In this document: positions 1-64,000 of the stretch, one piece after another | Layout of the letters: the number at the start of each line of letters is the position of its first letter | Position numbering within the stretch: the stretch's first letter is position 1 | Source: Deltaproteobacteria bacterium | Lineage (GTDB): Bacteria; Myxococcota_A; UBA9160; JAFDDA01 | Assembly: GCA_019311105.1 (NCBI GenBank) | Contig: JAFDDA010000001.1 | Location: forward strand, 325 to 64,324 | Direction: 5' to 3' | Length of the DNA stretch: 64,000 nucleotides | Program-made: the position numbers and the translations under genes | Notes under the pieces: generated by a model | The model's input: the letters and a program-made list of their open reading frames with translations, nothing else | What the model was told of the DNA's origin: nothing | The model's database searches: none

Positions 1-545
1 TGGTCTTTGCCTCGCTCCTCGTCGGGGACCCAGGCGAGCGGGTGGCCGACGTTGAAGACGACGAGGCGGCGGATGCGTTCGGGCTCGTGGAGGGCGAGGT
101 TCCAGGCGAGGATCGCGCCGAAGTCGTGGGCGGCGATCATGGCGCTGCGTTCGCCCGCTTCTTCGATCAAGGCGACGACGTCGCCCCAGACGGCCTCGAG
201 TCGATAGGCCTCGACGCCGTCCGGTTTGTCCGAGGCGTTGAAGCCGCGCAGGTCGGGGGCCAGGACGCGGAAGCCGGCGCCCGCGAGGACGGCGATCTGC
301 TCGTTCCAGGTCCACCAGAACTCGGGGAAGCCGTGGAGCAGCACGACGAGCGGGCCGTCCGTGGGCCCGGCGCTCACCACGTGCAGGCGGACGCCCGGTG
401 CGGTCTCGACGAAGCGGGATTCGAGATCGACGCCGTGGGCCTGCTCGGCGATGGCGACCATGTCGATCGGGTCGTGGCGCCCCGCCAGCACGCCTACGAC
501 GAGCACCGCCAGCACGACCGCGGCGACGCCGAGCGCGACCTTCAT
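1..545 (-). CDS. alpha/beta hydrolase, epoxide-hydrolase-like (3' end lies outside the window)
   Basis: Reverse strand reads MKVALGVAAVVLAVLVVG...HGFPEFWWTWNEQ...AHDFGAILAW. These are the HGFPE-W and HD-G nucleophile motifs of the epoxide hydrolase/dehalogenase fold. ATG at 545 overlaps the upstream TGA (ATGA). It is absent from the ORF track because it runs off the window edge. Confidence 0.8.
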   Translation of the reverse strand, partial: MKVALGVAAVVLAVLVVGVLAGRHDPIDMVAIAEQAHGVDLESRFVETAPGVRLHVVSAGPTDGPLVVLLHGFPEFWWTWNEQIAVLAGAGFRVLAPDLRGFNASDKPDGVEAYRLEAVWGDVVALIEEAGERSAMIAAHDFGAILAWNLALHEPERIRRLVVFNVGHPLAWVPDEERGKD

Positions 546-1321
546 CGCGGCTTGGCGGTGAGGAAGCTCGCGAGTTCGTCCACGAGCCCGGCGCTTCCGA
601 AGACCACGCCCAGCTTGTCCTGCTCGGGATAGTCGAACGTGAGGCAGCGGCCGCCGGCCTCGGGGACGAGGATCTGTGTCGCGGCCGCGTCCCAGGGGTT
701 CAGGTGCAAGTCGACCATGGCGTCCACGCCGCCCGACACGACCTGGGCGTGGCCGAAGGCATCCGTGTAGCCGCGTAGCATGCCGATGCGCTGGGCCATG
801 CGGTCGAAGGCCGGCCGTTCCTTGCACCAGTCGAAACAGAAGACGTCGCCGTGGGCGACCAGCGATCGCGAGAGGTCGGTGGCCTCGGAGCAGCGGACCG
901 GTTCGCCGTTGCGCCGGACACCGGCACCGCGCCAGCCGATCGTGCGCTCGCTGAGCATCGGGAGGTCGATCAATCCGAGCACAGGCTCGCCGTCTTCGAG
1001 CAGTGCGATCAAGGTGCTGGCCAAGGGGATGCCGCGTGAGAAGCCGATCGTCCCGTCGATCGGGTCGATGACCCAGGCGGGCCCGCTCGCCACCGAGCCC
1101 TCCTCGCCGAACTCCTCGCCCAGGATCGCGAAATCCGGGTAGGCCTCGCGCAGGACGGCCCGGATCGCCTGCTCGGCGGCGCGGTCGGCCTCGGTCACCG
1201 GCGAGCCGTCGGCCTTGGTTTCCGTGGCGACGGAACGGAAGCGCGGGAGGATCTCGGCGCGCGCCCGGTCCGCCGCGGCTTCCGCCACGCGCGCGGCGGC
1301 TCTGAGATCGAGGGGTGCCAT
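542..1321 (-). CDS. inositol monophosphatase family protein (IMPase/HisN-like)
   Basis: Motifs GEEFG, WVIDPIDGTIGF and WDAAA. Start taken at internal ATG 1321 (MAPLDLRAAARVAE); the longer ORF to 1513 has a non-coding-like N-terminus. Confidence 0.85.
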   Translation of the reverse strand: MAPLDLRAAARVAEAAADRARAEILPRFRSVATETKADGSPVTEADRAAEQAIRAVLREAYPDFAILGEEFGEEGSVASGPAWVIDPIDGTIGFSRGIPLASTLIALLEDGEPVLGLIDLPMLSERTIGWRGAGVRRNGEPVRCSEATDLSRSLVAHGDVFCFDWCKERPAFDRMAQRIGMLRGYTDAFGHAQVVSGGVDAMVDLHLNPWDAAATQILVPEAGGRCLTFDYPEQDKLGVVFGSAGLVDELASFLTAKPR

Positions 1322-1367
1322 GGCGCGTAGGATATCATCGGGCCACACAACCGCAGCGGAGACCGAA

Positions 1368-2258
1368 ATGCCCACCTTGGCCGAACGATTGGGGTTCGAC
1401 GCGAGCGACCGCGTCGCCGTCATCCACACCGACGACATGGGGATGTGCCACGCCGCCAACGAGGGCGCCTTCGAGGCGCTCGAGAACGGCCCGGCCACCT
1501 CGGGGAGCATCATGGTCCCCTGCCCGTCGTTCCGCGAGGCGGCGGATCGCGCAAAGGCGAACCCGGGGCTCGACCTGGGCGTGCACCTGACCTTGAACGC
1601 CGAGTGGGAGCACTACCGCTGGGGCCCGGTGGCCGGGCGCAGCGCCGTGCCGTCGCTGCTCGACGACCAGGGGTTCCTCCTGCGCACGACCCTCGAGACG
1701 GTGCAGCACGCCAAGCCCGAGGAGGTCGAGATCGAGCTGCGCGCCCAGGTCGACGCCGCCCTCGACGCGGGCATCGACGTGACCCACATCGATTCCCACA
1801 TGGGCACTTGCTTCTTTCCGCAGTTCATCGAGATCTACGGACGCCTCGCCCTCGACTATCGCGTGCCCGTCTTCGCAGTGCGGCCGAGCGAGAAGGACGT
1901 AAAGGGGAGCCCGCGCGAGGGCGGCCTCGCGAAGCTCGCGGCGGCGGTGGACGCGGTGGCGGAAAAGGGCGCGCCGATCTGCGACCGTTTCGACGCCGAC
2001 TCCCTCGACTTCGCCGAAGGCAAGGGCGAGGAGCACAACCGGGCGCGTCTCGCCGCCATCGAGCCCGGCATCAACTACCTGATCTGCCACCCGTCGAAGG
2101 GCGGCGAGGAACTCACGGCGATCACGCCGGACAGCGCACACCAACGCGACTTCGAGCGCCGCTTCTATGGCGGCGAGGCGGGCCGTGAGGCCTTGGCCGC
2201 GGCCGGCGTGAAGACGGTTGGCATGCGTCCCCTGCGCGACCTGATGCGAGCGGGCTAG
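1368..2258 (+). CDS. YdjC/ChbG-family carbohydrate deacetylase
   Basis: VAVIHTDDMGMCHAANEGAFEAL...TSGSIMVPCP...LDLGVHLTL matches the YdjC signature. ATG at 1368 (MPTLAERLGF). Confidence 0.8.
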   Translation: MPTLAERLGFDASDRVAVIHTDDMGMCHAANEGAFEALENGPATSGSIMVPCPSFREAADRAKANPGLDLGVHLTLNAEWEHYRWGPVAGRSAVPSLLDDQGFLLRTTLETVQHAKPEEVEIELRAQVDAALDAGIDVTHIDSHMGTCFFPQFIEIYGRLALDYRVPVFAVRPSEKDVKGSPREGGLAKLAAAVDAVAEKGAPICDRFDADSLDFAEGKGEEHNRARLAAIEPGINYLICHPSKGGEELTAITPDSAHQRDFERRFYGGEAGREALAAAGVKTVGMRPLRDLMRAG

Positions 2259-3421
2259 GGCGCCGGGCTCGCCTCCGGATCCGCTTGATCGGCCTCGATC
2301 GCCTTCCAGATCTCTTCTGCCAGGATCTGGTGCCCGAAGGCGTTCGGGTGCTTGTCGACCCGTACCCCGTCGACCCAATGGGCGAAGACCCGGAAGTAGT
2401 CGTCGTGGGTCTCGCCCTCGACGTGGCTCCACAGGATGTCGCGTGTTGGCACGAAACGCAGGCCCGGGATGCTTTCGAGCGCCTCGATCTCGGCCACACT
2501 CGGCGGGGTGTACGACATGATGTCGAGGACGTAGAGCCGGGCCCCCGCCGCCGTGGCGTTCTCCAGGATCTCCGTGTATCCAGCGCGAGCGACGGCCGCT
2601 CGGTCCCGGAGTGGCCGCGGTTCGCTTCCGATCCGCTCGCCAACGCGGACACGGAGACGCTGGAAGTCGTCGTGGAAGTAGAGCGGGAACGCGACGCGGC
2701 GCAGGTAGACGAGCGCGCCAACGGGCCCGGGAGGCCGCGTCAGGTGGTCGGCCATTCGCAGGTCGAAGATCTTCGCCCGGAATGCCGGCGGCGCGATGTC
2801 AACGGGTGCGCCATCCCCTGCGACGAAGGGCACGGGGACCGCGGCGAAGCGGGTCGACGAGTAGCGGGTCCCCGCCCGCTGGGGCAGCCAGTAGCCGTAG
2901 GACGCGATCACGATGTCGGGCTGGACCGTTTCCATCAGTTGTCGCGACTGCAGGATCATCTGGCTCAGGCCGTACCCGTTCACCCCCGCGTTGTAGCCCC
3001 GCCCGCCGAAGTGGCTGGCCACGAGATCGGTGTAGGTCTCTTCGGCCTCGACGCCGAAGCCGAAGGTGTAGGAGCCGCCGAGGGAGAGGATGGTCGGCCC
3101 GCTGCGGCCTGGCGGGCGTCCGCCTTCTGGCACGCGAAACCCCTGGGCATCGATACGGATGGCCTGGGTCACCTCGGGCCGGAGGCTCTGACGGCCGCGG
3201 AAGCCCGGTACGTGTGCGTATCCGAGGGTGGGGTCGGCTTGCCAGGCCTGGCCCGACCAGGAGTGCTGCCGAATCCTGAACTTGTAATAGGACCAGCCGC
3301 CCCGGGCGAAGACCGAGCCGACGTAGAGCGTCGCGAGAACCAGGACGGGGATGCTCAGCATCAGGGCGAAGAAGATCCGGCGCCGCTTGGGGCTGAGGTG
3401 CTGGGGTGGGGTGTTCGGCAT
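2255..3421 (-). CDS. membrane-anchored SGNH/GDSL-type hydrolase
   Basis: N-terminal TM segment (IFFALMLSIPVLVLATLYVG), block I LSLGGSYTFGFG and block V DKHPNAFGHQILA. Start at ATG 3421. Stop shares CTAG with the ydjC-like stop. Confidence 0.6.
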   Translation of the reverse strand: MPNTPPQHLSPKRRRIFFALMLSIPVLVLATLYVGSVFARGGWSYYKFRIRQHSWSGQAWQADPTLGYAHVPGFRGRQSLRPEVTQAIRIDAQGFRVPEGGRPPGRSGPTILSLGGSYTFGFGVEAEETYTDLVASHFGGRGYNAGVNGYGLSQMILQSRQLMETVQPDIVIASYGYWLPQRAGTRYSSTRFAAVPVPFVAGDGAPVDIAPPAFRAKIFDLRMADHLTRPPGPVGALVYLRRVAFPLYFHDDFQRLRVRVGERIGSEPRPLRDRAAVARAGYTEILENATAAGARLYVLDIMSYTPPSVAEIEALESIPGLRFVPTRDILWSHVEGETHDDYFRVFAHWVDGVRVDKHPNAFGHQILAEEIWKAIEADQADPEASPAP

Positions 3422-3493
3422 GGATGTGGGCCCAGCCCTTTGTACCCTGCACGTCGGCGGCTTGCCAACCGCTCGGCCGGCGAGGAGGATGCG

Positions 3494-4273
3494 TTGGAGT
3501 TGCACGTCGAGGCGCATGGCGAAGGCCCGCTCGTCGTACTCGGGCACGGCTTTGGCGGCAGCGCTCGCAACTGGCGGCCTCAGGTCCGGGCGTCGCGCGC
3601 GACCCACCGCATGGTCGTCTTCGACGCCCGCGGCCACGCCCGCAGCGCAGCGCCGGTTTCACCGCGCGCCTACTCGATCACGAGCCTCACCGCCGACCTG
3701 GCCGGCGTCGTCGAAGCCGAGGCCGGCGGTGTGCCTGCCGTGGTGGGCGGGCTCTCCATGGGGGCCGGCATCGCCCTGCAGTACGCCCTCGATGCGCCCG
3801 AACAGTTGCGTGGCCTCGTCTTGATGGCGCCGCCGCCCGCGGGTGATGCGAGCCATCGGGGTCGGGGCTGGGCCGCCGACTTCGCCGCCGCCATCGACCG
3901 CGAAGGCCTCGACGCGGCGGGCGAACGGTTCGCTTGGGGCGAAGGCTCGGGTCTCGATCGCGCGGGCGGTCAACTCGTCCGTCAGGGTTTCCTCGAACAC
4001 CCACCCTACGCCCTCGCCCACGTGTTGCGGGGTGTGCTCGACGCCTGGCCGCCGCTCGACGTGCAGGTCGAGAGTCTGCGACGTCTCCGCATCCCCACCC
4101 TGCTGGTCGTTGGCTCGCGCGACGGGCCCTCCCTGCGCCGGGCACAAGACCTGGCGGAGGTGATGCCGGACGCGCGTCTCGAGGTCGCCGCCGACGCCGG
4201 CCACGTCGTGAACCTCGCCGCTCGCGAGCGGGTGAACGAGTTGCTGTCGGGGTTCCTGGCGGAGCTGGCCTAG
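3494..4273 (+). CDS. alpha/beta hydrolase
   Basis: VVLGHGFGGS, GLSMGAG nucleophile elbow and C-terminal DAGHVVNL. Proposed TTG start at 3494, 5 nt after GGAGG (3484-3488). Confidence 0.75.
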   Translation: MELHVEAHGEGPLVVLGHGFGGSARNWRPQVRASRATHRMVVFDARGHARSAAPVSPRAYSITSLTADLAGVVEAEAGGVPAVVGGLSMGAGIALQYALDAPEQLRGLVLMAPPPAGDASHRGRGWAADFAAAIDREGLDAAGERFAWGEGSGLDRAGGQLVRQGFLEHPPYALAHVLRGVLDAWPPLDVQVESLRRLRIPTLLVVGSRDGPSLRRAQDLAEVMPDARLEVAADAGHVVNLAARERVNELLSGFLAELA

Positions 4274-4485
4274 CCGCGGGCCGGCTTCGCGCGCCGTCGC
4301 TGGCGGCGTTCGCGGGCGAGCCAGGCTTCGGCGTGCCGGCGTTCGGGCTCGCCCTCCGTGATGCGGAGGCGCATTTCGAGGCGCGGCACGTCCACCGTGC
4401 ACGAGTCCACCCAGCCTTGATCGACGAGGCGGGCAAAGGTTGCGTTCAGTTGGGCCTGGTTTCGGAACTTCATTCGTCTCGACAT
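4270..4485 (-). CDS. hypothetical small basic protein
   Basis: ORF MSRRMKFRNQAQLNATFARLVDQGW... with no recognisable motif and a weak SD. Confidence 0.3.
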   Translation of the reverse strand: MSRRMKFRNQAQLNATFARLVDQGWVDSCTVDVPRLEMRLRITEGEPERRHAEAWLARERRQRRRAKPARG

Positions 4486-4595
4486 GGGAGGCCTTCTTCG
4501 GCCAACGGTTTCACTCACCCAAGTGACGTTCCCATGGCAGCGGAGGTGCAAGTCTGCGGCACCTCGCGGCGGACCCTGCGGCGGCCGTGCGTCTC

Positions 4596-5429
4596 TCATG
4601 GCTGTGACCGGATGGTGACGAGGGAGATCTCGGGCGGCACACGAAAGCGCACGGGAAGGATGTTCGTGCCGAGGCCGGACGTCACGAACAGGTCGCGGCC
4701 ACCCTCGCGCACATGGCCGATCGCGAACCGTTCACCGTGGGCCGACGGAACGATGGGCCGACCGAGCCATGGGAGCGCGACCTGTCCGCTGTGGGTGTGC
4801 CCGGCGAGGGTGAGCGCCACGCGCTCGGGGATCTCGGGGAAGATGTCCGGGTTGTGCGTGAAGGCGAGGATCGTGGCGCCCTCCGGCACCCGGGAGAGCG
4901 CGCGCTCGACGTCGTGGGGCGCCTCCCAGAGGTCGCTCACGCCCGCCAACCAGAACTTGCAGTCGCCTCGACTTCGCGGCACCGCGACGTCTTCCAACGT
5001 CGAGATGCCGCTCGCTTCGAGGGCGCGCGAGATCCGCTCTGGGTCGTCCCACCAGTCGTGGTTGCCGAGGACGGCATAGACCCCCATCGGTGCGACGAGT
5101 CGGTCGAGTTCATCGGCGATCGCCTCGGGCGTGACGTAGCTCCCACCGAGCACGCCGCGGATCACATAGTCGCCGAGGAGCAGGACCATGTCCGGCTCGG
5201 CCGCCAGCGTGTCGCTGACGATGCGTTCGAGCTTGCCGAGGCCGTTGAAGGGCGAGCCGACGTGGAGGTCGGAGAGGGTCGCGACGCGCAGGCCGTCGCA
5301 GGCGTGGGGCCAATCGTCGACTTCGACCTCGTGCTCGACGACGCGCAGGGCGGCGGGCTCCCATGCGAACGCCCAGCCGCCGAGCAGCGCGCTGGCCAGG
5401 CCGACGGCGACGACGGCATGGCGAAACAT
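4596..5429 (-). CDS. metallophosphoesterase (calcineurin-like)
   Basis: SDLHVG, LLLGDY, GNHD and GHTH motifs in canonical order, with an N-terminal TM. ATG at 5429. Confidence 0.85.
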   Translation of the reverse strand: MFRHAVVAVGLASALLGGWAFAWEPAALRVVEHEVEVDDWPHACDGLRVATLSDLHVGSPFNGLGKLERIVSDTLAAEPDMVLLLGDYVIRGVLGGSYVTPEAIADELDRLVAPMGVYAVLGNHDWWDDPERISRALEASGISTLEDVAVPRSRGDCKFWLAGVSDLWEAPHDVERALSRVPEGATILAFTHNPDIFPEIPERVALTLAGHTHSGQVALPWLGRPIVPSAHGERFAIGHVREGGRDLFVTSGLGTNILPVRFRVPPEISLVTIRSQP

Positions 5430-5497
5430 GGGAAGCGATCTCCGGGGCACGGGACTTCCGACGCCCGCGCCGGGCCCCGTGTTCCATTCGGTCGGTG

Positions 5498-5839
5498 CTA
5501 GCGCGCGGTTGGGTCGAGGGAGCGCAGCCGTTCGAAGGGGTAGACCCCGCTCGTGTGGCCATCGCTCCAGTCGATCTGGATCGCGTAGCGGCCCACGGGT
5601 TGGATGCTGCGCGGGGCCACGTCCTCGGGCACCGAGGTCGGGTCGAGGCGGTCGTCGCCGGTCCATTCGTCGACACACACGGCGCAGCCGCAGGCGAGAC
5701 GCAGGTCGCGCACGGCGAAGACGCTGCGGTGGCCGTCGCCCCAGGTGATGGCGAGGCCGCTCGGGCCGTCCTGGCGGATGTCGGAGGGGGTGGTGCGAGC
5801 GGTGACGGACACGGGCGGAGCATAGCGGCGGGCTGCCAC
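5498..5839 (-). CDS. DUF971 (gamma-butyrobetaine hydroxylase N-terminal-like) protein
   Basis: LAITWGDGHRSVF...LRLACGCAVCVDEWTG...IDWSDGHTSGVYPFERLR. Start is uncertain: GTG 5839 has GGAG upstream, GTG 5812 is the alternative. Confidence 0.6.
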   Translation of the reverse strand: MAARRYAPPVSVTARTTPSDIRQDGPSGLAITWGDGHRSVFAVRDLRLACGCAVCVDEWTGDDRLDPTSVPEDVAPRSIQPVGRYAIQIDWSDGHTSGVYPFERLRSLDPTAR

Positions 5840-5900
5840 GGTGCTCCGGCGCCCGCCCGGCGCCGCGCTACCCTGCGCGCCCAACCACGAGAGGCCGGAC

Positions 5901-6587
5901 ATGACACAGAACCCCGATGCAATCGCGATCCTCGGCGGCACCGGCGACCAAGGCCTGGGCCTTGCCCTGCGCTTTGCCAAGGCGGGGCGCCCGGTCGTGA
6001 TCGGCTCGCGCAAGGCCGACCGCGCCGAGCAGGCCGCGAGCGAGGTGCTCGAGAAGGTTCCCGGCGCCGACGTCACGGGCTTCGAGAACGGCGAGGCCAC
6101 GAAGCGGGCGCCGGTCGTCATCCTGTCCGTCCCCTTCGAGCACACCGCCGGCACGGTGAAGGGCCTGAAGGAAGTGCTCGAACCGGGCCAGATCGTCGTG
6201 TCGATGGCCGTCCCCCTCGCCACGGCCGTAGGCGACGGCGCCATGCGAACCATCGGGGTCTGGCAGGGCTCCGCCGCCGAGATGGTGGCCGGCCTCGTTC
6301 CCGACGGCGTGCGCGTGGTGTCGGCCTTCCAGAACGTGGCGGCCCACCGCCTGATGGATCTCGATCACCCGGTCGAGTGCGACGTCCTCGTGTCCGGCAA
6401 GCCGAAGGACCGCGAGCCGGTCGTGGCCCTCTGCGAACTCATCCCCGGCCTGCGCGCCATCAACGGCGGCCCGCTCGGCAACGCGCGCATCGTCGAGGAG
6501 ATGACGGCGCTCATGATAGGGTTGAACATCCGCTACAAGGTCCCCGAAGGCTGCGGCATCCGCTTTACCGGCCTCCCGGACGGTTGA
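5901..6587 (+). CDS. npdG: NADPH-dependent F420 reductase-like oxidoreductase (NpdG family)
   Basis: IAILGGTGDQGLGLALRFAKAGRPVVIGSR Rossmann N-terminus, with overall NpdG-like length and layout. ATG at 5901. Confidence 0.75.
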   Translation: MTQNPDAIAILGGTGDQGLGLALRFAKAGRPVVIGSRKADRAEQAASEVLEKVPGADVTGFENGEATKRAPVVILSVPFEHTAGTVKGLKEVLEPGQIVVSMAVPLATAVGDGAMRTIGVWQGSAAEMVAGLVPDGVRVVSAFQNVAAHRLMDLDHPVECDVLVSGKPKDREPVVALCELIPGLRAINGGPLGNARIVEEMTALMIGLNIRYKVPEGCGIRFTGLPDG

Positions 6588-6595
6588 GCGAATCG

Positions 6596-7771
6596 ATGTC
6601 CGAGATCTCAGCCGATGCCTGGGTGGCGCGAGCACGCGAACTCACTCCGCGCTTCGCGGAACGGGCGCAAACGGTGGATCGTGAGCGGCGCCCCGACGAT
6701 GCCAGCATCCGGGAGCTCGAGGATTCGGGGCTTCTCTCGTTGCTTGCGCCGCGCACTCGCGGTGGCGCCGAAGTGGGGCTCGCCACCTTCTGCGACGTCG
6801 TCGAAGCCCTCGGTGAGGGCTGCACGAGCACGGCCTGGGTCGCGTCTTTCTACATGGTGCACACGTGGATGGCGGCACTCTTCCCCGCCGAAGCGCAGGA
6901 CGAGCTGTTCGCTGAGAAGCCATGGGTGCTCGCCCCCGCGGCGCTCTCGCCCACGGGCAAGGCGCGGCTCGAGCCCGACGGGAGCTACGTGGTCTCGGGC
7001 CGCTGGCCCTGGGGCACCGGTGTCGCCCACGCCGAGTGGATGATGGTGACGGCGATGCTCGAGACCGAAGGCCACGCGCCGGACCCGCGGAACTTCGTGC
7101 TGCCCATCAGCCAGGTCGAGGTCCTCGACAACTGGTACACCGACGGCATGCGAGGGACCGCGAGCCACGACGTGGTCGTCGAGTCGGCGCGCGTTCCTGC
7201 CCACCGCGCCGTGCGCCAGAAGCAGCTGGCGCTCGGCACCACGCCTGGGCGCGCCATCCACCCCGGCCCGCTCTACGCGCTGCCGCTCCCACCCTTCCTG
7301 GCCCTGGTTGCGGCGCTCCCGGCAGTGGGCACGGCCCGTGCGGCAGTCGCGCATTTTCGCGAACGCATGCGAGAGCGCGTGCTCTACCAGTCGACGACGA
7401 AGCAGCAGGAGAAGCCCGCAGCCCAGATGCGGCTTGCGCGTGCCGATGTCGATGTCCGCGCAGCCAGCCTGTTGTTGCGGGATCAGGCGGCGCGGCTGGA
7501 AGCCGGCGCGGCGTCGGGAGAGCCCTTCAGCCTGGAGGAGCGCGTCGCGCTGCGGATGAACTCGGCGCGCGCCGTCGAACTCTCCCGCCTGGCCGTGCGT
7601 TCGATCTGCGAGGCGGCCGGCGCCCGCGCACACTTCGAGGCGTCGCCGCTGCAGCGCATGCTGCGCGACCTCGAGACGCTCTCCGGCCATGTGATCTTCG
7701 ATGGCGACGCCGCGGCCGAGCTGGCCGGCCGCGTCATGCTCGGGATGGATCCGAACTCGACCCTGCTGTGA
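6596..7771 (+). CDS. acyl-CoA dehydrogenase-fold flavin-dependent monooxygenase (HsaA/DszC/C2-like)
   Basis: N-terminal LTPRFAERAQTVDRERR, SGRWPWGTGVAHAEW (the GxWxFxSG-type motif) and C-terminal LRDLETLSGHV. It starts 9 nt after the npdG-like gene. Confidence 0.8.
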   Translation: MSEISADAWVARARELTPRFAERAQTVDRERRPDDASIRELEDSGLLSLLAPRTRGGAEVGLATFCDVVEALGEGCTSTAWVASFYMVHTWMAALFPAEAQDELFAEKPWVLAPAALSPTGKARLEPDGSYVVSGRWPWGTGVAHAEWMMVTAMLETEGHAPDPRNFVLPISQVEVLDNWYTDGMRGTASHDVVVESARVPAHRAVRQKQLALGTTPGRAIHPGPLYALPLPPFLALVAALPAVGTARAAVAHFRERMRERVLYQSTTKQQEKPAAQMRLARADVDVRAASLLLRDQAARLEAGAASGEPFSLEERVALRMNSARAVELSRLAVRSICEAAGARAHFEASPLQRMLRDLETLSGHVIFDGDAAAELAGRVMLGMDPNSTLL

Positions 7772-7781
7772 GGTAGAGATC

Positions 7782-7811
7782 GACGAGCGTGTGCAGGTTT
7801 TCGCGCTCGTC
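7782..7811. terminator. hairpin between convergent genes
   Basis: GACGAGCG (7782-7789) pairs with CGCTCGTC (7804-7811) around a 14-nt loop. It sits between convergent stops 7771 and 7884. No U-tract. Confidence 0.3.
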
Positions 7812-7883
7812 TCCGGCGTTGGCGATCAGGTAGCCGTAGACCCCGGTCAGATAACAACGAAAAACACTTTCTCAATCATCAGT

Positions 7884-8675
7884 TTACTTCTTCCGAAACT
7901 GTCGGAAATCAGGCTCGCGCTTCTCGATGAAGGCCTTGATGGCCTCCTGGTTCTCCGGCGAGCCGGCCTGCTCCATCATGGCCGCGTCCTCGGTCGCGAA
8001 GGCCCGGCGCACGGCTTCGCCATGCGCGGCGAGCAGGGTCCGCTTGGTTGCCTGCAACGACGACACGGGCCACTTCGCGATCTCGCGCGCCTTGGCGAGC
8101 GTTGCATCGAGCAGCGCGTCGTCGGCGAACGAGCGTGCGGCGATGCCGACCTCGACGGCATGCGCCGCGTCGATCCACTCGGCGGTGTAGAAGAGTTCGG
8201 CCGCGCGCTGGGAGCCGATCACCTGCTGCAGCAGGTAGCTGCTCGCCGCCTCGGGCACGAGGCCGAGCTGCACGAAGGGGAGCCGCAGCCGCACGCTCTC
8301 GCCCACGTAGACGATGTCGCAGTGGAAGAGGAAGGTCGCGCCGATCCCGACGCCGACGCCCTTGGCCGCCGCGAGCAGCGGCTTGTCGAAGTCGGCGAGG
8401 GCCTGCATGCAGCTGTAGTAGCCACTGGCCTTGCCGTCGGCGCGCGGCTCGCCGCCGCCGCCAAAGGCGGTCAGATCCTGGCCGGCGGAGAAGTCGCCGC
8501 CCGCGCCCGTCACCACCATCACGGCGACGGCCGGGTCCTCACGCGCGTCGCGCAGCGCAGCGGTCAGCGCGTCCCACTGCGGGTCGTTGAAGGCGTTCTT
8601 CCGGCGCGGCCGGTTCAGCGTGAGGAGCAGGACGCCGTGGTCGTCGAGCTCCTTCAGGATCGATTCGTCGCTCAC
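7884..8675 (-). CDS. enoyl-CoA hydratase/isomerase family protein
   Basis: LLLTLNRPRRKNAF...VVTGAGGDFSAGQDL crotonase signature. GTG start at 8675, 5 nt after AAGGAG. Confidence 0.85.
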   Translation of the reverse strand: MSDESILKELDDHGVLLLTLNRPRRKNAFNDPQWDALTAALRDAREDPAVAVMVVTGAGGDFSAGQDLTAFGGGGEPRADGKASGYYSCMQALADFDKPLLAAAKGVGVGIGATFLFHCDIVYVGESVRLRLPFVQLGLVPEAASSYLLQQVIGSQRAAELFYTAEWIDAAHAVEVGIAARSFADDALLDATLAKAREIAKWPVSSLQATKRTLLAAHGEAVRRAFATEDAAMMEQAGSPENQEAIKAFIEKREPDFRQFRKK

Positions 8676-8877
8676 AGCGGCTCCTTCGGCTCGGGGAGGG
8701 GCGATCTTAGAGGGGTTCGGCGGCGGGGCCACCAGGGGTGCCCAGCAGCGCGGGCGGGTGCAATCGGCCTAGGAGACCCTTTCTGATTTGATTTCAGCTA
8801 GTTGGAAAGGTGATTTGCGAGTCGACCCCGGGCATGGCAATCAGGGCCCCTCGGCACCCCCACCGTAACCCATTGAT

Positions 8878-8926
8878 ACACAACCACTTGTGCCTCTCCC
8901 TGCCAGGTAGCCCCACATTTTGTGGA
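8878..8926 (+). promoter_or_regulatory. two short palindromes upstream of nrdJ (possible repressor sites, NrdR-box-like)
   Basis: ACACAA-CCAC-TTGTG (8878-8892) and CCACA-TTT-TGTGG (8913-8925) have centres ~33 bp apart, just upstream of TTGACG (8934-8939). The first resembles the NrdR consensus flanks; the second is one nt too short. Confidence 0.2.
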
Positions 8927-9066
8927 TTTTTCGTTGACGCCCCATCAGGCCCGGAGTAAACCAATCTTCGGGATGCGACAGCTCGGAAGAGGCCTGGGGG
9001 GGTTCTAGGCGGTCTCTTCATGAGTGGCGAGCCGGGAAGGGATGGAGGACCCGACCTGGCATCGGG

Positions 9067-9090
9067 GGCGCCGAAGGGTTCTTCGGCGCC
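9067..9090 (+). promoter_or_regulatory. perfect 10-bp GC-rich hairpin in the nrdJ leader
   Basis: GGCGCCGAAG-GGTT-CTTCGGCGCC. Confidence 0.4.
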
Positions 9091-9222
9091 TCTCGCAACC
9101 CCTTGGTAGATCGTCCTTTTTCACGGACCGAATCGGTGGGAGACAGGAGTACGGCGCTTTCACAAAGAGAGCGTCCTGGGAGACTCGTCGCCACTCGCTT
9201 CGGTCATCGCTTGGGGGAAAGC

Positions 9223-11994
<2,772 letters not shown>

Positions 11995-12159
11995 ACCTAG
12001 GTTCACCACGACCCGAAGCTTTCCGGTCTCTTCACGGGGGTGAGAGGCCAACGGGGCGCGGGGTCTTCAGCCTTTGTACCGTTGGGGGGAACGGTGGGCG
12101 AGAAGGCTCCGCGTTCCTGCTTTGGGCTGCGCCTTACGGCGCGCGCTCCGGGAGGCTCG

Positions 12160-12489
12160 ATGACACGTTCGTTCTGCATGCTGTTGCTGCTCGCCATGGC
12201 CGGCTGTTCGGGTGCTACCGGTGACGGCGCCGCACCCGAGGGCGATGCGGCAGGGCAGGGCGCGGCCGGCGGCTACGTCGAGTGCGTCGTTCCGCGGCCC
12301 GAGATCTGTGCCCGTGACTACCTGCCCGTTTGCGGCCTGCGCGACACCGGCATCCGCTGCGTGACGCAACCCTGCGACTCCTGGGAGACGAAGACCTACA
12401 GCAACGCTTGCACGGCCTGCGCCGACGTTCCGGTCTACGGCTGGCGGCCGGGCGAGTGCGAGGAGGAGGGGATCGTGCGTCGTGAGTGA
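12160..12489 (+). CDS. lipoprotein with Kazal-like protease-inhibitor domain
   Basis: Lipobox LLLAMAGC. DYLPVCG...KTYSNACTACAD resembles the Kazal PVCG...TY-N-C spacing. GGGAGG lies 4 nt before ATG 12160. Confidence 0.6.
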   Translation: MTRSFCMLLLLAMAGCSGATGDGAAPEGDAAGQGAAGGYVECVVPRPEICARDYLPVCGLRDTGIRCVTQPCDSWETKTYSNACTACADVPVYGWRPGECEEEGIVRRE

Positions 12490-13168
12490 CGGGCTGGTCG
12501 GCGTCGCGGATGGGCTCTGGTGCGCGACCCAGCCTCTGCGTTTCCTCGGGATCGAGGTGGGTGCGCGCATGACCGTGGCAAAGCTGCCGAGCGGCGGGCT
12601 CCTCTTGCACTCCCCGATCGAGCCACGGCCGGCGTTGCGCGCGGCGGTCGAGGCGAAGGGCCCCGTGGAACACGTCGTGGCGCCGAATCGCTTCCACCAC
12701 CTCTTCGTTGGGCTCTGGGGCGATGCGGGGCCGCGTGTCCAGGTGCACGTGGCGCCGGGCTTGCTCGCCAAGCGCCCCGACCTGGCCGGAGCGCTCGAGC
12801 TCGGGGACGTGGCCGACCCAGCCTGGGGGGAGGCCTTCGACACGTGCCGCGTGAACGGGATCCCGATGGCCAACGAGGTGGCCTTCTTGCACCGGCCGAC
12901 CCGAACGCTCTTCACCTGCGACCTCGCCTTCAATGTCGGCGCGAGCCTGCCTGCCGCGACGCGCTTCTTCTTCAAGATCCAGGGCAAGTACGGTCGACTC
13001 GAGACGACCTTTCTCGAGCGTCTCCTGACGCGCGACCGCGGCGCGGCGAAGGCCTCCATCGAGCGCATCCTCGGGTGGGACTTCGATCGGGTCGTGGTGT
13101 CGCACGGCGATGTCCTCGAGTCCGGGGGCCACGAGGCCTTCCGTCGCGCCTGGAGCTGGCTCCTCTAG
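12482..13168 (+). CDS. DUF4336-like (metallo-beta-lactamase-fold) protein
   Basis: GARMTVAKLPSGGLLLHSPIEP...VEHVVAPNRFHHLF. The GTG start overlaps the upstream gene by 8 nt. Confidence 0.65.
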   Translation: MSDGLVGVADGLWCATQPLRFLGIEVGARMTVAKLPSGGLLLHSPIEPRPALRAAVEAKGPVEHVVAPNRFHHLFVGLWGDAGPRVQVHVAPGLLAKRPDLAGALELGDVADPAWGEAFDTCRVNGIPMANEVAFLHRPTRTLFTCDLAFNVGASLPAATRFFFKIQGKYGRLETTFLERLLTRDRGAAKASIERILGWDFDRVVVSHGDVLESGGHEAFRRAWSWLL

Positions 13169-13237
13169 CGAAGGCGCTCGTGGGTGCGGCGCCGATGGAG
13201 GCTCAGCCATCGGGCCAGATCGGCCGATGGAAGCTCC

Positions 13238-14878
13238 ATGGCGCGCACCCTTGCTCGCACGAGTTGCCTCCTCCTGGCCCTGCTTCTCGCCTGCGGCGGC
13301 GAGACGCCCCGGGACCAGCTGGCCCAGATGGGCGTCCCGTTCTCGGCAGGGAGCTTTCTCGACGCAGCAGAGGATGGCGACCTCCACGTGGTGCGCCTCT
13401 TCCTGGCCGCCGAGATGGCTCCGAACGAGAGTGACGCCAGCCGCCGGACGGTCCTGGCCGCCGCGGCTGCCGCCGGTCACGACGACGTGGTGGCAGAGCT
13501 CCTCGCCGCGGGCGCCGACCCGAACGTCTCGGACCAACAGATGCGCACACCCCTGATGGCGGCAGCAGAGGGCGGACACGCAGCGGCGACGCGGCGGTTG
13601 CTCGAAGCCGGGGGCAACGCCAACTCGCTCCGCATGGATGGCGTGACGGTGTTGATGCGGGCGGCGCGAGGCGGCCACACCGAAGTCATCGACGCTCTGG
13701 TCGGGCACGGGGTCGAGATCGATCGCCCGGACCAGTTCGGGAACACGGCACTCCTGCACGCCGCCGAGGCGGGCCATGCCGCCGCCGTGGTTTCACTCCT
13801 GGCGGGCGGAGCCGACCCGGATCTGCGGACGCGGATGAAGGGAACTCATGCGCTCGGCCTCGCGGCCGGCGGCGACGACGTCGAAATGGCGCGCGCGCTG
13901 CTCGACGCCGGGGCGGACCTCGAACGCCGTGACCTCGAACACGAGATGACGGCACTCGCGGTCGCTTCGCTCCGCGGCAACGTCGAAGTGGCACGCCTGC
14001 TCGTCGAGCGCGGCGCAGACCCCGAGTCGGTCGGTCGGGACGGACACACGGCCCTGATGCTCGCCGCCGACGAGGGCCACGCCGAGATCGCCCGGCTCTT
14101 GCTCGGACAGGGCGCCGAAGTCGACCGTCCTGAGACGTCGGGCGTGACCGCCTTGATGATCGCGTCGGCGAAGGGCCACGAGTCGGTCGTCGAGGCCCTG
14201 CTCGAAGCCGGCGCTGACCCGACGATCCAGACCGAAGGGCGCTATTCCGCGCTGTCGGCGGCTCGGCATGAAGGCCACGATTTGATCGCGGCCGCGTTGC
14301 GCACCGCAGCCCGAGCCCGCGTTGCCGCCCGGCCCGGCGCCCGACAGTGGGCGCGCTTTGCTCTCTACGGCGACGCCTACGCCGCGCCCGCGGGCTGGGA
14401 GGTCGTCGACCCCTTCCGGAGTGACGACGTCTTCTGGAGCGACTACAGCCTGGTGGGCGTCGATCCCGGCGAAGGCCCGCGGACCCGGCGAGCGTTGCTG
14501 CGCAACGGGGCGCTCCACTCCCAGATCCTGCTCGTGCGGGGCCCGACCCTCGAATGGATGCCTCGCTTCGTCGACCGGGTGGCACCGCTCGACGGGCGCG
14601 CGGGCATCCGCTTCACGGATCACACGCTGCGCAGCGCCGATGGCGTCACAGTCGACTATCTAAAGATCGACCTCGCGGCGGTCGGCGATGAGCCCGCCCG
14701 GCGCCAACTGCTCGGGATCGTCGACCTCGGCCGCGAGGCTCTCATCGTCGACGCGGGTGGCCCTGCAGACCGCTTCGACCCAACGGTCGTCGAGGGCTTG
14801 CTGCGTTCGCTCCGCGTCCGCACGGGCCCTGCCGCGGCGGTCCCCACCCAGCCCGCCGCGCCCGAGGCCCATCGATGA
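13238..14878 (+). CDS. ankyrin-repeat lipoprotein with uncharacterised C-terminal domain
   Basis: Lipobox LLLACG, then about 8-9 ANK repeats (G-TALM-AA--GH--V---LL--GAD). About 200 aa at the C-terminus have no motif I recognise. Confidence 0.85.
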   Translation: MARTLARTSCLLLALLLACGGETPRDQLAQMGVPFSAGSFLDAAEDGDLHVVRLFLAAEMAPNESDASRRTVLAAAAAAGHDDVVAELLAAGADPNVSDQQMRTPLMAAAEGGHAAATRRLLEAGGNANSLRMDGVTVLMRAARGGHTEVIDALVGHGVEIDRPDQFGNTALLHAAEAGHAAAVVSLLAGGADPDLRTRMKGTHALGLAAGGDDVEMARALLDAGADLERRDLEHEMTALAVASLRGNVEVARLLVERGADPESVGRDGHTALMLAADEGHAEIARLLLGQGAEVDRPETSGVTALMIASAKGHESVVEALLEAGADPTIQTEGRYSALSAARHEGHDLIAAALRTAARARVAARPGARQWARFALYGDAYAAPAGWEVVDPFRSDDVFWSDYSLVGVDPGEGPRTRRALLRNGALHSQILLVRGPTLEWMPRFVDRVAPLDGRAGIRFTDHTLRSADGVTVDYLKIDLAAVGDEPARRQLLGIVDLGREALIVDAGGPADRFDPTVVEGLLRSLRVRTGPAAAVPTQPAAPEAHR

Positions 14879-15228
14879 ACGTCCAACTCGCTCCTCAGGT
14901 CGCCTTCGCTCTCTGTGCCGTGGCGCTACTCGCCATGACGGTGCCCGGCTTTGTGCTCTACAGGCGATTCCTGCGCGACTTGCGCAGTCGACACCCGAGC
15001 GAGTGGCAACGGCTCGGCCGCCCGACGGTCGTCTACTACAGCTCCCAGCAGGCGAGGCGCGATCTGTCGCGCTGGGTCGCCGACGACGGCTTCGACCAGC
15101 TCGATGACCCGACCTTCGCCGCGGCTTGCCGCCGCTATCGTGCGTACGGCCGTGTCTACAGCGCGGTCTTCACCGGGCTGTGGATCCTGTTCGCGTTGGT
15201 GGTGAGTCTGCGACTCGCCGGAGCGTAA
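14875..15228 (+). CDS. small membrane protein (2 TM), translationally coupled to the ankyrin gene
   Basis: ATGA overlap with the upstream stop. Hydrophobic N- and C-terminal segments. Confidence 0.55.
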   Translation: MNVQLAPQVAFALCAVALLAMTVPGFVLYRRFLRDLRSRHPSEWQRLGRPTVVYYSSQQARRDLSRWVADDGFDQLDDPTFAAACRRYRAYGRVYSAVFTGLWILFALVVSLRLAGA

Positions 15229-15264
15229 CCCCGACCGAACGGGCACTGGCCCCGACCGATCGCG

Positions 15265-16419
15265 CTAGTTCTGCTCGACGATCTCGGACACGACCATCGG
15301 CGTGGCCTCGCCGGCGTCGTCCGTGCCCGAGAGGGGAAGCGACGTCATGAGGCGCTGAAGCTGGTCGAGCCCGCCGTCGCCCAGCTCGCCGAAGCGCAGC
15401 ACCAAGAAGGGCCCGTCCTCGCGCGCGACCTGGGCCTGGAGCATCAGAGGCGGGATGCCATCCTCGCCGTAGAGGGCGATCTTGAGTTCGTCGCCGACCT
15501 CGAGGTTGGCGTCACGCATCACACGCATGCCCCCCGTCGAGAGATCGCGCCCCATGAGAACCCGGCTTGCCCCGTCGCCTTTGACCAGCACGGGCTTCGC
15601 GTAGCGCAGGCGCGGCGAGCGCCGGCGATCCGGTTCTTCGGGGTCGCGGGACGGGAGCATCACTTCCCCGGCCTCGTCCTCGGGCTCCGGTTCGGGCGCT
15701 TCGGGTCGTGGCGCATCCTTCCAGGAAGCCGGGCCCTGACCGTACTCGCGAACCAGCGCTGCCACGGTTTCGAAAGCACCCTTCCCGAGGTCGTCGAAGC
15801 GCGCAGCGACCTCGGAGGCCTGCGCCTCGGTTTCGTCCGTCGCCGCGGTGGCGCGGACCACCCGCCCGCGAAGTCGCAACGGTCGACGTAGCCCGGTGAG
15901 CTCCGTGGGGAGGGTCAGGGAGATCCGCGCGTCGGCGCTAGCGAGGCGATCGACCTGAACGCGACAACCCGTGGTCGAGAGTTCGAGCAACATGGCCGGC
16001 CGCTGCCGCCAGCCGAGTCGGACCTGCACGGGCGCGCCGACGCTCACGCGCCGGAAGCGGCGCTTCTCGGGGCCTCGATAGAGGACGTGAAGGAGCAGCA
16101 GGCGGAGCGCCCCCGGGTGAACGGGCCGACGCAGGATATAGTCGACGCGTGCCTGGGCGAGCTTCGCGGCAAGCGTCTTCGAGAAGCCGTCACACACCGC
16201 GACGACGCTCGCCGTCTCGCCGACGTGGCTCGCCCGGAGTTCGAGCACCCGCTGGGGCGTCGCCAGAACGAGCCGCCATGGCTCGGCATCTGCGGCGGGG
16301 CGCACCACGCCCGGGCGCTCTTCGTAGGCGGCGCCGAGTTCGTCCAGCATCCGGCACACGTCGTGGAGTTCGCGACGGTGCAGGACCAAGATCCGCGGTT
16401 CTTCGGGGGTGTTCGACAC
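15265..16419 (-). CDS. tandem PilZ-domain protein (putative c-di-GMP receptor)
   Basis: Two RRxxxR...D/LSxxG units: EKRRFRRVSV...LELSTTGCRV and DRRRSPRLRY...GRDLSTGGMRV. Start is one of GTG 16419, 16422 or 16437; GAGGA favours 16419. Confidence 0.75.
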   Translation of the reverse strand: MSNTPEEPRILVLHRRELHDVCRMLDELGAAYEERPGVVRPAADAEPWRLVLATPQRVLELRASHVGETASVVAVCDGFSKTLAAKLAQARVDYILRRPVHPGALRLLLLHVLYRGPEKRRFRRVSVGAPVQVRLGWRQRPAMLLELSTTGCRVQVDRLASADARISLTLPTELTGLRRPLRLRGRVVRATAATDETEAQASEVAARFDDLGKGAFETVAALVREYGQGPASWKDAPRPEAPEPEPEDEAGEVMLPSRDPEEPDRRRSPRLRYAKPVLVKGDGASRVLMGRDLSTGGMRVMRDANLEVGDELKIALYGEDGIPPLMLQAQVAREDGPFLVLRFGELGDGGLDQLQRLMTSLPLSGTDDAGEATPMVVSEIVEQN

Positions 16420-16540
16420 CACTATTCCTCGCCTCACTCTTCGGCGGGCGCGTGGAGCGGCTGGAGCGGGTTGTGATCTGACACACGGCTTGAAGCGCGC
16501 CTGCGCAGCGCGCCGGCAGCGGATGCGCAGGCTCGGGCGC

Positions 16541-16894
16541 TTAGAGCGCCCAGCCCGGCCCGGTGACGTGGGCGACCAGCAGGTTCAGGAGGGAGAGGAA
16601 GAGGGCGCCCCAGACCGCCGGCAGGAAGCTATCGATGCGGAAGCCCGGGACCAGGGCGGCGGCCAGCTTCAACATGAAGGCGTTCACCACGATCAGGAAG
16701 AGCCCGAGCGTCAGCACCGTGATCGGAAGAGAAAGAACCACGAGTACCGGCCGGACGAATGCGTTCGCGAGGCCCAATACGAGCGCACCGAACAGCGCGG
16801 CCAACGCCCCATCAACCTCGATGCCGCGGATCGCGTAGGCCACGACGAGGAGCAGGGCGGCCGACACCACGAGGTGGGCCGCGAACTCGACCAT
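16541..16894 (-). CDS. phage-holin-IV/YvlD family membrane protein (PF04020-like)
   Basis: GIEVDG...ALVLGLANAFVRPVLVVLSLPITVLTLGLFLIVVNAFML...VPGFRIDSF is the typical family pattern. The start overlaps the upstream stop (TGATG). Confidence 0.75.
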   Translation of the reverse strand: MVEFAAHLVVSAALLLVVAYAIRGIEVDGALAALFGALVLGLANAFVRPVLVVLSLPITVLTLGLFLIVVNAFMLKLAAALVPGFRIDSFLPAVWGALFLSLLNLLVAHVTGPGWAL

Positions 16895-17379
16895 CAGTAG
16901 GTCCAGCGGCCGTTCTTGAAGCTGAAGATCTCCGACACCGGCACCGAGCGCGAGACGGTGCAGCGGCTCGCTTCGTCGCGCAGGCAGGTGTAGAGGTGCT
17001 CCTTGTAGCGGAGGATGCCGACGAAGGGTGCGCCGGGGTGGCCGGTGGGCTTGACCTGGGTTTCGAAGTCGTCGCTGTAGCCGTCGAAGCGGATCACCGG
17101 TTCGGCGGCCACGCTGTAGACCGGCGCCGTCCGCCGATTCTCGGCCTCGTTCTTCTCGAGGCCCGCCATCCAGCTGCGCGCGTGGCGATCGAAGCTCGAC
17201 TTTGCTTTCGCCAGAGCGCTCGGGACGGCGATCTGCGCGGGGCCGCCCAGGTCATCCGCCGAAACCGCACCCGTGGCGCTGAGCGTGCAGGCTGCGAGCG
17301 CCGCAAACGCGAGCCTCAGGAAGAACCCTGCTCTCGGGCGCCGCGATCGGGCCTGCGTCGGGGCAACACCGCGTGTCAT
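16894..17379 (-). CDS. secreted hypothetical protein
   Basis: Signal-like N-terminus (FFLRLAFAALAACTLSATGA). Coding-like codon usage. Confidence 0.55.
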   Translation of the reverse strand: MTRGVAPTQARSRRPRAGFFLRLAFAALAACTLSATGAVSADDLGGPAQIAVPSALAKAKSSFDRHARSWMAGLEKNEAENRRTAPVYSVAAEPVIRFDGYSDDFETQVKPTGHPGAPFVGILRYKEHLYTCLRDEASRCTVSRSVPVSEIFSFKNGRWTY

Positions 17380-17491
17380 GCGATCTCCTCTCGAGGGGGG
17401 CGTCTCAATGGACGTCCGAGGATACCCCTTTCTTCACGGAACCCACCGCTCGGGACGGCTAGACTGCCCGCCACGGGGGGGGAGAAGCTCG

Positions 17492-18304
17492 ATGACCGCG
17501 GGGCCGGAGGACTTCGTCGACGATCTATGGCCGGCGATCCGGCAGGCCGCCTCGATCGCGCGCTCTCTCGAGGGCCGCGTGCCCAACCGCCCGAAGAGAG
17601 GCGAGGACACGGACGTGAAAGCGGCGCTCACCGCCGCGGATACGGCCTGTCAGGAGGCGCTCCTGGCCGCGCTCCTGAACCGCTTCGCCGACGTCCGGCT
17701 CGAAGCCGAGGAGGACACCGAGAGCGTCGAGCGGTTCAGCGGCAAGCGCGACGCCCTCGTGGTGATCGACCCGATCGACGGAACCCTGCGCTCCTACCTC
17801 GGCGCCGAGGGGCCCTATGCGGTGATGGCCGGGCTGGCGCTGGAAGGCCGCTTCCAGGGAGTGACCGTCGCCCTGCCGCGCGAAGAGATCTTCGTGCACG
17901 CCTTCGAAGCCGGTGGCGCGTTCATCGCGCAGGGGGATGGCGAGGGTGCGCCCGTCCGTGCCCGGGCCGACGGCGACACGGTCATGGTCTCCTACGATCT
18001 CCCCGATGCCGTGGCCGAGCGGATCGAGGCGAGGGGTTGGCGCACGGCCGAGGGTTGCGGCGGTGCGATCGCCGTCGCGCCGCTCTTGCCAGGCTTCGTC
18101 GGGGGCTTGCGCGTCCCGAACCCGAGGCCGCTGTCGCTGCGTGGGCGGATCGGCCTCCTGGCGAGCCAGGAAGCGGGCGCGACGGTGGCTCAGGTGGGAG
18201 GCCCCGCACCGACGGCATTGGCAGAGCCCCTGCGCCACGTGGCCGTCGCCGCGGAAGACGAGATCCTTGCCGATCTGCTTTACGCCCTCGAAGCCGACGC
18301 CTAG
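17492..18304 (+). CDS. inositol monophosphatase/FBPase-fold phosphatase
   Basis: LEAEEDTES and VVIDPIDGTLRSY motifs. GGAGAA lies 6 nt before ATG 17492. Confidence 0.7.
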   Translation: MTAGPEDFVDDLWPAIRQAASIARSLEGRVPNRPKRGEDTDVKAALTAADTACQEALLAALLNRFADVRLEAEEDTESVERFSGKRDALVVIDPIDGTLRSYLGAEGPYAVMAGLALEGRFQGVTVALPREEIFVHAFEAGGAFIAQGDGEGAPVRARADGDTVMVSYDLPDAVAERIEARGWRTAEGCGGAIAVAPLLPGFVGGLRVPNPRPLSLRGRIGLLASQEAGATVAQVGGPAPTALAEPLRHVAVAAEDEILADLLYALEADA

Positions 18305-18328
18305 CGCCGCGTCCGGAACGGGGCCCGT

Positions 18329-20032
18329 CTACATACGATCGTAGGAGGGGCCTTCGCCGCCTTCGGGCGGCGTCCAGGTGATCACCTGGTACGGGTCGGC
18401 GATGTCGCACGTCTTGCAGTGCACGCAGTTCTCGTGGTGGATCACGAGCTTCCGCTCCCCCGGCTTCTCGGTGTCGTCGACCATCTCGTAGACGGCCGCC
18501 GGGCAGAAGCTCTCGCAGGGGTTCCCGTACTCCTCGGCGCACTGCGTCTTGCACAGGTTCGTGTCGGCGACGACGAGGTGCGACGGCTGGTCGGGCTCGT
18601 GGGCGGAACCGCTGAATTGAACCAGGTGCTCCTTGCTGAAGGTCAGCTTGCCGTCGAATTCGAACTCTTCCTTCTTGCGCTCCCCCTCGGGCAGCTGCGC
18701 CAGCTTCTTCATGTGCTCGTGCCCAGGCCCGAACTTGATCGGGTCGATCAGGCCACGGCCGCCGGTGGCCATGCGGATCGGCTGGTTGAGGAAGAAGAAG
18801 AGCATGCCGAGCTCCCACGACCCGTGGAAGTTCCGCACGTTCCAATGCTCGTCGTAGGCCCAGCTCTTCCGGTAGCGCTCGGTGTACCCACCGAGAGTCT
18901 TGGTCGTGAAGTCCTGCTGGGCGAGAGCCTCGACGATCGTGTCCGCAGCGAGCATCCCCGACTTCATCGCCATGTGGATCCCGGAGAGGTACTCGGCGTT
19001 GCAGAAGCCCGCCGAATCCCCCACCAGCAGCGCGCCGTCGACGTAGAGCTTCGGCTGCGAGTAGAGGCCTCCGACGGGAAGGGTCTTCGCGCCGTACTTG
19101 ACGAGCTCCGCGCCCTCCAGGAGATCCTTCATGAAGGCGTGGGTCTTGAACTTCTGCAGCGCGAGGTGCGGGTCGTTGAACGGGCTCTCGGCGTCGAGCA
19201 TCGGGACGTAGCCGACCGAGACGAGGTCGTCGCCCAGGTCGTACATGAACATGCCCGAGACGGGCTTGAAGTAGTTCGGCCAACCCATGCCGTGGATCAC
19301 CCGGCCCGGCTTGTGCTTCTTCGGGTCGATCTTCCAGATCTCCTTCACTCCGGTCTCGTAGACCTGGGGGTTCATGCCCTGGAGCTGGAAGTCGTGGATG
19401 AGCTGCTTCGACAGCGTGCCGCGCACGCCCTCACCGAGCACGGTGACCTTGGCGAAGATGTCCATGCCGGGCTGGAAGGTCGGCTTCGGGTTGCCGTCGC
19501 GGTCGATGCCCATGTCGCCCGTACGGACACCGACGACGCGCTTGCCCTGGTAGAGGAGCTTGTCGCCCGCGAAGCCCGGGTAGATCTCGACGCCCGCCGC
19601 TTCGCACTGTTCGCCGAGCCACTTGGCGATGCGGTTGAGCGACGAGACGTAGTAGCCGTTCTTGTAGAACTGCGGCGGGGTCGCAAAGCCCGGCGCCGCG
19701 ACCGAGAGCTTCTCGGTGAGGAAGAAGCGAAGGATCGACTTCGTCACCTTGTGCTCGATCGGGAAGCCCTTCTGCTCGTGGTCGGGGACGAGTTCGCGGA
19801 TGGCCTTCGGGTTCATGACGGCGCCCGAGAGCATGTGGTCGCCGACCTCGGCGCCCTTCTCGATCACGAGGACCGTCGGCGGCTCGATGGGGACGCCGCC
19901 GCTGGCTTCGACGCGGGCGTTGTGTTCTTCGACGCCCTGCATCAGGCGGAGGGCGGAGGCGAGGGTGGCCGGGCCGGCGCCGACGAAGAGGACGTCGACC
20001 TCCATGCTCTCGCGTTCGATTTCCTGGCTCAT
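18329..20032 (-). CDS. electron-transfer flavoprotein:ubiquinone oxidoreductase
   Basis: VDVLFVGAGPATLASA FAD fold and a C-terminal 4Fe-4S motif CPAAVYE...NCVHCKTCDI. GGAGG lies 5 nt before ATG 20032. Confidence 0.9.
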   Translation of the reverse strand: MSQEIERESMEVDVLFVGAGPATLASALRLMQGVEEHNARVEASGGVPIEPPTVLVIEKGAEVGDHMLSGAVMNPKAIRELVPDHEQKGFPIEHKVTKSILRFFLTEKLSVAAPGFATPPQFYKNGYYVSSLNRIAKWLGEQCEAAGVEIYPGFAGDKLLYQGKRVVGVRTGDMGIDRDGNPKPTFQPGMDIFAKVTVLGEGVRGTLSKQLIHDFQLQGMNPQVYETGVKEIWKIDPKKHKPGRVIHGMGWPNYFKPVSGMFMYDLGDDLVSVGYVPMLDAESPFNDPHLALQKFKTHAFMKDLLEGAELVKYGAKTLPVGGLYSQPKLYVDGALLVGDSAGFCNAEYLSGIHMAMKSGMLAADTIVEALAQQDFTTKTLGGYTERYRKSWAYDEHWNVRNFHGSWELGMLFFFLNQPIRMATGGRGLIDPIKFGPGHEHMKKLAQLPEGERKKEEFEFDGKLTFSKEHLVQFSGSAHEPDQPSHLVVADTNLCKTQCAEEYGNPCESFCPAAVYEMVDDTEKPGERKLVIHHENCVHCKTCDIADPYQVITWTPPEGGEGPSYDRM

Positions 20033-20188
20033 GATGACCTCCACGGGCCGCGTGTTGAGGGTGGACGGGAAGAACGGGGGCAGGGTAGGCGAATGACGCG
20101 TTGGGTCAACCGAGTGCGATCGCCAATGGTCCCGTCCGCAAAGGGGAAATTGGCTATCCGCCCGCGGGCGCTGGGCTTCGGGCGAGGC

Positions 20189-21499
20189 TCATTCGAGACG
20201 GTCGGGTTGGAGGGTCGAGCGGGCCGCGACGAGGATCACGATGGCGACGAGGGTCAACAGGCCGGCGATCAGGAAGCAAGCGCCCAGCGAGAAGACCTCG
20301 GGTTCGAGCCCGCCGATTCGCATGCCCTCGGGGAGCCGCGGCGCGAGCCAGCCGCCGAAGTTCCCCATCGTGTATCCGCCCCACATGGGCCCGACGATTC
20401 GGCCCGTCGTAATCATCGACTGGCTCTGCGCCAGGAGTTCCCCGGCCTGACCCGTCTTGCAGGCCTTCGAGTAGAGGCTCGCCAGCGAGGGGAAGGAGAG
20501 CCCGTTGCCGATCGCGACGACCGGAGCGAGGAGATAGATCCCATCGAGGGAGTGGAGGAAGGGGATCACCGCCATCCCCGCTGCCTGGATGAAGAGGCCG
20601 CCGATCGCCAGGTTCCATTCGCCGGCGAGGGGCGACAGGCGGCCGAGCAGCCAACCCTGGGTCAGCGCCATCCAAATCCCGATCCAGGCGAACACGAACC
20701 CGGCAGCGCGCGCGTCCGCGTCGAACCGGTCGAGCAGGAAGAGGGCGAACATCGACTCGAGCACGGCAAAGGCCGCGAAGAGATGAAAGAAGAGATAGAG
20801 GTAGATGCCGACCCGGCGGCCGTGGTCGGCCAGGAGGACACGGACCGGCGTCGGGACGAGAAGGCGCACGAGCTCCCGCGCCCGCCACGGAGCGCGGTCG
20901 CCGGCTCGCGATTCGGGGAGCATGAAGAAGGCGGCGGAGAAGTTCAGCGAGGACACCAACATCACGAACGCGAAGGGGATCCGGATGTCGTCCTTGCCGA
21001 GGATCCCGCCGAGGGCCGGCCCGATCACGAAGCCGATCCCCATCGCCGCGCCCAGCACGCCCATCCCGCGCGCGCGTTGGGAGGGGGGCGTCAAGTCGGT
21101 GACGACCGCCTGGGCGGTCCCGAGGCTCGCGGCGAAGAAGCCGGCCATCACTCGGGAGAGGTAGACCCAGGTCATGGACTCGATGTGGACTGCGTAGATC
21201 AGGACTCCGTAGGCGATGGTCGTGCCGGCCAGGGAGCCGAGGATCGCAGGCCGCCGCCCCAGGCGATCCGACGCCCAGCCCCACAAGGGCAGGAAGATCA
21301 GCTGAGTCAGCGCGTAGACGGTGACGATCAGGCCGATCTCGAACGGGGTCGCGTGTAGCTTCTTGGCGAATGTCGGCAGCAACGGAACGAGCAGCGTGTA
21401 GCCAGCGAAATCGATCAGCATCGTCACGAAGACGATGGGCATCGCCCAACGCTCGCGGCGCGACCTCGTGTCGGGTGCGTCGGTTCCGGGGGCGTTCAT
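20189..21499 (-). CDS. MFS transporter (drug:H+ antiporter / Tet-like)
   Basis: GWASDRLGRRP motif A and a 12-TM pattern. Confidence 0.9.
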   Translation of the reverse strand: MNAPGTDAPDTRSRRERWAMPIVFVTMLIDFAGYTLLVPLLPTFAKKLHATPFEIGLIVTVYALTQLIFLPLWGWASDRLGRRPAILGSLAGTTIAYGVLIYAVHIESMTWVYLSRVMAGFFAASLGTAQAVVTDLTPPSQRARGMGVLGAAMGIGFVIGPALGGILGKDDIRIPFAFVMLVSSLNFSAAFFMLPESRAGDRAPWRARELVRLLVPTPVRVLLADHGRRVGIYLYLFFHLFAAFAVLESMFALFLLDRFDADARAAGFVFAWIGIWMALTQGWLLGRLSPLAGEWNLAIGGLFIQAAGMAVIPFLHSLDGIYLLAPVVAIGNGLSFPSLASLYSKACKTGQAGELLAQSQSMITTGRIVGPMWGGYTMGNFGGWLAPRLPEGMRIGGLEPEVFSLGACFLIAGLLTLVAIVILVAARSTLQPDRLE

Positions 21500-21589
21500 C
21501 GCGGACCGGAGGGGCCCTGTGCTCCGGGGACGTTCATCGCGGACCGGAGGCTGTCATCAAGGGGTCTGCACGGGACAGGAGGCTGTCAT
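21496..21589 (-). promoter_or_regulatory. chain of three overlapping mini-ORFs in the MFS leader, built from tandem repeats
   Basis: Minus strand: MTASCPVQTP* (21589-21557), MTASGPR* (21557-21534) and MNVPGAQGPSGPR* (21537-21496). Each stop overlaps the next ATG (TGATG, ATGA, ATGA), and the last overlaps MFS ATG 21499. The repeat units are 21485-21512/21523-21550 (28 nt, 1 mismatch) and 21546-21558/21578-21590. Confidence 0.45.
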
Positions 21590-21647
21590 CGGGTGTCCTG
21601 CACGCGGGGGGCCGCAGCGTAACACGGCGGGTTCCGGGTGCGGCCCG

Positions 21648-21653
21648 TATAAT
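21648..21653 (+). promoter_or_regulatory. perfect TATAAT -10 box, candidate leaderless promoter
   Basis: TATAAT ends 6 nt before ATG 21660. No SD and no clear -35. Confidence 0.35.
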
Positions 21654-21659
21654 CGCGCG

Positions 21660-22655
21660 ATGGAGATACACGGCTTGGGATCACACGGCTCGGGCTCACC
21701 CGACTCCGGCCTCGTCGAGATCGCCCGAGAGTTCCTGGTGGCCTATCGCCGCACGCGAGAGGTCGCCGCGCTGCACCGAGCGGGCGAGCTCTCGTTCGAG
21801 GACGTGCGCGGTTGGGTCGGCGACGACGAGTCGAGCGCGCTCTACCGCCTGAAGGAGCTGTGCCACGGGCAGTTCCGTGGTGACGATCTGCCCGATGGCC
21901 GCATGGAGCGCGACGCTCTGTTCGACCTCACCGTGGGGGCGCTCTTCCACGAAGCGATGCGCTTTCGCGAAAATCTTTATCAGCGCGAGGTCTATGGCCC
22001 CCGGGTCCGAAAGCTCCAAGGCCGCTCCCAAGAAGAGGCCAACCTGATTCGCGAGTTCGAGAAGATCGTCGCCGGGGCGGCGGTGCGGCTCGACGAGGCG
22101 ATGCAGGAAACCGAGGCGCTGCTGGAGCAAACCCGTCTCCAGTTCCGGAGCCTGCTCCTGGCGCAGCCCGACCACGGGCTCGTGACCCGCTTCCTGATCG
22201 AAAACGCGGGCTACGTCGTGCTCGTCTTCGAAGGCGGGGTCGACCGGATCCTCGAGGACGTGCACGGCGATGCGGCCACGGGCTACTGGGTGGCGGCGCG
22301 GTCCTACCTCGACAGCGGCCACTTCGAGGAGGCGTCCCGCCTGCTGACCGAGGCGCGCCGCCGCGGCGGCGAGCGCGCGGATTGGGTCCGGCTCGGAGAC
22401 TATGCGAACGCGATGGAGGCCTATCTACGCGGCGACTACCGCAAGGCCATGGATGCGCTCGCCGCATGGATCGCGCACGACCCGGCCGCCGATGAATCGG
22501 GCTACGCGGCCCTGGCCCTCGACGCCGTCTCGCATGTTGGGAAGCTCACGGAAGGCGAAGAAGGGAAGGAGGTCGCGGCCGACGCCGAGCGCATCGCCGA
22601 ACAGCTTCAGACCCTCACGGAACGCTTCGGCACCAGCGCTCCGGTTGCTGGCTGA
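21660..22655 (+). CDS. hypothetical protein (helical, TPR-like C-terminus)
   Basis: Coding-like codon usage from ATG 21660 onward; the upstream in-frame part of the track ORF is non-coding-like. Confidence 0.6.
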   Translation: MEIHGLGSHGSGSPDSGLVEIAREFLVAYRRTREVAALHRAGELSFEDVRGWVGDDESSALYRLKELCHGQFRGDDLPDGRMERDALFDLTVGALFHEAMRFRENLYQREVYGPRVRKLQGRSQEEANLIREFEKIVAGAAVRLDEAMQETEALLEQTRLQFRSLLLAQPDHGLVTRFLIENAGYVVLVFEGGVDRILEDVHGDAATGYWVAARSYLDSGHFEEASRLLTEARRRGGERADWVRLGDYANAMEAYLRGDYRKAMDALAAWIAHDPAADESGYAALALDAVSHVGKLTEGEEGKEVAADAERIAEQLQTLTERFGTSAPVAG

Positions 22656-22679
22656 GGAGAGCCCTCGACGCTGAGCGGG

Positions 22680-23324
22680 TCAGCCTTCGTCGCCGCTGTC
22701 GGGCTTGCCGGGGCTCGTGAGGACGCCGTGCCCCATCAGGTCGAGCAGCTCCTGGCGACGCCAGTTCACCACCTTGCTCGTGAAGATGTCGTCGACGCCG
22801 AGCACCGCGGCGGCGAAGCCTTCCGCCGCGTAGTGGAAGAAGACCGTCCCCATGAGGCTCATGAAGAACTGTCGTGCCGAGAGGCGCCGGAACTCGCCCG
22901 CGTCCACGCCCGCGCGATAGAACACCAGGATCGAGCCGATCAGCTCCTGGATCAACGGCTGCGCCGCAACGAAGTCAAAGGGCGAGCGGTCGACGAAGAT
23001 GCGGAACAGCATCTTCGAATAGTTGGGTCGTTCGGCCAGCAGGTCGTTCAGGGCGCCGAGCAGGGCCTCGAAGCGCTCTTCGTGCGAGCCCTCGGTCGCG
23101 ATGCCGCGGTTCACGGTGTCGCGCAGCATCTCCAGCATGTGGTGGAGCACCGCGTTGTAGAGGCCCGACTTGCTCGGGAAGTAGTAGTAGAGCGCCGTCT
23201 TCTGGACGCCGACCTGCTCTGCGATGGCCTGCAGGTGAGCGCCGGAATATCCGTAGGTGGCGAACTCGCGCTCGGCGACCTCGAGGACCTTGTTGCGGGT
23301 GTCGACACTTCGGTTGCGACTCAA
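22680..23324 (-). CDS. TetR-family transcriptional regulator
   Basis: HTH RNKVLEVAEREFATYGYSGAHLQAIAEQVGVQKTALYYYFPSK. TTG start at 23324 overlaps the lgt TGA (TTGA), with AGAGGG 6 nt upstream. Confidence 0.85.
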   Translation of the reverse strand: MSRNRSVDTRNKVLEVAEREFATYGYSGAHLQAIAEQVGVQKTALYYYFPSKSGLYNAVLHHMLEMLRDTVNRGIATEGSHEERFEALLGALNDLLAERPNYSKMLFRIFVDRSPFDFVAAQPLIQELIGSILVFYRAGVDAGEFRRLSARQFFMSLMGTVFFHYAAEGFAAAVLGVDDIFTSKVVNWRRQELLDLMGHGVLTSPGKPDSGDEG

Positions 23325-24100
23325 GCTGCGCCCTCTTCGACCGGCTGTCCCAAGGTGGGCGGCGGCGAGTATGGATTTCTCCAATAGTGCACCCAGAGTG
23401 CCGCTCCGGATAAGATCAGAGTGCAGGCGATCACCTGAGGCTCCGTGAGGCCCAGGAAGACCGGGTCGTTGACGCGCAGGATCTCGATCGGGAAGCGCCC
23501 GATGCCGTTCCAGATCATGTACTCGGCCCACAGGTAGGGGCTCACCCGGCGACGCTTCCACATCACGAACGCACCGAGGAAGAGCCACGCCGACTCGTAC
23601 AGCATGGTCGGGTGCACGGCCTCGAGGGTGGGCGGCGCGCCTTGCGGGAAGGCGATGCCCCAGGGCAGGTCGGTGGCGACGCCGTAATCGTCGCCCACGA
23701 GGAAGCAGCCGATCCGGCCCATCCCCTGGCCCACCAGCATCACCACGGCGCTGCAATCGGTGAAGACCTTGAACGAGACGTGATGGACCCGGCAGGCGAG
23801 CGCGGCCATCAGGACGCCGCCGATCAACCCGCCATAGAAGGTGATGCCGTCGCGCGACAGGAGGAGCGGCCAGAAGTCGAGATCGTTCCGGATCGAGACG
23901 TCGGCGGCGAAATAGAGCTTCGAGCCCACGACGCCGCCGAACATCAGGTAGAGCAGGAAGACGCTCGCGAGCTCGCCGTCGATCCCTTCCTCCTGCATGC
24001 GGATCTGGCAGATCCAGGTGCCGACGAGGCAGGCCAGCGCCAGCATCACGCCGAACGAGCTGATCTGGAGTCCGAACTGATCGAAGACGATGGGGTACAT
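23321..24100 (-). CDS. lgt: prolipoprotein diacylglyceryl transferase
   Basis: FYGGLIGG, GRIGCFLVGDDYG, WGIAFP and HPTMLYES motifs. Confidence 0.9.
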   Translation of the reverse strand: MYPIVFDQFGLQISSFGVMLALACLVGTWICQIRMQEEGIDGELASVFLLYLMFGGVVGSKLYFAADVSIRNDLDFWPLLLSRDGITFYGGLIGGVLMAALACRVHHVSFKVFTDCSAVVMLVGQGMGRIGCFLVGDDYGVATDLPWGIAFPQGAPPTLEAVHPTMLYESAWLFLGAFVMWKRRRVSPYLWAEYMIWNGIGRFPIEILRVNDPVFLGLTEPQVIACTLILSGAALWVHYWRNPYSPPPTLGQPVEEGAA

Positions 24101-24152
24101 GCGGGGGGCAAGCTACCGCCCCGCGGTAGTGCGAACAACCATGCGGGAGGGG

Positions 24153-25622
24153 CTAGGAGCGGGGCAGGGTGAGGTGGAAGGCCGCGCCTTCGCCCGGGCG
24201 GCTCTCGACCCAGACACGCCCGCGCTGGCTCTGGGCGATCTTCTTGACGATCGCGAGGCCGATGCCCGTGCCGCGGCGGCCGTCGGCGCGCGGGCCGACG
24301 GTTTGGAACAACTCGAAGATCCGTTCGCGTTGCGAGGGCTCGATGCCGCGCCCGTTGTCGCGGACGACGATGCGATGCTCGTCCGGGTCTTCGTGGACGT
24401 CGATCGTGATCGTCGCGCCGTCCACCGGGCCCATGTAGTCGAGGGCGTTGCCGACCAGGTTCGAGAAGACTTGGTAGAGCCGCGTGCGGTCGCAGAGCAC
24501 CACGATGGGATCTTCGGGAAGGCAGAGCTGCACGGCCTGGGCTTCGAGGCGCGGTTTCATCTCGGCGTGAAGTTGATTCAGGACGTCCGAGAGGTTCACG
24601 TGGGCCTTGTGGTCGTGGGTGCCGCCGATGCGCGAGAGCTCGAGGAGGTCGTTGATCAAGGCCTCCATGGCGTGGCCAGCATTCTCGATGCGATCGAGGA
24701 AGTGCCGCGCCGTGTCGTCCATGCCCTCGGCATACTCCTGGTGGAGGAGGCGCGAGAAGCCGAGCAGCGAGACGAGCGGCGAGCGCAGATCGTGGGTGAC
24801 GTTCTGGACGTAGTGCTCGAGCTCGGAGTTCTTGCGGCGTAGATCTTCAGCGACGTTGCGTCGTGCGGTCTGGTCATGGAGCAGGATGACGCTGCCCTTG
24901 GCGCTGCCGTCCGCGATCCGCAGCGCGCTCGCTGCCACGGTGACGAAGCGCGGCGTGCCATCGGTGTGGCAGAACTCGATCTCGTGATCGTCGGGCAGGT
25001 CACCGAGGATCGCGGAAGCCAGCTCCCCGGTGCTCCCCGCAAGCATGGCCACCGGCTTGTCGATCAGCGTGGCCGCCGTGTGCCCGAGCAGGCCTTCGAT
25101 GGCGGGGTTCGCGTATTGGACGAAGCCGCGCGGGTCGACGGCGAGCACCGGGACGGGCGAACTCTCGAGGATGGCGGACAGGAACTCGGCGGTCTCGCGC
25201 AGCTCGCGGTCGCGCGTCGCGCGCTCCGAGAGCGGGCGCACGATGCCGACGAACAACGGCACGCCCGCATCGATGGAAGGGATGCGAACGCCGTCGACTT
25301 CGACCGGCACGCGCAGCCCGTCACAACCGAGCAGCTCGGCCGGTGCACCATGGACTTGCCCGTCGCGTGCGAAGCGGCGGCGAATCTCGTCGAGCTGTGC
25401 GACATCGGCGAAGTAGTCGTGGCCGGGGAGGCCGGCCTTCCAGCCCGTGCTTCCGTCGAGGTCGTCCTCGCCGCGTAAGCGCTCGAGTTCTTCGCTCATC
25501 CAGATCACACGCCCGTCGGCATCGGCCACAAACACGGCTTGGTGTAGCCGGGCGAGCCCCTCCAACACCGCGCTAGCGGGAAGATTCTGGAGAGCTGCGA
25601 GAAGTGTGGGTGAATCGGACAT
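24153..25622 (-). CDS. cytoplasmic PAS-PAS sensor histidine kinase
   Basis: H-box VTHDLRSPL, N-box GNALDY, and DNGRGI and GTGIGLAIV boxes. ATG 25622 (MSDSPTLLAALQ) is chosen over the track start 25658. Confidence 0.9.
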   Translation of the reverse strand: MSDSPTLLAALQNLPASAVLEGLARLHQAVFVADADGRVIWMSEELERLRGEDDLDGSTGWKAGLPGHDYFADVAQLDEIRRRFARDGQVHGAPAELLGCDGLRVPVEVDGVRIPSIDAGVPLFVGIVRPLSERATRDRELRETAEFLSAILESSPVPVLAVDPRGFVQYANPAIEGLLGHTAATLIDKPVAMLAGSTGELASAILGDLPDDHEIEFCHTDGTPRFVTVAASALRIADGSAKGSVILLHDQTARRNVAEDLRRKNSELEHYVQNVTHDLRSPLVSLLGFSRLLHQEYAEGMDDTARHFLDRIENAGHAMEALINDLLELSRIGGTHDHKAHVNLSDVLNQLHAEMKPRLEAQAVQLCLPEDPIVVLCDRTRLYQVFSNLVGNALDYMGPVDGATITIDVHEDPDEHRIVVRDNGRGIEPSQRERIFELFQTVGPRADGRRGTGIGLAIVKKIAQSQRGRVWVESRPGEGAAFHLTLPRS

Positions 25623-25647
25623 CTTCGGGGTGAGTCGGACATCTTCG
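25608..25647. repeat. 20-bp tandem duplication covering the kinase start codon
   Basis: GGGTGAATCGGACATCTTCG followed by GGGTGAGTCGGACATCTTCG (1 mismatch). Each copy carries CAT, which is ATG on the minus strand. Confidence 0.8.
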
Positions 25648-26071
25648 AACTGGCCCACATGCTATCAGAGCGCCGAATGCATGATGGGAGAGATCGCCAA
25701 TACGTGTTTGTTTTTTCACCGACGCTTCACCGGGTGGCGTCCGATGCGTGATTTCTCGGTGACACAGCCACGTTTCATCAAGAGAATCAGGCACGTTTCA
25801 GCCACGCGGCGCGGCGGGGATGAACGGGCGAACGAAGCGCCGTCGAATTTCGGTACGCGGGTTTTCCCTTGCTGCGGCAACGTGCCACGGTGTCGCCCGT
25901 TCGGGCCCTTCTCCCCGCTTGCGACGGCACCCCGAGCGCGGCTAGTTTGCAGCCGCTACGCACTCCGCGCGTAGCTTCGACGAGGCGAACTCCTTCCCCC
26001 GGGGGTCAATGTCACCCCCCCGGCCGTTCCTGCCACTCACGGTCACGAGCTTCGTCGCTCCAGGAGTTTCA

Positions 26072-26626
26072 ATGAGTCGCTGGTCGCTGGTCTTCGTAGC
26101 CTTCTGGGCAATGGCCCTGACGATGCGGGATGACAATCCTGCGCGGATGCCGCACGTCTCCGCGCCGCCCGCCGTCGCTGCGAACTCCTCCATGGACGGC
26201 GACGCCGTGGCCCGCATCGTCGGAAGCTGGAACCCGAGCCTGTCGAGCGTCGAACGTCAACGAATCGGCGCGGCGGTCATGGGTTGCGAGGAGAGCTACG
26301 AACTCGACCCCACCCTGGTGACCGCAATGATCTGGGTCGAGAGCCGCGCCCGGCCCTGGGCGCGCAGCCCCAAGGGCGCCATGGGCCTGATGCAGGTCAT
26401 GCCCTACATGGCAGAGCCTCTCGGTCTCGCGGGCAACTTCACGACCATCGAATCGAACGTCGAGGCCGGGTGCCGGATCCTTTCGGGCAACATCGAGCGC
26501 CTCGGTGAGGCCGATGGGGTCTCGGCCTACTTCTGGGGCTCCAACATTCGTGGGATCGGCTACTTGAACCGCGTCCGCGATGCGCGCGAACGCGTCCGCC
26601 GCGAGCTTCGCTCCGAAGGCGCGTAG
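26072..26626 (+). CDS. lytic transglycosylase (SLT domain) protein
   Basis: Signal-like N-terminus. [25 protein letters not shown] has the SLT catalytic E-S and GLMQ motifs. GGAG lies 5 nt before ATG 26072. Confidence 0.8.
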
Positions 26627-26712
26627 CTCCCCTCCAGGGGCGCGCCCACCAAAGCTCCAGCTCCAACACTCGCGCCTTGACGCCGTTCCGACCCCCCCGG
26701 TAGCCTCGCGCC

Positions 26713-27561
26713 GTGGAAACACCCCGAATCCAGCGCGGAGACGACCGACTCGACGGCTCCGGCGGCCTGCGCCTGCATCGCCGTTGGTGGCGACCGTCGG
26801 CGCCGCGGGCCGCGCTCTTGCTCGTCCACGGGTATGGCGAGCATTGCAGCCGCTACGACCACGTAGGCCACTGGTTCGCCGCACGCGGCTACTCCGTGCA
26901 TGCCTACGACCAGCGCGGGCACGGCAAGAGCGAAGGCCGCATCTGCCACGTCGACCGCTTCGACGAGTTCCTCGACGACCTCGCCCGCATGCTCGACGCC
27001 GTGCGCGAAGCCGAGCCCGGCCGCCCGGTCTTCCTCGTCGGCCACAGCATGGGTGGCTTGATCACGTGTGCCTTCCTCTGCGAGCGCCGCCCCGACGTGG
27101 CCGGTGCGATCGTCTCCGGCCCCGCGCTCGCGGTGCCCGATGCGTTCTCGCGCTGGCGCGTCTTCCTGGCGAGGTTGCTTCGCCGGGTCGCGCCGCGCCT
27201 GTCGCTGTCGAGTGGCCTCGACTCGAAGGGGATCTCGCGCGACCCCCAGGTCGTGCGCCTCTACGAAAACGACCCGCTCGTACACGGCACCATGACGACG
27301 TCCTTCGCCATGGAGCTGCTCGACGCCATGCGCCGCACCGGCGGGCGCGGCGCCGACGTTCGCGTCCCGATGCTGATGCTGCACGGCGCGGCCGACCCGC
27401 TGTGCCACGTCGACGGCAGCCGGGAGTTCGCAAAGGCCCTGACTTCTTCGGGCTCCGACCTGCGGATCTATCCCGAGTTGCTGCACGAAATCTTCAACGA
27501 GCCGGAGCAGGAGAGCGTCTTCGCCGACGCCCAGGCTTGGCTCGAGGAGCGACTCGCCTGA
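26713..27561 (+). CDS. alpha/beta hydrolase, lysophospholipase/monoacylglycerol lipase family
   Basis: [16 protein letters not shown] and HGAADP..C motifs. GTG start. Confidence 0.85.
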
Positions 27562-28052
27562 TGAGCAAGCTCACCCATCTCGACGCCGAGGGGCGCGCCC
27601 GCATGGTGGACGTCGGAGGCAAGCCGGTGACCGAGCGCGAGTGTGTGGCTCGGGGCCAGGTGCGCATGGCAAGCGTTACCCTCGACGCCATCCGCGAGGG
27701 CAAGATCCTGAAGGGCGATGTCTTCGCGACGGCTCGGCTCGGAGCGATCCAGGCCGCCAAGCGTACCCACGAGTGGATTCCGCTGGCCCATCCGCTGCCG
27801 CTCGATCTCGTAGACGTCGAGCTCGTGCCCGACCCGGGGGCCGAGGGCGGGCCCTGCGTCCGGATCGAGGCCATCGCCCGGGCCACCGCGCGGACCGGTG
27901 TCGAGATGGAGGCCCTGGTCGCTGTAACCGCGGCGGGCCTCGTGGTCTACGACATGTGCAAGGCCATCGACCGGGGCATGACGATCGAGGCCGTCCGCCT
28001 GGTTCGGAAGCAAGGCGGCAAGTCCGGAGAGTGGGCCCGCCCCGGGGAGTGA
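27561..28052 (+). CDS. moaC: cyclic pyranopterin monophosphate synthase
   Basis: [21 protein letters not shown]...[11 protein letters not shown]...TGVEMEAL...VYDMCKA. The ATG overlaps the upstream TGA by 1 nt. Confidence 0.92.
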
Positions 28053-28124
28053 ACCCTCGCCGGGGTGGGGAAAACCGTTGCCGGGGGAGTGAACCCCCAG
28101 CGAATATGCGGTGTCCGTAGGGAG

Positions 28125-28778
28125 ATGAGTACCTCGGTGGGTCACCAGATCGTGGAGCGAATTCCGTCCAGGCGCCCGGCTGTCGACTCGGCCGCGGACC
28201 CCGATGCCGAGCTGATCGCCCGCTGGCACGCGGGCGACCAGGCCGCGTTCGAGACGCTCGTTCGCAACTACCAAGACCGCGTGTATCGCCTGCTCTATCG
28301 GATGCTCGGCAGCGCGGCCGACGCCGAGGATGCCTCGCAAGAGACCTTCCTGAACCTGCATCGTCACGGGCATCGCTTCCGGGGCGACGCGCGCTTTTCC
28401 ACCTTCGTCTATCGCGTGGCGGCGAACACGGCGCTCAACCGCCGCCGCACGCTCGGCCGCACGCGTGCACGCATCGAGAAGTTGGCCGAGCGCCAGGCCA
28501 CCGGCCACGACCTGCCCGAGGCGCCGCCCGGGCCCGAACAGTCCACGCTTCGCAGAGAGCTCCAACGGCAGGTCCACGAGGCGCTCGCGACCCTGCCCGA
28601 CAAGCTGCGGCTGCCACTCGTGCTGTTCGACATCGAGGGTCTGCCCTACGCCGAAGTCTCCGATGTTCTCGGCCTCGCCGAGGGCACCGTGAAGTCCCGC
28701 ATCCATAGAGCCCGAAACGCGCTCCGCGACCGGCTGGCGCCGGAGTTGGAAGCGCTCGCGACAGAGAGCCCGTCATGA
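28125..28778 (+). CDS. ECF (sigma-70 family) RNA polymerase sigma factor
   Basis: Region 2 FETLVRNYQDRVYRLLYRMLGSAADAEDASQETFL and region 4 EGLPYAEVSDVLGLAEGTVKSRIHRAR. Start is uncertain: ATG 28125 or GTG 28065. Confidence 0.85.
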   Translation: MSTSVGHQIVERIPSRRPAVDSAADPDAELIARWHAGDQAAFETLVRNYQDRVYRLLYRMLGSAADAEDASQETFLNLHRHGHRFRGDARFSTFVYRVAANTALNRRRTLGRTRARIEKLAERQATGHDLPEAPPGPEQSTLRRELQRQVHEALATLPDKLRLPLVLFDIEGLPYAEVSDVLGLAEGTVKSRIHRARNALRDRLAPELEALATESPS

Positions 28779-28817
28779 ATCACCCGCTCGCGACAGAGAG
28801 CCCGTCATGAATCACCC
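28754..28817 (+). repeat. exact 32-bp tandem duplication of the sigma-stop/anti-sigma-start junction
   Basis: GCTCGCGACAGAGAGCCCGTCATGAATCACCC occurs twice, back to back. Confidence 0.9.
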
Positions 28818-29616
28818 GGAAGTCCGACGACGCATGGGAGAGTACCTGCAGGGCGATCTGCCCCTGGCACAGCGGGCGCTCTTCGATGCCCACCTCGATG
28901 GCTGCGAAGCCTGCGCCGCAGACCTGCACGCGCTGCGCGAAACGGTCCACCTCTTACGAGACCTCCCCAGCCCCGAGGTGCCGCCGCATCTGGCTGACCG
29001 GATCGTCGCCCGCATCGAAGACGGCGAGGGGCGAGCCCGTTGGTGGGATGGCCTGGCCGCCTTCTGGGATTGGATCGACCCGGCGCGCTACCTGCCGCCG
29101 TTGGCCGCCGCCTCGCTCACCTCGGCGGTCTTGATCGTGGGCGTGCGCGACTACGGATGGCAGATCCCGGGCACGCTGCCGCCGGCGAGTGTCGAGCAGG
29201 CGGACGGGTTCGTGGATTCCGGGCGCTTGGAAGAGGCGCCAGACCTCCGGATGCAGCCGCGTCTGCGGCCGCCCGGCCGAGCCGTGACCGCGTCGGACGC
29301 CGCCGAAGAGCCCGCGCGCCGGATGCGCGTCCTCGGGGCGGCCCCGGCGGCACAGCCCGCAGCAGCCCTCGAGTCCGCTGCGGCTCTCGAGCTCGTCGAG
29401 GAAGCCGACGTGATCGACGACCCCCACCTCTTCCTCGAGCGGTATCGCGCGCTTCAAGAAGAGCGCCGCGCCGCCTGGTTGGCCCAGATGGCCGAGCGGG
29501 CTGCGCGGGGCCGAAAGGTGGAGGCGGTGGCACGGCGCTTGAGGGAGGACGCGGGGCCCGAGGGCCGCGCGCTGGCGGAGCAGTTCGAAGCCGTCGCCTA
29601 CCCGGCGGGCCGCTAG
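28807..29616 (+). CDS. anti-sigma factor (zf-HC2, single TM)
   Basis: HLDGCEACAADLHAL zf-HC2 motif, a central TM (LPPLAAASLTSAVLIVGV), and a position directly after the ECF sigma gene. Confidence 0.8.
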   Translation: MNHPEVRRRMGEYLQGDLPLAQRALFDAHLDGCEACAADLHALRETVHLLRDLPSPEVPPHLADRIVARIEDGEGRARWWDGLAAFWDWIDPARYLPPLAAASLTSAVLIVGVRDYGWQIPGTLPPASVEQADGFVDSGRLEEAPDLRMQPRLRPPGRAVTASDAAEEPARRMRVLGAAPAAQPAAALESAAALELVEEADVIDDPHLFLERYRALQEERRAAWLAQMAERAARGRKVEAVARRLREDAGPEGRALAEQFEAVAYPAGR

Positions 29617-29705
29617 CACCCACCTGGGGCGATCGACCGCGAAGGTTCGCCATTCATCGGGCGCAATCTGCAGCCTTCGAGGAGCGTGATATTCTCCGGC
29701 CGCCC

Positions 29706-30911
29706 ATGAAACGCCTGCTCCTGACTCTGTGTGCGGCCCTGGTCGTCGGGCCGCTCGCGGCCGCTGCCGACGAGGTCCACCTCATCCCCGAGGACAAGGC
29801 CGCCTGGACGCCGGGCCGCATGTTTGGCTTCCTGCGACCCGGCCACAACTACGGCGACCGCCAGATCGAGGTCGAGACCACGCCCTCCGATGCCGTGGTC
29901 GACCTCTACTACGTCCGCGCTGGGTTCCAGAAGCGCTATGAGCAGGCCGACGCGCCGGTGACGGTGGTGCTGCCGACCCGCTCCGCGTCGACGAGCCGCG
30001 ACACCGTGACCATCCGCGCCTCGGCCGAGGGCTGGAAGGCCAAGGAAGTGACGCTGCGGGTGCAGGGGAAGGAGGACAAGGTCCTCCTCGAACTCGACCC
30101 CCTGGCGAACATGCTCTTCGCGGTCTCCCACAGCTACTTCGGCGGGCGAGGCTCGGTTTCGTTCCAGACGAAAGAGGCGCCCCAGGTCCGGCTGCAGAAG
30201 GGGGCGCGCTCGTTCCAGGTTTCGCTGGCCGAGACCGCGCGCGGCGAAGCCCTCGAGCAGAGCTTCTCCCAGGTGAAGAGCCCGCTCGTCGGGGGCCTCG
30301 GGTCCCAACAGGTCGGCGACGATCTGCTCGTGCGGGTCGTCCTCGCGCCGGGCGTGACGGCCTCGGACATCGAGATGCGCTCCCGCCAGAGCCACGACCC
30401 GATCGGCGACCGCTATCTCTTCTCGCTCGATTTCCTGCCCGTGGACGGCGGAGAGCGCTCGGTCGAGGAAGCGCGCGCGGCGCTCAAACGGATCGCGCGC
30501 GGCGACGTCAGCGGCTGCGCTCTCGACTTCGATTCGGCCCTGCGCAGCCGTCTCGACGCGGCCGACCTTGCGCGAAGCCTCGCGCCGAGCGGTTCGTTCA
30601 CCGACCCCTACCTGCGTTCCGCCATGCGTCGGCTCGGTGAGGTCAGCGAAGGCGGGCGCATCGTTCTGCTCGACGGCTCGCAATACGCCCCGTCGAAACC
30701 GCTCGAACTCGCGGCCGCCATGACCGAAGCCTCCCAAGCACGGGGCTTCCTCGCTCTGCTGCGTCGCTTCGTCGATTTGCTCGAGCCCGAAGCTCAGCGG
30801 ACGGTCGCGTTCCGGAGCCTGGTGGCGCCCGGGGTGGGCGCGGCAGAGTTCGTCGAGATGCTGTCCGCCGCCGAGGCGGCGGAGGCGGCCTGCCCGAGCC
30901 GCTCGCGCTAG
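29706..30911 (+). CDS. secreted hypothetical protein
   Basis: Signal peptide MKRLLLTLCAALVVGPLAAAAD. Coding-like codon usage and no motif I recognise. Confidence 0.6.
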   Translation: MKRLLLTLCAALVVGPLAAAADEVHLIPEDKAAWTPGRMFGFLRPGHNYGDRQIEVETTPSDAVVDLYYVRAGFQKRYEQADAPVTVVLPTRSASTSRDTVTIRASAEGWKAKEVTLRVQGKEDKVLLELDPLANMLFAVSHSYFGGRGSVSFQTKEAPQVRLQKGARSFQVSLAETARGEALEQSFSQVKSPLVGGLGSQQVGDDLLVRVVLAPGVTASDIEMRSRQSHDPIGDRYLFSLDFLPVDGGERSVEEARAALKRIARGDVSGCALDFDSALRSRLDAADLARSLAPSGSFTDPYLRSAMRRLGEVSEGGRIVLLDGSQYAPSKPLELAAAMTEASQARGFLALLRRFVDLLEPEAQRTVAFRSLVAPGVGAAEFVEMLSAAEAAEAACPSRSR

Positions 30912-30948
30912 GCTTCTCTCCTCTCCCGCCGGTCCCGGCGGAACTCCA

Positions 30949-31680
30949 ATGACTTCTCTCTCGATGGGTGTCGCTCGCCGGCTCGGTCTCGCATCGGCGT
31001 CGGAGGGGCCGCGTGAGCGGCTTCGAGCGGTGGGGCCGGCCGCGCTCGCGGACGAAGAACTGCTGGCGCTGCTGTTGCGAACCGGGGTAGGCGGGCGCGA
31101 TGCACTCGAGGTGGCGCGTGCTCTGCTCGGCCAGTGTGGTGGATTGCGCGGGGTGGCCTCCGCCACGGCGTTCGAACTCGAGACCCAGGCGGGCGTCGGC
31201 CCGGCCAAGGCCGCGAGCTTGCGCGCCGCCCTCGAGGTGGGCCGCCGCATGGCCACGCGGCGCCTGCGGCCCGGCGACGGCATCCGTGGCCCGGCCGACG
31301 TCTTCCGTCACTTCCACGCCCGCCTGCGCGACGCCACGCGCGAGCGGTTTCTGGCCCTGCTGCTCGACGGCCGGCACCGCGTGATCCGAGAAGTCGAAAT
31401 CTCCCAGGGGACGCTGACCGCGAGCCTCGTGCATCCGCGCGAGGTCTTCCGGCCGGCTCTCCGGGAAGGAGCGGCCGGCCTGGTGGTCGTACACAACCAC
31501 CCGAGCGGCGACCCGACCCCGAGCGCCGAAGACCGGCGCGTGACCGACCGCCTCGTCCGGGCCGGCGAGCTGCTGGGCGTCGAGCTACTCGACCACGTGG
31601 TGGTGGCCGAGCACGGTTACCGCAGCCTTCGCGAGGGCTCGGTCTGGCCCCCACCCGAGGCGCCTCCGGGGAAACCCTGA
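30949..31680 (+). CDS. radC: RadC-family JAB-domain protein
   Basis: LADEELLALLLRTG N-terminus and the JAMM motif VVHNHPSGDPTPSAEDRRVT. Confidence 0.9.
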   Translation: MTSLSMGVARRLGLASASEGPRERLRAVGPAALADEELLALLLRTGVGGRDALEVARALLGQCGGLRGVASATAFELETQAGVGPAKAASLRAALEVGRRMATRRLRPGDGIRGPADVFRHFHARLRDATRERFLALLLDGRHRVIREVEISQGTLTASLVHPREVFRPALREGAAGLVVVHNHPSGDPTPSAEDRRVTDRLVRAGELLGVELLDHVVVAEHGYRSLREGSVWPPPEAPPGKP

Positions 31681-31759
31681 GCCTGGAGGGCCGCCACCGA
31701 ACGGTTAAGGCCCGAGGGCGGAACGGTCGATGAGAACCGTGGCCCCATCGAGGTTGTCC

Positions 31760-32125
31760 ATGTCGCTGAAGCACACGCCCGAGCCTGCCGCAGACGATCG
31801 ACGCAAGTCGCCGCGTACCCAGGCCGTCATCCCCGTGGATTACTCCACGGTGGACGCGTTCTTCTCCGAGTTCACGATGAACATCAACGAAGGCGGCATG
31901 TTCGTGGGGACCGACAGCGAGCACGCCATCGACACGCTCGTGACCCTTCGCTTCCGGTTGCCCGGCAGTGAGGCGCCCTGCGAGGTCGTCGGTCGCGTGG
32001 TCTGGCTCCGGGAAGCCGCGGACGAAGAAGGCCCGCGCGGCATCGGCATCGAGTTCGAAACCCTCGATGACGGCACGCGCACCCGCATCAACGATCTCGT
32101 CCGCGAGCTGCGGACGCAGGCCTAG
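31760..32125 (+). CDS. PilZ-related domain protein (TIGR02266-type)
   Basis: RRKSPR...VDYST...FTMNINEGGMFV...GRVVWLRE...GIGIEFE. ATG 31760 has a better SD (GAGG, 6 nt) than ATG 31730. Confidence 0.75.
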   Translation: MSLKHTPEPAADDRRKSPRTQAVIPVDYSTVDAFFSEFTMNINEGGMFVGTDSEHAIDTLVTLRFRLPGSEAPCEVVGRVVWLREAADEEGPRGIGIEFETLDDGTRTRINDLVRELRTQA

Positions 32126-32197
32126 CCCGCACGGAACCCGAGGCCTGCTGCAGGCCTGGCCCGCACCCAACCCAGTCCGAACTCGGTCCGCTCTTCT

Positions 32198-32620
32198 CTA
32201 GAAGGGGATGTCGTCGTCTGCCGGCGGCGGCGGCTCGCCCGAAGCACCGCTGGCACCCGCCGGCTTGCCCCCACCGCCCGAGCCGCCTTCGCGCGGGCCC
32301 ACGAACTGGACCTCCTGGGCGACGATCTCGGTGGTCTTCTGCTTCTGGCCTTCCTTGTTCTCCCACTCGCGGGTCTGCAGTCGGCCCTCGATGTAGACCG
32401 TGCGGCCCTTCGAGAGGTACTGCGAGCAGAACTCGGCCGTCTGCCCCCACACCACGATGCGATGCCACTCGGTGCGCTCGTCGCGCGTGCCATCCTTCTT
32501 CTTGAAGCGCTCGCTGGTCGCCAACGAGAAGTTCGCGACTGCGGTGCCCTGCTGCGTGTAGCGGAGCTCGGGGTCACGCCCGAGGTTGCCGACCAGGATG
32601 ACCTTGTTGACGCCTGCCAT
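32198..32620 (-). CDS. ssb: single-stranded DNA-binding protein
   Basis: [22 protein letters not shown]...[10 protein letters not shown] and the acidic tail DDDIPF. Confidence 0.95.
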
Positions 32621-32961
32621 GGTGTCTCTCCAGGAGATGAGAGTGAGGGAACCCGCTCATGATCCCGCCGCCCCGAGGTGAAGTCAATGAGCCGCGAGGC
32701 GACGGGGCGAGTGTTTGCGCGGGATCGTTGCCGTTGGTGAACGGAACGATGCAAGATGACAAACGTCGTTCTCAGGACTCGACCCCGATGCGCGCTTGCG
32801 ACTGTGGTTGCTGCCCAAACGCCGGGTCACTAAGCTCGCTCGACGGACGTGTAGCGTTCCCCATGGGGGGTGGGACGTGAACCTTGAAGACCGGCGCAGG
32901 CTCGATCCGAGCACACGCCAACGACTGCGAGCCGTCCCCGGCTCAGGCGGACCGGTGAGCC

Positions 32962-35403
32962 GTGGCTAAGGCTGCGGCGGCACGCCGTACCCGTGTGGCC
33001 GCGGCCACGACCCCGCCGGGCGGCGTCTGGGCGGAGGTGAGTGGCGTCGGCCTGGTCTTGCTGGCCATGCTGGCCACGCTGGCGCTCTCGACGTACGAGG
33101 CCTCCGACCCCCTCTTCGAACTCGGCTCCGTCGAGAACCGCGCGGGCGTCGTCGGCGCGCATCTCGCGGCCCTTCTCCAAGGCGGCCTCGGTTGGGGCTC
33201 CCTCGTTCTCGTCCTGGGCCTCGGCGTCGTCGGGGTCCGCTTGCTCCTGGGCCGCGGGGTATCTGGCGTTGCCGGGCGCACCTGGGTCGGGACGGCCCTG
33301 GCGGTGCTGGCCCTGGCCGCGTTGCCGCCCCTCGTCGATGCGGTGCGGCCCGACGTGATCCCCCACCCGGGCGGCGGTGTGGTCGGTGCCTGGCTGGCTT
33401 CGGGGGAGCGCGTGCTCCTCAGTCTCTGGGGTGCCTTGCTCCTGAACGGCTTCCTGCTCAGCATCGGGGTGCTCTACTTGTTGGGAGTCCCGACCGGGAC
33501 GGCCGTCGAAGCGTTGGTGCGGGTTGCGGGTTGGCTCGGAGCGGGGCTCGGCGTGATCGGCGGCGCGCTGGTCGCGGGCCTGACCGCGTTGGCCCACGGC
33601 GTGGTCGAGACCGGCCAGGGCGCTCGACGCGCGACATCCCGAGTCGTCGCCTCCCTTCGCCGCGGAGTTCAAGCTGGCGTCGTGTGGCGCGCACGGCGCG
33701 CGCGAAAGACCCAGGTCGTCGTGCCTCGAGACGACTCCGAGCTGCCGCCGCCGGGCCCGGCGGAAGCGAGGCCCGCCGCCCTGCCGCCGCCCGTCGCAGC
33801 GCGGCCCAAGAAGCCTGGCGAGCTCGAAATCGTCGACCATGAAGCCGACCGAGCGTCCAAGCATGCACCCGAGCAGGAAACGTTTGCCTTCTCCGAGGGT
33901 GGCGGCGGCGTGCCGTGGGTTCAGCCGGACATCGACCTCTTCAGCCGTCCGCCCGCCGGGCAGCGAAAGATCGACCCCGAAAGCCTGACCATGAACGCGC
34001 GCATTCTCGAGAAGAAGCTCGCCGACTTCAATGTGGGCGGGAGCGTGCTGAAGGTCCATCCCGGGCCGGTCATCACGATGTACGAGTTCGAGCCGGCATC
34101 GGGCGTGAAGGTGGGCAAGATCGTCGGGCTCTCGGACGACCTCGCCCTGGCGCTCCGGGCACTCTCGGTCCGCATCATCGCGCCGTTGCCGGGCAAATCC
34201 GTGGTCGGGATCGAGGTCTCGAACCCGGAACGCGAGACGGTCTATCTGCGCGAGATGCTCGAGGACGACAGCTTCCGCAACGCGTCCGGGAAGCTCACCC
34301 TGGCCCTCGGCAAGGACATCTTCGGAAACCCCGTCGAGGGCAACCTGGCACGCATGCCCCACCTCCTGGTCGCCGGCGCGACGGGCACGGGCAAGAGCGT
34401 GTTCTTGAACTCGCTGCTGTGCTCGCTCCTCTACCGCACCTCGCCCGCGGATCTGAAGCTCCTTCTCATCGACCCGAAGCTCCTGGAGTTGTCGATCTAC
34501 GAGGGGATCCCGCACCTGATCGCCGACGTCGTCACGAACCCGAAGCGGGCGGCGGGGGCCTTGGCGGGCATCGTCCACAAGATGACCGAGCGCTACCAGA
34601 TGATGGCCGCCATCGGGGTGCGCAGCATCGACCAGTTCAACGAACGCGCCGTGGAGGCCCTGGCCGGGGGCGAGACCCACTTCGAGCTGAAGAAGAAGCC
34701 GGGGGAGGAGCACGCCGAGGAAGTCGCCTGGCGCAAGCTCCCCTACATCGTCGTCGTCGTGGACGAGCTCGCCGACCTGATGGTCGTGTGTGCGCGCGAC
34801 GTCGAAGAGGCGCTGCAACGTCTGGCGCAGATGGCGCGGGCGGCCGGCATCCACCTCGTGCTCGCGACCCAGCGGCCGAGCGTCGACGTCCTGACGGGCG
34901 TGATCAAGGCGAACTTCCCGGCACGGATCAGCTTCCAGGTTTCGTCGCGCACCGACTCGCGCACGATCCTCGATCAGAACGGTGCCGACACTCTGTTGGG
35001 CAACGGCGACATGCTCTTCCTGCCGCCCGGGACGTCGAAGATGCAGCGCATCCACGGCGCGTTCGTGACCGAGAAGGAGGTCTCGGCCCTCGTCGAGGCC
35101 TTGCGTGCCCAGGGGGCTCCGGAGTTCGACGAGACGATCATCCGCATGAACGAGGAGATCGACGCGGGCGGCAGTGGCGCATTGCCCGGCGACGACGGCG
35201 GGAGCGACGAGCTCTACGACCGCGGCGTCGCCGTCGTGACCGAGACGCGCAATGCGTCCATCTCCTACCTCCAACGCCGGTTGAAGATCGGATACAACCG
35301 GGCGGCTCGGATGATCGAGCAGATGGAGGAGGAGGGGCTCGTCGGGCCGAATGAAGGGACTAAGGGGCGGCAGGTTCTCGTTTCTGCGATCGAACCTGAG
35401 TGA
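32962..35403 (+). CDS. ftsK: DNA translocase FtsK
   Basis: N-terminal TMs, Walker A GATGTGKS, VVVVDELADLM, ATQRPSVDV and the C-terminal gamma domain SISYLQRRLKIGYNRAARMIE. Confidence 0.95.
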   Translation: MAKAAAARRTRVAAATTPPGGVWAEVSGVGLVLLAMLATLALSTYEASDPLFELGSVENRAGVVGAHLAALLQGGLGWGSLVLVLGLGVVGVRLLLGRGVSGVAGRTWVGTALAVLALAALPPLVDAVRPDVIPHPGGGVVGAWLASGERVLLSLWGALLLNGFLLSIGVLYLLGVPTGTAVEALVRVAGWLGAGLGVIGGALVAGLTALAHGVVETGQGARRATSRVVASLRRGVQAGVVWRARRARKTQVVVPRDDSELPPPGPAEARPAALPPPVAARPKKPGELEIVDHEADRASKHAPEQETFAFSEGGGGVPWVQPDIDLFSRPPAGQRKIDPESLTMNARILEKKLADFNVGGSVLKVHPGPVITMYEFEPASGVKVGKIVGLSDDLALALRALSVRIIAPLPGKSVVGIEVSNPERETVYLREMLEDDSFRNASGKLTLALGKDIFGNPVEGNLARMPHLLVAGATGTGKSVFLNSLLCSLLYRTSPADLKLLLIDPKLLELSIYEGIPHLIADVVTNPKRAAGALAGIVHKMTERYQMMAAIGVRSIDQFNERAVEALAGGETHFELKKKPGEEHAEEVAWRKLPYIVVVVDELADLMVVCARDVEEALQRLAQMARAAGIHLVLATQRPSVDVLTGVIKANFPARISFQVSSRTDSRTILDQNGADTLLGNGDMLFLPPGTSKMQRIHGAFVTEKEVSALVEALRAQGAPEFDETIIRMNEEIDAGGSGALPGDDGGSDELYDRGVAVVTETRNASISYLQRRLKIGYNRAARMIEQMEEEGLVGPNEGTKGRQVLVSAIEPE

Positions 35404-35420
35404 GGACTGTCCGGGGAGGC

Positions 35421-35542
35421 GGCCGGCGTGGCGAGGGCTTCTCCGGCGAATGGCTCGGCCGCGGTGGGGCGGGGTCTCAGCCTCGGACTCTCTTGCGCGG
35501 CCTGTGCTTTATTTCGCCGGAGAAGCCCTCGCCACGCCGGCC
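35421..35542. repeat. palindromic element copy A (perfect 30-bp stem, 62-nt loop)
   Basis: 35421-35450 GGCCGGCGTGGCGAGGGCTTCTCCGGCGAA is the exact reverse complement of 35513-35542. The loop begins TGGCTCG and ends GCTTTAT. An inner 7-bp stem pairs GGCCGCG with CGCGGCC. Confidence 0.9.
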
Positions 35543-35608
35543 TCTTGCCTGCTCGAGCGCAGAAACGTGGTGCGAATCTTCCTGGGGGTTTCGGTGTCTA
35601 ACCCGACG

Positions 35609-36289
35609 ATGGTGAGATTGATCGTCGCGTTGTTGGCTTTGGGTTTTCCGGCTTGGTCGGCCGCGGCTGATGATTTGGAGCTGGATCGGTCTTGTGCTTC
35701 TTCGGTTGCCGGGAAGGTGCAGGGCCACTACGAGGCGATCTCGGATTGGTCGGCCTCGTTCGAGCAGACTCGGAAAGCGGCTTCGTTTGGCCTCGGCGGG
35801 GCCGCTCGGGCCGAACCCACTCGCCAGGGCACGGTGGTGTTCTCGAAGCCGGGGCGGATGCGGTGGAGCTATGTCTCGCCGGATCCGAGCTTGTTCGTCA
35901 CGGACGGGCAGGTGGTGTGGATGTACGATCCGCTGCTCGGTGAAGCCCAGCGTCTCACGGACGCCGGGGGGCTCCTTTCCGGCGCTGCGGTGCGTTTCCT
36001 GATGGGGCAGGGCGATCTTGCCGATTCCTTCACCATCACGGCGGCCGACTGCTCGGTTTCGCCCATCCGGCTCGACCTCCTGCCCAAGAAGGACGAGGGC
36101 TACGAGCGGCTCGCCCTCGACGTCGACCCCGAGACCGGGCGCGTGGTGGCGAGCACGGTCACCGACCTCTTCGGGAACCAGACCCGCGTCGCCTTCACGA
36201 ACGTGCAGATCAACACCGGGCCCGACCCGGCGCTGTTCACCTTCGATCCGCCCGAGGGCGTCACGGTGATCGATCTCGGGGCCCCGTGA
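35609..36289 (+). CDS. lolA: outer-membrane lipoprotein carrier protein LolA
   Basis: Signal peptide MVRLIVALLALGFPAWSAAAD. F-Q-GTVVFSKPGRMRWSY...DG-VVWMYDP pattern. Confidence 0.85.
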   Translation: MVRLIVALLALGFPAWSAAADDLELDRSCASSVAGKVQGHYEAISDWSASFEQTRKAASFGLGGAARAEPTRQGTVVFSKPGRMRWSYVSPDPSLFVTDGQVVWMYDPLLGEAQRLTDAGGLLSGAAVRFLMGQGDLADSFTITAADCSVSPIRLDLLPKKDEGYERLALDVDPETGRVVASTVTDLFGNQTRVAFTNVQINTGPDPALFTFDPPEGVTVIDLGAP

Positions 36290-37106
36290 GCAACGCGGCG
36301 GCGGGAGCCCGGCGCGCATTTTGGCGTCCGGAGGCGTCGGATCGCGGCGCATCGCGCCTGTGCAGGGCCGCGCGCATCTACGCAGAATTGCGCGGGGTCG
36401 CCGCCACCTGGCCCGAGCTTTTCCCATTGAGGGCACAGGTGTTCCCCCTAGACGCAGGCGCTCCAGGCTCGCGGGCGGCAGGTGCAACCGTGGGCTGCGG
36501 TGGCCGTGTTTCCGACGCCCATGTCGAAGCCTCACCACCGGATTCGCCCGCGCCTCACGAAGTGGCAGCCCGCGAGCAGTTCGCCTGCAACGACTGCGTC
36601 ACCGACGGGTCGCCCGGCGGCCCCTACCTTTCGAGGGCGGCAGCGAACCAGGCGTTCCGAGCCGGCAGACCACAACGGTCATGGCGGCGCACGCTTCGAG
36701 GGCGAACTGCACGTTCGCGATGGTTGACAGGAGAGGGCCCTGGGGTATTTTTCGTGGGCCCGAAAAGGATCATGAATTCGGGTAGTTGGGAGATTGGGCG
36801 CCGCTGCGTTGCAGCGGGTTGGACGGTGCGAGAGTCGACCCGGTACAGAAGCGTTCACGGCGGCCCGGAGCTCGGGCCCGCAACGCTCCCGTCCATCCGA
36901 GGCCTTGCACAGCCCATGCACTCCCTTTGTACCCAGCCTGTTGGCGGTTTATCGCCAGAGGCGGAACGCCCGCAGGATGCGCTTCGTCGCACCGCGGGGG
37001 CCGTGCCCAGCGGGGACACAGACCGCGGCACGCGCCTTGCAGTAGGCACCAGGACAATGGTCCCCCGTGAAACGGCAATGCGAAGCGTGAGCGAGGAGAG
37101 GGTGCA
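36290..37106. other. 0.8-kb stretch without a convincing gene, upstream of the proteasome ATPase
   Basis: Only Arg/Ala/Gly/Pro-rich ORFs with many A/T-ending and rare codons. It contains small hairpins, for example CCGCTGC-GTT-GCAGCGG at 36801-36817. Confidence 0.4.
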
Positions 37107-38939
37107 ATGAGCGAGTACGACTCCGGGTCTGGATCTGGGCGCAAGGGTTTCGTGCGGGACGTGATGCGGCGCATCACGCCGGCCAATCCTCATGATGAAG
37201 AAGGCAACCCCACGGGCGAGCCCGACCCGCGCCAGGAGGCCGACGATCTGCGCGACGCGATGAAGTTCTTCGGGACCGACTCCACGGAGTTCCGCCGCCG
37301 GCTCGACCGGCTGATGGCGGAGTTCGAAGCGCTGCGACGGCGCTACGAACTCGTGCGCGATCAGCACGCCGATGCCGAGCGCCAGAACGAAAAGCTCGTC
37401 GGCACACTTCAAGAGGCGAAGCAGCAGATCGAACTCCTCAAGGAGGAGGTCGACAAGCTCTGCGCCCCGCCCAACAGCTATGGGATCTTCCAGCGGGCGA
37501 ACAAGGACGGCACGGCCGAGATCGTCATCGACGGCAAGCAGATGCGCGTCAACGTCCACCCGAACCTGGACCCGTTCCAGCTCGAGGACGGCCAGCTCTG
37601 CGTGCTGAACGAGGCATTCAACATCGTCGAGCCCGCGGGCTACACCTCGCGGGGCGAGATCGCGACGGTGTCCGAGGTGCTCGAGGACTTCCGGGCCATC
37701 GTGCTGGGCCACACCGACGACGAACGTGTCGTGACCCTGGCCGAGCCGCTGCGTGGCGAGAAGCTCAAGGCCGGCGACAACCTGATGATCGACCCGCGCA
37801 CCCAGTACGCCTTCGAGCGGATGCCGAAGTCGTCGGTCGAGGAAGTCGTGCTCGAGGAGGTGCCCGACGTCACCTACGACGACATCGGTGGCCTGGAAGA
37901 GCAGATCGGCGTCCTGCGGGATTCGGTCGAGCTGCCCTACACGCACCCCGAGGTGTTCGCGGAGCACCAGCTCTCGCCGCCCAAGGGCATCCTGCTCTAC
38001 GGCCCTCCGGGCTGCGGCAAGACGCTGATCGCCAAGGCGGTGGCCAACAGCCTCGCCAAGAGCATCGAGGCCCGCACGGGCCGCTCCACGCCGGCGTACT
38101 TCCTGAACGTGAAGGGGCCCGAGCTCCTGAACAAGTACGTGGGCGAGACCGAGCACAAGATCCGTGAGGTCTTCAAGAAGGCGCGCGAGAAGGCGAACGA
38201 AGAGGTCCCCGTGGTGATCTTCTTCGACGAGATGGATTCGCTCTTCCGCATGCGAGGCTCCGGCATCTCCTCGGACATGGAGGCCACCGTGGTCGCCCAG
38301 TTCCTGTCGGAGATCGACGGCGTCGAGTCGCTGAAGAACGTGATCGTGATCGGTGCCAGCAACCGGCAGGATCTGATCGACCCGGCCGTGCTGCGGCCCG
38401 GGCGCCTGGATCTCAAGGTGAAGGTCCAGCGGCCGGATGCCAACGCTGCCCGCGCGATCTTCGCCAAGTACCTGACCGCCGATCTGCCCTTCCACCCCGA
38501 GGCGGAGCAGCAGTTCGGCAGCGACGGCGCGAAGATCGTCGATGGGATCATCCAGGAGACCGTCGACCGCATGTACAGCACCGAAGAGGAGAACAAGTTC
38601 CTCGAGGTGACCTACGCCAAGGGCGAGCGCGAGATCTTCTACTTCAAGGATTTCTCGAGCGGCGCCATGATCGAAAACATCGTTGCACGCGCCAAGAAGA
38701 TGGCCGTGAAGCGGGTGATCGATCACGACGAGCGCGGCATCAAACCCGAGGATCTGATCGCGGCGGTCAACGCGGAGTTCAAGGAGAACGAAGATCTCCC
38801 GAACACCACGAACCCCGACGACTGGGCCCGCATCTCTGGCAAGAAGGGTGAGCGCATCATCAACGTCCGCACGCTGATGACCGGCATCAGCCGGAAAGAG
38901 CGCTCGATCGAGGACGTCAACTCGGGGCAGTATCTCTAG
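37107..38939 (+). CDS. mpa: proteasome-associated AAA ATPase (Mpa/ARC)
   Basis: Coiled-coil N-terminus, OB region, Walker A GPPGCGKT, Walker B VVIFFDEMD and the C-terminal docking motif GQYL. GGAGAGG lies upstream of the ATG. Confidence 0.95.
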   Translation: MSEYDSGSGSGRKGFVRDVMRRITPANPHDEEGNPTGEPDPRQEADDLRDAMKFFGTDSTEFRRRLDRLMAEFEALRRRYELVRDQHADAERQNEKLVGTLQEAKQQIELLKEEVDKLCAPPNSYGIFQRANKDGTAEIVIDGKQMRVNVHPNLDPFQLEDGQLCVLNEAFNIVEPAGYTSRGEIATVSEVLEDFRAIVLGHTDDERVVTLAEPLRGEKLKAGDNLMIDPRTQYAFERMPKSSVEEVVLEEVPDVTYDDIGGLEEQIGVLRDSVELPYTHPEVFAEHQLSPPKGILLYGPPGCGKTLIAKAVANSLAKSIEARTGRSTPAYFLNVKGPELLNKYVGETEHKIREVFKKAREKANEEVPVVIFFDEMDSLFRMRGSGISSDMEATVVAQFLSEIDGVESLKNVIVIGASNRQDLIDPAVLRPGRLDLKVKVQRPDANAARAIFAKYLTADLPFHPEAEQQFGSDGAKIVDGIIQETVDRMYSTEEENKFLEVTYAKGEREIFYFKDFSSGAMIENIVARAKKMAVKRVIDHDERGIKPEDLIAAVNAEFKENEDLPNTTNPDDWARISGKKGERIINVRTLMTGISRKERSIEDVNSGQYL

Positions 38940-39066
38940 GCGCCTCGCATCTGGAAACACGGGGAGTTCGCCTGTCGGGCGGGCTCCCCGTCGCTTCCTG
39001 TGCCTCTGCGCTCTGGATGCAGCCCCGGGAAAAGGCACTATGCTCAACGGCCGAATCGGGGGTTAG

Positions 39067-40551
39067 ATGGCCATTCCCAAGGTGATGGGCACCGAGTTGG
39101 AGTACGGAATCGCGGTCCAGAACGACCGTGACTTCGACCCGATCTCCAGCTGCGTGTTGCTCGTCAACGCCTACCGGGAAGAGCACGACGCCAAGATCCT
39201 CTGGGACTACGACCAGGAGAATCCTCTGGCCGACGCCCGCGGCTTCCAGGTCGAGGGCGAGAAGTACACGCCCAATCAGCAAGAGAACATCGCGCGCAAC
39301 AAGACGTTGGTGAACGGCGCGCGCTACTACGTCGACCACGCCCACCCCGAATACTCCTGCCCCGAGGTCACCAACCCGCGTGATCTCGTCGTGCACGAGA
39401 AGGCCGGCGAGCGCGTCCTCGACCTCAGCCGCATCGAAGCGAACGCACTGCTGCCCGAGGGCACGCAGATGCTCATCCACAAGAACAACAGCGACGGCAA
39501 GGGCAACAGCTACGGCTCCCACGAGAACTACCTCATGGACCGCCGCACGCCCTTCAAGCAGATCGTCGAGCATCTGATGCCGTACTTCGTGACGCGTCAG
39601 GTCTACAGCGGCGCCGGCAAGGTGGGCAGCGAGAACCGCGCTCAGCCCTGCGACTACCAGCTCAGCCAGCGCGCCGATTTCTTCGAGACCGAGGTCGCCC
39701 TCGATACGATGGTGAAGCGGCCCATCATCAACACGCGCGACGAACCCCACGCCGATCGCGAGAAGTATCGCCGCCTGCACGTGATCGTGGGCGACGCCAA
39801 CATGAGCGAGCCGACGATCTTCCTGCGCAACGGCGCCACGGCGCTCGTGCTGGCGATGATCGAGGACGGCACGATCCCCGGCTCCTTCGCCCTGCGCGAC
39901 CCGGTGCGAGCGATCAAGGAGGTCTCCCACGACCCCGATTGCAAGCAGGAGATCCAGCTCGCGGCGGGCAAGAAGCTCACCGCGGTCCAGCTCCAGCGCG
40001 AGTACTGCAACCTCGCCATGAACTACGTCACGCAGAACGAGCTCGACCCGAGCTACAAGGACGTGGTCGAGATGTGGCAGCGCGTACTCGACTCGCTCGA
40101 GCGCGACCCCATGGAGGTCGTGAGCGAAATCGACTGGGTCGCGAAGAAGGCGATGATCGAGAGCTTCATGGAGCGCAAGGGTCTCGACTGGGGTGCGGCG
40201 CAGGCGCGCCTGCTCGACCTCCAGTTCCACGACGTGCGCAAGGAAAAGGGTCTCTACTACCTGCTCGAGCGCCAGGGCCGCATGAAGCGCCTGGTGACCG
40301 ACGAGGAGATCGAGGCGGCCATCACCGAGCCGCCCGAGGACACGCGGGCCTACTTCCGGGGCCAGTGCCTGAAGCGCTTCCCGAGCGAGGTGTTCGGCGT
40401 GAACTGGGACTCGATCTCCTTCGGGATCGGCGACGAGCCCATCAAGCGCATCTTGATGGTCGAGCCGCTGAAGGGGACCAAGGCCCACGTCGACGATCTG
40501 CTCACGAGTTCGACCTCTGCAGCCGATCTGGTGAAGAACCTGCGGGCTTAG
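39067..40551 (+). CDS. dop: Pup deamidase/depupylase Dop
   Basis: [46 protein letters not shown] and [29 protein letters not shown]. Its position between mpa and pup matches the actinobacterial order. Confidence 0.9.
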   Translation: [494 protein letters not shown]

Positions 40552-40590
40552 GGGCCCGGGATCACGGGCTGCGCGCCCTGGAGAATGACC

Positions 40591-40791
40591 ATGGCACAGG
40601 AAAAAAAGCAGAAGGGCGGCGGCGGCGGCGGCGAGGAATCGTCGGGCAAGGATGCCGGCGGCCAGAAGCTCGCCAAGAAGGGCGAGGAGCTGAAGGAAGA
40701 GATGGACGCCCTGGTGGACGAGATCGACGAAGTCCTCGAAGAGAACGCCGAGGAATTCGTGAAGAACTACGTCCAGCGCGGCGGCCAGTAG
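40591..40791 (+). CDS. pup: prokaryotic ubiquitin-like protein Pup
   Basis: MAQEKKQKGGGGGG...LVDEIDEVLEENAEEFVKNYVQRGGQ is close to the mycobacterial Pup layout and ends in GGQ. ATG 40591 lies 7 nt after GGAG; ATG 40585 is the alternative. Confidence 0.9.
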   Translation: MAQEKKQKGGGGGGEESSGKDAGGQKLAKKGEELKEEMDALVDEIDEVLEENAEEFVKNYVQRGGQ

Positions 40792-40825
40792 GAACTACGC
40801 ACGCGCCCAGCGCGGCGGCCAGTAG
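40764..40825 (+). repeat. tandem duplication of the pup 3' end including the stop codon
   Basis: GAACTACG-T-CCAGCGCGGCGGCCAGTAG (40764-40791) is followed by GAACTACG-CACGCGC-CCAGCGCGGCGGCCAGTAG (40792-40825). Confidence 0.85.
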
Positions 40826-40903
40826 AGACCAGACGCACCCGGGGAGCCGGGTGTCGACAAGACCTTACGCACCCGGCCAGCGGGGCGTCGATTCGGGGGG
40901 ATC

Positions 40904-41692
40904 GTGTTCTTTCGCAACGGGTATTCGGGCTGGCGGTCCGGCTACCAGGGTTCGAGCTTCATCGAGTTGCTGGGTGAAGATGCCCAGCACCTGGCGCCCA
41001 ACTTCGAGGCCCTCGCGCAGGGCTCGATCGAAGAAATCCCGCACGGGACCACCGTGTGCAGTTTCAAGTTCAGCGACGGCGTGGTGATGGCGGGCGACCG
41101 TCTGGCGACGGCCGGCCACTCGGTGGCGTCGCGCGAAGTCCAGAAGGTCTTCGCCACCGACGCCCACTCGATGATCGCCATCGCCGGCGCGGCCGGCCCG
41201 GCCATCGAGATGGCGCGCGTGCTTTCGGTCGAGCTCGAGCACTACGAGAAGATCGAAGGCGAGCGCCTCGAACTCGACGGCAAGGCGAACAAGCTCTCCC
41301 AGATGATCCGGCAGAACCTCCCGGCGGCCATGCAGGGCCTCGCGGTGGTGCCGCTGTTCGCGGGCTACGACCTGCGGCGGCGCGTGGGCCGCATCTGGCA
41401 ATACGACATCACCGGCGGCCGCTACGAAGAGGGAAACGCCGAGACTTCCGGCTCGGGTGGCCTCTACGCCCAGGAGCACATCAAGAAGACCTGGCGCGAG
41501 GGGATGAGCAGTCAGGACGCCCTGGACGTGGCCGTCGGCGCCATCACGGCGGCTGCGGACGAAGACCGGGCTACAGGCGGCATCGATTTCGACCGCGGGA
41601 TCTTCCCGATCGTGAACGTCTGCACCGAGGCGGGCATCACGCGCGCCACGGACGACGAGGTCCGCGCGAGCTACGAACGGCTGAGGAGCTAA
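40904..41692 (+). CDS. prcB: 20S proteasome beta subunit
   Basis: Propeptide followed by the HGTTV catalytic Thr context. GSGG motif. GTG start after GGGGGG. Confidence 0.9.
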   Translation: MFFRNGYSGWRSGYQGSSFIELLGEDAQHLAPNFEALAQGSIEEIPHGTTVCSFKFSDGVVMAGDRLATAGHSVASREVQKVFATDAHSMIAIAGAAGPAIEMARVLSVELEHYEKIEGERLELDGKANKLSQMIRQNLPAAMQGLAVVPLFAGYDLRRRVGRIWQYDITGGRYEEGNAETSGSGGLYAQEHIKKTWREGMSSQDALDVAVGAITAAADEDRATGGIDFDRGIFPIVNVCTEAGITRATDDEVRASYERLRS

Positions 41693-41697
41693 CCGAC

Positions 41698-42396
41698 ATG
41701 TCGATGCCGTTCTACGTCTCCCCCGAACAGCTCATGCAGGACAAGGCCGAGTACGCCCGCAAGGGCATCTCGCGCGGAAAGTCCATCGTCACCCTCGAGT
41801 TCGCGGGCGGGATCCTGCTGATCGCAGAAAACCCGTCGAAGAGCCTCCAGAAGATCGGCGAGATCTACGATCGCATCGCCTTCGCGGGCGTCGGGAAGTT
41901 CAGCGAGTTCGACCAGCTCCGGAAGATCGGGGTTCGCTACGCCGACACGCGCGGCTACGCCTACAGCCGTGACGACGTACGCGGCAAGGCGCTCGCCAAC
42001 GCCTATAGCCAGGTGATCGGCGAGACCTTCACGCGCGAGATGAAGCCGCTCGAGGTGGAGATCATCGTGGCGGAGGTGGGCGACCCCCGCTTCGTCGGCC
42101 ACGAAGAGAACTCGATCTACCGCGTGCGCTTCGACGGCAGCATCAGCGACGAGCACGGCTTCTGCGTGATCGGCGGCAACGCCGAGCCCCTCGAGGCCCA
42201 GCTCCAGTCGAGCTTCCAGGAAGACATGGACCTCGCGGCCGTGGTCCGCGCGGGCCGCGACGCCCTCGGTCGCGCCGAGAACGGCGACCCGGACCTCGGC
42301 GCCGCGAACCTCGAGGTCTGCCTCCTGGAGCGTGAGCACGAGGGTCGAAAGTTCCGCCGCCTCCCCCAAGACGAGGTCGCCGGCCTCCTGGCCTAG
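41698..42396 (+). CDS. prcA: 20S proteasome alpha subunit
   Basis: MSMPFYVSPEQLMQDKAEYARKGI...IYDRIAFAGVGKFSEF matches the bacterial PrcA pattern. GAGGAG lies 9 nt upstream. Confidence 0.9.
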   Translation: MSMPFYVSPEQLMQDKAEYARKGISRGKSIVTLEFAGGILLIAENPSKSLQKIGEIYDRIAFAGVGKFSEFDQLRKIGVRYADTRGYAYSRDDVRGKALANAYSQVIGETFTREMKPLEVEIIVAEVGDPRFVGHEENSIYRVRFDGSISDEHGFCVIGGNAEPLEAQLQSSFQEDMDLAAVVRAGRDALGRAENGDPDLGAANLEVCLLEREHEGRKFRRLPQDEVAGLLA

Positions 42397-42425
42397 GGCC
42401 TTCGCCGCCGGCCTAGGGCCTTCGC
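42390..42425. repeat. 20-bp-period tandem duplication carrying both convergent stop codons
   Basis: GGCCTAGGGCCTTCGC occurs at 42390-42405 and 42410-42425. Copy 1 supplies the prcA TAG (42394-42396). Copy 2 supplies the minus-strand TAG (42415-42413). Confidence 0.85.
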
Positions 42426-43219
42426 GGCCGCGCCACGGCCAGGCCTGCCAACGCTGCGAGGCCGAGCAGGCCTGCGATCGTCGGCTCGGGGACCGCCGTG
42501 GCCAGCAGCTCGCCCCCCGGCCCGCGGATCTCGAGCTCGACGGGGTTCCCGTCGCCGTCGAAGCCCTCGAAGCCGTCCACCACCACGGTGTTGAAGAAGT
42601 CGAGCACCAGCCCGCCGAGCAGCGCCGAGACGCTGAGCGTGCTGCCGAGGATGAGTGGCGCCCCGGATGTGAAGCTCCACTCCACGGTCATGCTTTCGGC
42701 GAAGGCGCCAGCGGAGTTCTCGTCGAAGCTCCAGTTCACCTGGGTGTTGCTCGCGCTCAGCACGGTGGCGTCGCCGGTCGCTTCGATGAGCTGGGCGCCG
42801 GCCCAGTCGGATCTGAGGAAGCCCGCGGTGTTCGTCACACCGCTGCCGACGGAAACCTGACCCGTCAGCAGGATCGTCGCTCGGAACGTCCCGCTCGTGG
42901 CACCGGTGACCACGACGGTTTCGGAGAAGCCCGTCACGGCGGCCGCCTGGTGCAGGCTCGACAGCGGAGTGCCCGTCGTGTCCGCCAGGCCCCGGAGGAC
43001 GCCGAAGCCGACCTGAGCCTTGGCCTCTCCCGCGGCGGTCGTGCACACGATCACGCTGGTGTCGGTGACCACGATCTGGCAGTTGGGGGCATCGTTCGCG
43101 CCCATACCCGCCGTGCCGGCCTTGATCGAGACGATCGCGGACAGGCTGAGTGCTGCGGCCGGGCCGGCACCGAGAAGGCCGACGGAGACTGCCAAGAACG
43201 CTGCGACTCGGGGCACCAT
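42413..43219 (-). CDS. PEP-CTERM sorting-domain secreted protein
   Basis: Signal peptide MVPRVAAFLAVSVGLLGAGPAAA. C-terminal VPEPTIAGLLGLAALAGLAVARPRRP gives VPEP, a TM segment and a basic tail. GAGGAG lies 6 nt before the ATG. Confidence 0.8.
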   Translation of the reverse strand: MVPRVAAFLAVSVGLLGAGPAAALSLSAIVSIKAGTAGMGANDAPNCQIVVTDTSVIVCTTAAGEAKAQVGFGVLRGLADTTGTPLSSLHQAAAVTGFSETVVVTGATSGTFRATILLTGQVSVGSGVTNTAGFLRSDWAGAQLIEATGDATVLSASNTQVNWSFDENSAGAFAESMTVEWSFTSGAPLILGSTLSVSALLGGLVLDFFNTVVVDGFEGFDGDGNPVELEIRGPGGELLATAVPEPTIAGLLGLAALAGLAVARPRRP

Positions 43220-43429
43220 CGGCGGCTCCTCGCACCCCCTCCCGTCCTGAGTGGTCGCAGCGGCGTTTCCATGTCAAATCGGGGCGTTTCGCCTCGCCTC
43301 CGGAAGCCCCTGAGAATGAAGGAGAAAACGGTCATCGACCGGTGGAAGTGCAACACTGGCGAAAGGTTCGCGGCGTTCCTGCCGATAGCGGAAGGGCTAC
43401 AGTGGTCCGGGCGGACCGGGTGGGGGCCT

Positions 43430-44836
43430 GTGCAGAAGCGGATTTTCGGGGTCGAGACCGAGTATGGGATCATCTTCACGCCCGAAGGGCGGAAGACCCT
43501 GCCCGTGGAGAAGGCGATCCGCTTCCTGTTCGAGAAGCTGATCACCACCGAGCACTTCCTGAACGTGTTCCTCGAGAACGGCGCCCGCTTCTACCAGGAC
43601 ACGGGGTGCCACCCCGAATACGCAACGCCCGAGTGCGCCGCGCCGCGCCAGCTGATCGTCTACGACAAGGCCGGCGAACGCATCCTCGAAGACCTGCAGA
43701 ACTACGCCGAGGAGAAGATCCGCGAGGAGCGCATCGCGGGGAAGCTCTCGATCTTCAAGAACAACACCGACTTCGTCGGCAACAGCTACGGCTGCCACGA
43801 GAACTACCTCGTGGACCGCGACGTCGACTTCTACTACCTCGCCGAGCAGCTGATCCCGTTCCTCGTGACGCGCCAGATCTTCACGGGCGCGGGCAAGGTC
43901 TTCCAGACCCAGGACGGCATCCACTACTGCGTTTCGCAGCGGGCCCAGCACATCTACCAGAAGATCTCGGGCACCACGACGAACGATCGCTCGATCATCA
44001 ACACGCGCGACGAGCCCCACGCCGACCGCGAGAAGTACCGCCGCCTGCACGTGATCGTCGGCGACTCGAACATGAGCGAGTGGACGAACTTCGTGAAGAT
44101 CTCGTCCTGCGCCGTCGTGCTGCAGATGATCGAGGACAACTACATCCAGAACGACTTCACCCTGCGCAACCCGGTGAAGGCGATCAAGGACATCTCCTAC
44201 GACACGACGTGCAAGCGCAAGCTGCGCCTCGACAACGGCCGTGAGTACTCGCCCATCGACATCCAGCGCGAGTATTGCGAGCTGGCCCAGAAGTACATCG
44301 AGCACTACCCGGTGAGCGACGAGCTGAAGGAAGGCGTCGTCATGTGGCAGTACGCGCTCGACGCGCTCTCCACCGACCCGGAGAAGCTCGCCGACAAGGT
44401 CGATTGGCTGATCAAGCGGCGCATGATCCAGAGCTATCTCGACAAGCGGGGCGCCACCTGGAACGACCCGCGCGTCTTCATGCTCGACCTGCAGTACCAC
44501 GACATCCGTATGAACCGCGGCCTCTACTACCTGCTCGAACGGCAGGGCGCGGTGGAGCGCGTGCTCACCGACGAAGAGATCATCAAGGCCAAGACCGAGC
44601 CGCCCCACGACACGCGGGCGAAGATGCGTGGCGAGTTCATCAAACTCGCGCGCCAGAACGCCATCCAATACGACCTCGACTGGTCGAACATCCGGCTCGG
44701 CAACCTGCTGAACGTCCGGGTGATCTGCAACAACCCCTTCGAGACCGACACCGAGAAGGTGGCCGAGCTCGTCCGCACGATTCAGAAGACGAATCTGCGC
44801 AAGACGAGCCTTTCGAAGCTGGTGATCCAGTCCTGA
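43430..44836 (+). CDS. pafA: Pup-protein ligase PafA
   Basis: It starts (V)[12 protein letters not shown], colinear with the mycobacterial PafA N-terminus MQRRIMGIETEFG. Also [39 protein letters not shown] and [29 protein letters not shown]. GTG start chosen by homology. Confidence 0.9.
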   Translation: [468 protein letters not shown]

Positions 44837-44945
44837 ACCCAGGCCGCGCCTCGCGGAATCGGGGCTGGCCTGACACTCCAAATTGACGGGCAAGCCGTTC
44901 CGGCCAGGCTACGCTCCTCGCGCATCACCTCATTTGGAGAACGCT

Positions 44946-45326
44946 GTGAGCGAGACCACCGACGCCTCTTCCCACGCACACCTTCAGCCCGTCCGTGAGG
45001 GCGCCGACGCGCCGGTGCCCACCCGGGGCGCCCCCGTCCGTCGGAGCGGCGGGCACATGACCGGCCTGCTCGCGCTGCTGCTCGCGGTGGCCGTCTTCGC
45101 CTTCCTGGCCCAGTTCTCCGCCAACCAAGACCTCCAGGGCGAGAACCAGGCGCTGCGCGATGCCCTGGCGGGCTCCCAGGCCGAGGTGGACGCCGGCCGC
45201 GGGCAGATGACCCAGGCTCGCGATGCCCTGGGTGGCCTGCGCAACGCCCTCATCCAGATCGAGGGCCTGCTGATGCCCCCGCCCGAGGCCGCTGCGCCTG
45301 CTGAGGCCGCTCCCGCTGCGGAATAG
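44946..45326 (+). CDS. hypothetical single-TM coiled-coil protein
   Basis: GTG 44946 lies 6 nt after GGAG. TM segment LLALLLAVAVFAFLAQF, then a heptad-like region. Confidence 0.5.
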   Translation: MSETTDASSHAHLQPVREGADAPVPTRGAPVRRSGGHMTGLLALLLAVAVFAFLAQFSANQDLQGENQALRDALAGSQAEVDAGRGQMTQARDALGGLRNALIQIEGLLMPPPEAAAPAEAAPAAE

Positions 45327-45704
45327 GGCCTCCGGCCGCTGCGAAGCCCGGCAACCGCCGCGCTTGACCGCTCAGAGCCCCGAGTCTCGGGTCGGCCCGC
45401 GGGCCGCGCGAGCTTCACGAACCTGTGGCTCCACATCGATCAGCCCGAGGACTTCAACCTCGGGATCTGCAAACACCCGATCGCCGCGGGCACCGGGGGC
45501 AGGGGGGCTGGCCCGGGCGGCCGTTCGGGCTGCCCGAGCGAGGTGGTTTTGCCTCGGTGTGGTGCCGCGTGGCTCCGGCACGCGGGCCCCGGGTGCAAGG
45601 CTGTACGCCGAATCACACCGCGCCCGCGGCCCCGCCCGGCGAGCCGCTGCCGCCGGGTTTCCGCTCATGCCTTCCTCGTTTTTGCCGATACGCCTTGGGT
45701 AGAA

Positions 45705-45725
45705 ACCTCCCCCCCAAACGGAGGT
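45705..45725 (+). promoter_or_regulatory. hairpin pairing the mreB Shine-Dalgarno with an upstream anti-SD
   Basis: ACCTCC (45705-45710) pairs with GGAGGT (45720-45725) around a 9-nt loop. The mreB ATG is at 45731. Confidence 0.3.
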
Positions 45726-45730
45726 CGGCC

Positions 45731-46768
45731 ATGGTCTTCGGCCCGCTTGCAGCATTCCTTTCCGACGATCTCGCGATCGATCTCGGCACCGCCAACACGC
45801 TCGTCTACTCGCGCGGCAAGGGCATGATCTGCTCCGAGCCCTCCGTGGTGGCCGTGGCCACCGATGCGCGGACTCGCGTCGAGCGCGTCCTCGCCGTCGG
45901 ACACGAAGCCAAGGAGATGGTCGGCCGGACGCCCGGCAACGTGCGCGCCATCCGCCCGATCAAGGACGGCGTGATCGCCGACTTCGAGATCGCCGAGGCA
46001 ATGCTCCGCTACTTCATCCAGCGCGCACACAACCGCAGCAAGCTCGTGCGCCCGCGGATCGTGATCTGCGTGCCGCCCTGCATCACGAGTGTCGAGAAGC
46101 GCGCCGTGCGTGAGTCGGCGCTTTCGGCCGGTGCACGCGAAGTCTTCCTGGTCGAGGAGCCCATGGCGGCGGCCATCGGTGCGGGCCTCGATGTCACGGC
46201 ACCCACGGGCAACATGATCGTGGATATCGGTGGCGGGACGACCGACGTCGCGGTGATCTCGCTCTCGGGCATCGTCACGTCGCGCAGCATCCGCTGCGGC
46301 GGTGACAAGATGGACGACGCGATCATCAACTACGTGAAGCGCAAGTACAACATGCTGATCGGCGAGCGCACTTCGGAGCGCATCAAGATGACCGTCGGCA
46401 CCGCTTCGACGCACACCAAGACCACGACCATGGAGATCAAGGGCCGCGACCTCGTTGCGGGCATCCCGAAGACCGTGGTGACGAGCAGCGACGAGATCCG
46501 CGAGGCCCTGATGGAGCCCATCAACTCGATCGTCGAAACCGTGCACCTGACGCTCGAGCGGACGCCGCCGGAGCTTGCGGCCGACATCGTCGACCGCGGC
46601 ATCATGCTCGTGGGCGGTGGCTCGATGCTCACCGACCTCGATCACCTGCTGCGCGAGGAGACGAAGCTTCCGATCCTGCGCAGCGAAGACCCGTTCACCG
46701 CCGTCGCCCACGGCGCGAGCAACGTGCTCGACAACCTGTCCCTGCTCAAGGAAGTCTCCCTCGACTGA
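45731..46768 (+). CDS. mreB: rod shape-determining protein MreB
   Basis: DLAIDLGTANTLVY, IVDIGGGTTDVAVISL and LVGGGSML motifs. Confidence 0.95.
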   Translation: MVFGPLAAFLSDDLAIDLGTANTLVYSRGKGMICSEPSVVAVATDARTRVERVLAVGHEAKEMVGRTPGNVRAIRPIKDGVIADFEIAEAMLRYFIQRAHNRSKLVRPRIVICVPPCITSVEKRAVRESALSAGAREVFLVEEPMAAAIGAGLDVTAPTGNMIVDIGGGTTDVAVISLSGIVTSRSIRCGGDKMDDAIINYVKRKYNMLIGERTSERIKMTVGTASTHTKTTTMEIKGRDLVAGIPKTVVTSSDEIREALMEPINSIVETVHLTLERTPPELAADIVDRGIMLVGGGSMLTDLDHLLREETKLPILRSEDPFTAVAHGASNVLDNLSLLKEVSLD

Positions 46769-46802
46769 CTTCCGGACCGATTCGTTTTCACTCCTGGACA
46801 GT

Positions 46803-46837
46803 GAAGGGCTCCGAGGCGCATCTCCTCGGGGCCCTTC
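46803..46837. terminator. 14-bp stem hairpin between convergent mreB and the SCP2 gene
   Basis: GAAGGGCTCCGAGG-CGCATCT-CCTCGGGGCCCTTC with one G-U pair. No U-tract. Confidence 0.45.
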
Positions 46838-46933
46838 GTCCTTCGGGGCCGGCACCGCGAGCCGTACGTGCGGCCCTCGGCTTCCTCCCGCGGCGAACCG
46901 AGCCCTCTCCGAGCCCGGGGCTCCGACGAACGG

Positions 46934-47566
46934 CTATTCAGGGGAGAGGGCGGCGAGGGCCAGGGACATGGCGATCTGGAGGTCGCCGCTGACGTCGAGC
47001 TGGCCGCCCATGAAGGCATTCTGCGGATCGAGGCGGCCTTCGCGCAGGTCGGCGTAGACTTCGGCTCCGACTTGGATCTCGGTGTCGGGCGCGTCGGGGA
47101 CCGGGCCGTCGCCGAAGTGGACGCGGAAGGCGAACCCGTCGTCGCCGGTGACCTCGAGCCGCAGGCAGCCCGCCACGCCCGCGAGGTTCTCGACCCGCGA
47201 CTTCGTCAGTTTGAAGTCGCCGACGAAGCCCGAGAGCCCGCCCAGCAGGCCGAGCGCCGAGTCGCCGGCCTCGGAGGCGATCTTCTCGAAGGCCCGGCGG
47301 TCCTGGATCAGGGTCAGGAGCGGCGGGCGCGTTGCCGCGGAGCCGGCGGCCATCGCTCCCTCGCGCACGTTCAGGAAGAACGTCCCGCCCCCGTCACCCT
47401 CGACGTCGACCCGGACCGTCACGTCGACGCCGCGCATCCCCTCGAGCACCTTCCCGGCCGCGTCGTCGCCGGCCGCTGCCGCCTCCTGGTCGGCGAGAGT
47501 CTGGTTCCACTGGGCCGGGACGCGCTCGGTGTAGAAGGCCTGCGGCGACATCTCGACTGCGCTCAT
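46934..47566 (-). CDS. SCP2 sterol-binding-domain protein
   Basis: C-terminal QNAFMGGQLDVSGDLQIAMSL is the SCP2 signature. The ATG overlaps the mltG stop (TGATG). Confidence 0.75.
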   Translation of the reverse strand: MSAVEMSPQAFYTERVPAQWNQTLADQEAAAAGDDAAGKVLEGMRGVDVTVRVDVEGDGGGTFFLNVREGAMAAGSAATRPPLLTLIQDRRAFEKIASEAGDSALGLLGGLSGFVGDFKLTKSRVENLAGVAGCLRLEVTGDDGFAFRVHFGDGPVPDAPDTEIQVGAEVYADLREGRLDPQNAFMGGQLDVSGDLQIAMSLALAALSPE

Positions 47567-48585
47567 CACTTCCGTCTCCTCTTCCGCTGGTAACGATCGA
47601 CATTGCGCTCGTGTTCGTCGTAGCTGCGCGCGAAGACGTGGGTGCCGTCGTTGCGCGACACGAAGAACAGGTATCCGGTCTTCGCCGGTGCCACGACGGC
47701 GCGCAAGGCGTCGGCCCCCGGGCTCGCGATCGGTCCCGGCGGCAGGGCCGGGATCTTGTACGTGTTGTAGGGGTTCGTATCGTCCTCGAGGTCGCGGCGT
47801 CGCAGGTTGCCGTCGAACCCCGAGATCCCGTAGATGGTGGTCGGGTCCGAGGCCAGCCGCATGCGACGCGCCAGCCGGTTGCGGAAGACGGCTGCGATCA
47901 CCGGACGCTCCGCGGGCGCGCCCGTCTCCTTCTCGACGATGGAGGCCAGCGTCACGACTGCGCGCATCGACAACTTCTGACGCTTCGCCTCGGGTTCGAC
48001 TTCGGCCCATGTGGCCAGGAAGTGCTCGACGAGGACGCGCGCGACCGCCTCGGCCGACAGCCCGCGCGGGAAGCGATAGGTCTCGGGGAAGAGGTAGCCC
48101 TCGAGCCCAGGCCCTTCGACGCCCAAACGGGACGCAAGGCCCGGCTGGTCCACGATCGCGAGGAACTCGGCTTCGTCCACCAGCCCCGCCGCGGCCAGCC
48201 GCGCAGCGATCTCGGTCGCGCGAAAGCCCTCGGGGATCACGACCTCGTAGGTCTTTACGCGGCCCTCGGACAGGATCGTCAGGATCTCCCCCGCTGGCAT
48301 CGCTGCCGACACGACGAACTCACCCACGTGCAGGCTCCCGTCGAGTTCGTGCCAGCGCGCGAGCAGCTCGAAGGCCCGTGCGTCCCGGATGACACCGCGG
48401 CGTGCGAGCTGGCCCGCCACGGCCTTGAGGCTCGCGCCGCGCGCTACCTCGAAGTCGACGTCCGGCGCGGCCGCTTCGGCCGGCGCGAGGTTCGAGCGCA
48501 GCCACAGCCCGCCGGCGCCGAGCGCGGCCCCGCCGAGCAGCCCGAGGGCGAGGACTGCAAGGGCCAACCCCTTCAACGGCTTCAC
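47566..48585 (-). CDS. mltG: endolytic murein transglycosylase MltG (YceG)
   Basis: N-terminal TM. VVIPEGF, LEGYLFPETY, ASIVEKE, NTYKIPALPPGPIASPG and FFV...G.H.F motifs. The GTG start overlaps the ruvX TGA (GTGA). Confidence 0.9.
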   Translation of the reverse strand: MKPLKGLALAVLALGLLGGAALGAGGLWLRSNLAPAEAAAPDVDFEVARGASLKAVAGQLARRGVIRDARAFELLARWHELDGSLHVGEFVVSAAMPAGEILTILSEGRVKTYEVVIPEGFRATEIAARLAAAGLVDEAEFLAIVDQPGLASRLGVEGPGLEGYLFPETYRFPRGLSAEAVARVLVEHFLATWAEVEPEAKRQKLSMRAVVTLASIVEKETGAPAERPVIAAVFRNRLARRMRLASDPTTIYGISGFDGNLRRRDLEDDTNPYNTYKIPALPPGPIASPGADALRAVVAPAKTGYLFFVSRNDGTHVFARSYDEHERNVDRYQRKRRRK

Positions 48586-49013
48586 GTCGAGGCCTTCGCC
48601 CGGCTGCGCTGCTGCTCGAGCCAGGTACGCAGCAAGATCGCGGCGGCCACGGAGTCGACCACCGCCCGCTGCTTCTTGCCGCGGCGCCCGGATTCGCGCA
48701 ATGCGCGCTCGGCCTCGACGGTCGTCCAGCGTTCGTCGATCGTGCCGACGCGGATGCCGAGGGCGCCCCGCAGCTCCGATGCGAAACGCTTGGCCGCCTC
48801 GGCCTCGGGCCCGCGCCGGCCATCCATGTGGAGCGGCAGGCCCACCACGATCTCGCCGACGTCGTGTTCGCGCACGAGTTCGCCCACGGCGGTGAGGTCG
48901 CCCGCGCCGCCTCTGCGCTCGAGGGTCGTCAACGGCGAGGCGATGGCACCCTCGGGGTCCGAGAGAGCCACACCGATGCGTTTGCTACCGAGGTCGAGGC
49001 CCAGAACCCGCAT
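48582..49013 (-). CDS. ruvX: YqgF/RuvX putative pre-16S rRNA nuclease
   Basis: MRVLGLDLGSKRIGVALSD...IVVGLPLHMDG...DERWTT. Confidence 0.9.
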   Translation of the reverse strand: MRVLGLDLGSKRIGVALSDPEGAIASPLTTLERRGGAGDLTAVGELVREHDVGEIVVGLPLHMDGRRGPEAEAAKRFASELRGALGIRVGTIDERWTTVEAERALRESGRRGKKQRAVVDSVAAAILLRTWLEQQRSRAKAST

Positions 49014-49083
49014 GCGCGCGAGACTACCCGAGGGCACTCGCGCGGCAAACTCCCAGCGGCGCTCTCGCGTGCGAGGCGTGCGC

Positions 49084-50937
49084 TCAGGCCGAAGCCTCGG
49101 CCTTCTCCTTGAGGGCGCGCCGGGCGGCGACCGCGAGGCCCATGTCCGACCCGCCGGCCACGGCTTCGAGCACTTGGCGCGCCCGATCGCCTGGGACGTT
49201 CGCCAGGGCACCGATCGATTGGAGCTTCAACTCGCGGAGTTCGTGGCGACGGAAGAAGCTGCGCTTGTCGATCACGCGCTTCAGTGCGGGGATCGACTCT
49301 TCGCGCCCGAGCCGTCCGAGCGAGCGGATCACGGCCGAGGCGAGCTGCGTCCGTCGCGCACGCCGCGCATCGCGCAGCGTCTCGGTCAACGCCTCGGCGG
49401 CATCGGAGCTGCCGGTGACGCCCAGGCAGTAGGCACACAGAGACGACACGTCCTCGTGTTGGCTCGCGAGGCCACTCTTCAAGGAGGTCAACGCCGCGAC
49501 GTTGCCGATGCGAGCGAGCGCCCGGGCCGACTCGCCGCGGACCTCGGCACGCTTGTGTCCCAGGAGCTTCGAAAGCGTCGGCACGGCTCGCTCGTCCTGG
49601 ATTTCGCCCACGATGCGCGCCGCGATGCGGGCGCGGTTCGGCGAGTTGCCCTCCATGGCGCGGTGCAGGGTCGGCGTCGTCGGGCGCCCGAGTGCAATGG
49701 CAATGCCGACCAGCTCTTCGCGGCGGCTCGGCTCGGCTTCGACGTCGATGGCCGAGATCAATTCCGGGGCAACCTGCTCGCCGAGTTGGATCAACACGCG
49801 GCTGGCTTCGAGGCTCGCCGCCCGGTCTGCCACCGTCGCGCGGCCGATCAGATCCGTCAGCACGCGGCCGGTGCACAGCTCGCGCAGCGCGCCGCGGGCG
49901 GCCGAACGCTCCGGCCGGATGCGCCCACTCTGTTCGCGCGCCTGGGCCCCGAGCTCGAGGACGGTGCGATGGCAAGCGTCGGTGTCTCTCGCATCGCTCC
50001 AGCCTGTCGCTTCCTCGACAGCGCGAGCCACCAAGGTGCCGTAGGGCGAGGTTGCGTCGCCTGCCACGAGCGCTGCCAGAGCGCTGCCCGGGGGCGGTGC
50101 CTCCAACGTCGGCGTCGCGTCGGCGGGGGCTTCCGCTACGGACGTGGGCTCCTCGCGCGATACGAAAGAGCGCGGCGGCATCCGCACCGTGTTCTCCCCG
50201 GTCGCGAGGCGGAGCCGCACCGTCGACTCGCCCGTCGCGTCGAGCACGGGCGCGGTGGCTTCGTTCGGATCGATCTGCGGCACGTCGTCGTCTTCGGGTT
50301 CGGGCAGCAGGTGCCGGTCTTCTTCGTCGTCCGGTGCATCGGGCCGGTCTTCTTCTTCGTCCGGTGCATCGGGCCGGTCTTCTTCTTCGTCCGGTGCATC
50401 GGGCCGGTCGTCGTCGATGCCCTGCGTGTCGAGCGACCCGTCTTCGGCTCCCGGTGTGTCGGGTTTGTCGTCGTCCGGTTCGAGCGCATCCCCCGGGCCG
50501 ATCAAGCGGATGCCGACGCCGCGCTCGGGGAGGAAGCCCGCCGCGCCACCGTGGCTCGCCACTTCGCGCGGTTCGGCGACGAGCAGGGAGACAAAGGCAG
50601 CGTAGGTCGGTGCGTCGAGCCCCGGTTCGAAGCGCACGGATGCGAGAGTGCGTTCCTGGAAGCGATGGGCGAGGTCGTCGAGCCGGCCGCGCCCGATGGG
50701 CGGGCCGTCGTCGCCTTCGCGCAGGCCCTGGGCGCCGGCCACGAGGTGCAGCGGGCCGTAGCGGTCGAGGTCGGCGCGCCACGCGCGCCACGCGCGGTCG
50801 ATCGAAGCCGCCGGGCCGGATCGATGGCGCGCGTTGAACTCCTGCTCCCGCACGGCTCGCAGAAGCTCCACGCACAGGGCGGAGACATCGTTGGGCGTCC
50901 GAAGGGAGCGTCGCTGTGTGACTCGGGCAGCGTCCAT
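49084..50937 (-). CDS. HEAT-repeat protein with acidic decapeptide repeats
   Basis: The C-terminal half has PBS-lyase-type HEAT repeats (AVPTLSKLLGHKRAEVRGESARALARIG). The central part carries DRPDAPDEEE x3. Start is uncertain: ATG 50937, or the track start 51033. Confidence 0.7.
   Translation of the reverse strand: MDAARVTQRRSLRTPNDVSALCVELLRAVREQEFNARHRSGPAASIDRAWRAWRADLDRYGPLHLVAGAQGLREGDDGPPIGRGRLDDLAHRFQERTLASVRFEPGLDAPTYAAFVSLLVAEPREVASHGGAAGFLPERGVGIRLIGPGDALEPDDDKPDTPGAEDGSLDTQGIDDDRPDAPDEEEDRPDAPDEEEDRPDAPDDEEDRHLLPEPEDDDVPQIDPNEATAPVLDATGESTVRLRLATGENTVRMPPRSFVSREEPTSVAEAPADATPTLEAPPPGSALAALVAGDATSPYGTLVARAVEEATGWSDARDTDACHRTVLELGAQAREQSGRIRPERSAARGALRELCTGRVLTDLIGRATVADRAASLEASRVLIQLGEQVAPELISAIDVEAEPSRREELVGIAIALGRPTTPTLHRAMEGNSPNRARIAARIVGEIQDERAVPTLSKLLGHKRAEVRGESARALARIGNVAALTSLKSGLASQHEDVSSLCAYCLGVTGSSDAAEALTETLRDARRARRTQLASAVIRSLGRLGREESIPALKRVIDKRSFFRRHELRELKLQSIGALANVPGDRARQVLEAVAGGSDMGLAVAARRALKEKAEASA
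50314..50403 (-). repeat. in-frame 30-bp x3 tandem repeat inside the HEAT-repeat gene
   Basis: The units are 50314-50343, 50344-50373 and 50374-50403. The last two are identical and the first differs at one position. Degenerate further copies follow. Confidence 0.85.
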
Positions 50938-51123
50938 GGGTGGATGATCGACCTCGATGCGCGGCTCGAATTTGGCAAACCTGTGCGATTGCGCAGGCGA
51001 AGAGCCCCTCTTTCTGGATCGGCCGGGGGGCACGCACCCTTGAACTTCGAAGCTCCACCCGCCCGAAGCGCGATGCTAACGGATCGCAGGCCTCCTATGC
51101 CCCGCGGGTACACCCGCCCGGGT

Positions 51124-51153
51124 TTGACGCCTGGGCGGTCCAAGGGTTATCAT
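51124..51153 (+). promoter_or_regulatory. candidate sigma-70 promoter for pgpA-cinA(-recA)
   Basis: TTGACG (51124-51129), an 18-nt spacer, then TATCAT (51148-53), 140 nt upstream of the pgpA ATG. Confidence 0.4.
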
Positions 51154-51293
51154 TTTGGGGCTGCACGGCCTCATTTCCTCCCCTCCAGAGGCCAGATTCG
51201 GCAGCTCCTCCGCGGTCCCAGAGGGACGGCGTCATCGAGCCTTCGAACTCGACCGACCGTGAGAACGGTGAGGCCTCGGACAGCCATGTCCGA

Positions 51294-51779
51294 ATGAGGC
51301 CGCTGGCCCTCATTTTGGCAACCGCTGGGGGAGCCGGATATCTGCCCATCGCACCCGGGACCTGGGGCTCGGGCGCCGCCATCGTGCTCGTCGCCGCCTG
51401 GGGGTGGTTCGGGGGCAGCCTCGCTCTCTACCTGGGTGCCACCGTGGTGGTGACCGTGATCGGGGTCTGGGCCGCCGACGTCACCGAGCAGGTCTACGGC
51501 AAGAAGGACGACGGGCGGATCGTCATCGACGAGGTGGCCGGCCAGGCGTTGACCCTCGTTCCCGTGGCGGCGTGGGCTTCCGATGGTGCTTTTTTCCCAT
51601 CACTTGTGACCGGATTCGTCCTCTTCCGGTTGTTAGATATCGCCAAGCCGGGGCCCATTCGTTGGGCGGAGCGGAACTTCCCGGGCGGCGTCGGCGTGAT
51701 GGCCGACGACGTGGTGGCCGGGCTGATCGGGGCGGTGGTGATGTTCGCAGGGCTTTGGATGTTTGGGGGGCTCGCTTGA
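51294..51779 (+). CDS. pgpA: phosphatidylglycerophosphatase A
   Basis: AGGAGYLPIAPGTWGS...VIDEVAGQ...FRLLDIAKPGPIRW...G.GVM.DD motifs. Confidence 0.85.
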   Translation: MRPLALILATAGGAGYLPIAPGTWGSGAAIVLVAAWGWFGGSLALYLGATVVVTVIGVWAADVTEQVYGKKDDGRIVIDEVAGQALTLVPVAAWASDGAFFPSLVTGFVLFRLLDIAKPGPIRWAERNFPGGVGVMADDVVAGLIGAVVMFAGLWMFGGLA

Positions 51780-51852
51780 GCGCAGAGACCCGTTGGATCG
51801 GGGCGGTCGTTTGAGCGCAGAAATCCGTGGATCGGGGCGGTCGTTTGAGCGC
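51776..51852 (+). repeat. 35/34-nt tandem repeat at the pgpA-stop/cinA-start junction
   Basis: TTGAGCGCAGAGACCCGTTGGATCGGGGCGGTCGT (51776-51810) and TTGAGCGCAGAAATCCGTGGATCGGGGCGGTCGT (51811-51844) are followed by TTGAGCGC (51845-51852). Confidence 0.85.
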
Positions 51853-53131
51853 TGAAGTGCTGACCATCGGTGATGAGCTGCTGCGCGGCGAGATCGTGGA
51901 CTCGAACAAGTCCTATCTCTCGGATCGCCTGCTCTCCCTCGATATCGAGACCCGCTTCCACAGCTCCGTGCGCGACGACCCGGCGGACATGGTCGACGCC
52001 TTCGAGCGCGCGAAGGCGCGCAGCCAGATCGTGCTCGTCTCGGGCGGCCTCGGCCCCACGCGCGACGACCTCACCGTCGAGATCCTGGCCCAGGCCTTCG
52101 GCCGCAAGCTCGTGTTGCACGAGCCCTCGCTCGAGGCGATCCGCGCCTTCTTCCAGCGCTTCGGTCGCGAGATGGCGAAGAACAACGAGAAGCAGGCGTG
52201 GTTCCCGGAGGGCGCCGAGGTGCTGCCCAACCCCGTCGGCACGGCGCCCGGCACGTACCTGCGCGAGGGCGACACCCACTTCTTCTGCATGCCGGGCGTG
52301 CCGAGTGAGCTCTACTTGATGATGGACGAGCAGGTGCTGCCGCGGGTCGCTGCGGCGCGGTCCGACGGGCCCGGTGGGCGCGTCGTGCGCTCGCGCCTGC
52401 TGCGCACCTTCGGCATGGGCGAGTCGAACCTCGACGAAATGCTCGGTGACGTGGCGAAAAATGGCGACGTCGTGCTCGGCTTCCGCACGGCTTTCCCGGA
52501 CAACTTCCTGCGCCCGCTCACCCGGGGCGACACGGCCGAGGCGGCGGATGCGAAGCTCGCGGAGGTCGTCGAGACGATCCGCGAGCGGCTCGGGCCCATG
52601 GTCTACGGCGAGGGCGAGCAAACCCTCGAAAGCGTGGTCGGCGCCGCCCTGCGCGAAGCGGGCAAGACCGTGGCCGTGGCCGAGAGCTGCACCGGCGGCG
52701 GGATCGGCGAGCGGTTCACACGCGTGGAGGGCTCGTCGGGCTACTTCCTCGGCGGCGTTGTGGCCTACGCGAACGCGGCGAAGGTCGAGTTGCTGGGCGT
52801 GCCCGAGGCGTTGCTCGAAGAGCACGGCGCCGTCTCCGAGCCCGTGGCGCGGGCCATGGCCGAGGGCGTGCGCGAGCGGCTGGGCGCCGACTTCGGCGTC
52901 TCCACCACCGGCATCTCCGGCCCCGGCGGCGGCAGCGACGACAAGCCCGTCGGCACGGTGTGGATCGCCGTGGCACAACCCGGCGGCACCCACGCCGAGT
53001 GCTTCCTCTTCCCCTTCGACCGCGACCGACACCGTCAGGTGACGGCCCAGGTCGCCCTCGATTGGATCCGGCGCGCACTGCTCGGTGAGGAGTTCGTGGC
53101 GCCTCGCTACCTGCGGACCGCTCGACCGTGA
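51827..53131 (+). CDS. cinA: competence/damage-inducible protein CinA (MoCF domain plus NMN deamidase domain)
   Basis: AEVLTIGDELLRGEIVDSN, VSGGLGPTRDDLT and C-terminal AESCTGG...GISGPGGG. Start is either GTG 51827 (track) or TTG 51845, which homology favours. Confidence 0.9.
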   Translation: MDRGGRLSAEVLTIGDELLRGEIVDSNKSYLSDRLLSLDIETRFHSSVRDDPADMVDAFERAKARSQIVLVSGGLGPTRDDLTVEILAQAFGRKLVLHEPSLEAIRAFFQRFGREMAKNNEKQAWFPEGAEVLPNPVGTAPGTYLREGDTHFFCMPGVPSELYLMMDEQVLPRVAAARSDGPGGRVVRSRLLRTFGMGESNLDEMLGDVAKNGDVVLGFRTAFPDNFLRPLTRGDTAEAADAKLAEVVETIRERLGPMVYGEGEQTLESVVGAALREAGKTVAVAESCTGGGIGERFTRVEGSSGYFLGGVVAYANAAKVELLGVPEALLEEHGAVSEPVARAMAEGVRERLGADFGVSTTGISGPGGGSDDKPVGTVWIAVAQPGGTHAECFLFPFDRDRHRQVTAQVALDWIRRALLGEEFVAPRYLRTARP

Positions 53132-53182
53132 GCGCTTCGCTTTCAACGATTCCGAACCCCGTCTCTAAAGGAGAACGAAGAC

Positions 53183-54322
<1,140 letters not shown>

Positions 54323-54328
54323 AGCGTG

Positions 54329-54368
54329 CGCGTCTTCGAGGTGGCCGTCGGGTCGCCTCGAAGACGCG
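54329..54368. terminator. 13-bp perfect-stem hairpin between convergent recA and mtgA
   Basis: CGCGTCTTCGAGG (54329-54341) pairs with CCTCGAAGACGCG (54356-54368) around a 14-nt loop. No U-tract. Confidence 0.5.
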
Positions 54369-54392
54369 GCAGGAGCCGTCGAGCGATCGCGC

Positions 54393-55106
54393 TCACAGGT
54401 GCCTTCTCCGCCAGGCCTGCTCGCGCATCAGCGCGAGGATCTCCTCGCTGCGCTCCTGTGCGTAGGGGCCCGGGTTCATCGCGCGGAGCTTCGCCGGGCT
54501 CGGTAGCACCGTCGCGAGCAAGGCGGCCTCCGCCGCATCGAGTTCGGCGGGCGGCTTCCCGAAGAAGCGTTCGCTCGCCGCCGCGGCACCGAAGGTGCAG
54601 GGTCCGAACTGGACGACGTTCAAGTAGACCTCGAGGATGCGACGCTTCGGCCAGAGCGTCTCCATCGAAACCGCGAGCCAGGCTTCGACGGCTTTGCGCA
54701 GATAACTCGGTGACGGCCAAAGGAAGAGGTTCTTCGCGAGCTGTTGGGTGAGGGTGCTCGCGCCGCGCACTCGCCCGTGCTTCCGCCGCTCGCGCAGCGC
54801 CCTGCGCATCGCCTCGAAGTCGAGGCCGTGGTGTTCGAGGAACCGCTGATCTTCGGCGACGACCACCGCCAGAGCCAGATCCGTCGCGATCGCCTCTCGC
54901 TGCACCCAGCGATAGTGGACGGTCTCGCAGGGCAAGCCGGTTGCCGGGTCGCCCCAGTGGCTGCGGATCATGAAGGTGGATGTCACGGGAGGCACGAAGC
55001 GAAGCAGTGCCAGAGGAGCCGCCGTCGCGACCACTCCGGCGAGGAAGAGCCATCCCATCGTTCGCAATGTGCGCCGGAGCGCTCGACGTCTCGCGGCCCG
55101 GGTCAT
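54393..55106 (-). CDS. mtgA: monofunctional biosynthetic peptidoglycan transglycosylase
   Basis: AVVVAEDQRFLEHHGLDFEA, GASTLTQQLAKNLFL and RKAVEAWLAVSME...KRRILEVYLNVVQFG. ATG 55106 overlaps the upstream TGA (ATGA). Confidence 0.88.
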   Translation of the reverse strand: MTRAARRRALRRTLRTMGWLFLAGVVATAAPLALLRFVPPVTSTFMIRSHWGDPATGLPCETVHYRWVQREAIATDLALAVVVAEDQRFLEHHGLDFEAMRRALRERRKHGRVRGASTLTQQLAKNLFLWPSPSYLRKAVEAWLAVSMETLWPKRRILEVYLNVVQFGPCTFGAAAASERFFGKPPAELDAAEAALLATVLPSPAKLRAMNPGPYAQERSEEILALMREQAWRRRHL

Positions 55107-55945
55107 GCCCCGGATGATCCGCCGGTTCGCTCCTCGCTGCACCAGTAGACGTAGAAGCAGCCCGTCGTCGCGGCGGAGAGCAGATGCCACGCTGCGTGGC
55201 CTTGGAGCAGCGAGTCTGGATCACACAGGGGGCCTCCCGTCCGCGACGGGATCCACAGGGCGAAGGCCGCCGCGAAGCAGGCCCAGCCGGCGATGACCCA
55301 GCGCGCGCGGATGGGCGCGGGTTGGGGCAACCACGCGGGCCTTGGCCCGCCCAGGGGTTGGAGCAGAAACTCGAGCACGAAGCCCGCGAACGCAAGCGGG
55401 CCGAACACCAGCGCCGACGCGTGCCCGATCGCGATCTGCGGGATGGCGACCACGACGTTGAGCCCGATGTAGAGCTGCACGAAGCGCCGGCGCGACAGGT
55501 CGTACCCCCGCGCAAGTGCGTAGACGACCCAGAACGTGATGAAGAAATACATGGACAAGACGTCGAGGCTGCCACCCCAGCGTGTCAGGGAGGCATGGAA
55601 GTACATGCTGCCCGGGCCCATGAAGACGACGATCGCGGCATAGAGGGCGGGGTAGAGGCCGCCGGCTCGCATGCGGTTGCGCGCATTCACACCCATGCGG
55701 GTGCGGGTGGCGTGGGCGCCGATGGCGAGGCCGACGAGTACGAAGCCGAGGTCGCTCCATGTGTTCGCGGGTTGTCGCACGAAGCCCGGCCGGGCTGCCT
55801 CGCAGAAGCAGCCGCCGCCTTCTACGCAGCCGTTGGGTGCGCCGGGCCAGCCCGCGAAGGCCGCGGCGAGGAAGAGCGCGGTCGACAGGGCGAGGACCCA
55901 CAGGGCAGGGGTGAACTCAGCGCGGCGGGAGGCCATCGGCGGCAA
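55103..55945 (-). CDS. 7-TM CREST/ceramidase-like membrane hydrolase
   Basis: A multi-TM protein with the His motifs MYFHASLT and QGHAAWHLLSA (HxxxH). Start is TTG 55945 or ATG 55936. Confidence 0.55.
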   Translation of the reverse strand: MPPMASRRAEFTPALWVLALSTALFLAAAFAGWPGAPNGCVEGGGCFCEAARPGFVRQPANTWSDLGFVLVGLAIGAHATRTRMGVNARNRMRAGGLYPALYAAIVVFMGPGSMYFHASLTRWGGSLDVLSMYFFITFWVVYALARGYDLSRRRFVQLYIGLNVVVAIPQIAIGHASALVFGPLAFAGFVLEFLLQPLGGPRPAWLPQPAPIRARWVIAGWACFAAAFALWIPSRTGGPLCDPDSLLQGHAAWHLLSAATTGCFYVYWCSEERTGGSSGA

Positions 55946-56127
55946 AGATAGCTGCGGTCGGCTCGTAGCCGGTGGGATCTAAAAGGCTAGTTAAATCCTT
56001 TGGTTGCATCCTTAGTTGCCGATTCCTCGATCCCATGTGTTCGCGCCACGGGCCTCAAGAACGGGCCCCAATCGGTCGAAACATCCAACGAACCCACACT
56101 GTTTCGAGCTGGAGACGCGGGCGAAAG

Positions 56128-57324
56128 ATGGCATTCGACCTGAACGAGATTCTCAAGGTCGCCCTGAAGGGCGGCGCCTCCGATATCCACCTGAAGGCCG
56201 GCCTGCCGCCGATGTTCCGCGTGGACGGCATGCTCGTCCCGTTGAAGAACGGCGAGCGCATGCCACCGAACGAAATCGAGCAGTGCGCGCTCGGGTTGAT
56301 GAACCCGATGCAGCGCGCGCGCTTCGACGAGTACCACGAGTGCGACCTGGCCTACGGCCTGCCTGGCGCGGGCCGCTTCCGTGTGAACGCCTTCCAGCAG
56401 CGCGGTTCCATCGGCATCGTCTTCCGGGTCATCCCGTTCAACATCCAGGCGATCGAGGCACTCCACCTGCCGAAGGTGGTCGAGTCCATCGCCATGGAGA
56501 ACCGCGGCCTGATCCTCGTGACCGGCACCACCGGCTCGGGCAAGTCGACCACGCTCGCGTCGATGATCAACCACATCAACATGAACCGGACGTGTCACAT
56601 CATCACGATCGAGGACCCCATCGAGTTCCTGATCAAGGACCGTCGTTCGATCGTGAATCAGCGCGAGATCGGCGTCGACACGAATACGTTTGCCCACGCC
56701 CTGCGCGCGGCCCTGCGGCAGGACCCCGACGTGATCCTCGTCGGTGAGATGCGCGACTTCGAGACCATCGAGACGGCGATCACCGCCGCCGAGACCGGCC
56801 ACCTCGTCATGTCGACGCTCCACACGCTCGACGCCGTGGAGACCATCAACCGAATCATCTCCGTCTTCCCGCCGCATCAGCAGAAGCAGATCCGGCTCCA
56901 GCTCGCCTCGATCCTGAAGGCGGTGATCTCTCAGCGCCTCGTGCCCCGCGCCGATGGCCGCGGCCGCGTCCCGGCGCTCGAGGTGCTCGTCACCACGGCG
57001 CGCGTGCGCGAAGCGATCGCCGACAAGGACCGCACGAAGGAGCTGCACGACGCCATCGCCAAGGGCTTCACCACCTACGGCATGCAGAGCTTCGACCAGT
57101 CGCTCATGCAGCTCGTGAAGCAGGACCTCGTCACCTACGAAGAGGCCCTCAAGCACGTCTCCAACCCGGACGACTTCGCCCTGCGCTTCCGCGGGATCTC
57201 CTCCACCTCCGACGCCACCTGGGGCGACTTCGACAAGGAAGGAGAGGACGAGGAGAAGCCGCTCGATCCCGACGAAGAGGTCGACGTCGCCGAGGAAGGC
57301 GACTTCAAGATCGATCGCTTCTAG
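56128..57324 (+). CDS. pilT: type IV pilus retraction ATPase PilT
   Basis: GASDIHL, Walker A GTTGSGKSTT, TIEDPIEF, ALRQDPDVILVGEMRD and GHLVMSTLHT, followed by an acidic C-terminal extension. Confidence 0.92.
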   Translation: MAFDLNEILKVALKGGASDIHLKAGLPPMFRVDGMLVPLKNGERMPPNEIEQCALGLMNPMQRARFDEYHECDLAYGLPGAGRFRVNAFQQRGSIGIVFRVIPFNIQAIEALHLPKVVESIAMENRGLILVTGTTGSGKSTTLASMINHINMNRTCHIITIEDPIEFLIKDRRSIVNQREIGVDTNTFAHALRAALRQDPDVILVGEMRDFETIETAITAAETGHLVMSTLHTLDAVETINRIISVFPPHQQKQIRLQLASILKAVISQRLVPRADGRGRVPALEVLVTTARVREAIADKDRTKELHDAIAKGFTTYGMQSFDQSLMQLVKQDLVTYEEALKHVSNPDDFALRFRGISSTSDATWGDFDKEGEDEEKPLDPDEEVDVAEEGDFKIDRF

Positions 57325-57492
57325 CGGAGCGTACCGAGCGAGCCAAGGTCGATTCTCCTTGTCGGCCGGCATACCGATCCGGCCGAGGCCTGCGATCTCG
57401 CCGATGCGGCACGGCTGCCGCGCCAGCGCCGGGTTCTCGCGGTTGCGACGGGGCTCCTCGGCGTCTCGGTCTTCGTCGGCTACGCCCCGCTC

Positions 57493-57556
57493 CCCTGATG
57501 CTCTGTTGGGAGGCCCGCTAGCGGCCCTGATGCTCGGGCCAGAGGCCCGTCCGCCG
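57493..57556. repeat. imperfect 32-nt tandem repeat upstream of alaS
   Basis: CCCTGATGCTC occurs at 57493 and 57525, and AGGCCCG at 57511 and 57543, both with a 32-nt period. Confidence 0.6.
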
Positions 57557-57626
57557 CGGGCCCGCGCAGGGTTCGTCTTGTATATTCGCGCGCTTACCCC
57601 ACCCTGCAGATCCGGGAGGTTCGGTC

Positions 57627-60269
57627 TTGAGCGGCCCCATGAGCGGCAAAGAAGTTCGGGAGGCGTTTCTGGCCTTCTTCGAGCAGCGCGGTCACCAGCG
57701 GGTGGCCAGTGCGTCGCTCGTGCCGCAGTCGGACCCGACGCTGCTCTTCACGAACGCCGGGATGGTGCCCTTCAAGCGCGTCTTCCTCGGCGAGGAGTCG
57801 CGGGGCTACACGCGCGCCGTGAGCTCGCAGAAGTGCATGCGTGTGTCGGGCAAGCACAACGACCTCGAGGCCGTCGGTCGCAGCCCGAACCACCACACCT
57901 TCTTCGAGATGCTCGGGAACTTCTCCTTCGGCGACTACTTCAAGGACGAGGCCATCGCCCTGGCCTGGGAGTTGGTGACCGAGGGTTTCGGCTTTTCGCT
58001 GGATCAGCTCGCCGTCTCGGTCTTCGAAGAGGACGACGAGGCCTACGCCCTCTGGCACAAGAAGGTCGGGCTGCCTGAATCGAAGCTCTATCGGCTCGGT
58101 GCCAGCGAGAACTTCTGGACCATGGGCGAGACCGGTCCGTGTGGGCCCTGCACCGAGATCCACATCGACTTCGGCAAGCCGCCGTCCTGCAAAAACGCGA
58201 GTTGCGACCCGTCCTGCGAGTGCGGCCGCTGGGTCGAGATCTGGAATCTCGTCTTCATGCAGTTCAACCGGGATGCCAGCGGGAAGCAGACACCGCTGCC
58301 GAAGCCCTCGGTCGACACGGGCGCCGGCCTCGACCGCCTGACACGGGTCCTCCAAGGTGTCGAGACGAACTACGACACCGATCTCTTCGCGCCTATCCTC
58401 GCGCGCATCCAGGACGTTTCGCGGAAGTCGCTCGGTAGCGACCCCGAGCTCGACGTTGCGATGCGCATCGTGGCCGACCACGCTCGCACGTGCACCTTCC
58501 TGATCGGGGACGGCGTGCTCCCCAGCAACGAGGGGCGCGGCTACGTGCTGCGCCGGATCCTGCGGCGCGCGGCGCGGCAGGGTGCGGCGTTGAACCTCGA
58601 CCGCCCGTTCCTCTGGGAGGTGGCCGAGACCGTCGTGGACGAGATGCAGGAGGCGTACCCCGACCTCTCGGAGCGGCGCGCCTACATCCTGGGACGCATC
58701 CGCAGCGAAGAGGAGCGTTTCCTCGAGACCCTGTGGAAGGGGCTCTCGCTCCTCGAAGACGAGATCGAGGCGCTCGCGAAGGCCGACGCCCGCGAGATTC
58801 CGGGCGAGGTCGTCTTCAAGCTCTACGACACCTTTGGTTTCCCCGTCGATCTCACCGAGGACATCCTCTCGGGCAAGGGGATCACGCTCGATCACGCCGG
58901 GTTCACGCGTGAGATGGAAGCGCAGCGGACACGGGCGCGTGCCGCGTGGAAGGGCAGCGGCGACGCGGGCGTAGGCGAGGTCTACTCAACACTCTCCAGC
59001 GAGCTCACCACGGCATTCTGTGGCTACGACACGCTCGAGGCGGCATCGCCTTTGCGCGCGATCCTTGTGGACGGTGCGCGCGTCGAGGTGGCGAAGGCGG
59101 GCAGCGAGGTCGCCCTCGTCGTCGACGAGACGCCCTTCTATGCCGAGAGCGGTGGACAGGTCGGCGATCGCGGGCGCATCACGACGGCCGGCGGCACGGT
59201 CGAGGTCCAGAACACGCAACGGCCGTCGGGCGAACTCGTGGTCCACTTGGGGAAGGTCGTCTCCGGTGAGGTCTCGGTCGGGGAGACCGCAGAGCTGTGT
59301 GTCGACGGCGAGACGCGCAGTGCCACCGTCCGCAATCACTCGGGTACGCATCTGCTCCATGCGGCGCTGCGCGAGGTCCTCGGTCCCGAGGCCATGCAGA
59401 AGGGCTCGCTCGTCTCGCCGGATCGGCTGCGCTTCGACTTCACCCACGACCAGCCCGTGAGTGACGCCGAGCTCCGCCAGATCGAAGACCTCGCCAACCG
59501 TTGGATCGTCGAGAACCACGGTGCGAGCGTGCGCTTTCTTTCCTACGACGAGGCGGTGAGCAGCGGCGCTGTCGCATTGTTCGAAGAGAAGTACGGCGAC
59601 GTCGTGCGCGTCATCAACTTCGGCCCCTCGACGGAACTCTGCGGTGGCACCCACGCCAGCGCGACGGGTGACATCGGTCTGCTTCGCATCGTTTCGGAGA
59701 CCGGGATTGCTTCGGGTGTCCGCCGTCTCGAAGCCGTGACAGGCCTCGGCGCACTCGCCCATGTGCGTGGGCAGGAGGATCTGCTGCGCGAGACGGCGGG
59801 GCGTCTGCGCGCGCCAGTCGCCGAGCTGCCCACGCGGGTCGAGAAACTCGTCGAGGAGAAGCGTCAACTCGAGCGCGAGCTCGATCGTCTGCGCGCCGAG
59901 AGCCGCGGCGCGGCCAGCGGTGACCTCGTCTCCGAGGCACGCGACGTCGGCGGCGTGAAGGTCCTCGCCGTGCGCGTGGACGACGTCAACTCGAAGGAGT
60001 TGCGCAGCCTCGTCGACGACCTGCGCAGCAAGCTCGGCTCGGGTGTCGTGCTGGTGGCCGCGCCGGCCGACGGCCGCGTGCCGATCGCCCTTGGGATCAG
60101 CCCGGACCTCGTGGGCCGCTTCAAGGCCGGCGACCTGATCCGCGAGATCGCCAGCGTGCTGGGCGGCAAGGGCGGCGGCCGCCCCGACTTCGCCCAGGCC
60201 GGCGGGTCCGACGCCAGCCAGCTCGATGCGGCCTTCGCGCGGCTCCACGAACTCGTCGAGGCGGGGTAG
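57627..60269 (+). CDS. alaS: alanine--tRNA ligase
   Basis: FTNAGMVPFK, SQKCMRVSGKHNDLE, HHTFFEMLGNFSFGDYFK, the editing-domain motif HSGTHLLH and the C-terminal DHHA1 motif GGGRPDFAQAGG. TTG start lies 7 nt after GGGAGG; ATG 57639 is the alternative. Confidence 0.97.
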   Translation: MSGPMSGKEVREAFLAFFEQRGHQRVASASLVPQSDPTLLFTNAGMVPFKRVFLGEESRGYTRAVSSQKCMRVSGKHNDLEAVGRSPNHHTFFEMLGNFSFGDYFKDEAIALAWELVTEGFGFSLDQLAVSVFEEDDEAYALWHKKVGLPESKLYRLGASENFWTMGETGPCGPCTEIHIDFGKPPSCKNASCDPSCECGRWVEIWNLVFMQFNRDASGKQTPLPKPSVDTGAGLDRLTRVLQGVETNYDTDLFAPILARIQDVSRKSLGSDPELDVAMRIVADHARTCTFLIGDGVLPSNEGRGYVLRRILRRAARQGAALNLDRPFLWEVAETVVDEMQEAYPDLSERRAYILGRIRSEEERFLETLWKGLSLLEDEIEALAKADAREIPGEVVFKLYDTFGFPVDLTEDILSGKGITLDHAGFTREMEAQRTRARAAWKGSGDAGVGEVYSTLSSELTTAFCGYDTLEAASPLRAILVDGARVEVAKAGSEVALVVDETPFYAESGGQVGDRGRITTAGGTVEVQNTQRPSGELVVHLGKVVSGEVSVGETAELCVDGETRSATVRNHSGTHLLHAALREVLGPEAMQKGSLVSPDRLRFDFTHDQPVSDAELRQIEDLANRWIVENHGASVRFLSYDEAVSSGAVALFEEKYGDVVRVINFGPSTELCGGTHASATGDIGLLRIVSETGIASGVRRLEAVTGLGALAHVRGQEDLLRETAGRLRAPVAELPTRVEKLVEEKRQLERELDRLRAESRGAASGDLVSEARDVGGVKVLAVRVDDVNSKELRSLVDDLRSKLGSGVVLVAAPADGRVPIALGISPDLVGRFKAGDLIREIASVLGGKGGGRPDFAQAGGSDASQLDAAFARLHELVEAG

Positions 60270-60274
60270 CCGCG

Positions 60275-62269
60275 GTGACCGCGCCCTATGTGACCTCTCC
60301 GTTCGCCCCGCGGCGGCGCGCCACGCGTGAAGTGCTCGTGGGTGATGTCGGCATCGGCGGCGAGAACCCGATCCGCATCCAGTCCATGACCACGACGAAC
60401 ACCCAGGACGTGGCGGCGACGGTCGAGCAGACCGAACAGCTGGCCGCGGCCGGGTGCGAGATCGTTCGCATCACGGCGCCCTCGATCACGGACGCCGAGG
60501 CTCTGGCCGCGATCCGGGCCGAGCTCGACCGGCGCGGCGTCCGTGTCCCGCTCGTGGCCGACATCCACTACACGCCGAATGCCGCGATGGTGGCGGCCGA
60601 ACATGTGGAGAAGGTCCGCGTGAACCCCGGAAACTACGCGGACAAGAAGAAGTTCGCCGTGCGCGAATACGGGGACGCAGAGTGGCGGGCCGAAGTGGAA
60701 CGGGTTGCCGAACGCTTCCGTCCCCTGGTCCAGCGCTGTCGAGAGCTCGGGAGGGCGCTGCGCATCGGCACGAACCACGGCTCTCTCGCCGACCGCATCA
60801 TGAACCGCTACGGCGACACGCCCGAAGGCATGGTGCAATCCGCTCTCGAGTTCCTCGACGTGTGTGAGAGCGAGAGTTTCCGCGACGTCGTCTTCAGCAT
60901 GAAGTCGAGCAACCCCCAGGTGGCGATCCAGGCCTACCGGCTGTTGGCCGCACGGCTCGAGGAGCGCGCACCGGGCGAACCCTCCTATCCCTTCCACGTC
61001 GGCGTGACCGAAGCCGGCTCGGGCGAGGACGGGCGCGTGAAGAGCGCCATCGGGATCGGCGCGTTGCTCGAGGATGGCATCGGCGAGACGATCCGCGTGT
61101 CGCTGACCGAGCACCCGGTGAAGGAAGTGCCCGTCGCGCGGGCTCTCGCGGCCTGCTACGAGGCGCGCTCGAAGCAACCCGAGGTCGAAGCGCCAGAGCC
61201 CGGAGCTGGCTATTGCGACGACCCCTTCGACCACGTTCGCCGAGCGTCGCACTTCGTCCGGGCGGGATGCGAGATCGGTGGCGAAGCGCCGGTGCGGGCG
61301 GAGCTCGAGCTTGGCGATGTGCCGGAAGACGCGGCGGGGCTGGCTCGCCGGCTGGCCGTCTCGTTGGCCGCGGCCCCGAACATCGAGTGCGAAGGCCTCA
61401 CGGTGAACGTTCGCAGCGAAGCCGATGCCGCTCGCGTGGAAACCCTCGCAGCGGAGTTGCGCCTGGTTGACATCGACGCGCCCCTCGCAGTGGTGGGCCC
61501 CCCTTCGCTTTCGAGCCAGGTTCCGTCGGCCGCGCGCTGGGTGGTGCCGCTGGCCCCGGGTGAGGACCCGGCCGAAGCGCTCGGCCTCGATCGCCCCGTC
61601 GAGTTACGCCTCGACGGTGCGCTCGTCGCCCTTCCGGGCCAGGTGGATGCCGTGCTCGACGCCGCTCGGGGGCGGATGGATCTGCTCTTCTCGACGGGCG
61701 CCTGGCCGCCCGTTCATGCGACCCGGACGCTCGCGGCGCAGCTGCGTGCCCGCGGCGCCGGGCATCCGATCGTCCTGCGTCACATCGGGCTCGGTTCGCA
61801 GGCCGACGACGAGGCGGCGCTTCTCGCTGCGGCCATCGATCTCGGCGCGCCGCTCTGCGACGGCCTCGGCGACGCCATCGTCCTGCCCGCGGGCAAGGAC
61901 CCGGGCCGCTCGCTCTCGCTCGGCTATCGCATCCTCCAAGGCGCGCGCCAGCGGACGACGTGGACCGAGTTCATCTCCTGCCCATCCTGTGGTCGCACGC
62001 TCTTCGATCTCGAGGAAGTCACCGAACGCATCCAGGCCCGCACGGGCCACCTCGAGGGCGTGAAGCTCGCGATCATGGGTTGCATCGTGAACGGCCCCGG
62101 CGAGATGGCCGACGCCGACTTCGGCTACGTCGGCTCGGGCCCGGGCCGGATCAACCTCTACGTTGGCAAGGAACTCGTCGAGCGGAACGTCCCCGAGGCC
62201 GAAGCCGACGACCGGCTCGTCGAGTTGATCCGAAAACACGGCCGCTGGATCGACGTGCCCGCCGCCTAG
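60275..62269 (+). CDS. ispG: 4-hydroxy-3-methylbut-2-enyl diphosphate synthase, long form with inserted domain
   Basis: IRIQSMTTT, RVNPGNY, RIGTNHGSL and the C-terminal motifs SCPSCGRT...GCIVNGPGE. At 664 aa it is about 300 aa longer than the short enterobacterial form. Confidence 0.95.
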   Translation: MTAPYVTSPFAPRRRATREVLVGDVGIGGENPIRIQSMTTTNTQDVAATVEQTEQLAAAGCEIVRITAPSITDAEALAAIRAELDRRGVRVPLVADIHYTPNAAMVAAEHVEKVRVNPGNYADKKKFAVREYGDAEWRAEVERVAERFRPLVQRCRELGRALRIGTNHGSLADRIMNRYGDTPEGMVQSALEFLDVCESESFRDVVFSMKSSNPQVAIQAYRLLAARLEERAPGEPSYPFHVGVTEAGSGEDGRVKSAIGIGALLEDGIGETIRVSLTEHPVKEVPVARALAACYEARSKQPEVEAPEPGAGYCDDPFDHVRRASHFVRAGCEIGGEAPVRAELELGDVPEDAAGLARRLAVSLAAAPNIECEGLTVNVRSEADAARVETLAAELRLVDIDAPLAVVGPPSLSSQVPSAARWVVPLAPGEDPAEALGLDRPVELRLDGALVALPGQVDAVLDAARGRMDLLFSTGAWPPVHATRTLAAQLRARGAGHPIVLRHIGLGSQADDEAALLAAAIDLGAPLCDGLGDAIVLPAGKDPGRSLSLGYRILQGARQRTTWTEFISCPSCGRTLFDLEEVTERIQARTGHLEGVKLAIMGCIVNGPGEMADADFGYVGSGPGRINLYVGKELVERNVPEAEADDRLVELIRKHGRWIDVPAA

Positions 62270-62769
62270 GGCAAGGGTGGGGCCGCGACATCGACGCCGC
62301 CGAGTTCGCCACCGGAGGTGACTCCACGCGCCTCGTCGATGAAGGCCAGCGCTCGGGAATCCACGAGCGAAATGTGATCGCGCCCGACCGCCGCCGCCGC
62401 GCCCGCCAGGATCAACCCGACCACCAGCAGCCCTTCTGCCGTCCCGAGCAAGCCGCCCCCGAGTCGGTCCGCCCAGCCGAGGCCCGCCGCTCGGACGCCG
62501 CGCTTCACGATCTTCCCCACGATGACGACCGCGCCCACGACGCTGATGACGAGCAGCACGCCCGACCCGACCCGCAGCGTGAAGTCGCCCCAGCCGACGC
62601 CGGCTTCGGTACGAAGCCACGCCGCCAACGGATCCGTGAACAACCGAACCGCAATGATGGCCCCGCCCAGCGCCACCAGCGAGAACGCCTCTCGGATCAT
62701 CCCGATCAGCAACCCGCGAGCCGCCGCAATCGTCAAGATCCCGAGCGCCAAGACATCGACTGCCGCCAC
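62266..62769 (-). CDS. cvpA: CvpA-family membrane protein
   Basis: Four TM segments and the CvpA-like N-terminus VDVLALGILTIAAARGLLIGMIRE. Its stop shares CTAG with the ispG stop. Confidence 0.8.
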   Translation of the reverse strand: MAAVDVLALGILTIAAARGLLIGMIREAFSLVALGGAIIAVRLFTDPLAAWLRTEAGVGWGDFTLRVGSGVLLVISVVGAVVIVGKIVKRGVRAAGLGWADRLGGGLLGTAEGLLVVGLILAGAAAAVGRDHISLVDSRALAFIDEARGVTSGGELGGVDVAAPPLP

Positions 62770-62837
62770 GAGAACCCCCCGCCACGAATCTACCGAACAG
62801 CCTGAGGACTTACCTCTACCGGCCCAACTCGGCGCAG

Positions 62838-62953
62838 GCGGCCGGGCCCGATGAGGGTTCCGGCGAATGGCTCGCGTTGGTGCGCCTCGATGGCGCGGGA
62901 CACCCGGGCGGGCTGCGCTTTATTTCGCCGGAACCCTCATCGGGCCCGGCCGC
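62838..62953. repeat. palindromic element copy B (perfect 30-bp stem, 56-nt loop)
   Basis: 62838-62867 GCGGCCGGGCCCGATGAGGGTTCCGGCGAA is the exact reverse complement of 62924-62953. The loop begins TGGCTCG and ends GCTTTAT, as in copy A. Confidence 0.9.
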
Positions 62954-62967
62954 GCCCTACATGGGCC

Positions 62968-63402
62968 CTACGCCGGCGGTTGCTGGTAGAGATAGGCCCG
63001 CAGGCTCCGAATCTCTTCGCCCTGCTCTTCGATCTCGTCCCGCAGCAAATCCCGCATCGAGATCATGCCGATCACACGTCCCTCGGTGACGATGGGCAGG
63101 TGCCGGCACCCCGCGTTGCGCATCTTGTCGATGGCCGATTCGCGGTCGTCGCCGAGCCCGGCCGTGACGACATCGCGCGTCATCACGTCCGACACGCGCA
63201 CGCTGCGGACATCGCGGCCCGGGACCACGACGCGCGTCATCAGGTCGCGCTCGGAGAAGATCCCAACGAGTCGCTCCCCCTCGACGACGGCCATGGCGCC
63301 GATGCCGCGCAGGGCCATCTGGCGCGCCGTCTCGAAGACGGTGCTGTCCGGCGAGGTATGGATGACGTGCTGGCTTCGAAGGACGCGTTGAATGTTGTGC
63401 AT
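62968..63402 (-). CDS. CBS-pair domain protein
   Basis: Two CBS repeats (VIHTSPDSTVFETARQMALRGIGAMAVV and VMTRDVVTAGLGDDRESAIDKMRNAGCRHLPIV). ATG at 63402. Confidence 0.8.
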   Translation of the reverse strand: MHNIQRVLRSQHVIHTSPDSTVFETARQMALRGIGAMAVVEGERLVGIFSERDLMTRVVVPGRDVRSVRVSDVMTRDVVTAGLGDDRESAIDKMRNAGCRHLPIVTEGRVIGMISMRDLLRDEIEEQGEEIRSLRAYLYQQPPA

Positions 63403-63544
63403 GGCGTACACCCCCTGTCTGGGCGTTCTCGCCGTGCGGCGCCCGGCGAGAGCGCACACCTGATCCTTCTCAGAAAATGGGGTCGATGTAAAGAGGGGGC
63501 GTCTGGCCGCACCCCGGCTCGGCTCGCAACCAGCGCGTGGAACC

Positions 63545-64000
63545 CTACGGACCTGCGTCACTTTTCTGTGACGGGCCGCCTGCCATCCGCAGATACGTGC
63601 GGGCCTCGTCGAGGCTCGGGTCGCACTCGAGAGCGGCCTCCCACTCGGCGCGTGCCTCGGCGTTTCGGCCTACGCTCCAGTGTGTCACGCCGAGCTGGAC
63701 GCGTGCGCCGTGTTGGAGCGGGTCGACGCGCAGGATCCGTTCGAGTTCGTCGATCGACTGAGCCGGGCGGCCCGCCTCGCGCAGCGCGATCGCAAGACGC
63801 AGGCGGATGTCGTGGAACGCCGGGCCGTGCTCCAACGCCTTGCGGTAGGCGAGGGCGGCTTCGACGGGTTCGCCGACCTCCCGGTAGGCGTCCCCGAGGG
63901 TCGCGTGCAGGTTCGCGAGCTTGCCGAGCGTCGTCGCGTCGAGCCGGCCGTGGCCGGGTTTCGCCACGGAGCGGGCCCCTTCTGCCAGGCCTCGCGCCCG
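63545..64000 (-). CDS. TPR-repeat protein (5' end outside the window)
   Basis: TPR-like A-Y---L--G repeats. The frame stays open upstream of the track start 63967 to the window edge. Confidence 0.6.
   Translation of the reverse strand, partial: RARGLAEGARSVAKPGHGRLDATTLGKLANLHATLGDAYREVGEPVEAALAYRKALEHGPAFHDIRLRLAIALREAGRPAQSIDELERILRVDPLQHGARVQLGVTHWSVGRNAEARAEWEAALECDPSLDEARTYLRMAGGPSQKSDAGP

Follow-up and report, generated by a model that had tools for sequence, protein, structure and literature searches.

The window, a stretch of 64,000 nucleotides, is part of contig C174 of a MAG (G000) that comprises 258 contigs and 4.76 Mb, with a completeness of 90% and a contamination of 4%. Among named database proteins, the nearest ones belong to Myxococcota MAGs. 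At the locus discussed here, the gene of an ECF sigma factor is followed on the same strand by the gene of its anti-sigma factor (Table 1). These identities were proposed in the first-pass annotation and are borne out by Pfam: the sigma factor holds Sigma70 regions 2 and 4 only, the adjacent gene encodes an N-terminal zf-HC2 domain, and the matches lie above the curated Pfam cut-offs, as is characteristic of ECF sigma/zf-HC2 pairs. Read from the ATG at 28125, the sigma factor has 217 amino acids, although this start is uncertain, with other gene callers giving 213 or 224 amino acids and alternative starts being present in the cluster members P0243 and P0244. Its C-terminus reads ...LEALATESPS and is closed by the TGA at 28776-28778, while the anti-sigma ORF beginning with the ATG at 28807 reads MNHPEVRRRM... 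An N-terminus of the form MNH[PQSR]E, or a later internal Met, was found in 24 of 24 close homologues of the anti-sigma factor, and an N-terminal extension in none of the 24. The pair lies 3' of moaC, and this gene order is conserved across the relatives in the order. At the moaC stop, upstream of the sigma gene, the sequence GGGGAGTGAACCC is repeated after about 39 nt (window 28024-28100), and the GAACC motif within it could be a candidate -35 element of an autoregulated ECF promoter, which would then itself be duplicated.

Table 1. Features of the sigma/anti-sigma junction, with positions in the window.
Feature	Position	Strand	Evidence and remarks
ECF sigma factor gene	28125..28778	+	Pfam Sigma70_r2 1.3e-18, Sigma70_r4_2 3.9e-17, Sigma70_ECF 6e-6
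Perfect tandem duplication, 32-nt unit x 2.06	28753..28818	+	TRF and sequence
Copy 1	28754..28785	+	3' end of the sigma gene (7 codons and the stop), the ATG that overlaps this stop, and 11 nt from the beginning of the anti-sigma frame
Weak Shine-Dalgarno-like purine run, AGAGAG	28763..28768	+	6 nt before ATG1; putative function
Predicted mini-ORF MNHPLATESPS, 11 codons	28775..28810	+	Three-frame translation
Copy 2	28786..28817	+	Same as copy 1; contributes the functional anti-sigma start region
Anti-sigma factor gene, 269 aa	28807..29616	+	zf-HC2 at residues 5-37, Pfam PF13490 2.1e-9

Between the two genes, the unit GCTCGCGACAGAGAGCCCGTCATGAATCACCC occurs twice head to tail, the join of the copies reading …AATCACCCGCTCGCG…, and each unit contains the ATGA in which the sigma stop and the anti-sigma start overlap. 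TRF called the repeat with a period of 32, 2.1 copies, 100% matches and a score of 132, which, together with a reading of the sequence itself, confirms the perfect tandem copy noted at this junction in the first-pass annotation. The exact self-match of 66 nt has a self-alignment score of 64, compared with a maximum of 23 in 200 shuffles, and cannot be attributed to chance. At the border, two extra bases (CG) match, which is no more than expected by chance. A search with the 171-nt junction against the 4.76 Mb of G000 returned only the self-match, the unit being present once in the genome, in agreement with the earlier description of a locally generated repeat. Both proteins are unaltered by the duplication, and the anti-sigma gene retains a complete initiation region. 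An RNA element at the junction was considered and rejected, as there was no Rfam match at E<=1 and the folding energy was no better than that of shuffles (z = 0.4 with two copies and 1.4 with one copy); promoter-like or terminator-like sites were likewise not found at the junction.

The duplication creates a chimeric mini-ORF, MNHPLATESPS, whose two ends were given correctly in the first-pass annotation, as three-frame translation shows. Its ATG lies within the ATGA at 28775-28778, which contains the sigma stop, and its own stop at 28808-28810 lies within the ATGA at 28807-28810, which opens the anti-sigma gene, so that all three co-oriented ORFs are connected by stop/start overlaps of 4 nt. 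The arithmetic behind this is also as annotated. In an ATGA with the ATG at position x, the TGA lies at x+1, and a copy of length L places a TGA at x+1+L, which is in frame with the first ATG only when L = 3n+2. A unit of 3n+2 thus yields a relay mini-ORF, a unit of 3n an N-terminally extended anti-sigma factor, and a unit of 3n+1 an out-of-frame ORF that crosses the anti-sigma start. Given an ancestral ATGA junction and a 3n+2 unit, the copied upstream ATG automatically opens the 11-codon bridging ORF, and since a relay is the outcome in one of three duplications of any ATGA junction, it is by itself no sign of design. An open frame of 10 codons is, moreover, expected in DNA with 70% GC. The AGAGAG purine run is inside the unit and recurs at 28795-28800 before ATG2; the contexts of ATG1 and ATG2 are therefore identical, with the same 21 nt upstream and 10 nt downstream, and the initiation region of the anti-sigma gene is complete. 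At the equivalent site, relatives have GGAGAG or GGAGAA, and compared with their GGAGAG the weaker AGAGAG would make coupling matter more in the window.

Of 19 relatives at the order level, 13 join the two genes by a 4-nt NTGA overlap, as do all 10 additional orthologues from metagenomes and all single-copy close relatives (P0003, P0006, P0009, P0013, P0015, P0017 and P0020), while a few order-level relatives have short non-overlapping spacers such as TGAgaacGTG or TGAgcgATG. The sigma tail after IHRAR is typically 20 amino acids long, which corresponds to the one-copy state of the window, and together with the usual NTGA overlap this indicates that the ancestral junction had one copy. A close set of 14 lineages with about 75-89% sigma identity was used for the detailed comparison, and in this set neither an uncoupled spacer nor an expanded junction lacking both a relay and read-through was found. 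The last bases of the sigma gene in P0004 and P0005 are GTCATGA, and the ATG within them opens a 12-codon ORF (MIPTETEAEKPS and MIQPAKRAEKPS, respectively); the two ATGs are 35 nt apart, and both ATGA overlaps have been kept. In P0005, the beginning of the mini-ORF can be recognised as a copy of the anti-sigma start (CGTCATGATCCAACCCGCGAA vs CGTCATGAATCACCGCGAA, p = 0.03), and this junction form is present in two samples. Over the 39-nt interval, P0004 and P0005 differ by nine substitutions, eight of them in the middle, and by no indel, while 30% of the third codon positions differ in the flanking genes; the P0004 sigma tail has a further internal duplication of 15 nt (GAES|AGSES). In P0016, found in one JGI contig and one Logan contig, the sigma gene ends on ATCATGA and a 10-codon ORF, MIDRPGAERT, ends with TGATGA on the anti-sigma ATG, the interval being 32 nt. 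These three mini-ORFs of 12, 12 and 10 codons are located at L025:2166-2203, L064:1851-1888 and L026:2181-2215. The first-pass annotation would have been contradicted by relatives with two copies and a disrupted mini-ORF; instead, the mini-ORF and both overlaps are intact in P0004 and P0005 (35 nt) as well as in P0016 (32 nt). The peptide itself is not conserved among the relatives.

Other members of the close set carry in-frame duplications of the sigma tail with the direct ATGA overlap kept, namely 24 nt in G001 and P0011 and 33 nt in P0002; L030, whose tail is about one codon longer and whose ATGA overlap is kept, groups with P0002 as an in-frame tail duplication. The expanded junctions are self-similar (p = 0.005-0.1), except for the P0016 relay (p = 0.65), whereas none of the single-copy control junctions showed self-similarity. 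In a tree built from the codon alignment, the expanded junctions fall into two clades, one with the window, P0004, P0005, P0002 and L030 (support 92/92) and the other with P0016, G001 and P0011 (support 100/98), with six single-copy lineages outside them. A single 32-nt ancestral duplication common to the window and G001, with 8 nt later lost in G001, was rejected because the in-frame 24-nt tail duplication of G001 (GAAGCGCTCCGAGGGGAGAG and GAATCGCTCGGTGCGGAGAG, p = 0.005) fits better. A common origin of the window event and the 35-nt event of P0004 and P0005 is unlikely in view of their different unit borders, since the duplicated stretch covers 15 nt or more of the anti-sigma gene in P0005 and 10-11 nt in the window. 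The copies in the window are identical despite its long terminal branch, and together with the differing borders this makes the window duplication most simply a separate and recent event; in evolutionary terms, it is very recent. Overall, the predicted outcomes at these junctions fit a filter for duplications that preserve coupling, in a comparison with small numbers: excluding the discovery case, there are two relay events, both 3n+2 (p = 1/9). Since a relay is expected in one third of events, the open frame is expected, and the P0016 copies are not significantly similar, the statistics argue weakly for selection acting on the relay.

Comparable relays occur elsewhere in G000. Where a duplication has copied the start codon of a long, coding-like ORF, seven credible relay cases were found, including the sigma junction, with units of 38, 35, 23, 32, 35, 35 and 17 nt. 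The other outcomes in this set are about seven upstream ORFs that overlap the start out of frame, two that stop short of it, and two or three in-frame extensions. Where the copied start was of the ATGA type, 3n+2 relays resulted in seven of ten cases, or in six of nine without the sigma junction (binomial p about 0.04). At C164:10405-10506, an exact 38-nt unit is present in 2.7 copies, and the relay mini-ORF MSPGRATSRERTA followed by a stop occurs twice before the real gene with its ATGA-type start; at C203:23631-23665, an exact 17-nt unit in 2.1 copies places the mini-ORF MSLETP before a real gene that also has an ATGA-type start. A cascade of three mini-ORFs lies on the minus strand of the window at 21496-21589 (MTASCPVQTP, MTASGPR and MNVPGAQGPSGPR, each closed by a stop), connected by the overlaps TGATG, ATGA and ATGA, the last on the start of a transporter gene, and built from diverged nested duplications. 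Non-relay outcomes were also observed. At C114:24396-24499, a MiaA-like gene has its start region duplicated exactly, with a unit of 52 nt (3n+1), which provides an upstream ATG whose out-of-frame ORF extends 245 nt into that gene. A 20-nt, 95%-identical duplication of the ATG of a histidine-kinase-like gene on the minus strand at window 25608-25647 (C174:25932-25971) has an upstream ATG opening an out-of-frame ORF that overlaps the gene start by 118 nt.

At a looser threshold of at least 85% identity, G000 contains 291 tandem arrays (for example C164:10405-10506, C199:11969-12067, C197:2598-2673 and C70:21232-21303), the periods of which peak sharply at 32-36 nt (21, 25, 12, 13 and 10 arrays, 81 in total, and none at 37); about 100 local tandem arrays have units of 30-36 nt. 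The 112 arrays with periods of 28-38 nt are 85-100% identical, one third of them with three to five copies, and have no common sequence beyond GC-rich 11-mers. As their units are unrelated, they represent copies made locally rather than members of a repeat family; a dispersed family was rejected on this ground and on the uniqueness of the junction unit in G000. Border microhomology in 60 exact arrays corresponds to chance (24, 20, 10, 3 and 2 observed vs 30.8, 17.5, 7.4, 2.8 and 1.0 expected), so the microhomology beyond chance that marks slippage is seen neither genome-wide nor in the 2 nt at the sigma junction. Perfect arrays are rarer inside genes than random positions assigned with the same classifier (17% vs 45%), and the periods of the 70 perfect repeats favour multiples of three (34:12:24 by period modulo 3); this gene depletion and 3n preference are what selection on real mutations would produce. 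An enrichment of ATGA in the perfect units was not significant (11 observed vs 7.3 expected). Arrays of at least 20 nt with non-3n periods amount to 22.7 per Mb in G000, with 0 in 400 kb of G001 and 0 in 200 kb of G013; 200 kb of G040, from the same order, contain three, two of them with a period of 32, and the class of about 32 nt may thus occur elsewhere in the order. The preference for 32-36 nt looks like a ruler. Cas1-type staggered nicking and Ku-dependent fill-in were discarded as its source, as a search of the 90%-complete MAG yielded neither Cas1 nor Ku nor a CRISPR-like array. Joins at k-mer overlaps are not favoured as the source of the size peak either, since the perfect arrays do not have a single sharp length and many arrays are 85-99% identical or have three to five copies.

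The reading we prefer, with a probability of about 0.62, is that the junction carries a genuine, recent local duplication produced by a lineage-wide process, that the resulting relay keeps the two genes coupled, and that the copy is tolerated at the gene border. The event would have copied 32 nt, namely the sigma tail with its purine run, the ATGA overlap and 11 nt of the anti-sigma gene. Ribosomes that finish the sigma gene would then re-initiate at the mini-ORF and, after termination 33 nt downstream on the anti-sigma ATG, once more at that ATG, so that coupling would be retained via a two-step relay and the output of anti-sigma relative to sigma would drop at most modestly. The source would be a process that acts throughout the lineage and generates blunt local duplications of about 32-36 nt, with selection presumably removing most intragenic copies and tolerating copies at gene borders that preserve stop/start overlaps, in the form of relays or in-frame tail extensions. 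The present copy would be tolerated because neither protein is changed and because the start region of the anti-sigma gene and the continuous series of overlaps are preserved.

It has to be considered whether the true genome contains one copy and the tandem copy stems from the assembler or from a chimeric read. For the class as a whole there is some reason for this concern: perfect tandem repeats with periods between 15 and 63 nt number 70 in G000, compared with no perfect repeat of at least 19 nt in 400 kb of the complete genome of a sister species; their borders are blunt and without microhomology; and they accumulate near contig ends, with 16 repeats at no more than 600 nt from one, where about 4.5 are expected. 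Between 9 and 17 of the 70 (12 by a stricter classifier) shift the frame of conserved genes by exactly the period modulo 3, the affected genes including those of CoaBC, the RND pump, the ABC transporter and the GlpD-like enzyme; several of these frameshifts are in conserved or essential genes. Perfect duplications of 19-40 nt that cause frameshifts in mid-gene were observed at C90:46721-46760, C135:26846-26892, C184:4509-4566, C2:2473-2552 and C176:3583-3628, in the genes of CoaBC, an RND pump, an ABC transporter, a GlpD-like oxidoreductase and a nitronate monooxygenase-like protein, and represent either private deleterious mutations or assembly errors of the species-representative MAG. The duplication in the RND gene is absent from the sister assembly P0241, in which the gene is intact at about 99.8% identity. 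With some exact copies shifting the frame of conserved genes, part of the short-repeat class of G000 may be assembly error. The sigma junction itself, however, is found with two identical copies in two further assemblies from other samples, L022 (JGI 3300033154, 29 kb) and L023 (JGI 3300033151, 2.4 kb), metagenome contigs that both encode the exact anti-sigma protein. Compared with the window, L022 has one substitution in 6.8 kb and L023 three in 2.4 kb, all outside the junction; these differing SNPs identify them as separate assemblies, consensus sequences of closely related populations, and a random error would not arise repeatedly at an identical position. Furthermore, the sigma-junction duplication is probably carried by the very sister population that lacks the RND duplication, and the diverged arrays of 32-36 nt, which include the junctions of relatives obtained with different assemblers, cannot come from an assembler. 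The duplication is therefore probably real, and we regard an assembly artefact at this junction as very unlikely.

Two further explanations accept the duplication and differ in what it does. The relay might be an adaptive device, in which the extra re-initiation lowers the anti-sigma/sigma ratio or a variable copy number tunes it in a VNTR-type or phase-variable manner, which would make it a functional analogue of MIRUs. The same region of about 60 nt was duplicated repeatedly, in about six events in 14 lineages, the relay geometry was long retained in P0004 and P0005, and the purine run weaker than the GGAGAG of relatives would render anti-sigma translation more dependent on coupling. Copy-number variation, for which the first-pass annotation proposed a comparison, was not seen, however, as the window, L022 and L023 all have two copies, which, with three closely related assemblies, is a weak test. 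The lack of conservation of the mini-ORF peptide and the relay being a one-in-three by-product of unit length also speak against a device, and with about 100 similar duplications of about 33 nt, many at unrelated gene borders, a general mutational process with a selective filter explains the junction at least as well as a regulatory device and suffices for it. A device thus appears quite unlikely, and a lower anti-sigma output from the added re-initiation step is conjecture drawn from the geometry. Conversely, the mini-ORF might not be usefully translated, with the anti-sigma gene uncoupled and started independently at its own duplicated ribosome-binding site. The sigma stop now lies 28 nt upstream of the anti-sigma start, the unit holds the complete upstream context of that start, so that de novo initiation is possible, and the non-overlapping spacers of a few order-level relatives show that strict overlap is not obligatory. 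However, ATG1 has the same context as ATG2 and in addition sits on the sigma stop, for which reason it should initiate at least equally, and no close relative has an expanded junction that dispenses with both relay and read-through; uncoupling is in our estimation distinctly improbable. The tolerated, coupling-preserving duplication thus remains the preferred explanation. As an extension of it, a ruler-like process with blunt copies of about 32-36 nt, combined with selection for 3n+2 at ATGA, could conceivably build up series of overlapping mini-ORFs and turn the relays at this junction into an evolvable dial of the sigma/anti-sigma ratio, an idea that we consider speculative and rather unlikely.

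Sigma factors and anti-sigma factors need a controlled ratio, which overlapping stop and start codons are assumed to secure. A junction that was duplicated repeatedly within one clade, and in which the overlaps were always kept, represents a natural test of the coupling constraint, and its one-copy, two-copy and diverged forms are ready-made constructs for reporter assays. The excess of blunt duplications of about 33 nt would, if real, suggest a mutational mechanism that has not yet been described; in the case of a partial artefact, it is a warning about the quality of this species-representative MAG.

Among known systems, the first-pass annotation called the repeat MIRU-like, and this comparison is apt as a functional analogy only. 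As summarised in the 2025 review PMC12548453 (from Supply et al. 1997), MIRUs are short tandem units between co-oriented genes, and their ORF overlaps both the stop codon before it and the start codon after it. According to that review, they constitute a family of related, dispersed sequences with the behaviour of mobile DNA, and the coupling of their ORFs at -4 nt allows insertion with minimal effect on expression (PMC12548453). The likeness lies in the internal ORF of the sigma junction, which overlaps both the flanking stop and the flanking start. In contrast to a dispersed mobile family with many related copies, the sigma-junction unit is a local copy that is unique in its genome and unrelated to the other arrays, and whereas the copy number of MIRUs varies between strains, it is two in all three assemblies here. 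Termination-reinitiation at ATGA and bicistronic designs, in which a short leader ORF hands ribosomes on to the next gene, share with the junction a stop that overlaps a start and a short ORF without a conserved peptide, but here two junctions are chained by a fresh duplication, and the coupling is predicted from their geometry. The domain content and gene order are those of other ECF sigma factors paired with zf-HC2 (ZAS-type) anti-sigma factors, from which only the junction differs, the proteins being unremarkable. An exact head-to-tail copy of tens of bases is also what slippage or flap mis-processing produces, but the borders are without excess microhomology and the lengths cluster at 32-36 nt, which simple slippage does not predict. 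The locally generated coupling relay is, as a variant, new, its coupling being a prediction from sequence, and if the ruler-like process and the selection for 3n+2 versions were true, such relays would be a self-generated, non-mobile counterpart of MIRUs.

Follow-up and report, generated by a model that had tools for sequence, protein, structure and literature searches.

The stretch of DNA analysed here, 64,000 nt in length and referred to throughout as the window, is an ordinary chromosomal region that carries genes for RNR, Lgt, SSB, FtsK, LolA, a Pup-proteasome cluster, MreB, RecA, AlaRS, IspG and CvpA. The nearest named homologues of its LolA and CvpA proteins come from Myxococcota MAGs, and among its 46 open reading frames (ORFs) there is no transposase (Y1 transposases included), no reverse transcriptase and no recombinase. 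Two of its intergenic spacers, one between ftsK and lolA and the other between a CBS-domain gene and cvpA, each hold a palindromic element, termed copy A and copy B, respectively (Table 1). No inverted repeat in the window is longer or better than these two, the runner-up measuring 31 nt with 71% complementarity. The original prediction described copy A as a perfect 30-bp stem around a 62-nt loop that begins with TGGCTCG and ends with GCTTTAT, and this proved accurate in both coordinates and sequence. The second copy that it placed at 62838-62953, with the same stem top and loop ends, is likewise borne out, as the 30-bp stem of copy B is 100% complementary and its loop of 56 nt has the same ends as that of copy A.

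Table 1. Positions in the window of the two palindromic elements, their parts and the neighbouring genes
Feature	Position	Strand	Remarks
Copy A, whole element, 122 nt	35421..35542	+	ftsK/lolA spacer, sense to both genes
Copy A left arm GGCCGGCGTGGCGAGGGCTTCTCCGGCGAA	35421..35450	+	pairs with 35513-35542
Copy A variable outer stem	35421-35441	+	within left arm
Copy A conserved stem top TCCGGCGAA	35442-35450	+	within left arm
Copy A 5' core block TCCGGCGAATGGCTCG	35442..35457	+	16/16 identical in four orthologous lineages
Copy A inner helix, 5' strand	35456..35463	+	partner 35496-35504
Copy A apical region	35464..35495	+	variable, orthologues barely alignable
Copy A inner helix, 3' strand	35496..35504	+	
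Copy A 3' core block CTGTGCTTTATTTCGCCGGA	35502..35521	+	
Copy A right arm	35513..35542	+	perfect complement of left arm
Copy B, whole element, 116 nt	62838..62953	+	CBS-domain gene/cvpA spacer, antisense to both genes
Copy B left arm, 30 nt	62838..62867	+	stem top 62859-62867
Copy B 5' core block TCCGGCGAATGGCTCG	62859..62874	+	
Copy B 3' core block CTGCGCTTTATTTCGCCGGA	62913..62932	+	
Copy B right arm, 30 nt	62924..62953	+	100% complementary to left arm
ftsK	32962..35403	+	stop 17 nt upstream of copy A
lolA	35609..36289	+	probable true start, 66 nt downstream of copy A
CBS-domain gene	62968..63561	-	stop 14 nt from copy B
cvpA	62266..62769	-	start 68 nt from copy B
Hairpin after mreB, 14 bp	46803-46840		ordinary post-gene hairpin

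The sequence common to the two copies is restricted to two 16-nt blocks. The 16-mers TCCGGCGAATGGCTCG and GCTTTATTTCGCCGGA each occur exactly twice in the window, both times inside copies A and B, and the 9-mer TCCGGCGAA of the stem top is similarly confined to the two copies; its occurrence inside the elements only led us to reject an uptake signal made of inverted DUS/USS pairs. Within the 3' core block of copy A, GCT pairs with GGC at 35452-35454 (one G.T pair included) and TTAT is left unpaired; a T-rich run comes after the inner hairpin. Both copies fold with exceptional stability as RNA, at -104.7 and -98.2 kcal/mol on the + strand and -90.4 and -92.1 kcal/mol on the - strand for copies A and B, respectively, with z-scores of -8.4 to -9.8 and none of 200 shuffled sequences equalling them. 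Folded as DNA, the copies reach -56 to -58.5 kcal/mol, with z-scores similar to those for RNA. The geometry initially given for copy A, with its 17-nt and 66-nt spacing from the neighbours, is correct. Copy B is flanked by two minus-strand genes and is consequently antisense, so that its orientation to transcription is opposite to that of copy A. The position of copy A also bears on the annotation of lolA. The automatic LolA call (279 aa) begins at the ATG at 35450, within copy A, and homologue lengths of 227-240 aa support the ATG at 35609 as the start instead. A small ORF that would begin at the stem-top ATG, in frame with lolA, was rejected on account of these homologue lengths and of loops of 54-97 nt, which break the frame.

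Relatives of the two copies were sought with a gapped pattern derived from the two core blocks, with a covariance model and with protein-anchored look-ups, and the search for more copies that had been suggested at the outset showed that some 11 independent loci, all of them intergenic and from metagenomes, have this architecture. The gapped core pattern matched 11 loci in JGI metagenomes, 10 of which have the full architecture, with long paired arms that differ in sequence and the same stem top and loop ends. Model R1, a covariance model trained on 13 copies, gives every copy 67-128 bits on its better strand, compared with 33-55 bits on the opposite one, with E-values of 1e-12 to 1e-25; copy A scores 101.2 bits on the + strand against 43.6 on the - strand, and copy B 90.7 against 38.2. 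Moreover, this model revealed an additional copy, whose loop is 97 nt long and whose 34-bp stem is perfect, in the 6.5-kb contig L013, which therefore holds two copies (L013a and L013b), compared with two in the 64 kb of the window. A third, degenerate copy was not found in the window by model R1 with its filters off, the best leftover match being the 14-bp hairpin after mreB (E = 0.1).

Searches of other collections and of the literature returned little. Among GTDB representative genomes, the gapped core pattern gave two chance matches in coding DNA with 7-bp stems only, and among viral contigs it gave none; as a control, 240 viral loci contain a single core block by chance, and none of these has long paired arms. 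Searches by blastn against plasmids and phages yielded one meaningless 38-nt match and no match, respectively. Rfam gave no match anywhere in the window at the gathering score, and a search of the element with an E-value threshold returned generic miRNA/VA-like hairpin noise (E ~1). Literature searches on the core sequence and on Myxococcus REP-like repeats found nothing relevant. This agrees with the earlier impression that the element is not a described family, and copies A and B are apparently members of an undescribed family of intergenic palindromes from an uncultured, GC-rich, Myxococcota-like lineage. The original prediction had set out beforehand what would speak against it, namely a lack of other copies, copies with unpaired arms or a match to a known IS or MITE, and none of these was encountered. 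It should be borne in mind that paralogues were collected with an exact-core pattern, and core conservation among them is for this reason partly a matter of ascertainment; the protein-anchored orthologues L018, L021, L024 and L027 constitute the unbiased set.

Across the family, the element measures about 115-170 nt and comprises two nested helices separated by a highly conserved junction. The outer stem is 28-34 bp long. Its outer 21-25 bp or so are free in sequence and its top (8-9 bp) is fixed as (T)CCGGCGAA/TTCGCCGG(A). The junction above it is both invariant and irregular, with TGGCTCG on one side and CTGCGCTTTAT on the other, and comprises an internal loop of U opposite UUAU, GGC:GCU pairing that includes a G.U pair, a mismatch of U with C, and a bulged U. 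The next segment inwards from the conserved loop ends is a covarying inner helix of 6-8 bp, beyond which an apical region of about 25-70 nt is free in sequence; loop lengths, measured from the outer stem, span 54-97 nt across copies. The loop interiors had been called unrelated at the outset, a description that no longer applies now that the covarying inner helix is seen to be common to both. The termini vary between copies except for a loose GGCCGG, and no flanking direct repeats indicative of a target-site duplication exist at any of 14 copies, as the original prediction had held in seeing neither conserved terminal repeats nor target-site duplication.

Pairing is kept throughout the family rather than stem sequence, as had been proposed from two copies: the further copies all have paired arms, with 96% of cells paired in comparison to 44-51% when the partner is slid. 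Both-sided changes are found in 21 of 32 pairs, and none of 500 shuffles attains the observed values. The outer stem is almost exclusively Watson-Crick, at 296 such cells to 2 G.T and 5 A.C; practically none of its changes are one-sided, and both-sided changes occur in 80 cells. Ten independent copies have perfect stems and the others carry one to four mismatches. The G.U pair 38:174 is invariant, and the inner helix contains, on the + strand only, four U.G and no A.C pairs, although the enrichment of the inner helix in G.T compared with the outer stem is marginal (Fisher p = 0.049). Furthermore, the 5' arm is G-rich in all copies and the outer stems of paralogues resemble one another more than shuffled controls do, which points to a common ancestor of the whole element and not of the core alone. 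The two hairpins also differ in how they end. The outer hairpin is without a U-tract in both orientations, and the inner irregular hairpin, with its loop of 25-70 nt, is followed on the + strand only by UUUAUUU; the central region folds alone on that strand at -20 to -40 kcal/mol.

Every copy occupies intergenic DNA at a distance of 6-37 nt from a stop codon, in either orientation. Approximately seven loci have the element in the sense orientation (ftsK-lolA, biotin-carrier gene/nucleoside hydrolase, dksA-tsaD, L010, L011, L013b and L027), the L010 copy lying between convergent stops, and at four loci it is antisense to the adjacent gene (window copy B, L012, L013a and L014). With some four of 11 loci antisense to their neighbours, a terminator that works in one direction cannot explain everything. 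No promoter-like sequence upstream is common to the copies, and a sigma-54 or sigma-70 promoter in the core was rejected, as there is no consistent spacing and a promoter scanner found none. An arrangement of the form CTGACA-N17-TTTATT is present only in three orthologous copies (L006, L015 and L016).

The most informative comparisons come from orthologous spacers. The ftsK-lolA spacer holds the element in at least four lineages, namely the window, L018/19/20, L021/23 and L024/26, and two more relatives have ftsK-lolA spacers of 200-206 nt. Divergence at four-fold degenerate sites of lolA is 26-62% among these lineages, close to saturation for most pairs, and yet the 5' core is identical at 16 of 16 positions and the 3' core is 83-94% identical, as against 60-69% for the apical region and a shuffle baseline of 55%. 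These comparisons, which are free of the ascertainment bias that affects paralogues, indicate that the core at ftsK-lolA is under purifying selection in situ. The outer stems at this locus are 28, 30, 31/30 and 33 bp long and differ by both substitutions and indels; as the two arms are equal in length within each orthologous element, the indels must be mirrored, an outcome that is hard to reach through independent compensatory mutation. The stems of L018 and L021 are some 27-29% different at 26% four-fold divergence, which corresponds roughly to the neutral rate, with pairing still perfect.

Loss and constraint are both evident elsewhere. L004 groups with L018 and L021 (80-84% LolA identity), but its spacer is 98 nt long and without the full element, containing GGGGCGACCTCCCCTCGCGGGCC, a sequence similar to the L021 right arm; the remnant in L003 is a GGGCCG-N14-CGGCCC hairpin only. 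These losses are secondary deletions and imply that the element is dispensable. At the CBS-cvpA locus, L030 (71% identical) similarly has a decayed remnant. In the orthologous trio of L006, L015 and L016, the element differs by 6.5-8.9% in comparison to 22-35% at four-fold sites, and the whole element is evidently constrained in that lineage. The trio stems each have 2-4 uncompensated transition mismatches and no compensated change, from which it follows that correction of the arms is episodic and not continuous. Lastly, the CBS-cvpA spacer of L027/L029, where CvpA is 81% identical to that of the window and synteny is kept over 12 kb, has, at 9 nt from the CBS stop, an element with a perfect 29-bp stem, but the orientation of its centre relative to the genes is opposite to that of window copy B in the same spacer. 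The stems of window copy B and L027 are no closer than those of random paralogues (score 1, null -0.5 +/- 2.9). In situ inversion is the simplest reading of the flipped centre, and two independent insertions at one spacer could also account for it. Judged from their sequences, the orthologous spacers show that the elements have been inherited vertically at fixed sites over very long times and occasionally lost by internal deletion.

To account for these observations we tentatively favour, at somewhat short of an even chance, a vertically persistent palindrome of the REP/ERIC kind whose arms are homogenised at the level of DNA and whose core is selected for recognition or as a terminator-like module. 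One arm would periodically be recopied from the other, either by template switching during replication or by intramolecular arm-to-arm conversion, and a single copying event could mirror substitutions and indels together and could flip the centre. Arm copying of this type would account for the mirrored indels, the missing G.T intermediates, stems that evolve near-neutrally yet stay perfectly paired, and the flipped centre. It is established that template switching generates compensatory changes of several bases, perfectly paired stems and inverted loops (PMC8794818). The hairpins described there share with ours perfect stems, one-step multi-base compensation and occasional loop inversion, but they arise in rRNA and microRNA genes, whereas here the process would act on a dispersed family with a 30-bp stem around a selected core. 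The invariant junction withstands such perfecting of the arms and must therefore be selected; most plausibly, purifying selection preserves it as the recognition site of a factor that reads a folded single strand, which could be RNA or else hairpin or cruciform DNA. As such, the early description of the element as structure-selected or structure-generated can be divided, generation being favoured for the outer stem and selection being supported for the small core.

The strongest competitor of arm homogenisation is a structured RNA motif, either cis-acting or a small RNA, maintained by compensatory selection at the level of RNA and presenting its internal loop to an RNA-binding protein or to RNase III/E. 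Two nested covarying helices are what such a motif would show, and the invariant G.U pair, the U.G pairs without A.C in the + strand of the inner helix, the advantage of the + strand over the - strand in both folding and model score, the retention of the core in situ across saturating divergence and a rate of change of the whole element in the trio that is 3-4 times below that of four-fold sites are all in keeping with it. It is at odds, however, with an outer stem that has 2 G.T in about 300 cells and mirrored indels, with orientations to neighbours that are mixed and that differ even between orthologous loci, with the lack of a common promoter-like sequence upstream and with the lack of a match to any Rfam family. 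On balance we regard an RNA motif as unlikely.

Whatever maintains the arms, the + strand of the junction is laid out like an intrinsic terminator, with an inner hairpin and then UUUAUUU, and this layout would explain the survival of a T-rich block in a genome of 68% GC. Transcribed in either orientation, the complete element would fold into a hairpin of -90 to -105 kcal/mol at the 3' end of a gene. From anatomy and position we infer that the most likely effect would be punctuation of transcript ends, by terminating transcription, shielding the RNA from 3' exonucleases or directing its processing by RNase III. Intrinsic terminators, including the 'I-shaped' hairpins without U-tract of GC-rich bacteria, likewise place a GC-rich hairpin after stop codons. 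Their loops are 3-8 nt long, however, in contrast to 54-97 nt here, and they have neither an invariant, irregular junction nor an additional 30-bp outer stem that encloses the U-tract; nor do about a third of them face the wrong way, as copies of this family do. The sequence of the junction, moreover, never covaries, and this counts against a simple terminator, as does an outer stem devoid of a U-tract.

Among known systems, the family is closest in kind to REP/REPIN and ERIC elements, with the layout of conservation inverted. It resembles REP/REPIN elements in consisting of short, non-coding, intergenic palindromes that are multi-copy and lie near gene ends in either orientation. REP/REPIN elements are inverted doublets whose variable middle folds into a hairpin, and long vertical persistence has been described for them (PMC3337134, PMC3116915); REPIN copies within a genome have 94-98% REP identity (PMC3337134). 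In a REPIN, conservation lies in terminal REP units, each of them a small palindrome, whereas here the conserved block is internal and asymmetric and the outer 21-25 bp of each arm are locus-specific yet perfectly paired. Set against the features that define REPs, the present elements have a folding doublet with a variable middle, but they are not doublets of one REP unit with a flanking tetranucleotide, and in the two places where copies can be compared within one genome (the 64-kb window and L013) these are not highly similar. The REP/RAYT reading ventured in the original prediction thus survives in its foldable doublet and falls short in the single REP unit and in the similarity of within-genome copies.

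The corresponding mechanism, in which the element is non-autonomous and mobile and its single-stranded DNA hairpin is copied by a single-copy HUH/RAYT-type transposase that recognises the junction, strikes us as rather improbable. It draws on the inverted, hairpin-forming doublet whose variable middle remains able to fold, as in REPINs (PMC3337134), on the multi-copy dispersal in intergenic DNA, on the want of a target-site duplication and on a long-term vertical persistence of the kind claimed for REPIN-RAYT systems. The conserved blocks are mutually inverted over just 9 nt, however, and the adjoining 7-10 nt, although conserved too, differ (TGGCTCG versus ATAAAGC in reverse complement); the arms are without a REP-type internal palindrome or a GTAG-type tetranucleotide; copies from one genome (A and B; L013a and L013b) share only the core of about 35 nt; the window ORFs include no Y1 transposase; and losses are seen without any recent insertion.

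ERIC elements, or IRUs, are reportedly imperfect palindromes of about 125 nt found in transcribed intergenic regions in either orientation, and are said to be stable at orthologous loci and to have a proposed role in mRNA stability. Our family matches these in being an intergenic palindrome of about 125 nt in either orientation, but not in whole-length conservation: ERIC copies are similar over their full length, whereas copies here share about 35 nt, and the two have no sequence similarity (by Rfam and BLAST) and come from different host phyla. Correia elements (CREE/NEMIS) and other MITEs are of similar size and intergenic, and form long RNA hairpins that can be cut by RNase III. MITEs are marked by target-site duplications and by terminal inverted repeats that are conserved; neither feature is present here, and the family is therefore not a MITE. 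Integron attC sites are recognised by structure, vary in length, contain extrahelical bases and lie just after ORFs; they are characterised by conserved outer ends (RYYYAAC/GTTRRRY), imperfect stems and cassette arrays next to intI, none of which is the case here. No RYYYAAC...GTTRRRY boxes are present in our elements, whose flanking genes are syntenic core genes. A retron, an attC site and a group II remnant were all rejected, their defining motifs or genes being absent.

Three further readings concern movement within or of the element. In one, an unrecognised hairpin- or cruciform-specific DNA enzyme peculiar to the Myxococcota-like lineage would read the junction, exchange the arms, thereby keeping them perfect, and reversibly flip a unidirectional terminator between genes, so as to provide, at dispersed sites and through recombination, orientation-dependent operon punctuation; we consider this improbable. 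In another, which appears very improbable, a smaller mobile core, approximately CCGGCGAA...TTCGCCGG, would have inserted into the loops of pre-existing terminator hairpins, leaving outer stems that are host sequence. This would be consistent with the limitation of conserved sequence to the inner 75-115 nt or so and with locus-specific outer stems, with the placement of all copies just after stop codons, where terminator hairpins occur, and with the presence of an ordinary post-gene hairpin after mreB. It is difficult to reconcile with the window, in which there is no empty long hairpin and the stems of other post-gene hairpins are at most 14 bp, with junctions that have neither loop remnants nor direct duplications (the junction bases of L008 being inverted, GCGG/CCGC), or with element-less relatives, which show deletion remnants instead of intact hairpins; the G-rich 5' arms and the similarity of paralogue stems, moreover, point to descent of the element as a whole.

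The last of these readings is that of an invertible DNA switch, or inverton, in which a site-specific recombinase would flip the 54-97-bp centre and thereby reverse a unidirectional terminator. It takes its appeal from an asymmetric centre between perfect inverted repeats, from the opposite orientations at the CBS-cvpA spacer of the window and L027/L029, from mixed orientation across loci and from a U-tract that follows the inner hairpin on one strand only. Orientation is nevertheless uniform, at the level of assemblies, within each of five populations represented by two to three assembled samples apiece (L018/19/20, L021/23, L024/26, L027/28/29 and the trio L006/L015/L016), opposite orientations appearing between lineages only, and the reading is thus not supported. 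No recombinase is found among the window genes, and an inverton leaves unaccounted for both the covarying inner helix and the need for a variable, perfect stem of 20 bp or more. At 54-97 bp, the segment to be inverted would also be very short for protein-mediated synapsis, and we hold an inverton to be highly improbable. Chance similarity or assembly artefact, for which there is only the general caution that metagenome assemblers are able to create palindromic joins, is negligible, given copies internal to long contigs, an architecture that is repeated in JGI, ENA and Logan assemblies of many samples, the covariance-model E-values and the failure of all shuffles to fold equally well.

The elements described here add a palindromic repeat family from a poorly known, uncultured lineage, with a layout that is the inverse of that of REPINs and MITEs, in that the inner core is invariant and the outer arms are free but always perfect. 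The practical consequence is for annotation: the element misleads gene callers, as in the placement of the LolA start within copy A, and the annotation of such MAGs should model it. Whether stems are maintained at the level of DNA or of RNA is a long-standing question in stem evolution, and orthologues that span near-saturating divergence offer unusually clean data with which to set DNA-level maintenance of hairpins against RNA-level compensatory selection. If the core turns out to be a protein-recognition or terminator module, it would represent a portable part for GC-rich bacteria whose orientation can be put to the test.

Relatives that lack the element retain short remnants of it at the same spacers, in two loci between ftsK and lolA (L004 and L003) and in one locus between the CBS and cvpA genes (L030), and the element has been lost through internal deletion. 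The 66-nt sequence that separates copy A, the window's element between ftsK and lolA, from lolA (TTGCCTGC..GCAGAAA..GCGAATCTTCC..GGTGTC.AA.CCGAC) is kept even in such relatives and probably represents the promoter or 5' UTR of lolA. The automatic call for LolA (279 aa) begins at an ATG within the stem top of the element; gene callers are misled by the element. Since LolA homologues measure 227-240 aa, the ATG at 35609 is the likely start. The same ftsK-lolA neighborhood is syntenic with a complete Pup-proteasome gene cluster in the window, and both the cluster and this arrangement are common to the relatives L003, L004 and L018; the nearest named relatives of the genome carrying this cluster are Myxococcota MAGs.

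In the trio of orthologous loci that each carry the element (L006, L015 and L016), the loop reads CTGACA-N17-TTTATT, a sigma-70-like arrangement. The next gene follows about 45 nt downstream and has no space for another promoter; the arrangement is absent from copies of the element other than those of the trio. G-tracts are abundant in the 5' arms, including both left arms tabulated for the metagenome locus L013 as well as others (e.g., GGGGTGGGAGGGTGG and GGGAGGGAGGGG), and it is conceivable that a G-quadruplex could compete with the hairpin there.

Positions of features in the window and in the compared loci
Locus	Positions	Feature
L004	3903-3932	Remnant; right-arm-like sequence
L003	3951-3978	Remnant; 6-bp hairpin built from stem bases
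L030	9880-9960	Remnant; decayed stem top
Window	35450-35608	Stretch between the called and the likely LolA start
Window	35543-35608	Copy A-lolA gap
L003	3981-4042	Gap sequence, element absent
L004	3931-3999	Gap sequence, element absent
L006	7630-7666	CTGACA-N17-TTTATT (equivalent position in L015, L016)
L013	1327-1360	G-tracts, 5' arm
L013	4277-4306	G-tracts, 5' arm
Window	37107-44836	Pup-proteasome cluster: ARC/Mpa ATPase, two Pup-ligase-family genes, pup, proteasome subunit
Window	40585-40791	pup; 68 aa, C-terminal GGQ
Window	13184-14878	564-aa protein, mostly ankyrin repeats
Window	46803-46840	Ordinary post-gene hairpin, 34 nt past mreB stop

Elsewhere in the window, the ankyrin-repeat protein is of a kind unusual in bacteria. 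The hairpin after mreB, in which a clear U-tract was not found, consists of a 14-bp stem with one mismatch and a 7-nt loop, and provides an example of a plain terminator-like hairpin in this genome.

Follow-up and report, generated by a model that had tools for sequence, protein, structure and literature searches.

The window, a 64,000-nt stretch of DNA corresponding to contig C174 of assembly G000 (4.76 Mb, 258 contigs, 68% G+C), carries two copies of a long palindromic element, here termed copy A and copy B. Copy B comprises a G-rich 30-nt left arm (GCGGCCGGGCCCGATGAGGGTTCCGGCGAA; 62838..62867, + strand) and a right arm (62924..62953) that is its exact reverse complement (30/30 positions), separated by a 56-nt loop (62868..62923). 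The inner 8 nt of the left arm (CCGGCGAA; 62860-62867), the 5' edge of the loop (TGGCTCG; 62868-62874), the 3' edge of the loop (CTGCGCTTTAT; 62913-62923), and the inner end of the right arm (TTCGCCGG) are conserved in other copies; the middle of the loop is free to vary, and the arm columns covary across 28 copies. Both neighboring genes are on the minus strand: a CBS-pair protein gene (PF00571; 62968..63411) lies to the right, its TAG stop (62968-62970) 14 nt from the right arm, and cvpA (PF02674, Colicin V production protein family; 62266..62769) lies downstream to the left, its start (62769) 68 nt from the left arm. Copy B folds at approximately -112 kcal/mol on either strand (z = -9.2 and -9.9 relative to shuffled sequences), and its pairing is thus far beyond chance. 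In the CBS transcript, the TAG stop codon is itself predicted to be paired (CGGCGUAG with CUGCGCCG), lengthening the foot of the hairpin (62954-62975 and 62825-62837), and a second in-phase GTAGGGC repeat is present between the CBS stop and the arm. At its other end, cvpA is convergent with ispG (+ strand), with the two stop codons overlapping at 62266-62269.

Copy A (35421..35542, + strand) has perfect arms of 30 bp and a 62-nt loop, with an imperfect extension to 35414-35549. It lies 17 nt past the stop codon of ftsK, a + strand gene, and the gene downstream is assigned to the LolA family. Both copies read TGGCTCG...GCTTTAT on the + strand; because copy A follows a + strand gene and copy B a minus-strand gene, copy B is inverted relative to transcription, and the CBS transcript reads it in what proves to be the minority (antisense-core) orientation. 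The initial annotation had described the perfect 30-bp stem, the loop edges shared with copy A, the strand and spacing of the flanking genes, and the inversion of the loop relative to transcription, and all of these descriptions hold.

Copies A and B belong to a repeat family. Anchoring on the junction motifs recovers 31 copies in G000, and a motif-free inverted-repeat scan adds six candidates; candidate C36 from that scan was rejected as a family member. The G000 total is at least 36, namely about 36 intact copies plus several that are degenerate or hybrid. The layout common to G000 copies is a left arm ending in CCGGCGAA, a loop running from TGGCTCG to CTGCGCTTTAT, and a right arm opening with TTCGCCGG, with arms of 22-34 bp (0-3 mismatches) and loops of 44-141 nt. 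Across the whole family, the element is about 87-210 bp long, with arms of ~30 bp and loops of 23-141 nt, and the loop ends in CTGCGCTT(T/G)A(T/C) between the same arm ends. The conserved core is asymmetric, and consists of ~9 bp of inner arm on each side together with TGGCTCG and CTGCGCTT(T/G)A(T/C). Identity among copies is 0.91-0.92 in the junction blocks, 0.37 in the middle of the loop, and 0.42 in the outer arms (0.35 for shuffled arms). In many lineages, among them the X and Y types of G000 and the copies in G147, G105, G017, and G108, two pyrimidine-pyrimidine mismatches (C·T/T·C) are fixed in the inner arms, at positions -6 and -8; the inner arms of the copy A/copy B type are fully paired. 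The persistence of these mismatches in an otherwise self-correcting palindrome argues for selection on a specific folded shape, and, because these positions near the core stay uncorrected, mechanical perfecting of the palindrome cannot by itself account for the pattern.

No copy contains a gene within its loop, and hence an autonomous version of the element was not found. The conserved ATG within GAATGG was considered as the start of a small ORF and rejected, as loop lengths of 53-62 nt break the frame across copies. In Rfam, nothing beyond generic models of long hairpins (miRNA precursors) matched, and these reached 38 bits where the threshold is 150. The family appears to be undescribed, and is best likened to a REP/MITE-like palindromic repeat with an inverted pattern of conservation and without a RAYT. 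Immediately after the right arm, 10 of 36 copies carry the hexamer TCCTCG and a few others a close variant of it (examples are found on G000 contigs C10, C45, C94, and C218, and also in G001), and the element may thus reach a few bases past the palindrome on its 3' side. Separately, G000 contains a perfect 28-bp hairpin with a 3-nt loop (C25:10461-10519; ...GGGGAGCCCTGCGGC ggc GCCGCAGGGCTCCCC...), the arms of which resemble those of the family but which lacks the core; it may represent an excised or empty version of the element.

When one genome per prokaryote species was scanned for the exact pattern, the matches were confined to Myxococcota or 'Deltaproteobacteria' MAGs, apart from three armless ones elsewhere. 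At two loci in gammaproteobacterial Woeseiaceae MAGs (L050 and L053), TCATGGCTCGCTGCGCTTTACTTCG joins the two core edges without a loop or long arms. A covariance model built from 28 copies was run on 151 genomes sampled from the order. At E ≤ 0.001 it matches 71 of them, and at E ≤ 1e-8 about 53, or roughly a third, in nine of the order's 12 GTDB families; it has no match among 32 genomes of f13, the only family of the class-level sample outside those twelve. Copies score 75-93 bits in the correct orientation and 34-49 bits when the same hairpin is reversed, so the asymmetric core contributes about 40 bits beyond a long hairpin alone. Twenty loci from other families show the same anatomy, including a minimal version of 87 nt with a 23-nt loop (TGGCTCGCTTCGCTGCGCTTTAC). 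For annotation, the model marks dozens of gene 3' ends per genome in these uncultured Myxococcota.

The congeners G000 and G001 have at least five occupied intergenic sites (six elements) in common, each with its element oriented identically in the two genomes; chance predicts ~0.1. Arms and loops are unalignable at these shared sites, and the core variant is specific to the genome: every G000 copy reads GAA...TTTAT and every G001 copy TCA...TTTAC, although both variants also occur in distant families. A smaller difference of this kind separates G105, in which three of four copies read TTGAT, from G147, in which six of seven read TTTAT, both orthologous pairs included. Possible explanations for genome-specific cores at shared sites are concerted evolution of the cores of old copies, repeated colonization of the same sites, or overwriting of the core. 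Other sites differ between congeners. The copy A and copy B sites are unoccupied in G001, the ftsK of which is about 84% identical, and in G002 the CBS gene has a different neighbor and the element is absent. At these empty sites, insertion boundaries could not be read, owing to divergence of the flanks or to differences in gene order; a metagenome scan for close relatives returned a single distant locus and an exact CvpA look-up returned none, and hence no empty/filled allele, nor any empty-versus-filled site with alignable flanks, was found. The X and Y sub-types of G000 also occur as a module of ~400 bp, in which they face each other across a conserved ~50-nt spacer with its own small hairpin (C12:25700-26106, C84:46502-46871, C188:4312-4694, and C131:9459-about 9800). 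The module recurs between the genes of four convergent pairs that are unrelated to one another, and each of its hairpins lies 0-17 nt from a stop codon; this suggests that the composite moved as a unit. Together with the sites that differ between congeners, this composite forms the indirect basis for mobility of the family. A search for target-site duplications found nothing above background, with direct repeats in the flanks scoring 5.14 vs. 5.29 for controls; a short duplication of 2-3 bp may exist.

The placement of the element was surveyed for 35 G000 copies using a home-made codon-bias ORF caller (4322 genes covering 89% of the assembly; stops exact, starts approximate). Facing stop codons lie within 27 nt of 33 of the 35 copies, compared with 14.7% expected under uniform intergenic placement (p about 1e-25); the median distance is 13 nt (range 0-27 nt), and 22 copies are within 15 nt. 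By region type, 20 copies fall between convergent genes and 15 between co-directional ones; divergent regions contain none, even though they make up 34% of intergenic bases (p = 4e-7). In all 15 co-directional regions, the element is closer to the upstream stop than to the downstream start. The core is oriented with the stop-adjacent gene in 27 copies and against it in six, with two ambiguous (p = 3e-4); copy B is in the 18% minority. Rougher gene calls give a similar bias elsewhere: the stop is on the 5' side of about 20 of 25 copies in loci from G001, OFTM280, and others, and of about 16 of 22 in loci from other families. Orientation is the same in all eight orthologous or positionally shared pairs examined; an apparent flip between G069 and G147 is accounted for by a convergent element pair and by contig orientation. 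In single-contig G001 (16 copies, origin unknown), orientation showed no pattern relative to replichore. The copies are scattered beside unrelated housekeeping genes, and no common family was found among the neighbors; thus, the element is not a cassette.

Placement alone is no proof of function, as two unrelated repeat families of G000 (M1 and M2) also abut stop codons. Convergent spacers in G000 have a median of only 22 bp, and, taken with the position of M1 and M2, this indicates that much of the stop-proximal placement may reflect where insertions are tolerated. The stop codon adjoining the element is TAG in 25 of 33 cases, vs. 45% genome-wide (p = 3e-4) and about 50% in non-overlapping genes; TAG was rejected as a part of the element or a fixed target, its distance being variable. 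The genome-wide TAG share itself seems high for a genome of 68% G+C, and in overlapping co-directional genes of G000 the stop is TGA in 93%.

The arms evolve in mirror image. The covariation set comprised 28 copies drawn from three genomes; here both partners vary in 26 of the 32 arm pairs (245 cells), a level reached by none of 500 shuffles, and sliding the partner by a single column abolishes the signal. The same covariation is found in loci of other GTDB families (305 both-side cells). In a helix kept by selection on RNA, G·U would be the commonest exception to Watson-Crick pairing. Among 700 arm cells, G·T or T·G occurs in only two, compared with 25 other mismatches, and loci of other families are alike in this respect; the near-absence of G·U points to copying of arm to arm at the DNA level rather than to RNA selection. 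Two elements are orthologous between G105 and G147, their flanks on either side being 86-91% identical. Identity in the arms is 0.79 and 0.65, similar to the 0.66 and 0.62 of the loops and the 0.35-0.66 of adjacent intergenic DNA, and arm differences are mirrored in 18 instances and confined to one arm in two (7/7 mirrored in one pair, 11/13 in the other). Some of the mirrored changes are runs of 3 nt (e.g., CGA/ATC and GGG/AAA). The Y-type copies of G000, seven of which are closely related, show about 10 mirrored changes and three that affect a single arm. The arms therefore appear to drift at about the neutral rate, yet in mirror image. Mirrored indels in the C83/L036 pair were considered and dropped, as arms at sites shared by G000 and G001 are no more alike than random pairs.

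Neutral drift, retained pairing, avoidance of wobble pairs, and changes in blocks all fit a process in which one arm is copied onto the other in DNA. Template switching homogenizes the arms of inverted repeats (PMC7202029, PMC8604942), and the pattern seen here resembles quasipalindrome template-switch mutagenesis in that one arm would serve as the template for the other, yielding mirrored multi-nucleotide changes; the same process can invert the spacer. Template switching is known at single loci, and not as the long-term keeper of a whole repeat family; we infer that it acts in this way here from the pattern of sequence change. The family is an unusually clean natural case of long DNA palindromes that stay perfect over evolutionary time.

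We consider it somewhat more probable than otherwise that the element is an old REP/MITE-like DNA palindrome of a single Myxococcota order, with arms kept by DNA-level copying and a core kept by selection. Such a palindrome, whether selfish or domesticated, would survive where a compact genome tolerates it best, namely within about 25 nt downstream of a stop codon, as a rule in the same orientation as the gene that ends there. A DNA-level process, such as template switching within the palindrome or hairpin-templated repair, would maintain the complementarity of the arms, rather than selection for pairing in RNA. Selection would hold the core, most likely through a putative factor that recognizes the folded single strand of DNA or RNA. 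Any transcript crossing the element would have to form a rod of about -110 kcal/mol just behind the stop codon, which would probably act as a 3'-end barrier or a terminator-like structure, and the two-thirds of copies within 15 nt of a stop may, by analogy with REPs of Escherichia coli, hinder terminating ribosomes. Effects at the 3' end could be incidental or domesticated under this most likely reading; a purpose-built RNA element ranks second.

A more specific proposal, to which we give only tentative credence, is that the element is of a new kind, defined by its structure: the core with its fixed mismatches would be read in folded single-stranded form by a non-RAYT factor, and clamped by sequence-free arms of ~30 bp that arm-to-arm copying keeps perfect. 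If so, the factor could be an RNA-binding protein acting at mRNA 3' ends, or else a recombinase or nuclease by which the core is moved or overwritten, and the genome-specific cores at shared sites would reflect concerted evolution of a dispersed repeat.

The purpose-built RNA element would be a selected 3'-UTR module of the host (a terminator, a stabilizing cap, or a rod bound by a protein or RNase III), in which both pairing and core are under RNA selection. We regard this as possible but rather unlikely. It would account for the co-orientation of 82% of copies with the upstream gene, and for the conservation of the core at sites common to species in which neutral sites are saturated. The inner loop-closing helix is mostly invariant but shows slight CG/GC exchange and U·G pairs (12 cells), unlike the arms, and a T-rich stretch (TTTATTT) begins within 0-4 nt after this helix, in the sense orientation, in 36 of 38 copies. 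It is the sole T-rich stretch of the element, yet in many other lineages it reads TTGAT or TTGAC, and no copy has a T-run after the outer stem. The interior of the loop folds no better than shuffled sequence (-22.7 vs. -22.1 kcal/mol). Moreover, the change-saturated arms essentially lack G·U, with mismatches that are mostly not wobble pairs, and change in mirrored multi-nucleotide runs, and about 18% of copies, copy B included, are antisense to the gene they follow.

Terminators bear on the same proposal from both sides. Strict intrinsic terminators (a perfect stem of at least 6 bp, a loop of 3-8 nt, and a T-rich tail) follow only 44 of 4060 G000 genes (1.1%), so other 3'-end signals must exist; the order seems to be nearly without canonical terminators, which makes the elements candidates for 3'-end formation. 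One copy (C10:6346-6466) holds a textbook terminator within its loop (GCGGGCGGCTC TTGG GAGCCGCCCGC, followed by TTTTCTTTT). Against this, the orthologous site in G001 (L040) has a canonical terminator between the stop codon and the element, and canonical terminators adjoin some other copies in that genome; there, the element is not needed as a terminator. In E. coli, REPs within 15 nt of a stop codon stall ribosomes and block 3' exonucleases, according to the summary of Liang et al. (2015) given in PMC12306157. The present family resembles REPs, as that summary presents them, in that 22 of the 35 surveyed copies place a stable hairpin no more than 15 nt from a stop; it differs in that its hairpin is far longer (about 30 bp plus a structured loop).

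The initial annotation held that position relative to gene ends is constrained but loop orientation is not, and on that ground favored a role for the stem itself, in transcript 3'-end formation or protection or as a DNA cruciform, over a sequence-specific RNA loop; insertion at a fixed distance from stop codons was its alternative. The genome-wide survey of stop distance and orientation upholds the first point (33 of 35 copies within 27 nt of a stop, none of 35 divergent), so that placement is non-random, but orientation is not free either: the 27:6 bias, a similar bias in related genomes, and the identical orientation of eight of eight pairs contradict the second. The outcome that the annotation had named as refuting it, random placement and orientation, was not observed. 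A fixed distance is contradicted by the 0-27 nt range, which varies even among closely related Y-type copies, and M1 and M2 are placed alike. That the stem matters is partly sustained, as the arms are perfect, fold equally well on both strands, and, lacking G·U, look to be maintained in DNA. However, the asymmetric core is the most conserved part of the element, and it and the orientation bias matter too. Placement behind stop codons is real, but an element consisting of a stem only, free in orientation and set at a fixed distance from stops, is consequently very unlikely.

Little can be said for a classical MITE mobilized by a cut-and-paste DDE transposase, or for an attC-like site of a tyrosine recombinase, which we judge slightly more improbable still. 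The element is small, dispersed, and bounded by inverted repeats, as such an origin would predict, but the termini are variable, direct repeats do not exceed controls, and no multi-copy transposase is visible in the assembly; on these grounds the classical MITE was rejected. Integron attC sites also lie directly behind ORFs and are co-oriented with them, are conserved in structure over sequence, and have unpaired bases that mark the strand, which the C·T/T·C mismatches recall. The present family nevertheless lacks the R/L core boxes (RYYYAAC/GTTRRRY), cassette arrays (its copies are scattered), and, apparently, a linked integrase, and its conserved part is on the tip side of the hairpin and not at the base. 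ERIC/IRU and Correia (NEMIS) elements are imperfect palindromes of 100-150 bp in transcribed intergenic regions that fold in mRNA and have orientation-dependent effects. These are conserved over their full length, including the termini, and Correia elements generate a TA duplication, whereas in the copy B family only the core is conserved.

A close likeness is to REP/REPIN elements, which are extragenic palindromes of tens to hundreds of bases, present in many copies, that form a long hairpin and lack a target duplication (PMC3116915, PMC2817692, PMC3733652). Further points in common are compensatory changes in the hairpin, which have been reported for REPINs (PMC3116915), vertical persistence over long periods, and a frequent position immediately downstream of stop codons. 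In REPINs, the outer REPs are conserved and the inside is variable; in the copy B family, the asymmetric center is conserved and the outside variable, and there is neither a GTAG/CGTC head nor a link to a RAYT. This reversed pattern points to a putative recognition factor. Mobilization of the family as a REPIN or REP doublet by a RAYT (an IS200-like Y1 transposase) is, despite these similarities, very improbable, as conservation is reversed, the sole Y1 gene of G000 is flanked by arms of M1, single-contig G001 has 16 element copies and no Y1 transposase, and Y1 genes show no association with the element across the order (about 28 of 55 element-bearing genomes vs. 67 of 151 overall). REP-like elements can thus persist across a bacterial order without a RAYT.

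The Y1 transposase of G000 (PF01797, 303 aa, C12:15589-16500) is instead bracketed by inverted M1 arms (GACGAAGGGGACGGTTCTCTTTGATGACGAAACCA; C12:15589-16540, locus L062, outside the window), and not by those of the copy B family. M1 comprises about 30 hairpins in G000, each ~100 bp, with perfect arms of 36-42 bp and a 28-nt spacer. Because its arms flank the only Y1 gene, M1 is the REPIN-like family of this genome, and the two together look like a RAYT with its own REPIN family. M2, a third repeat, measures about 165 bp and has terminal repeats that are conserved (CTAGAACCCATCTCACAAACCCC); it is found at C21:31296-31459, C47:3494-3657, C150:38124-38287, and other sites, where the adjoining genes have stop codons that overlap with its CTAG ends.
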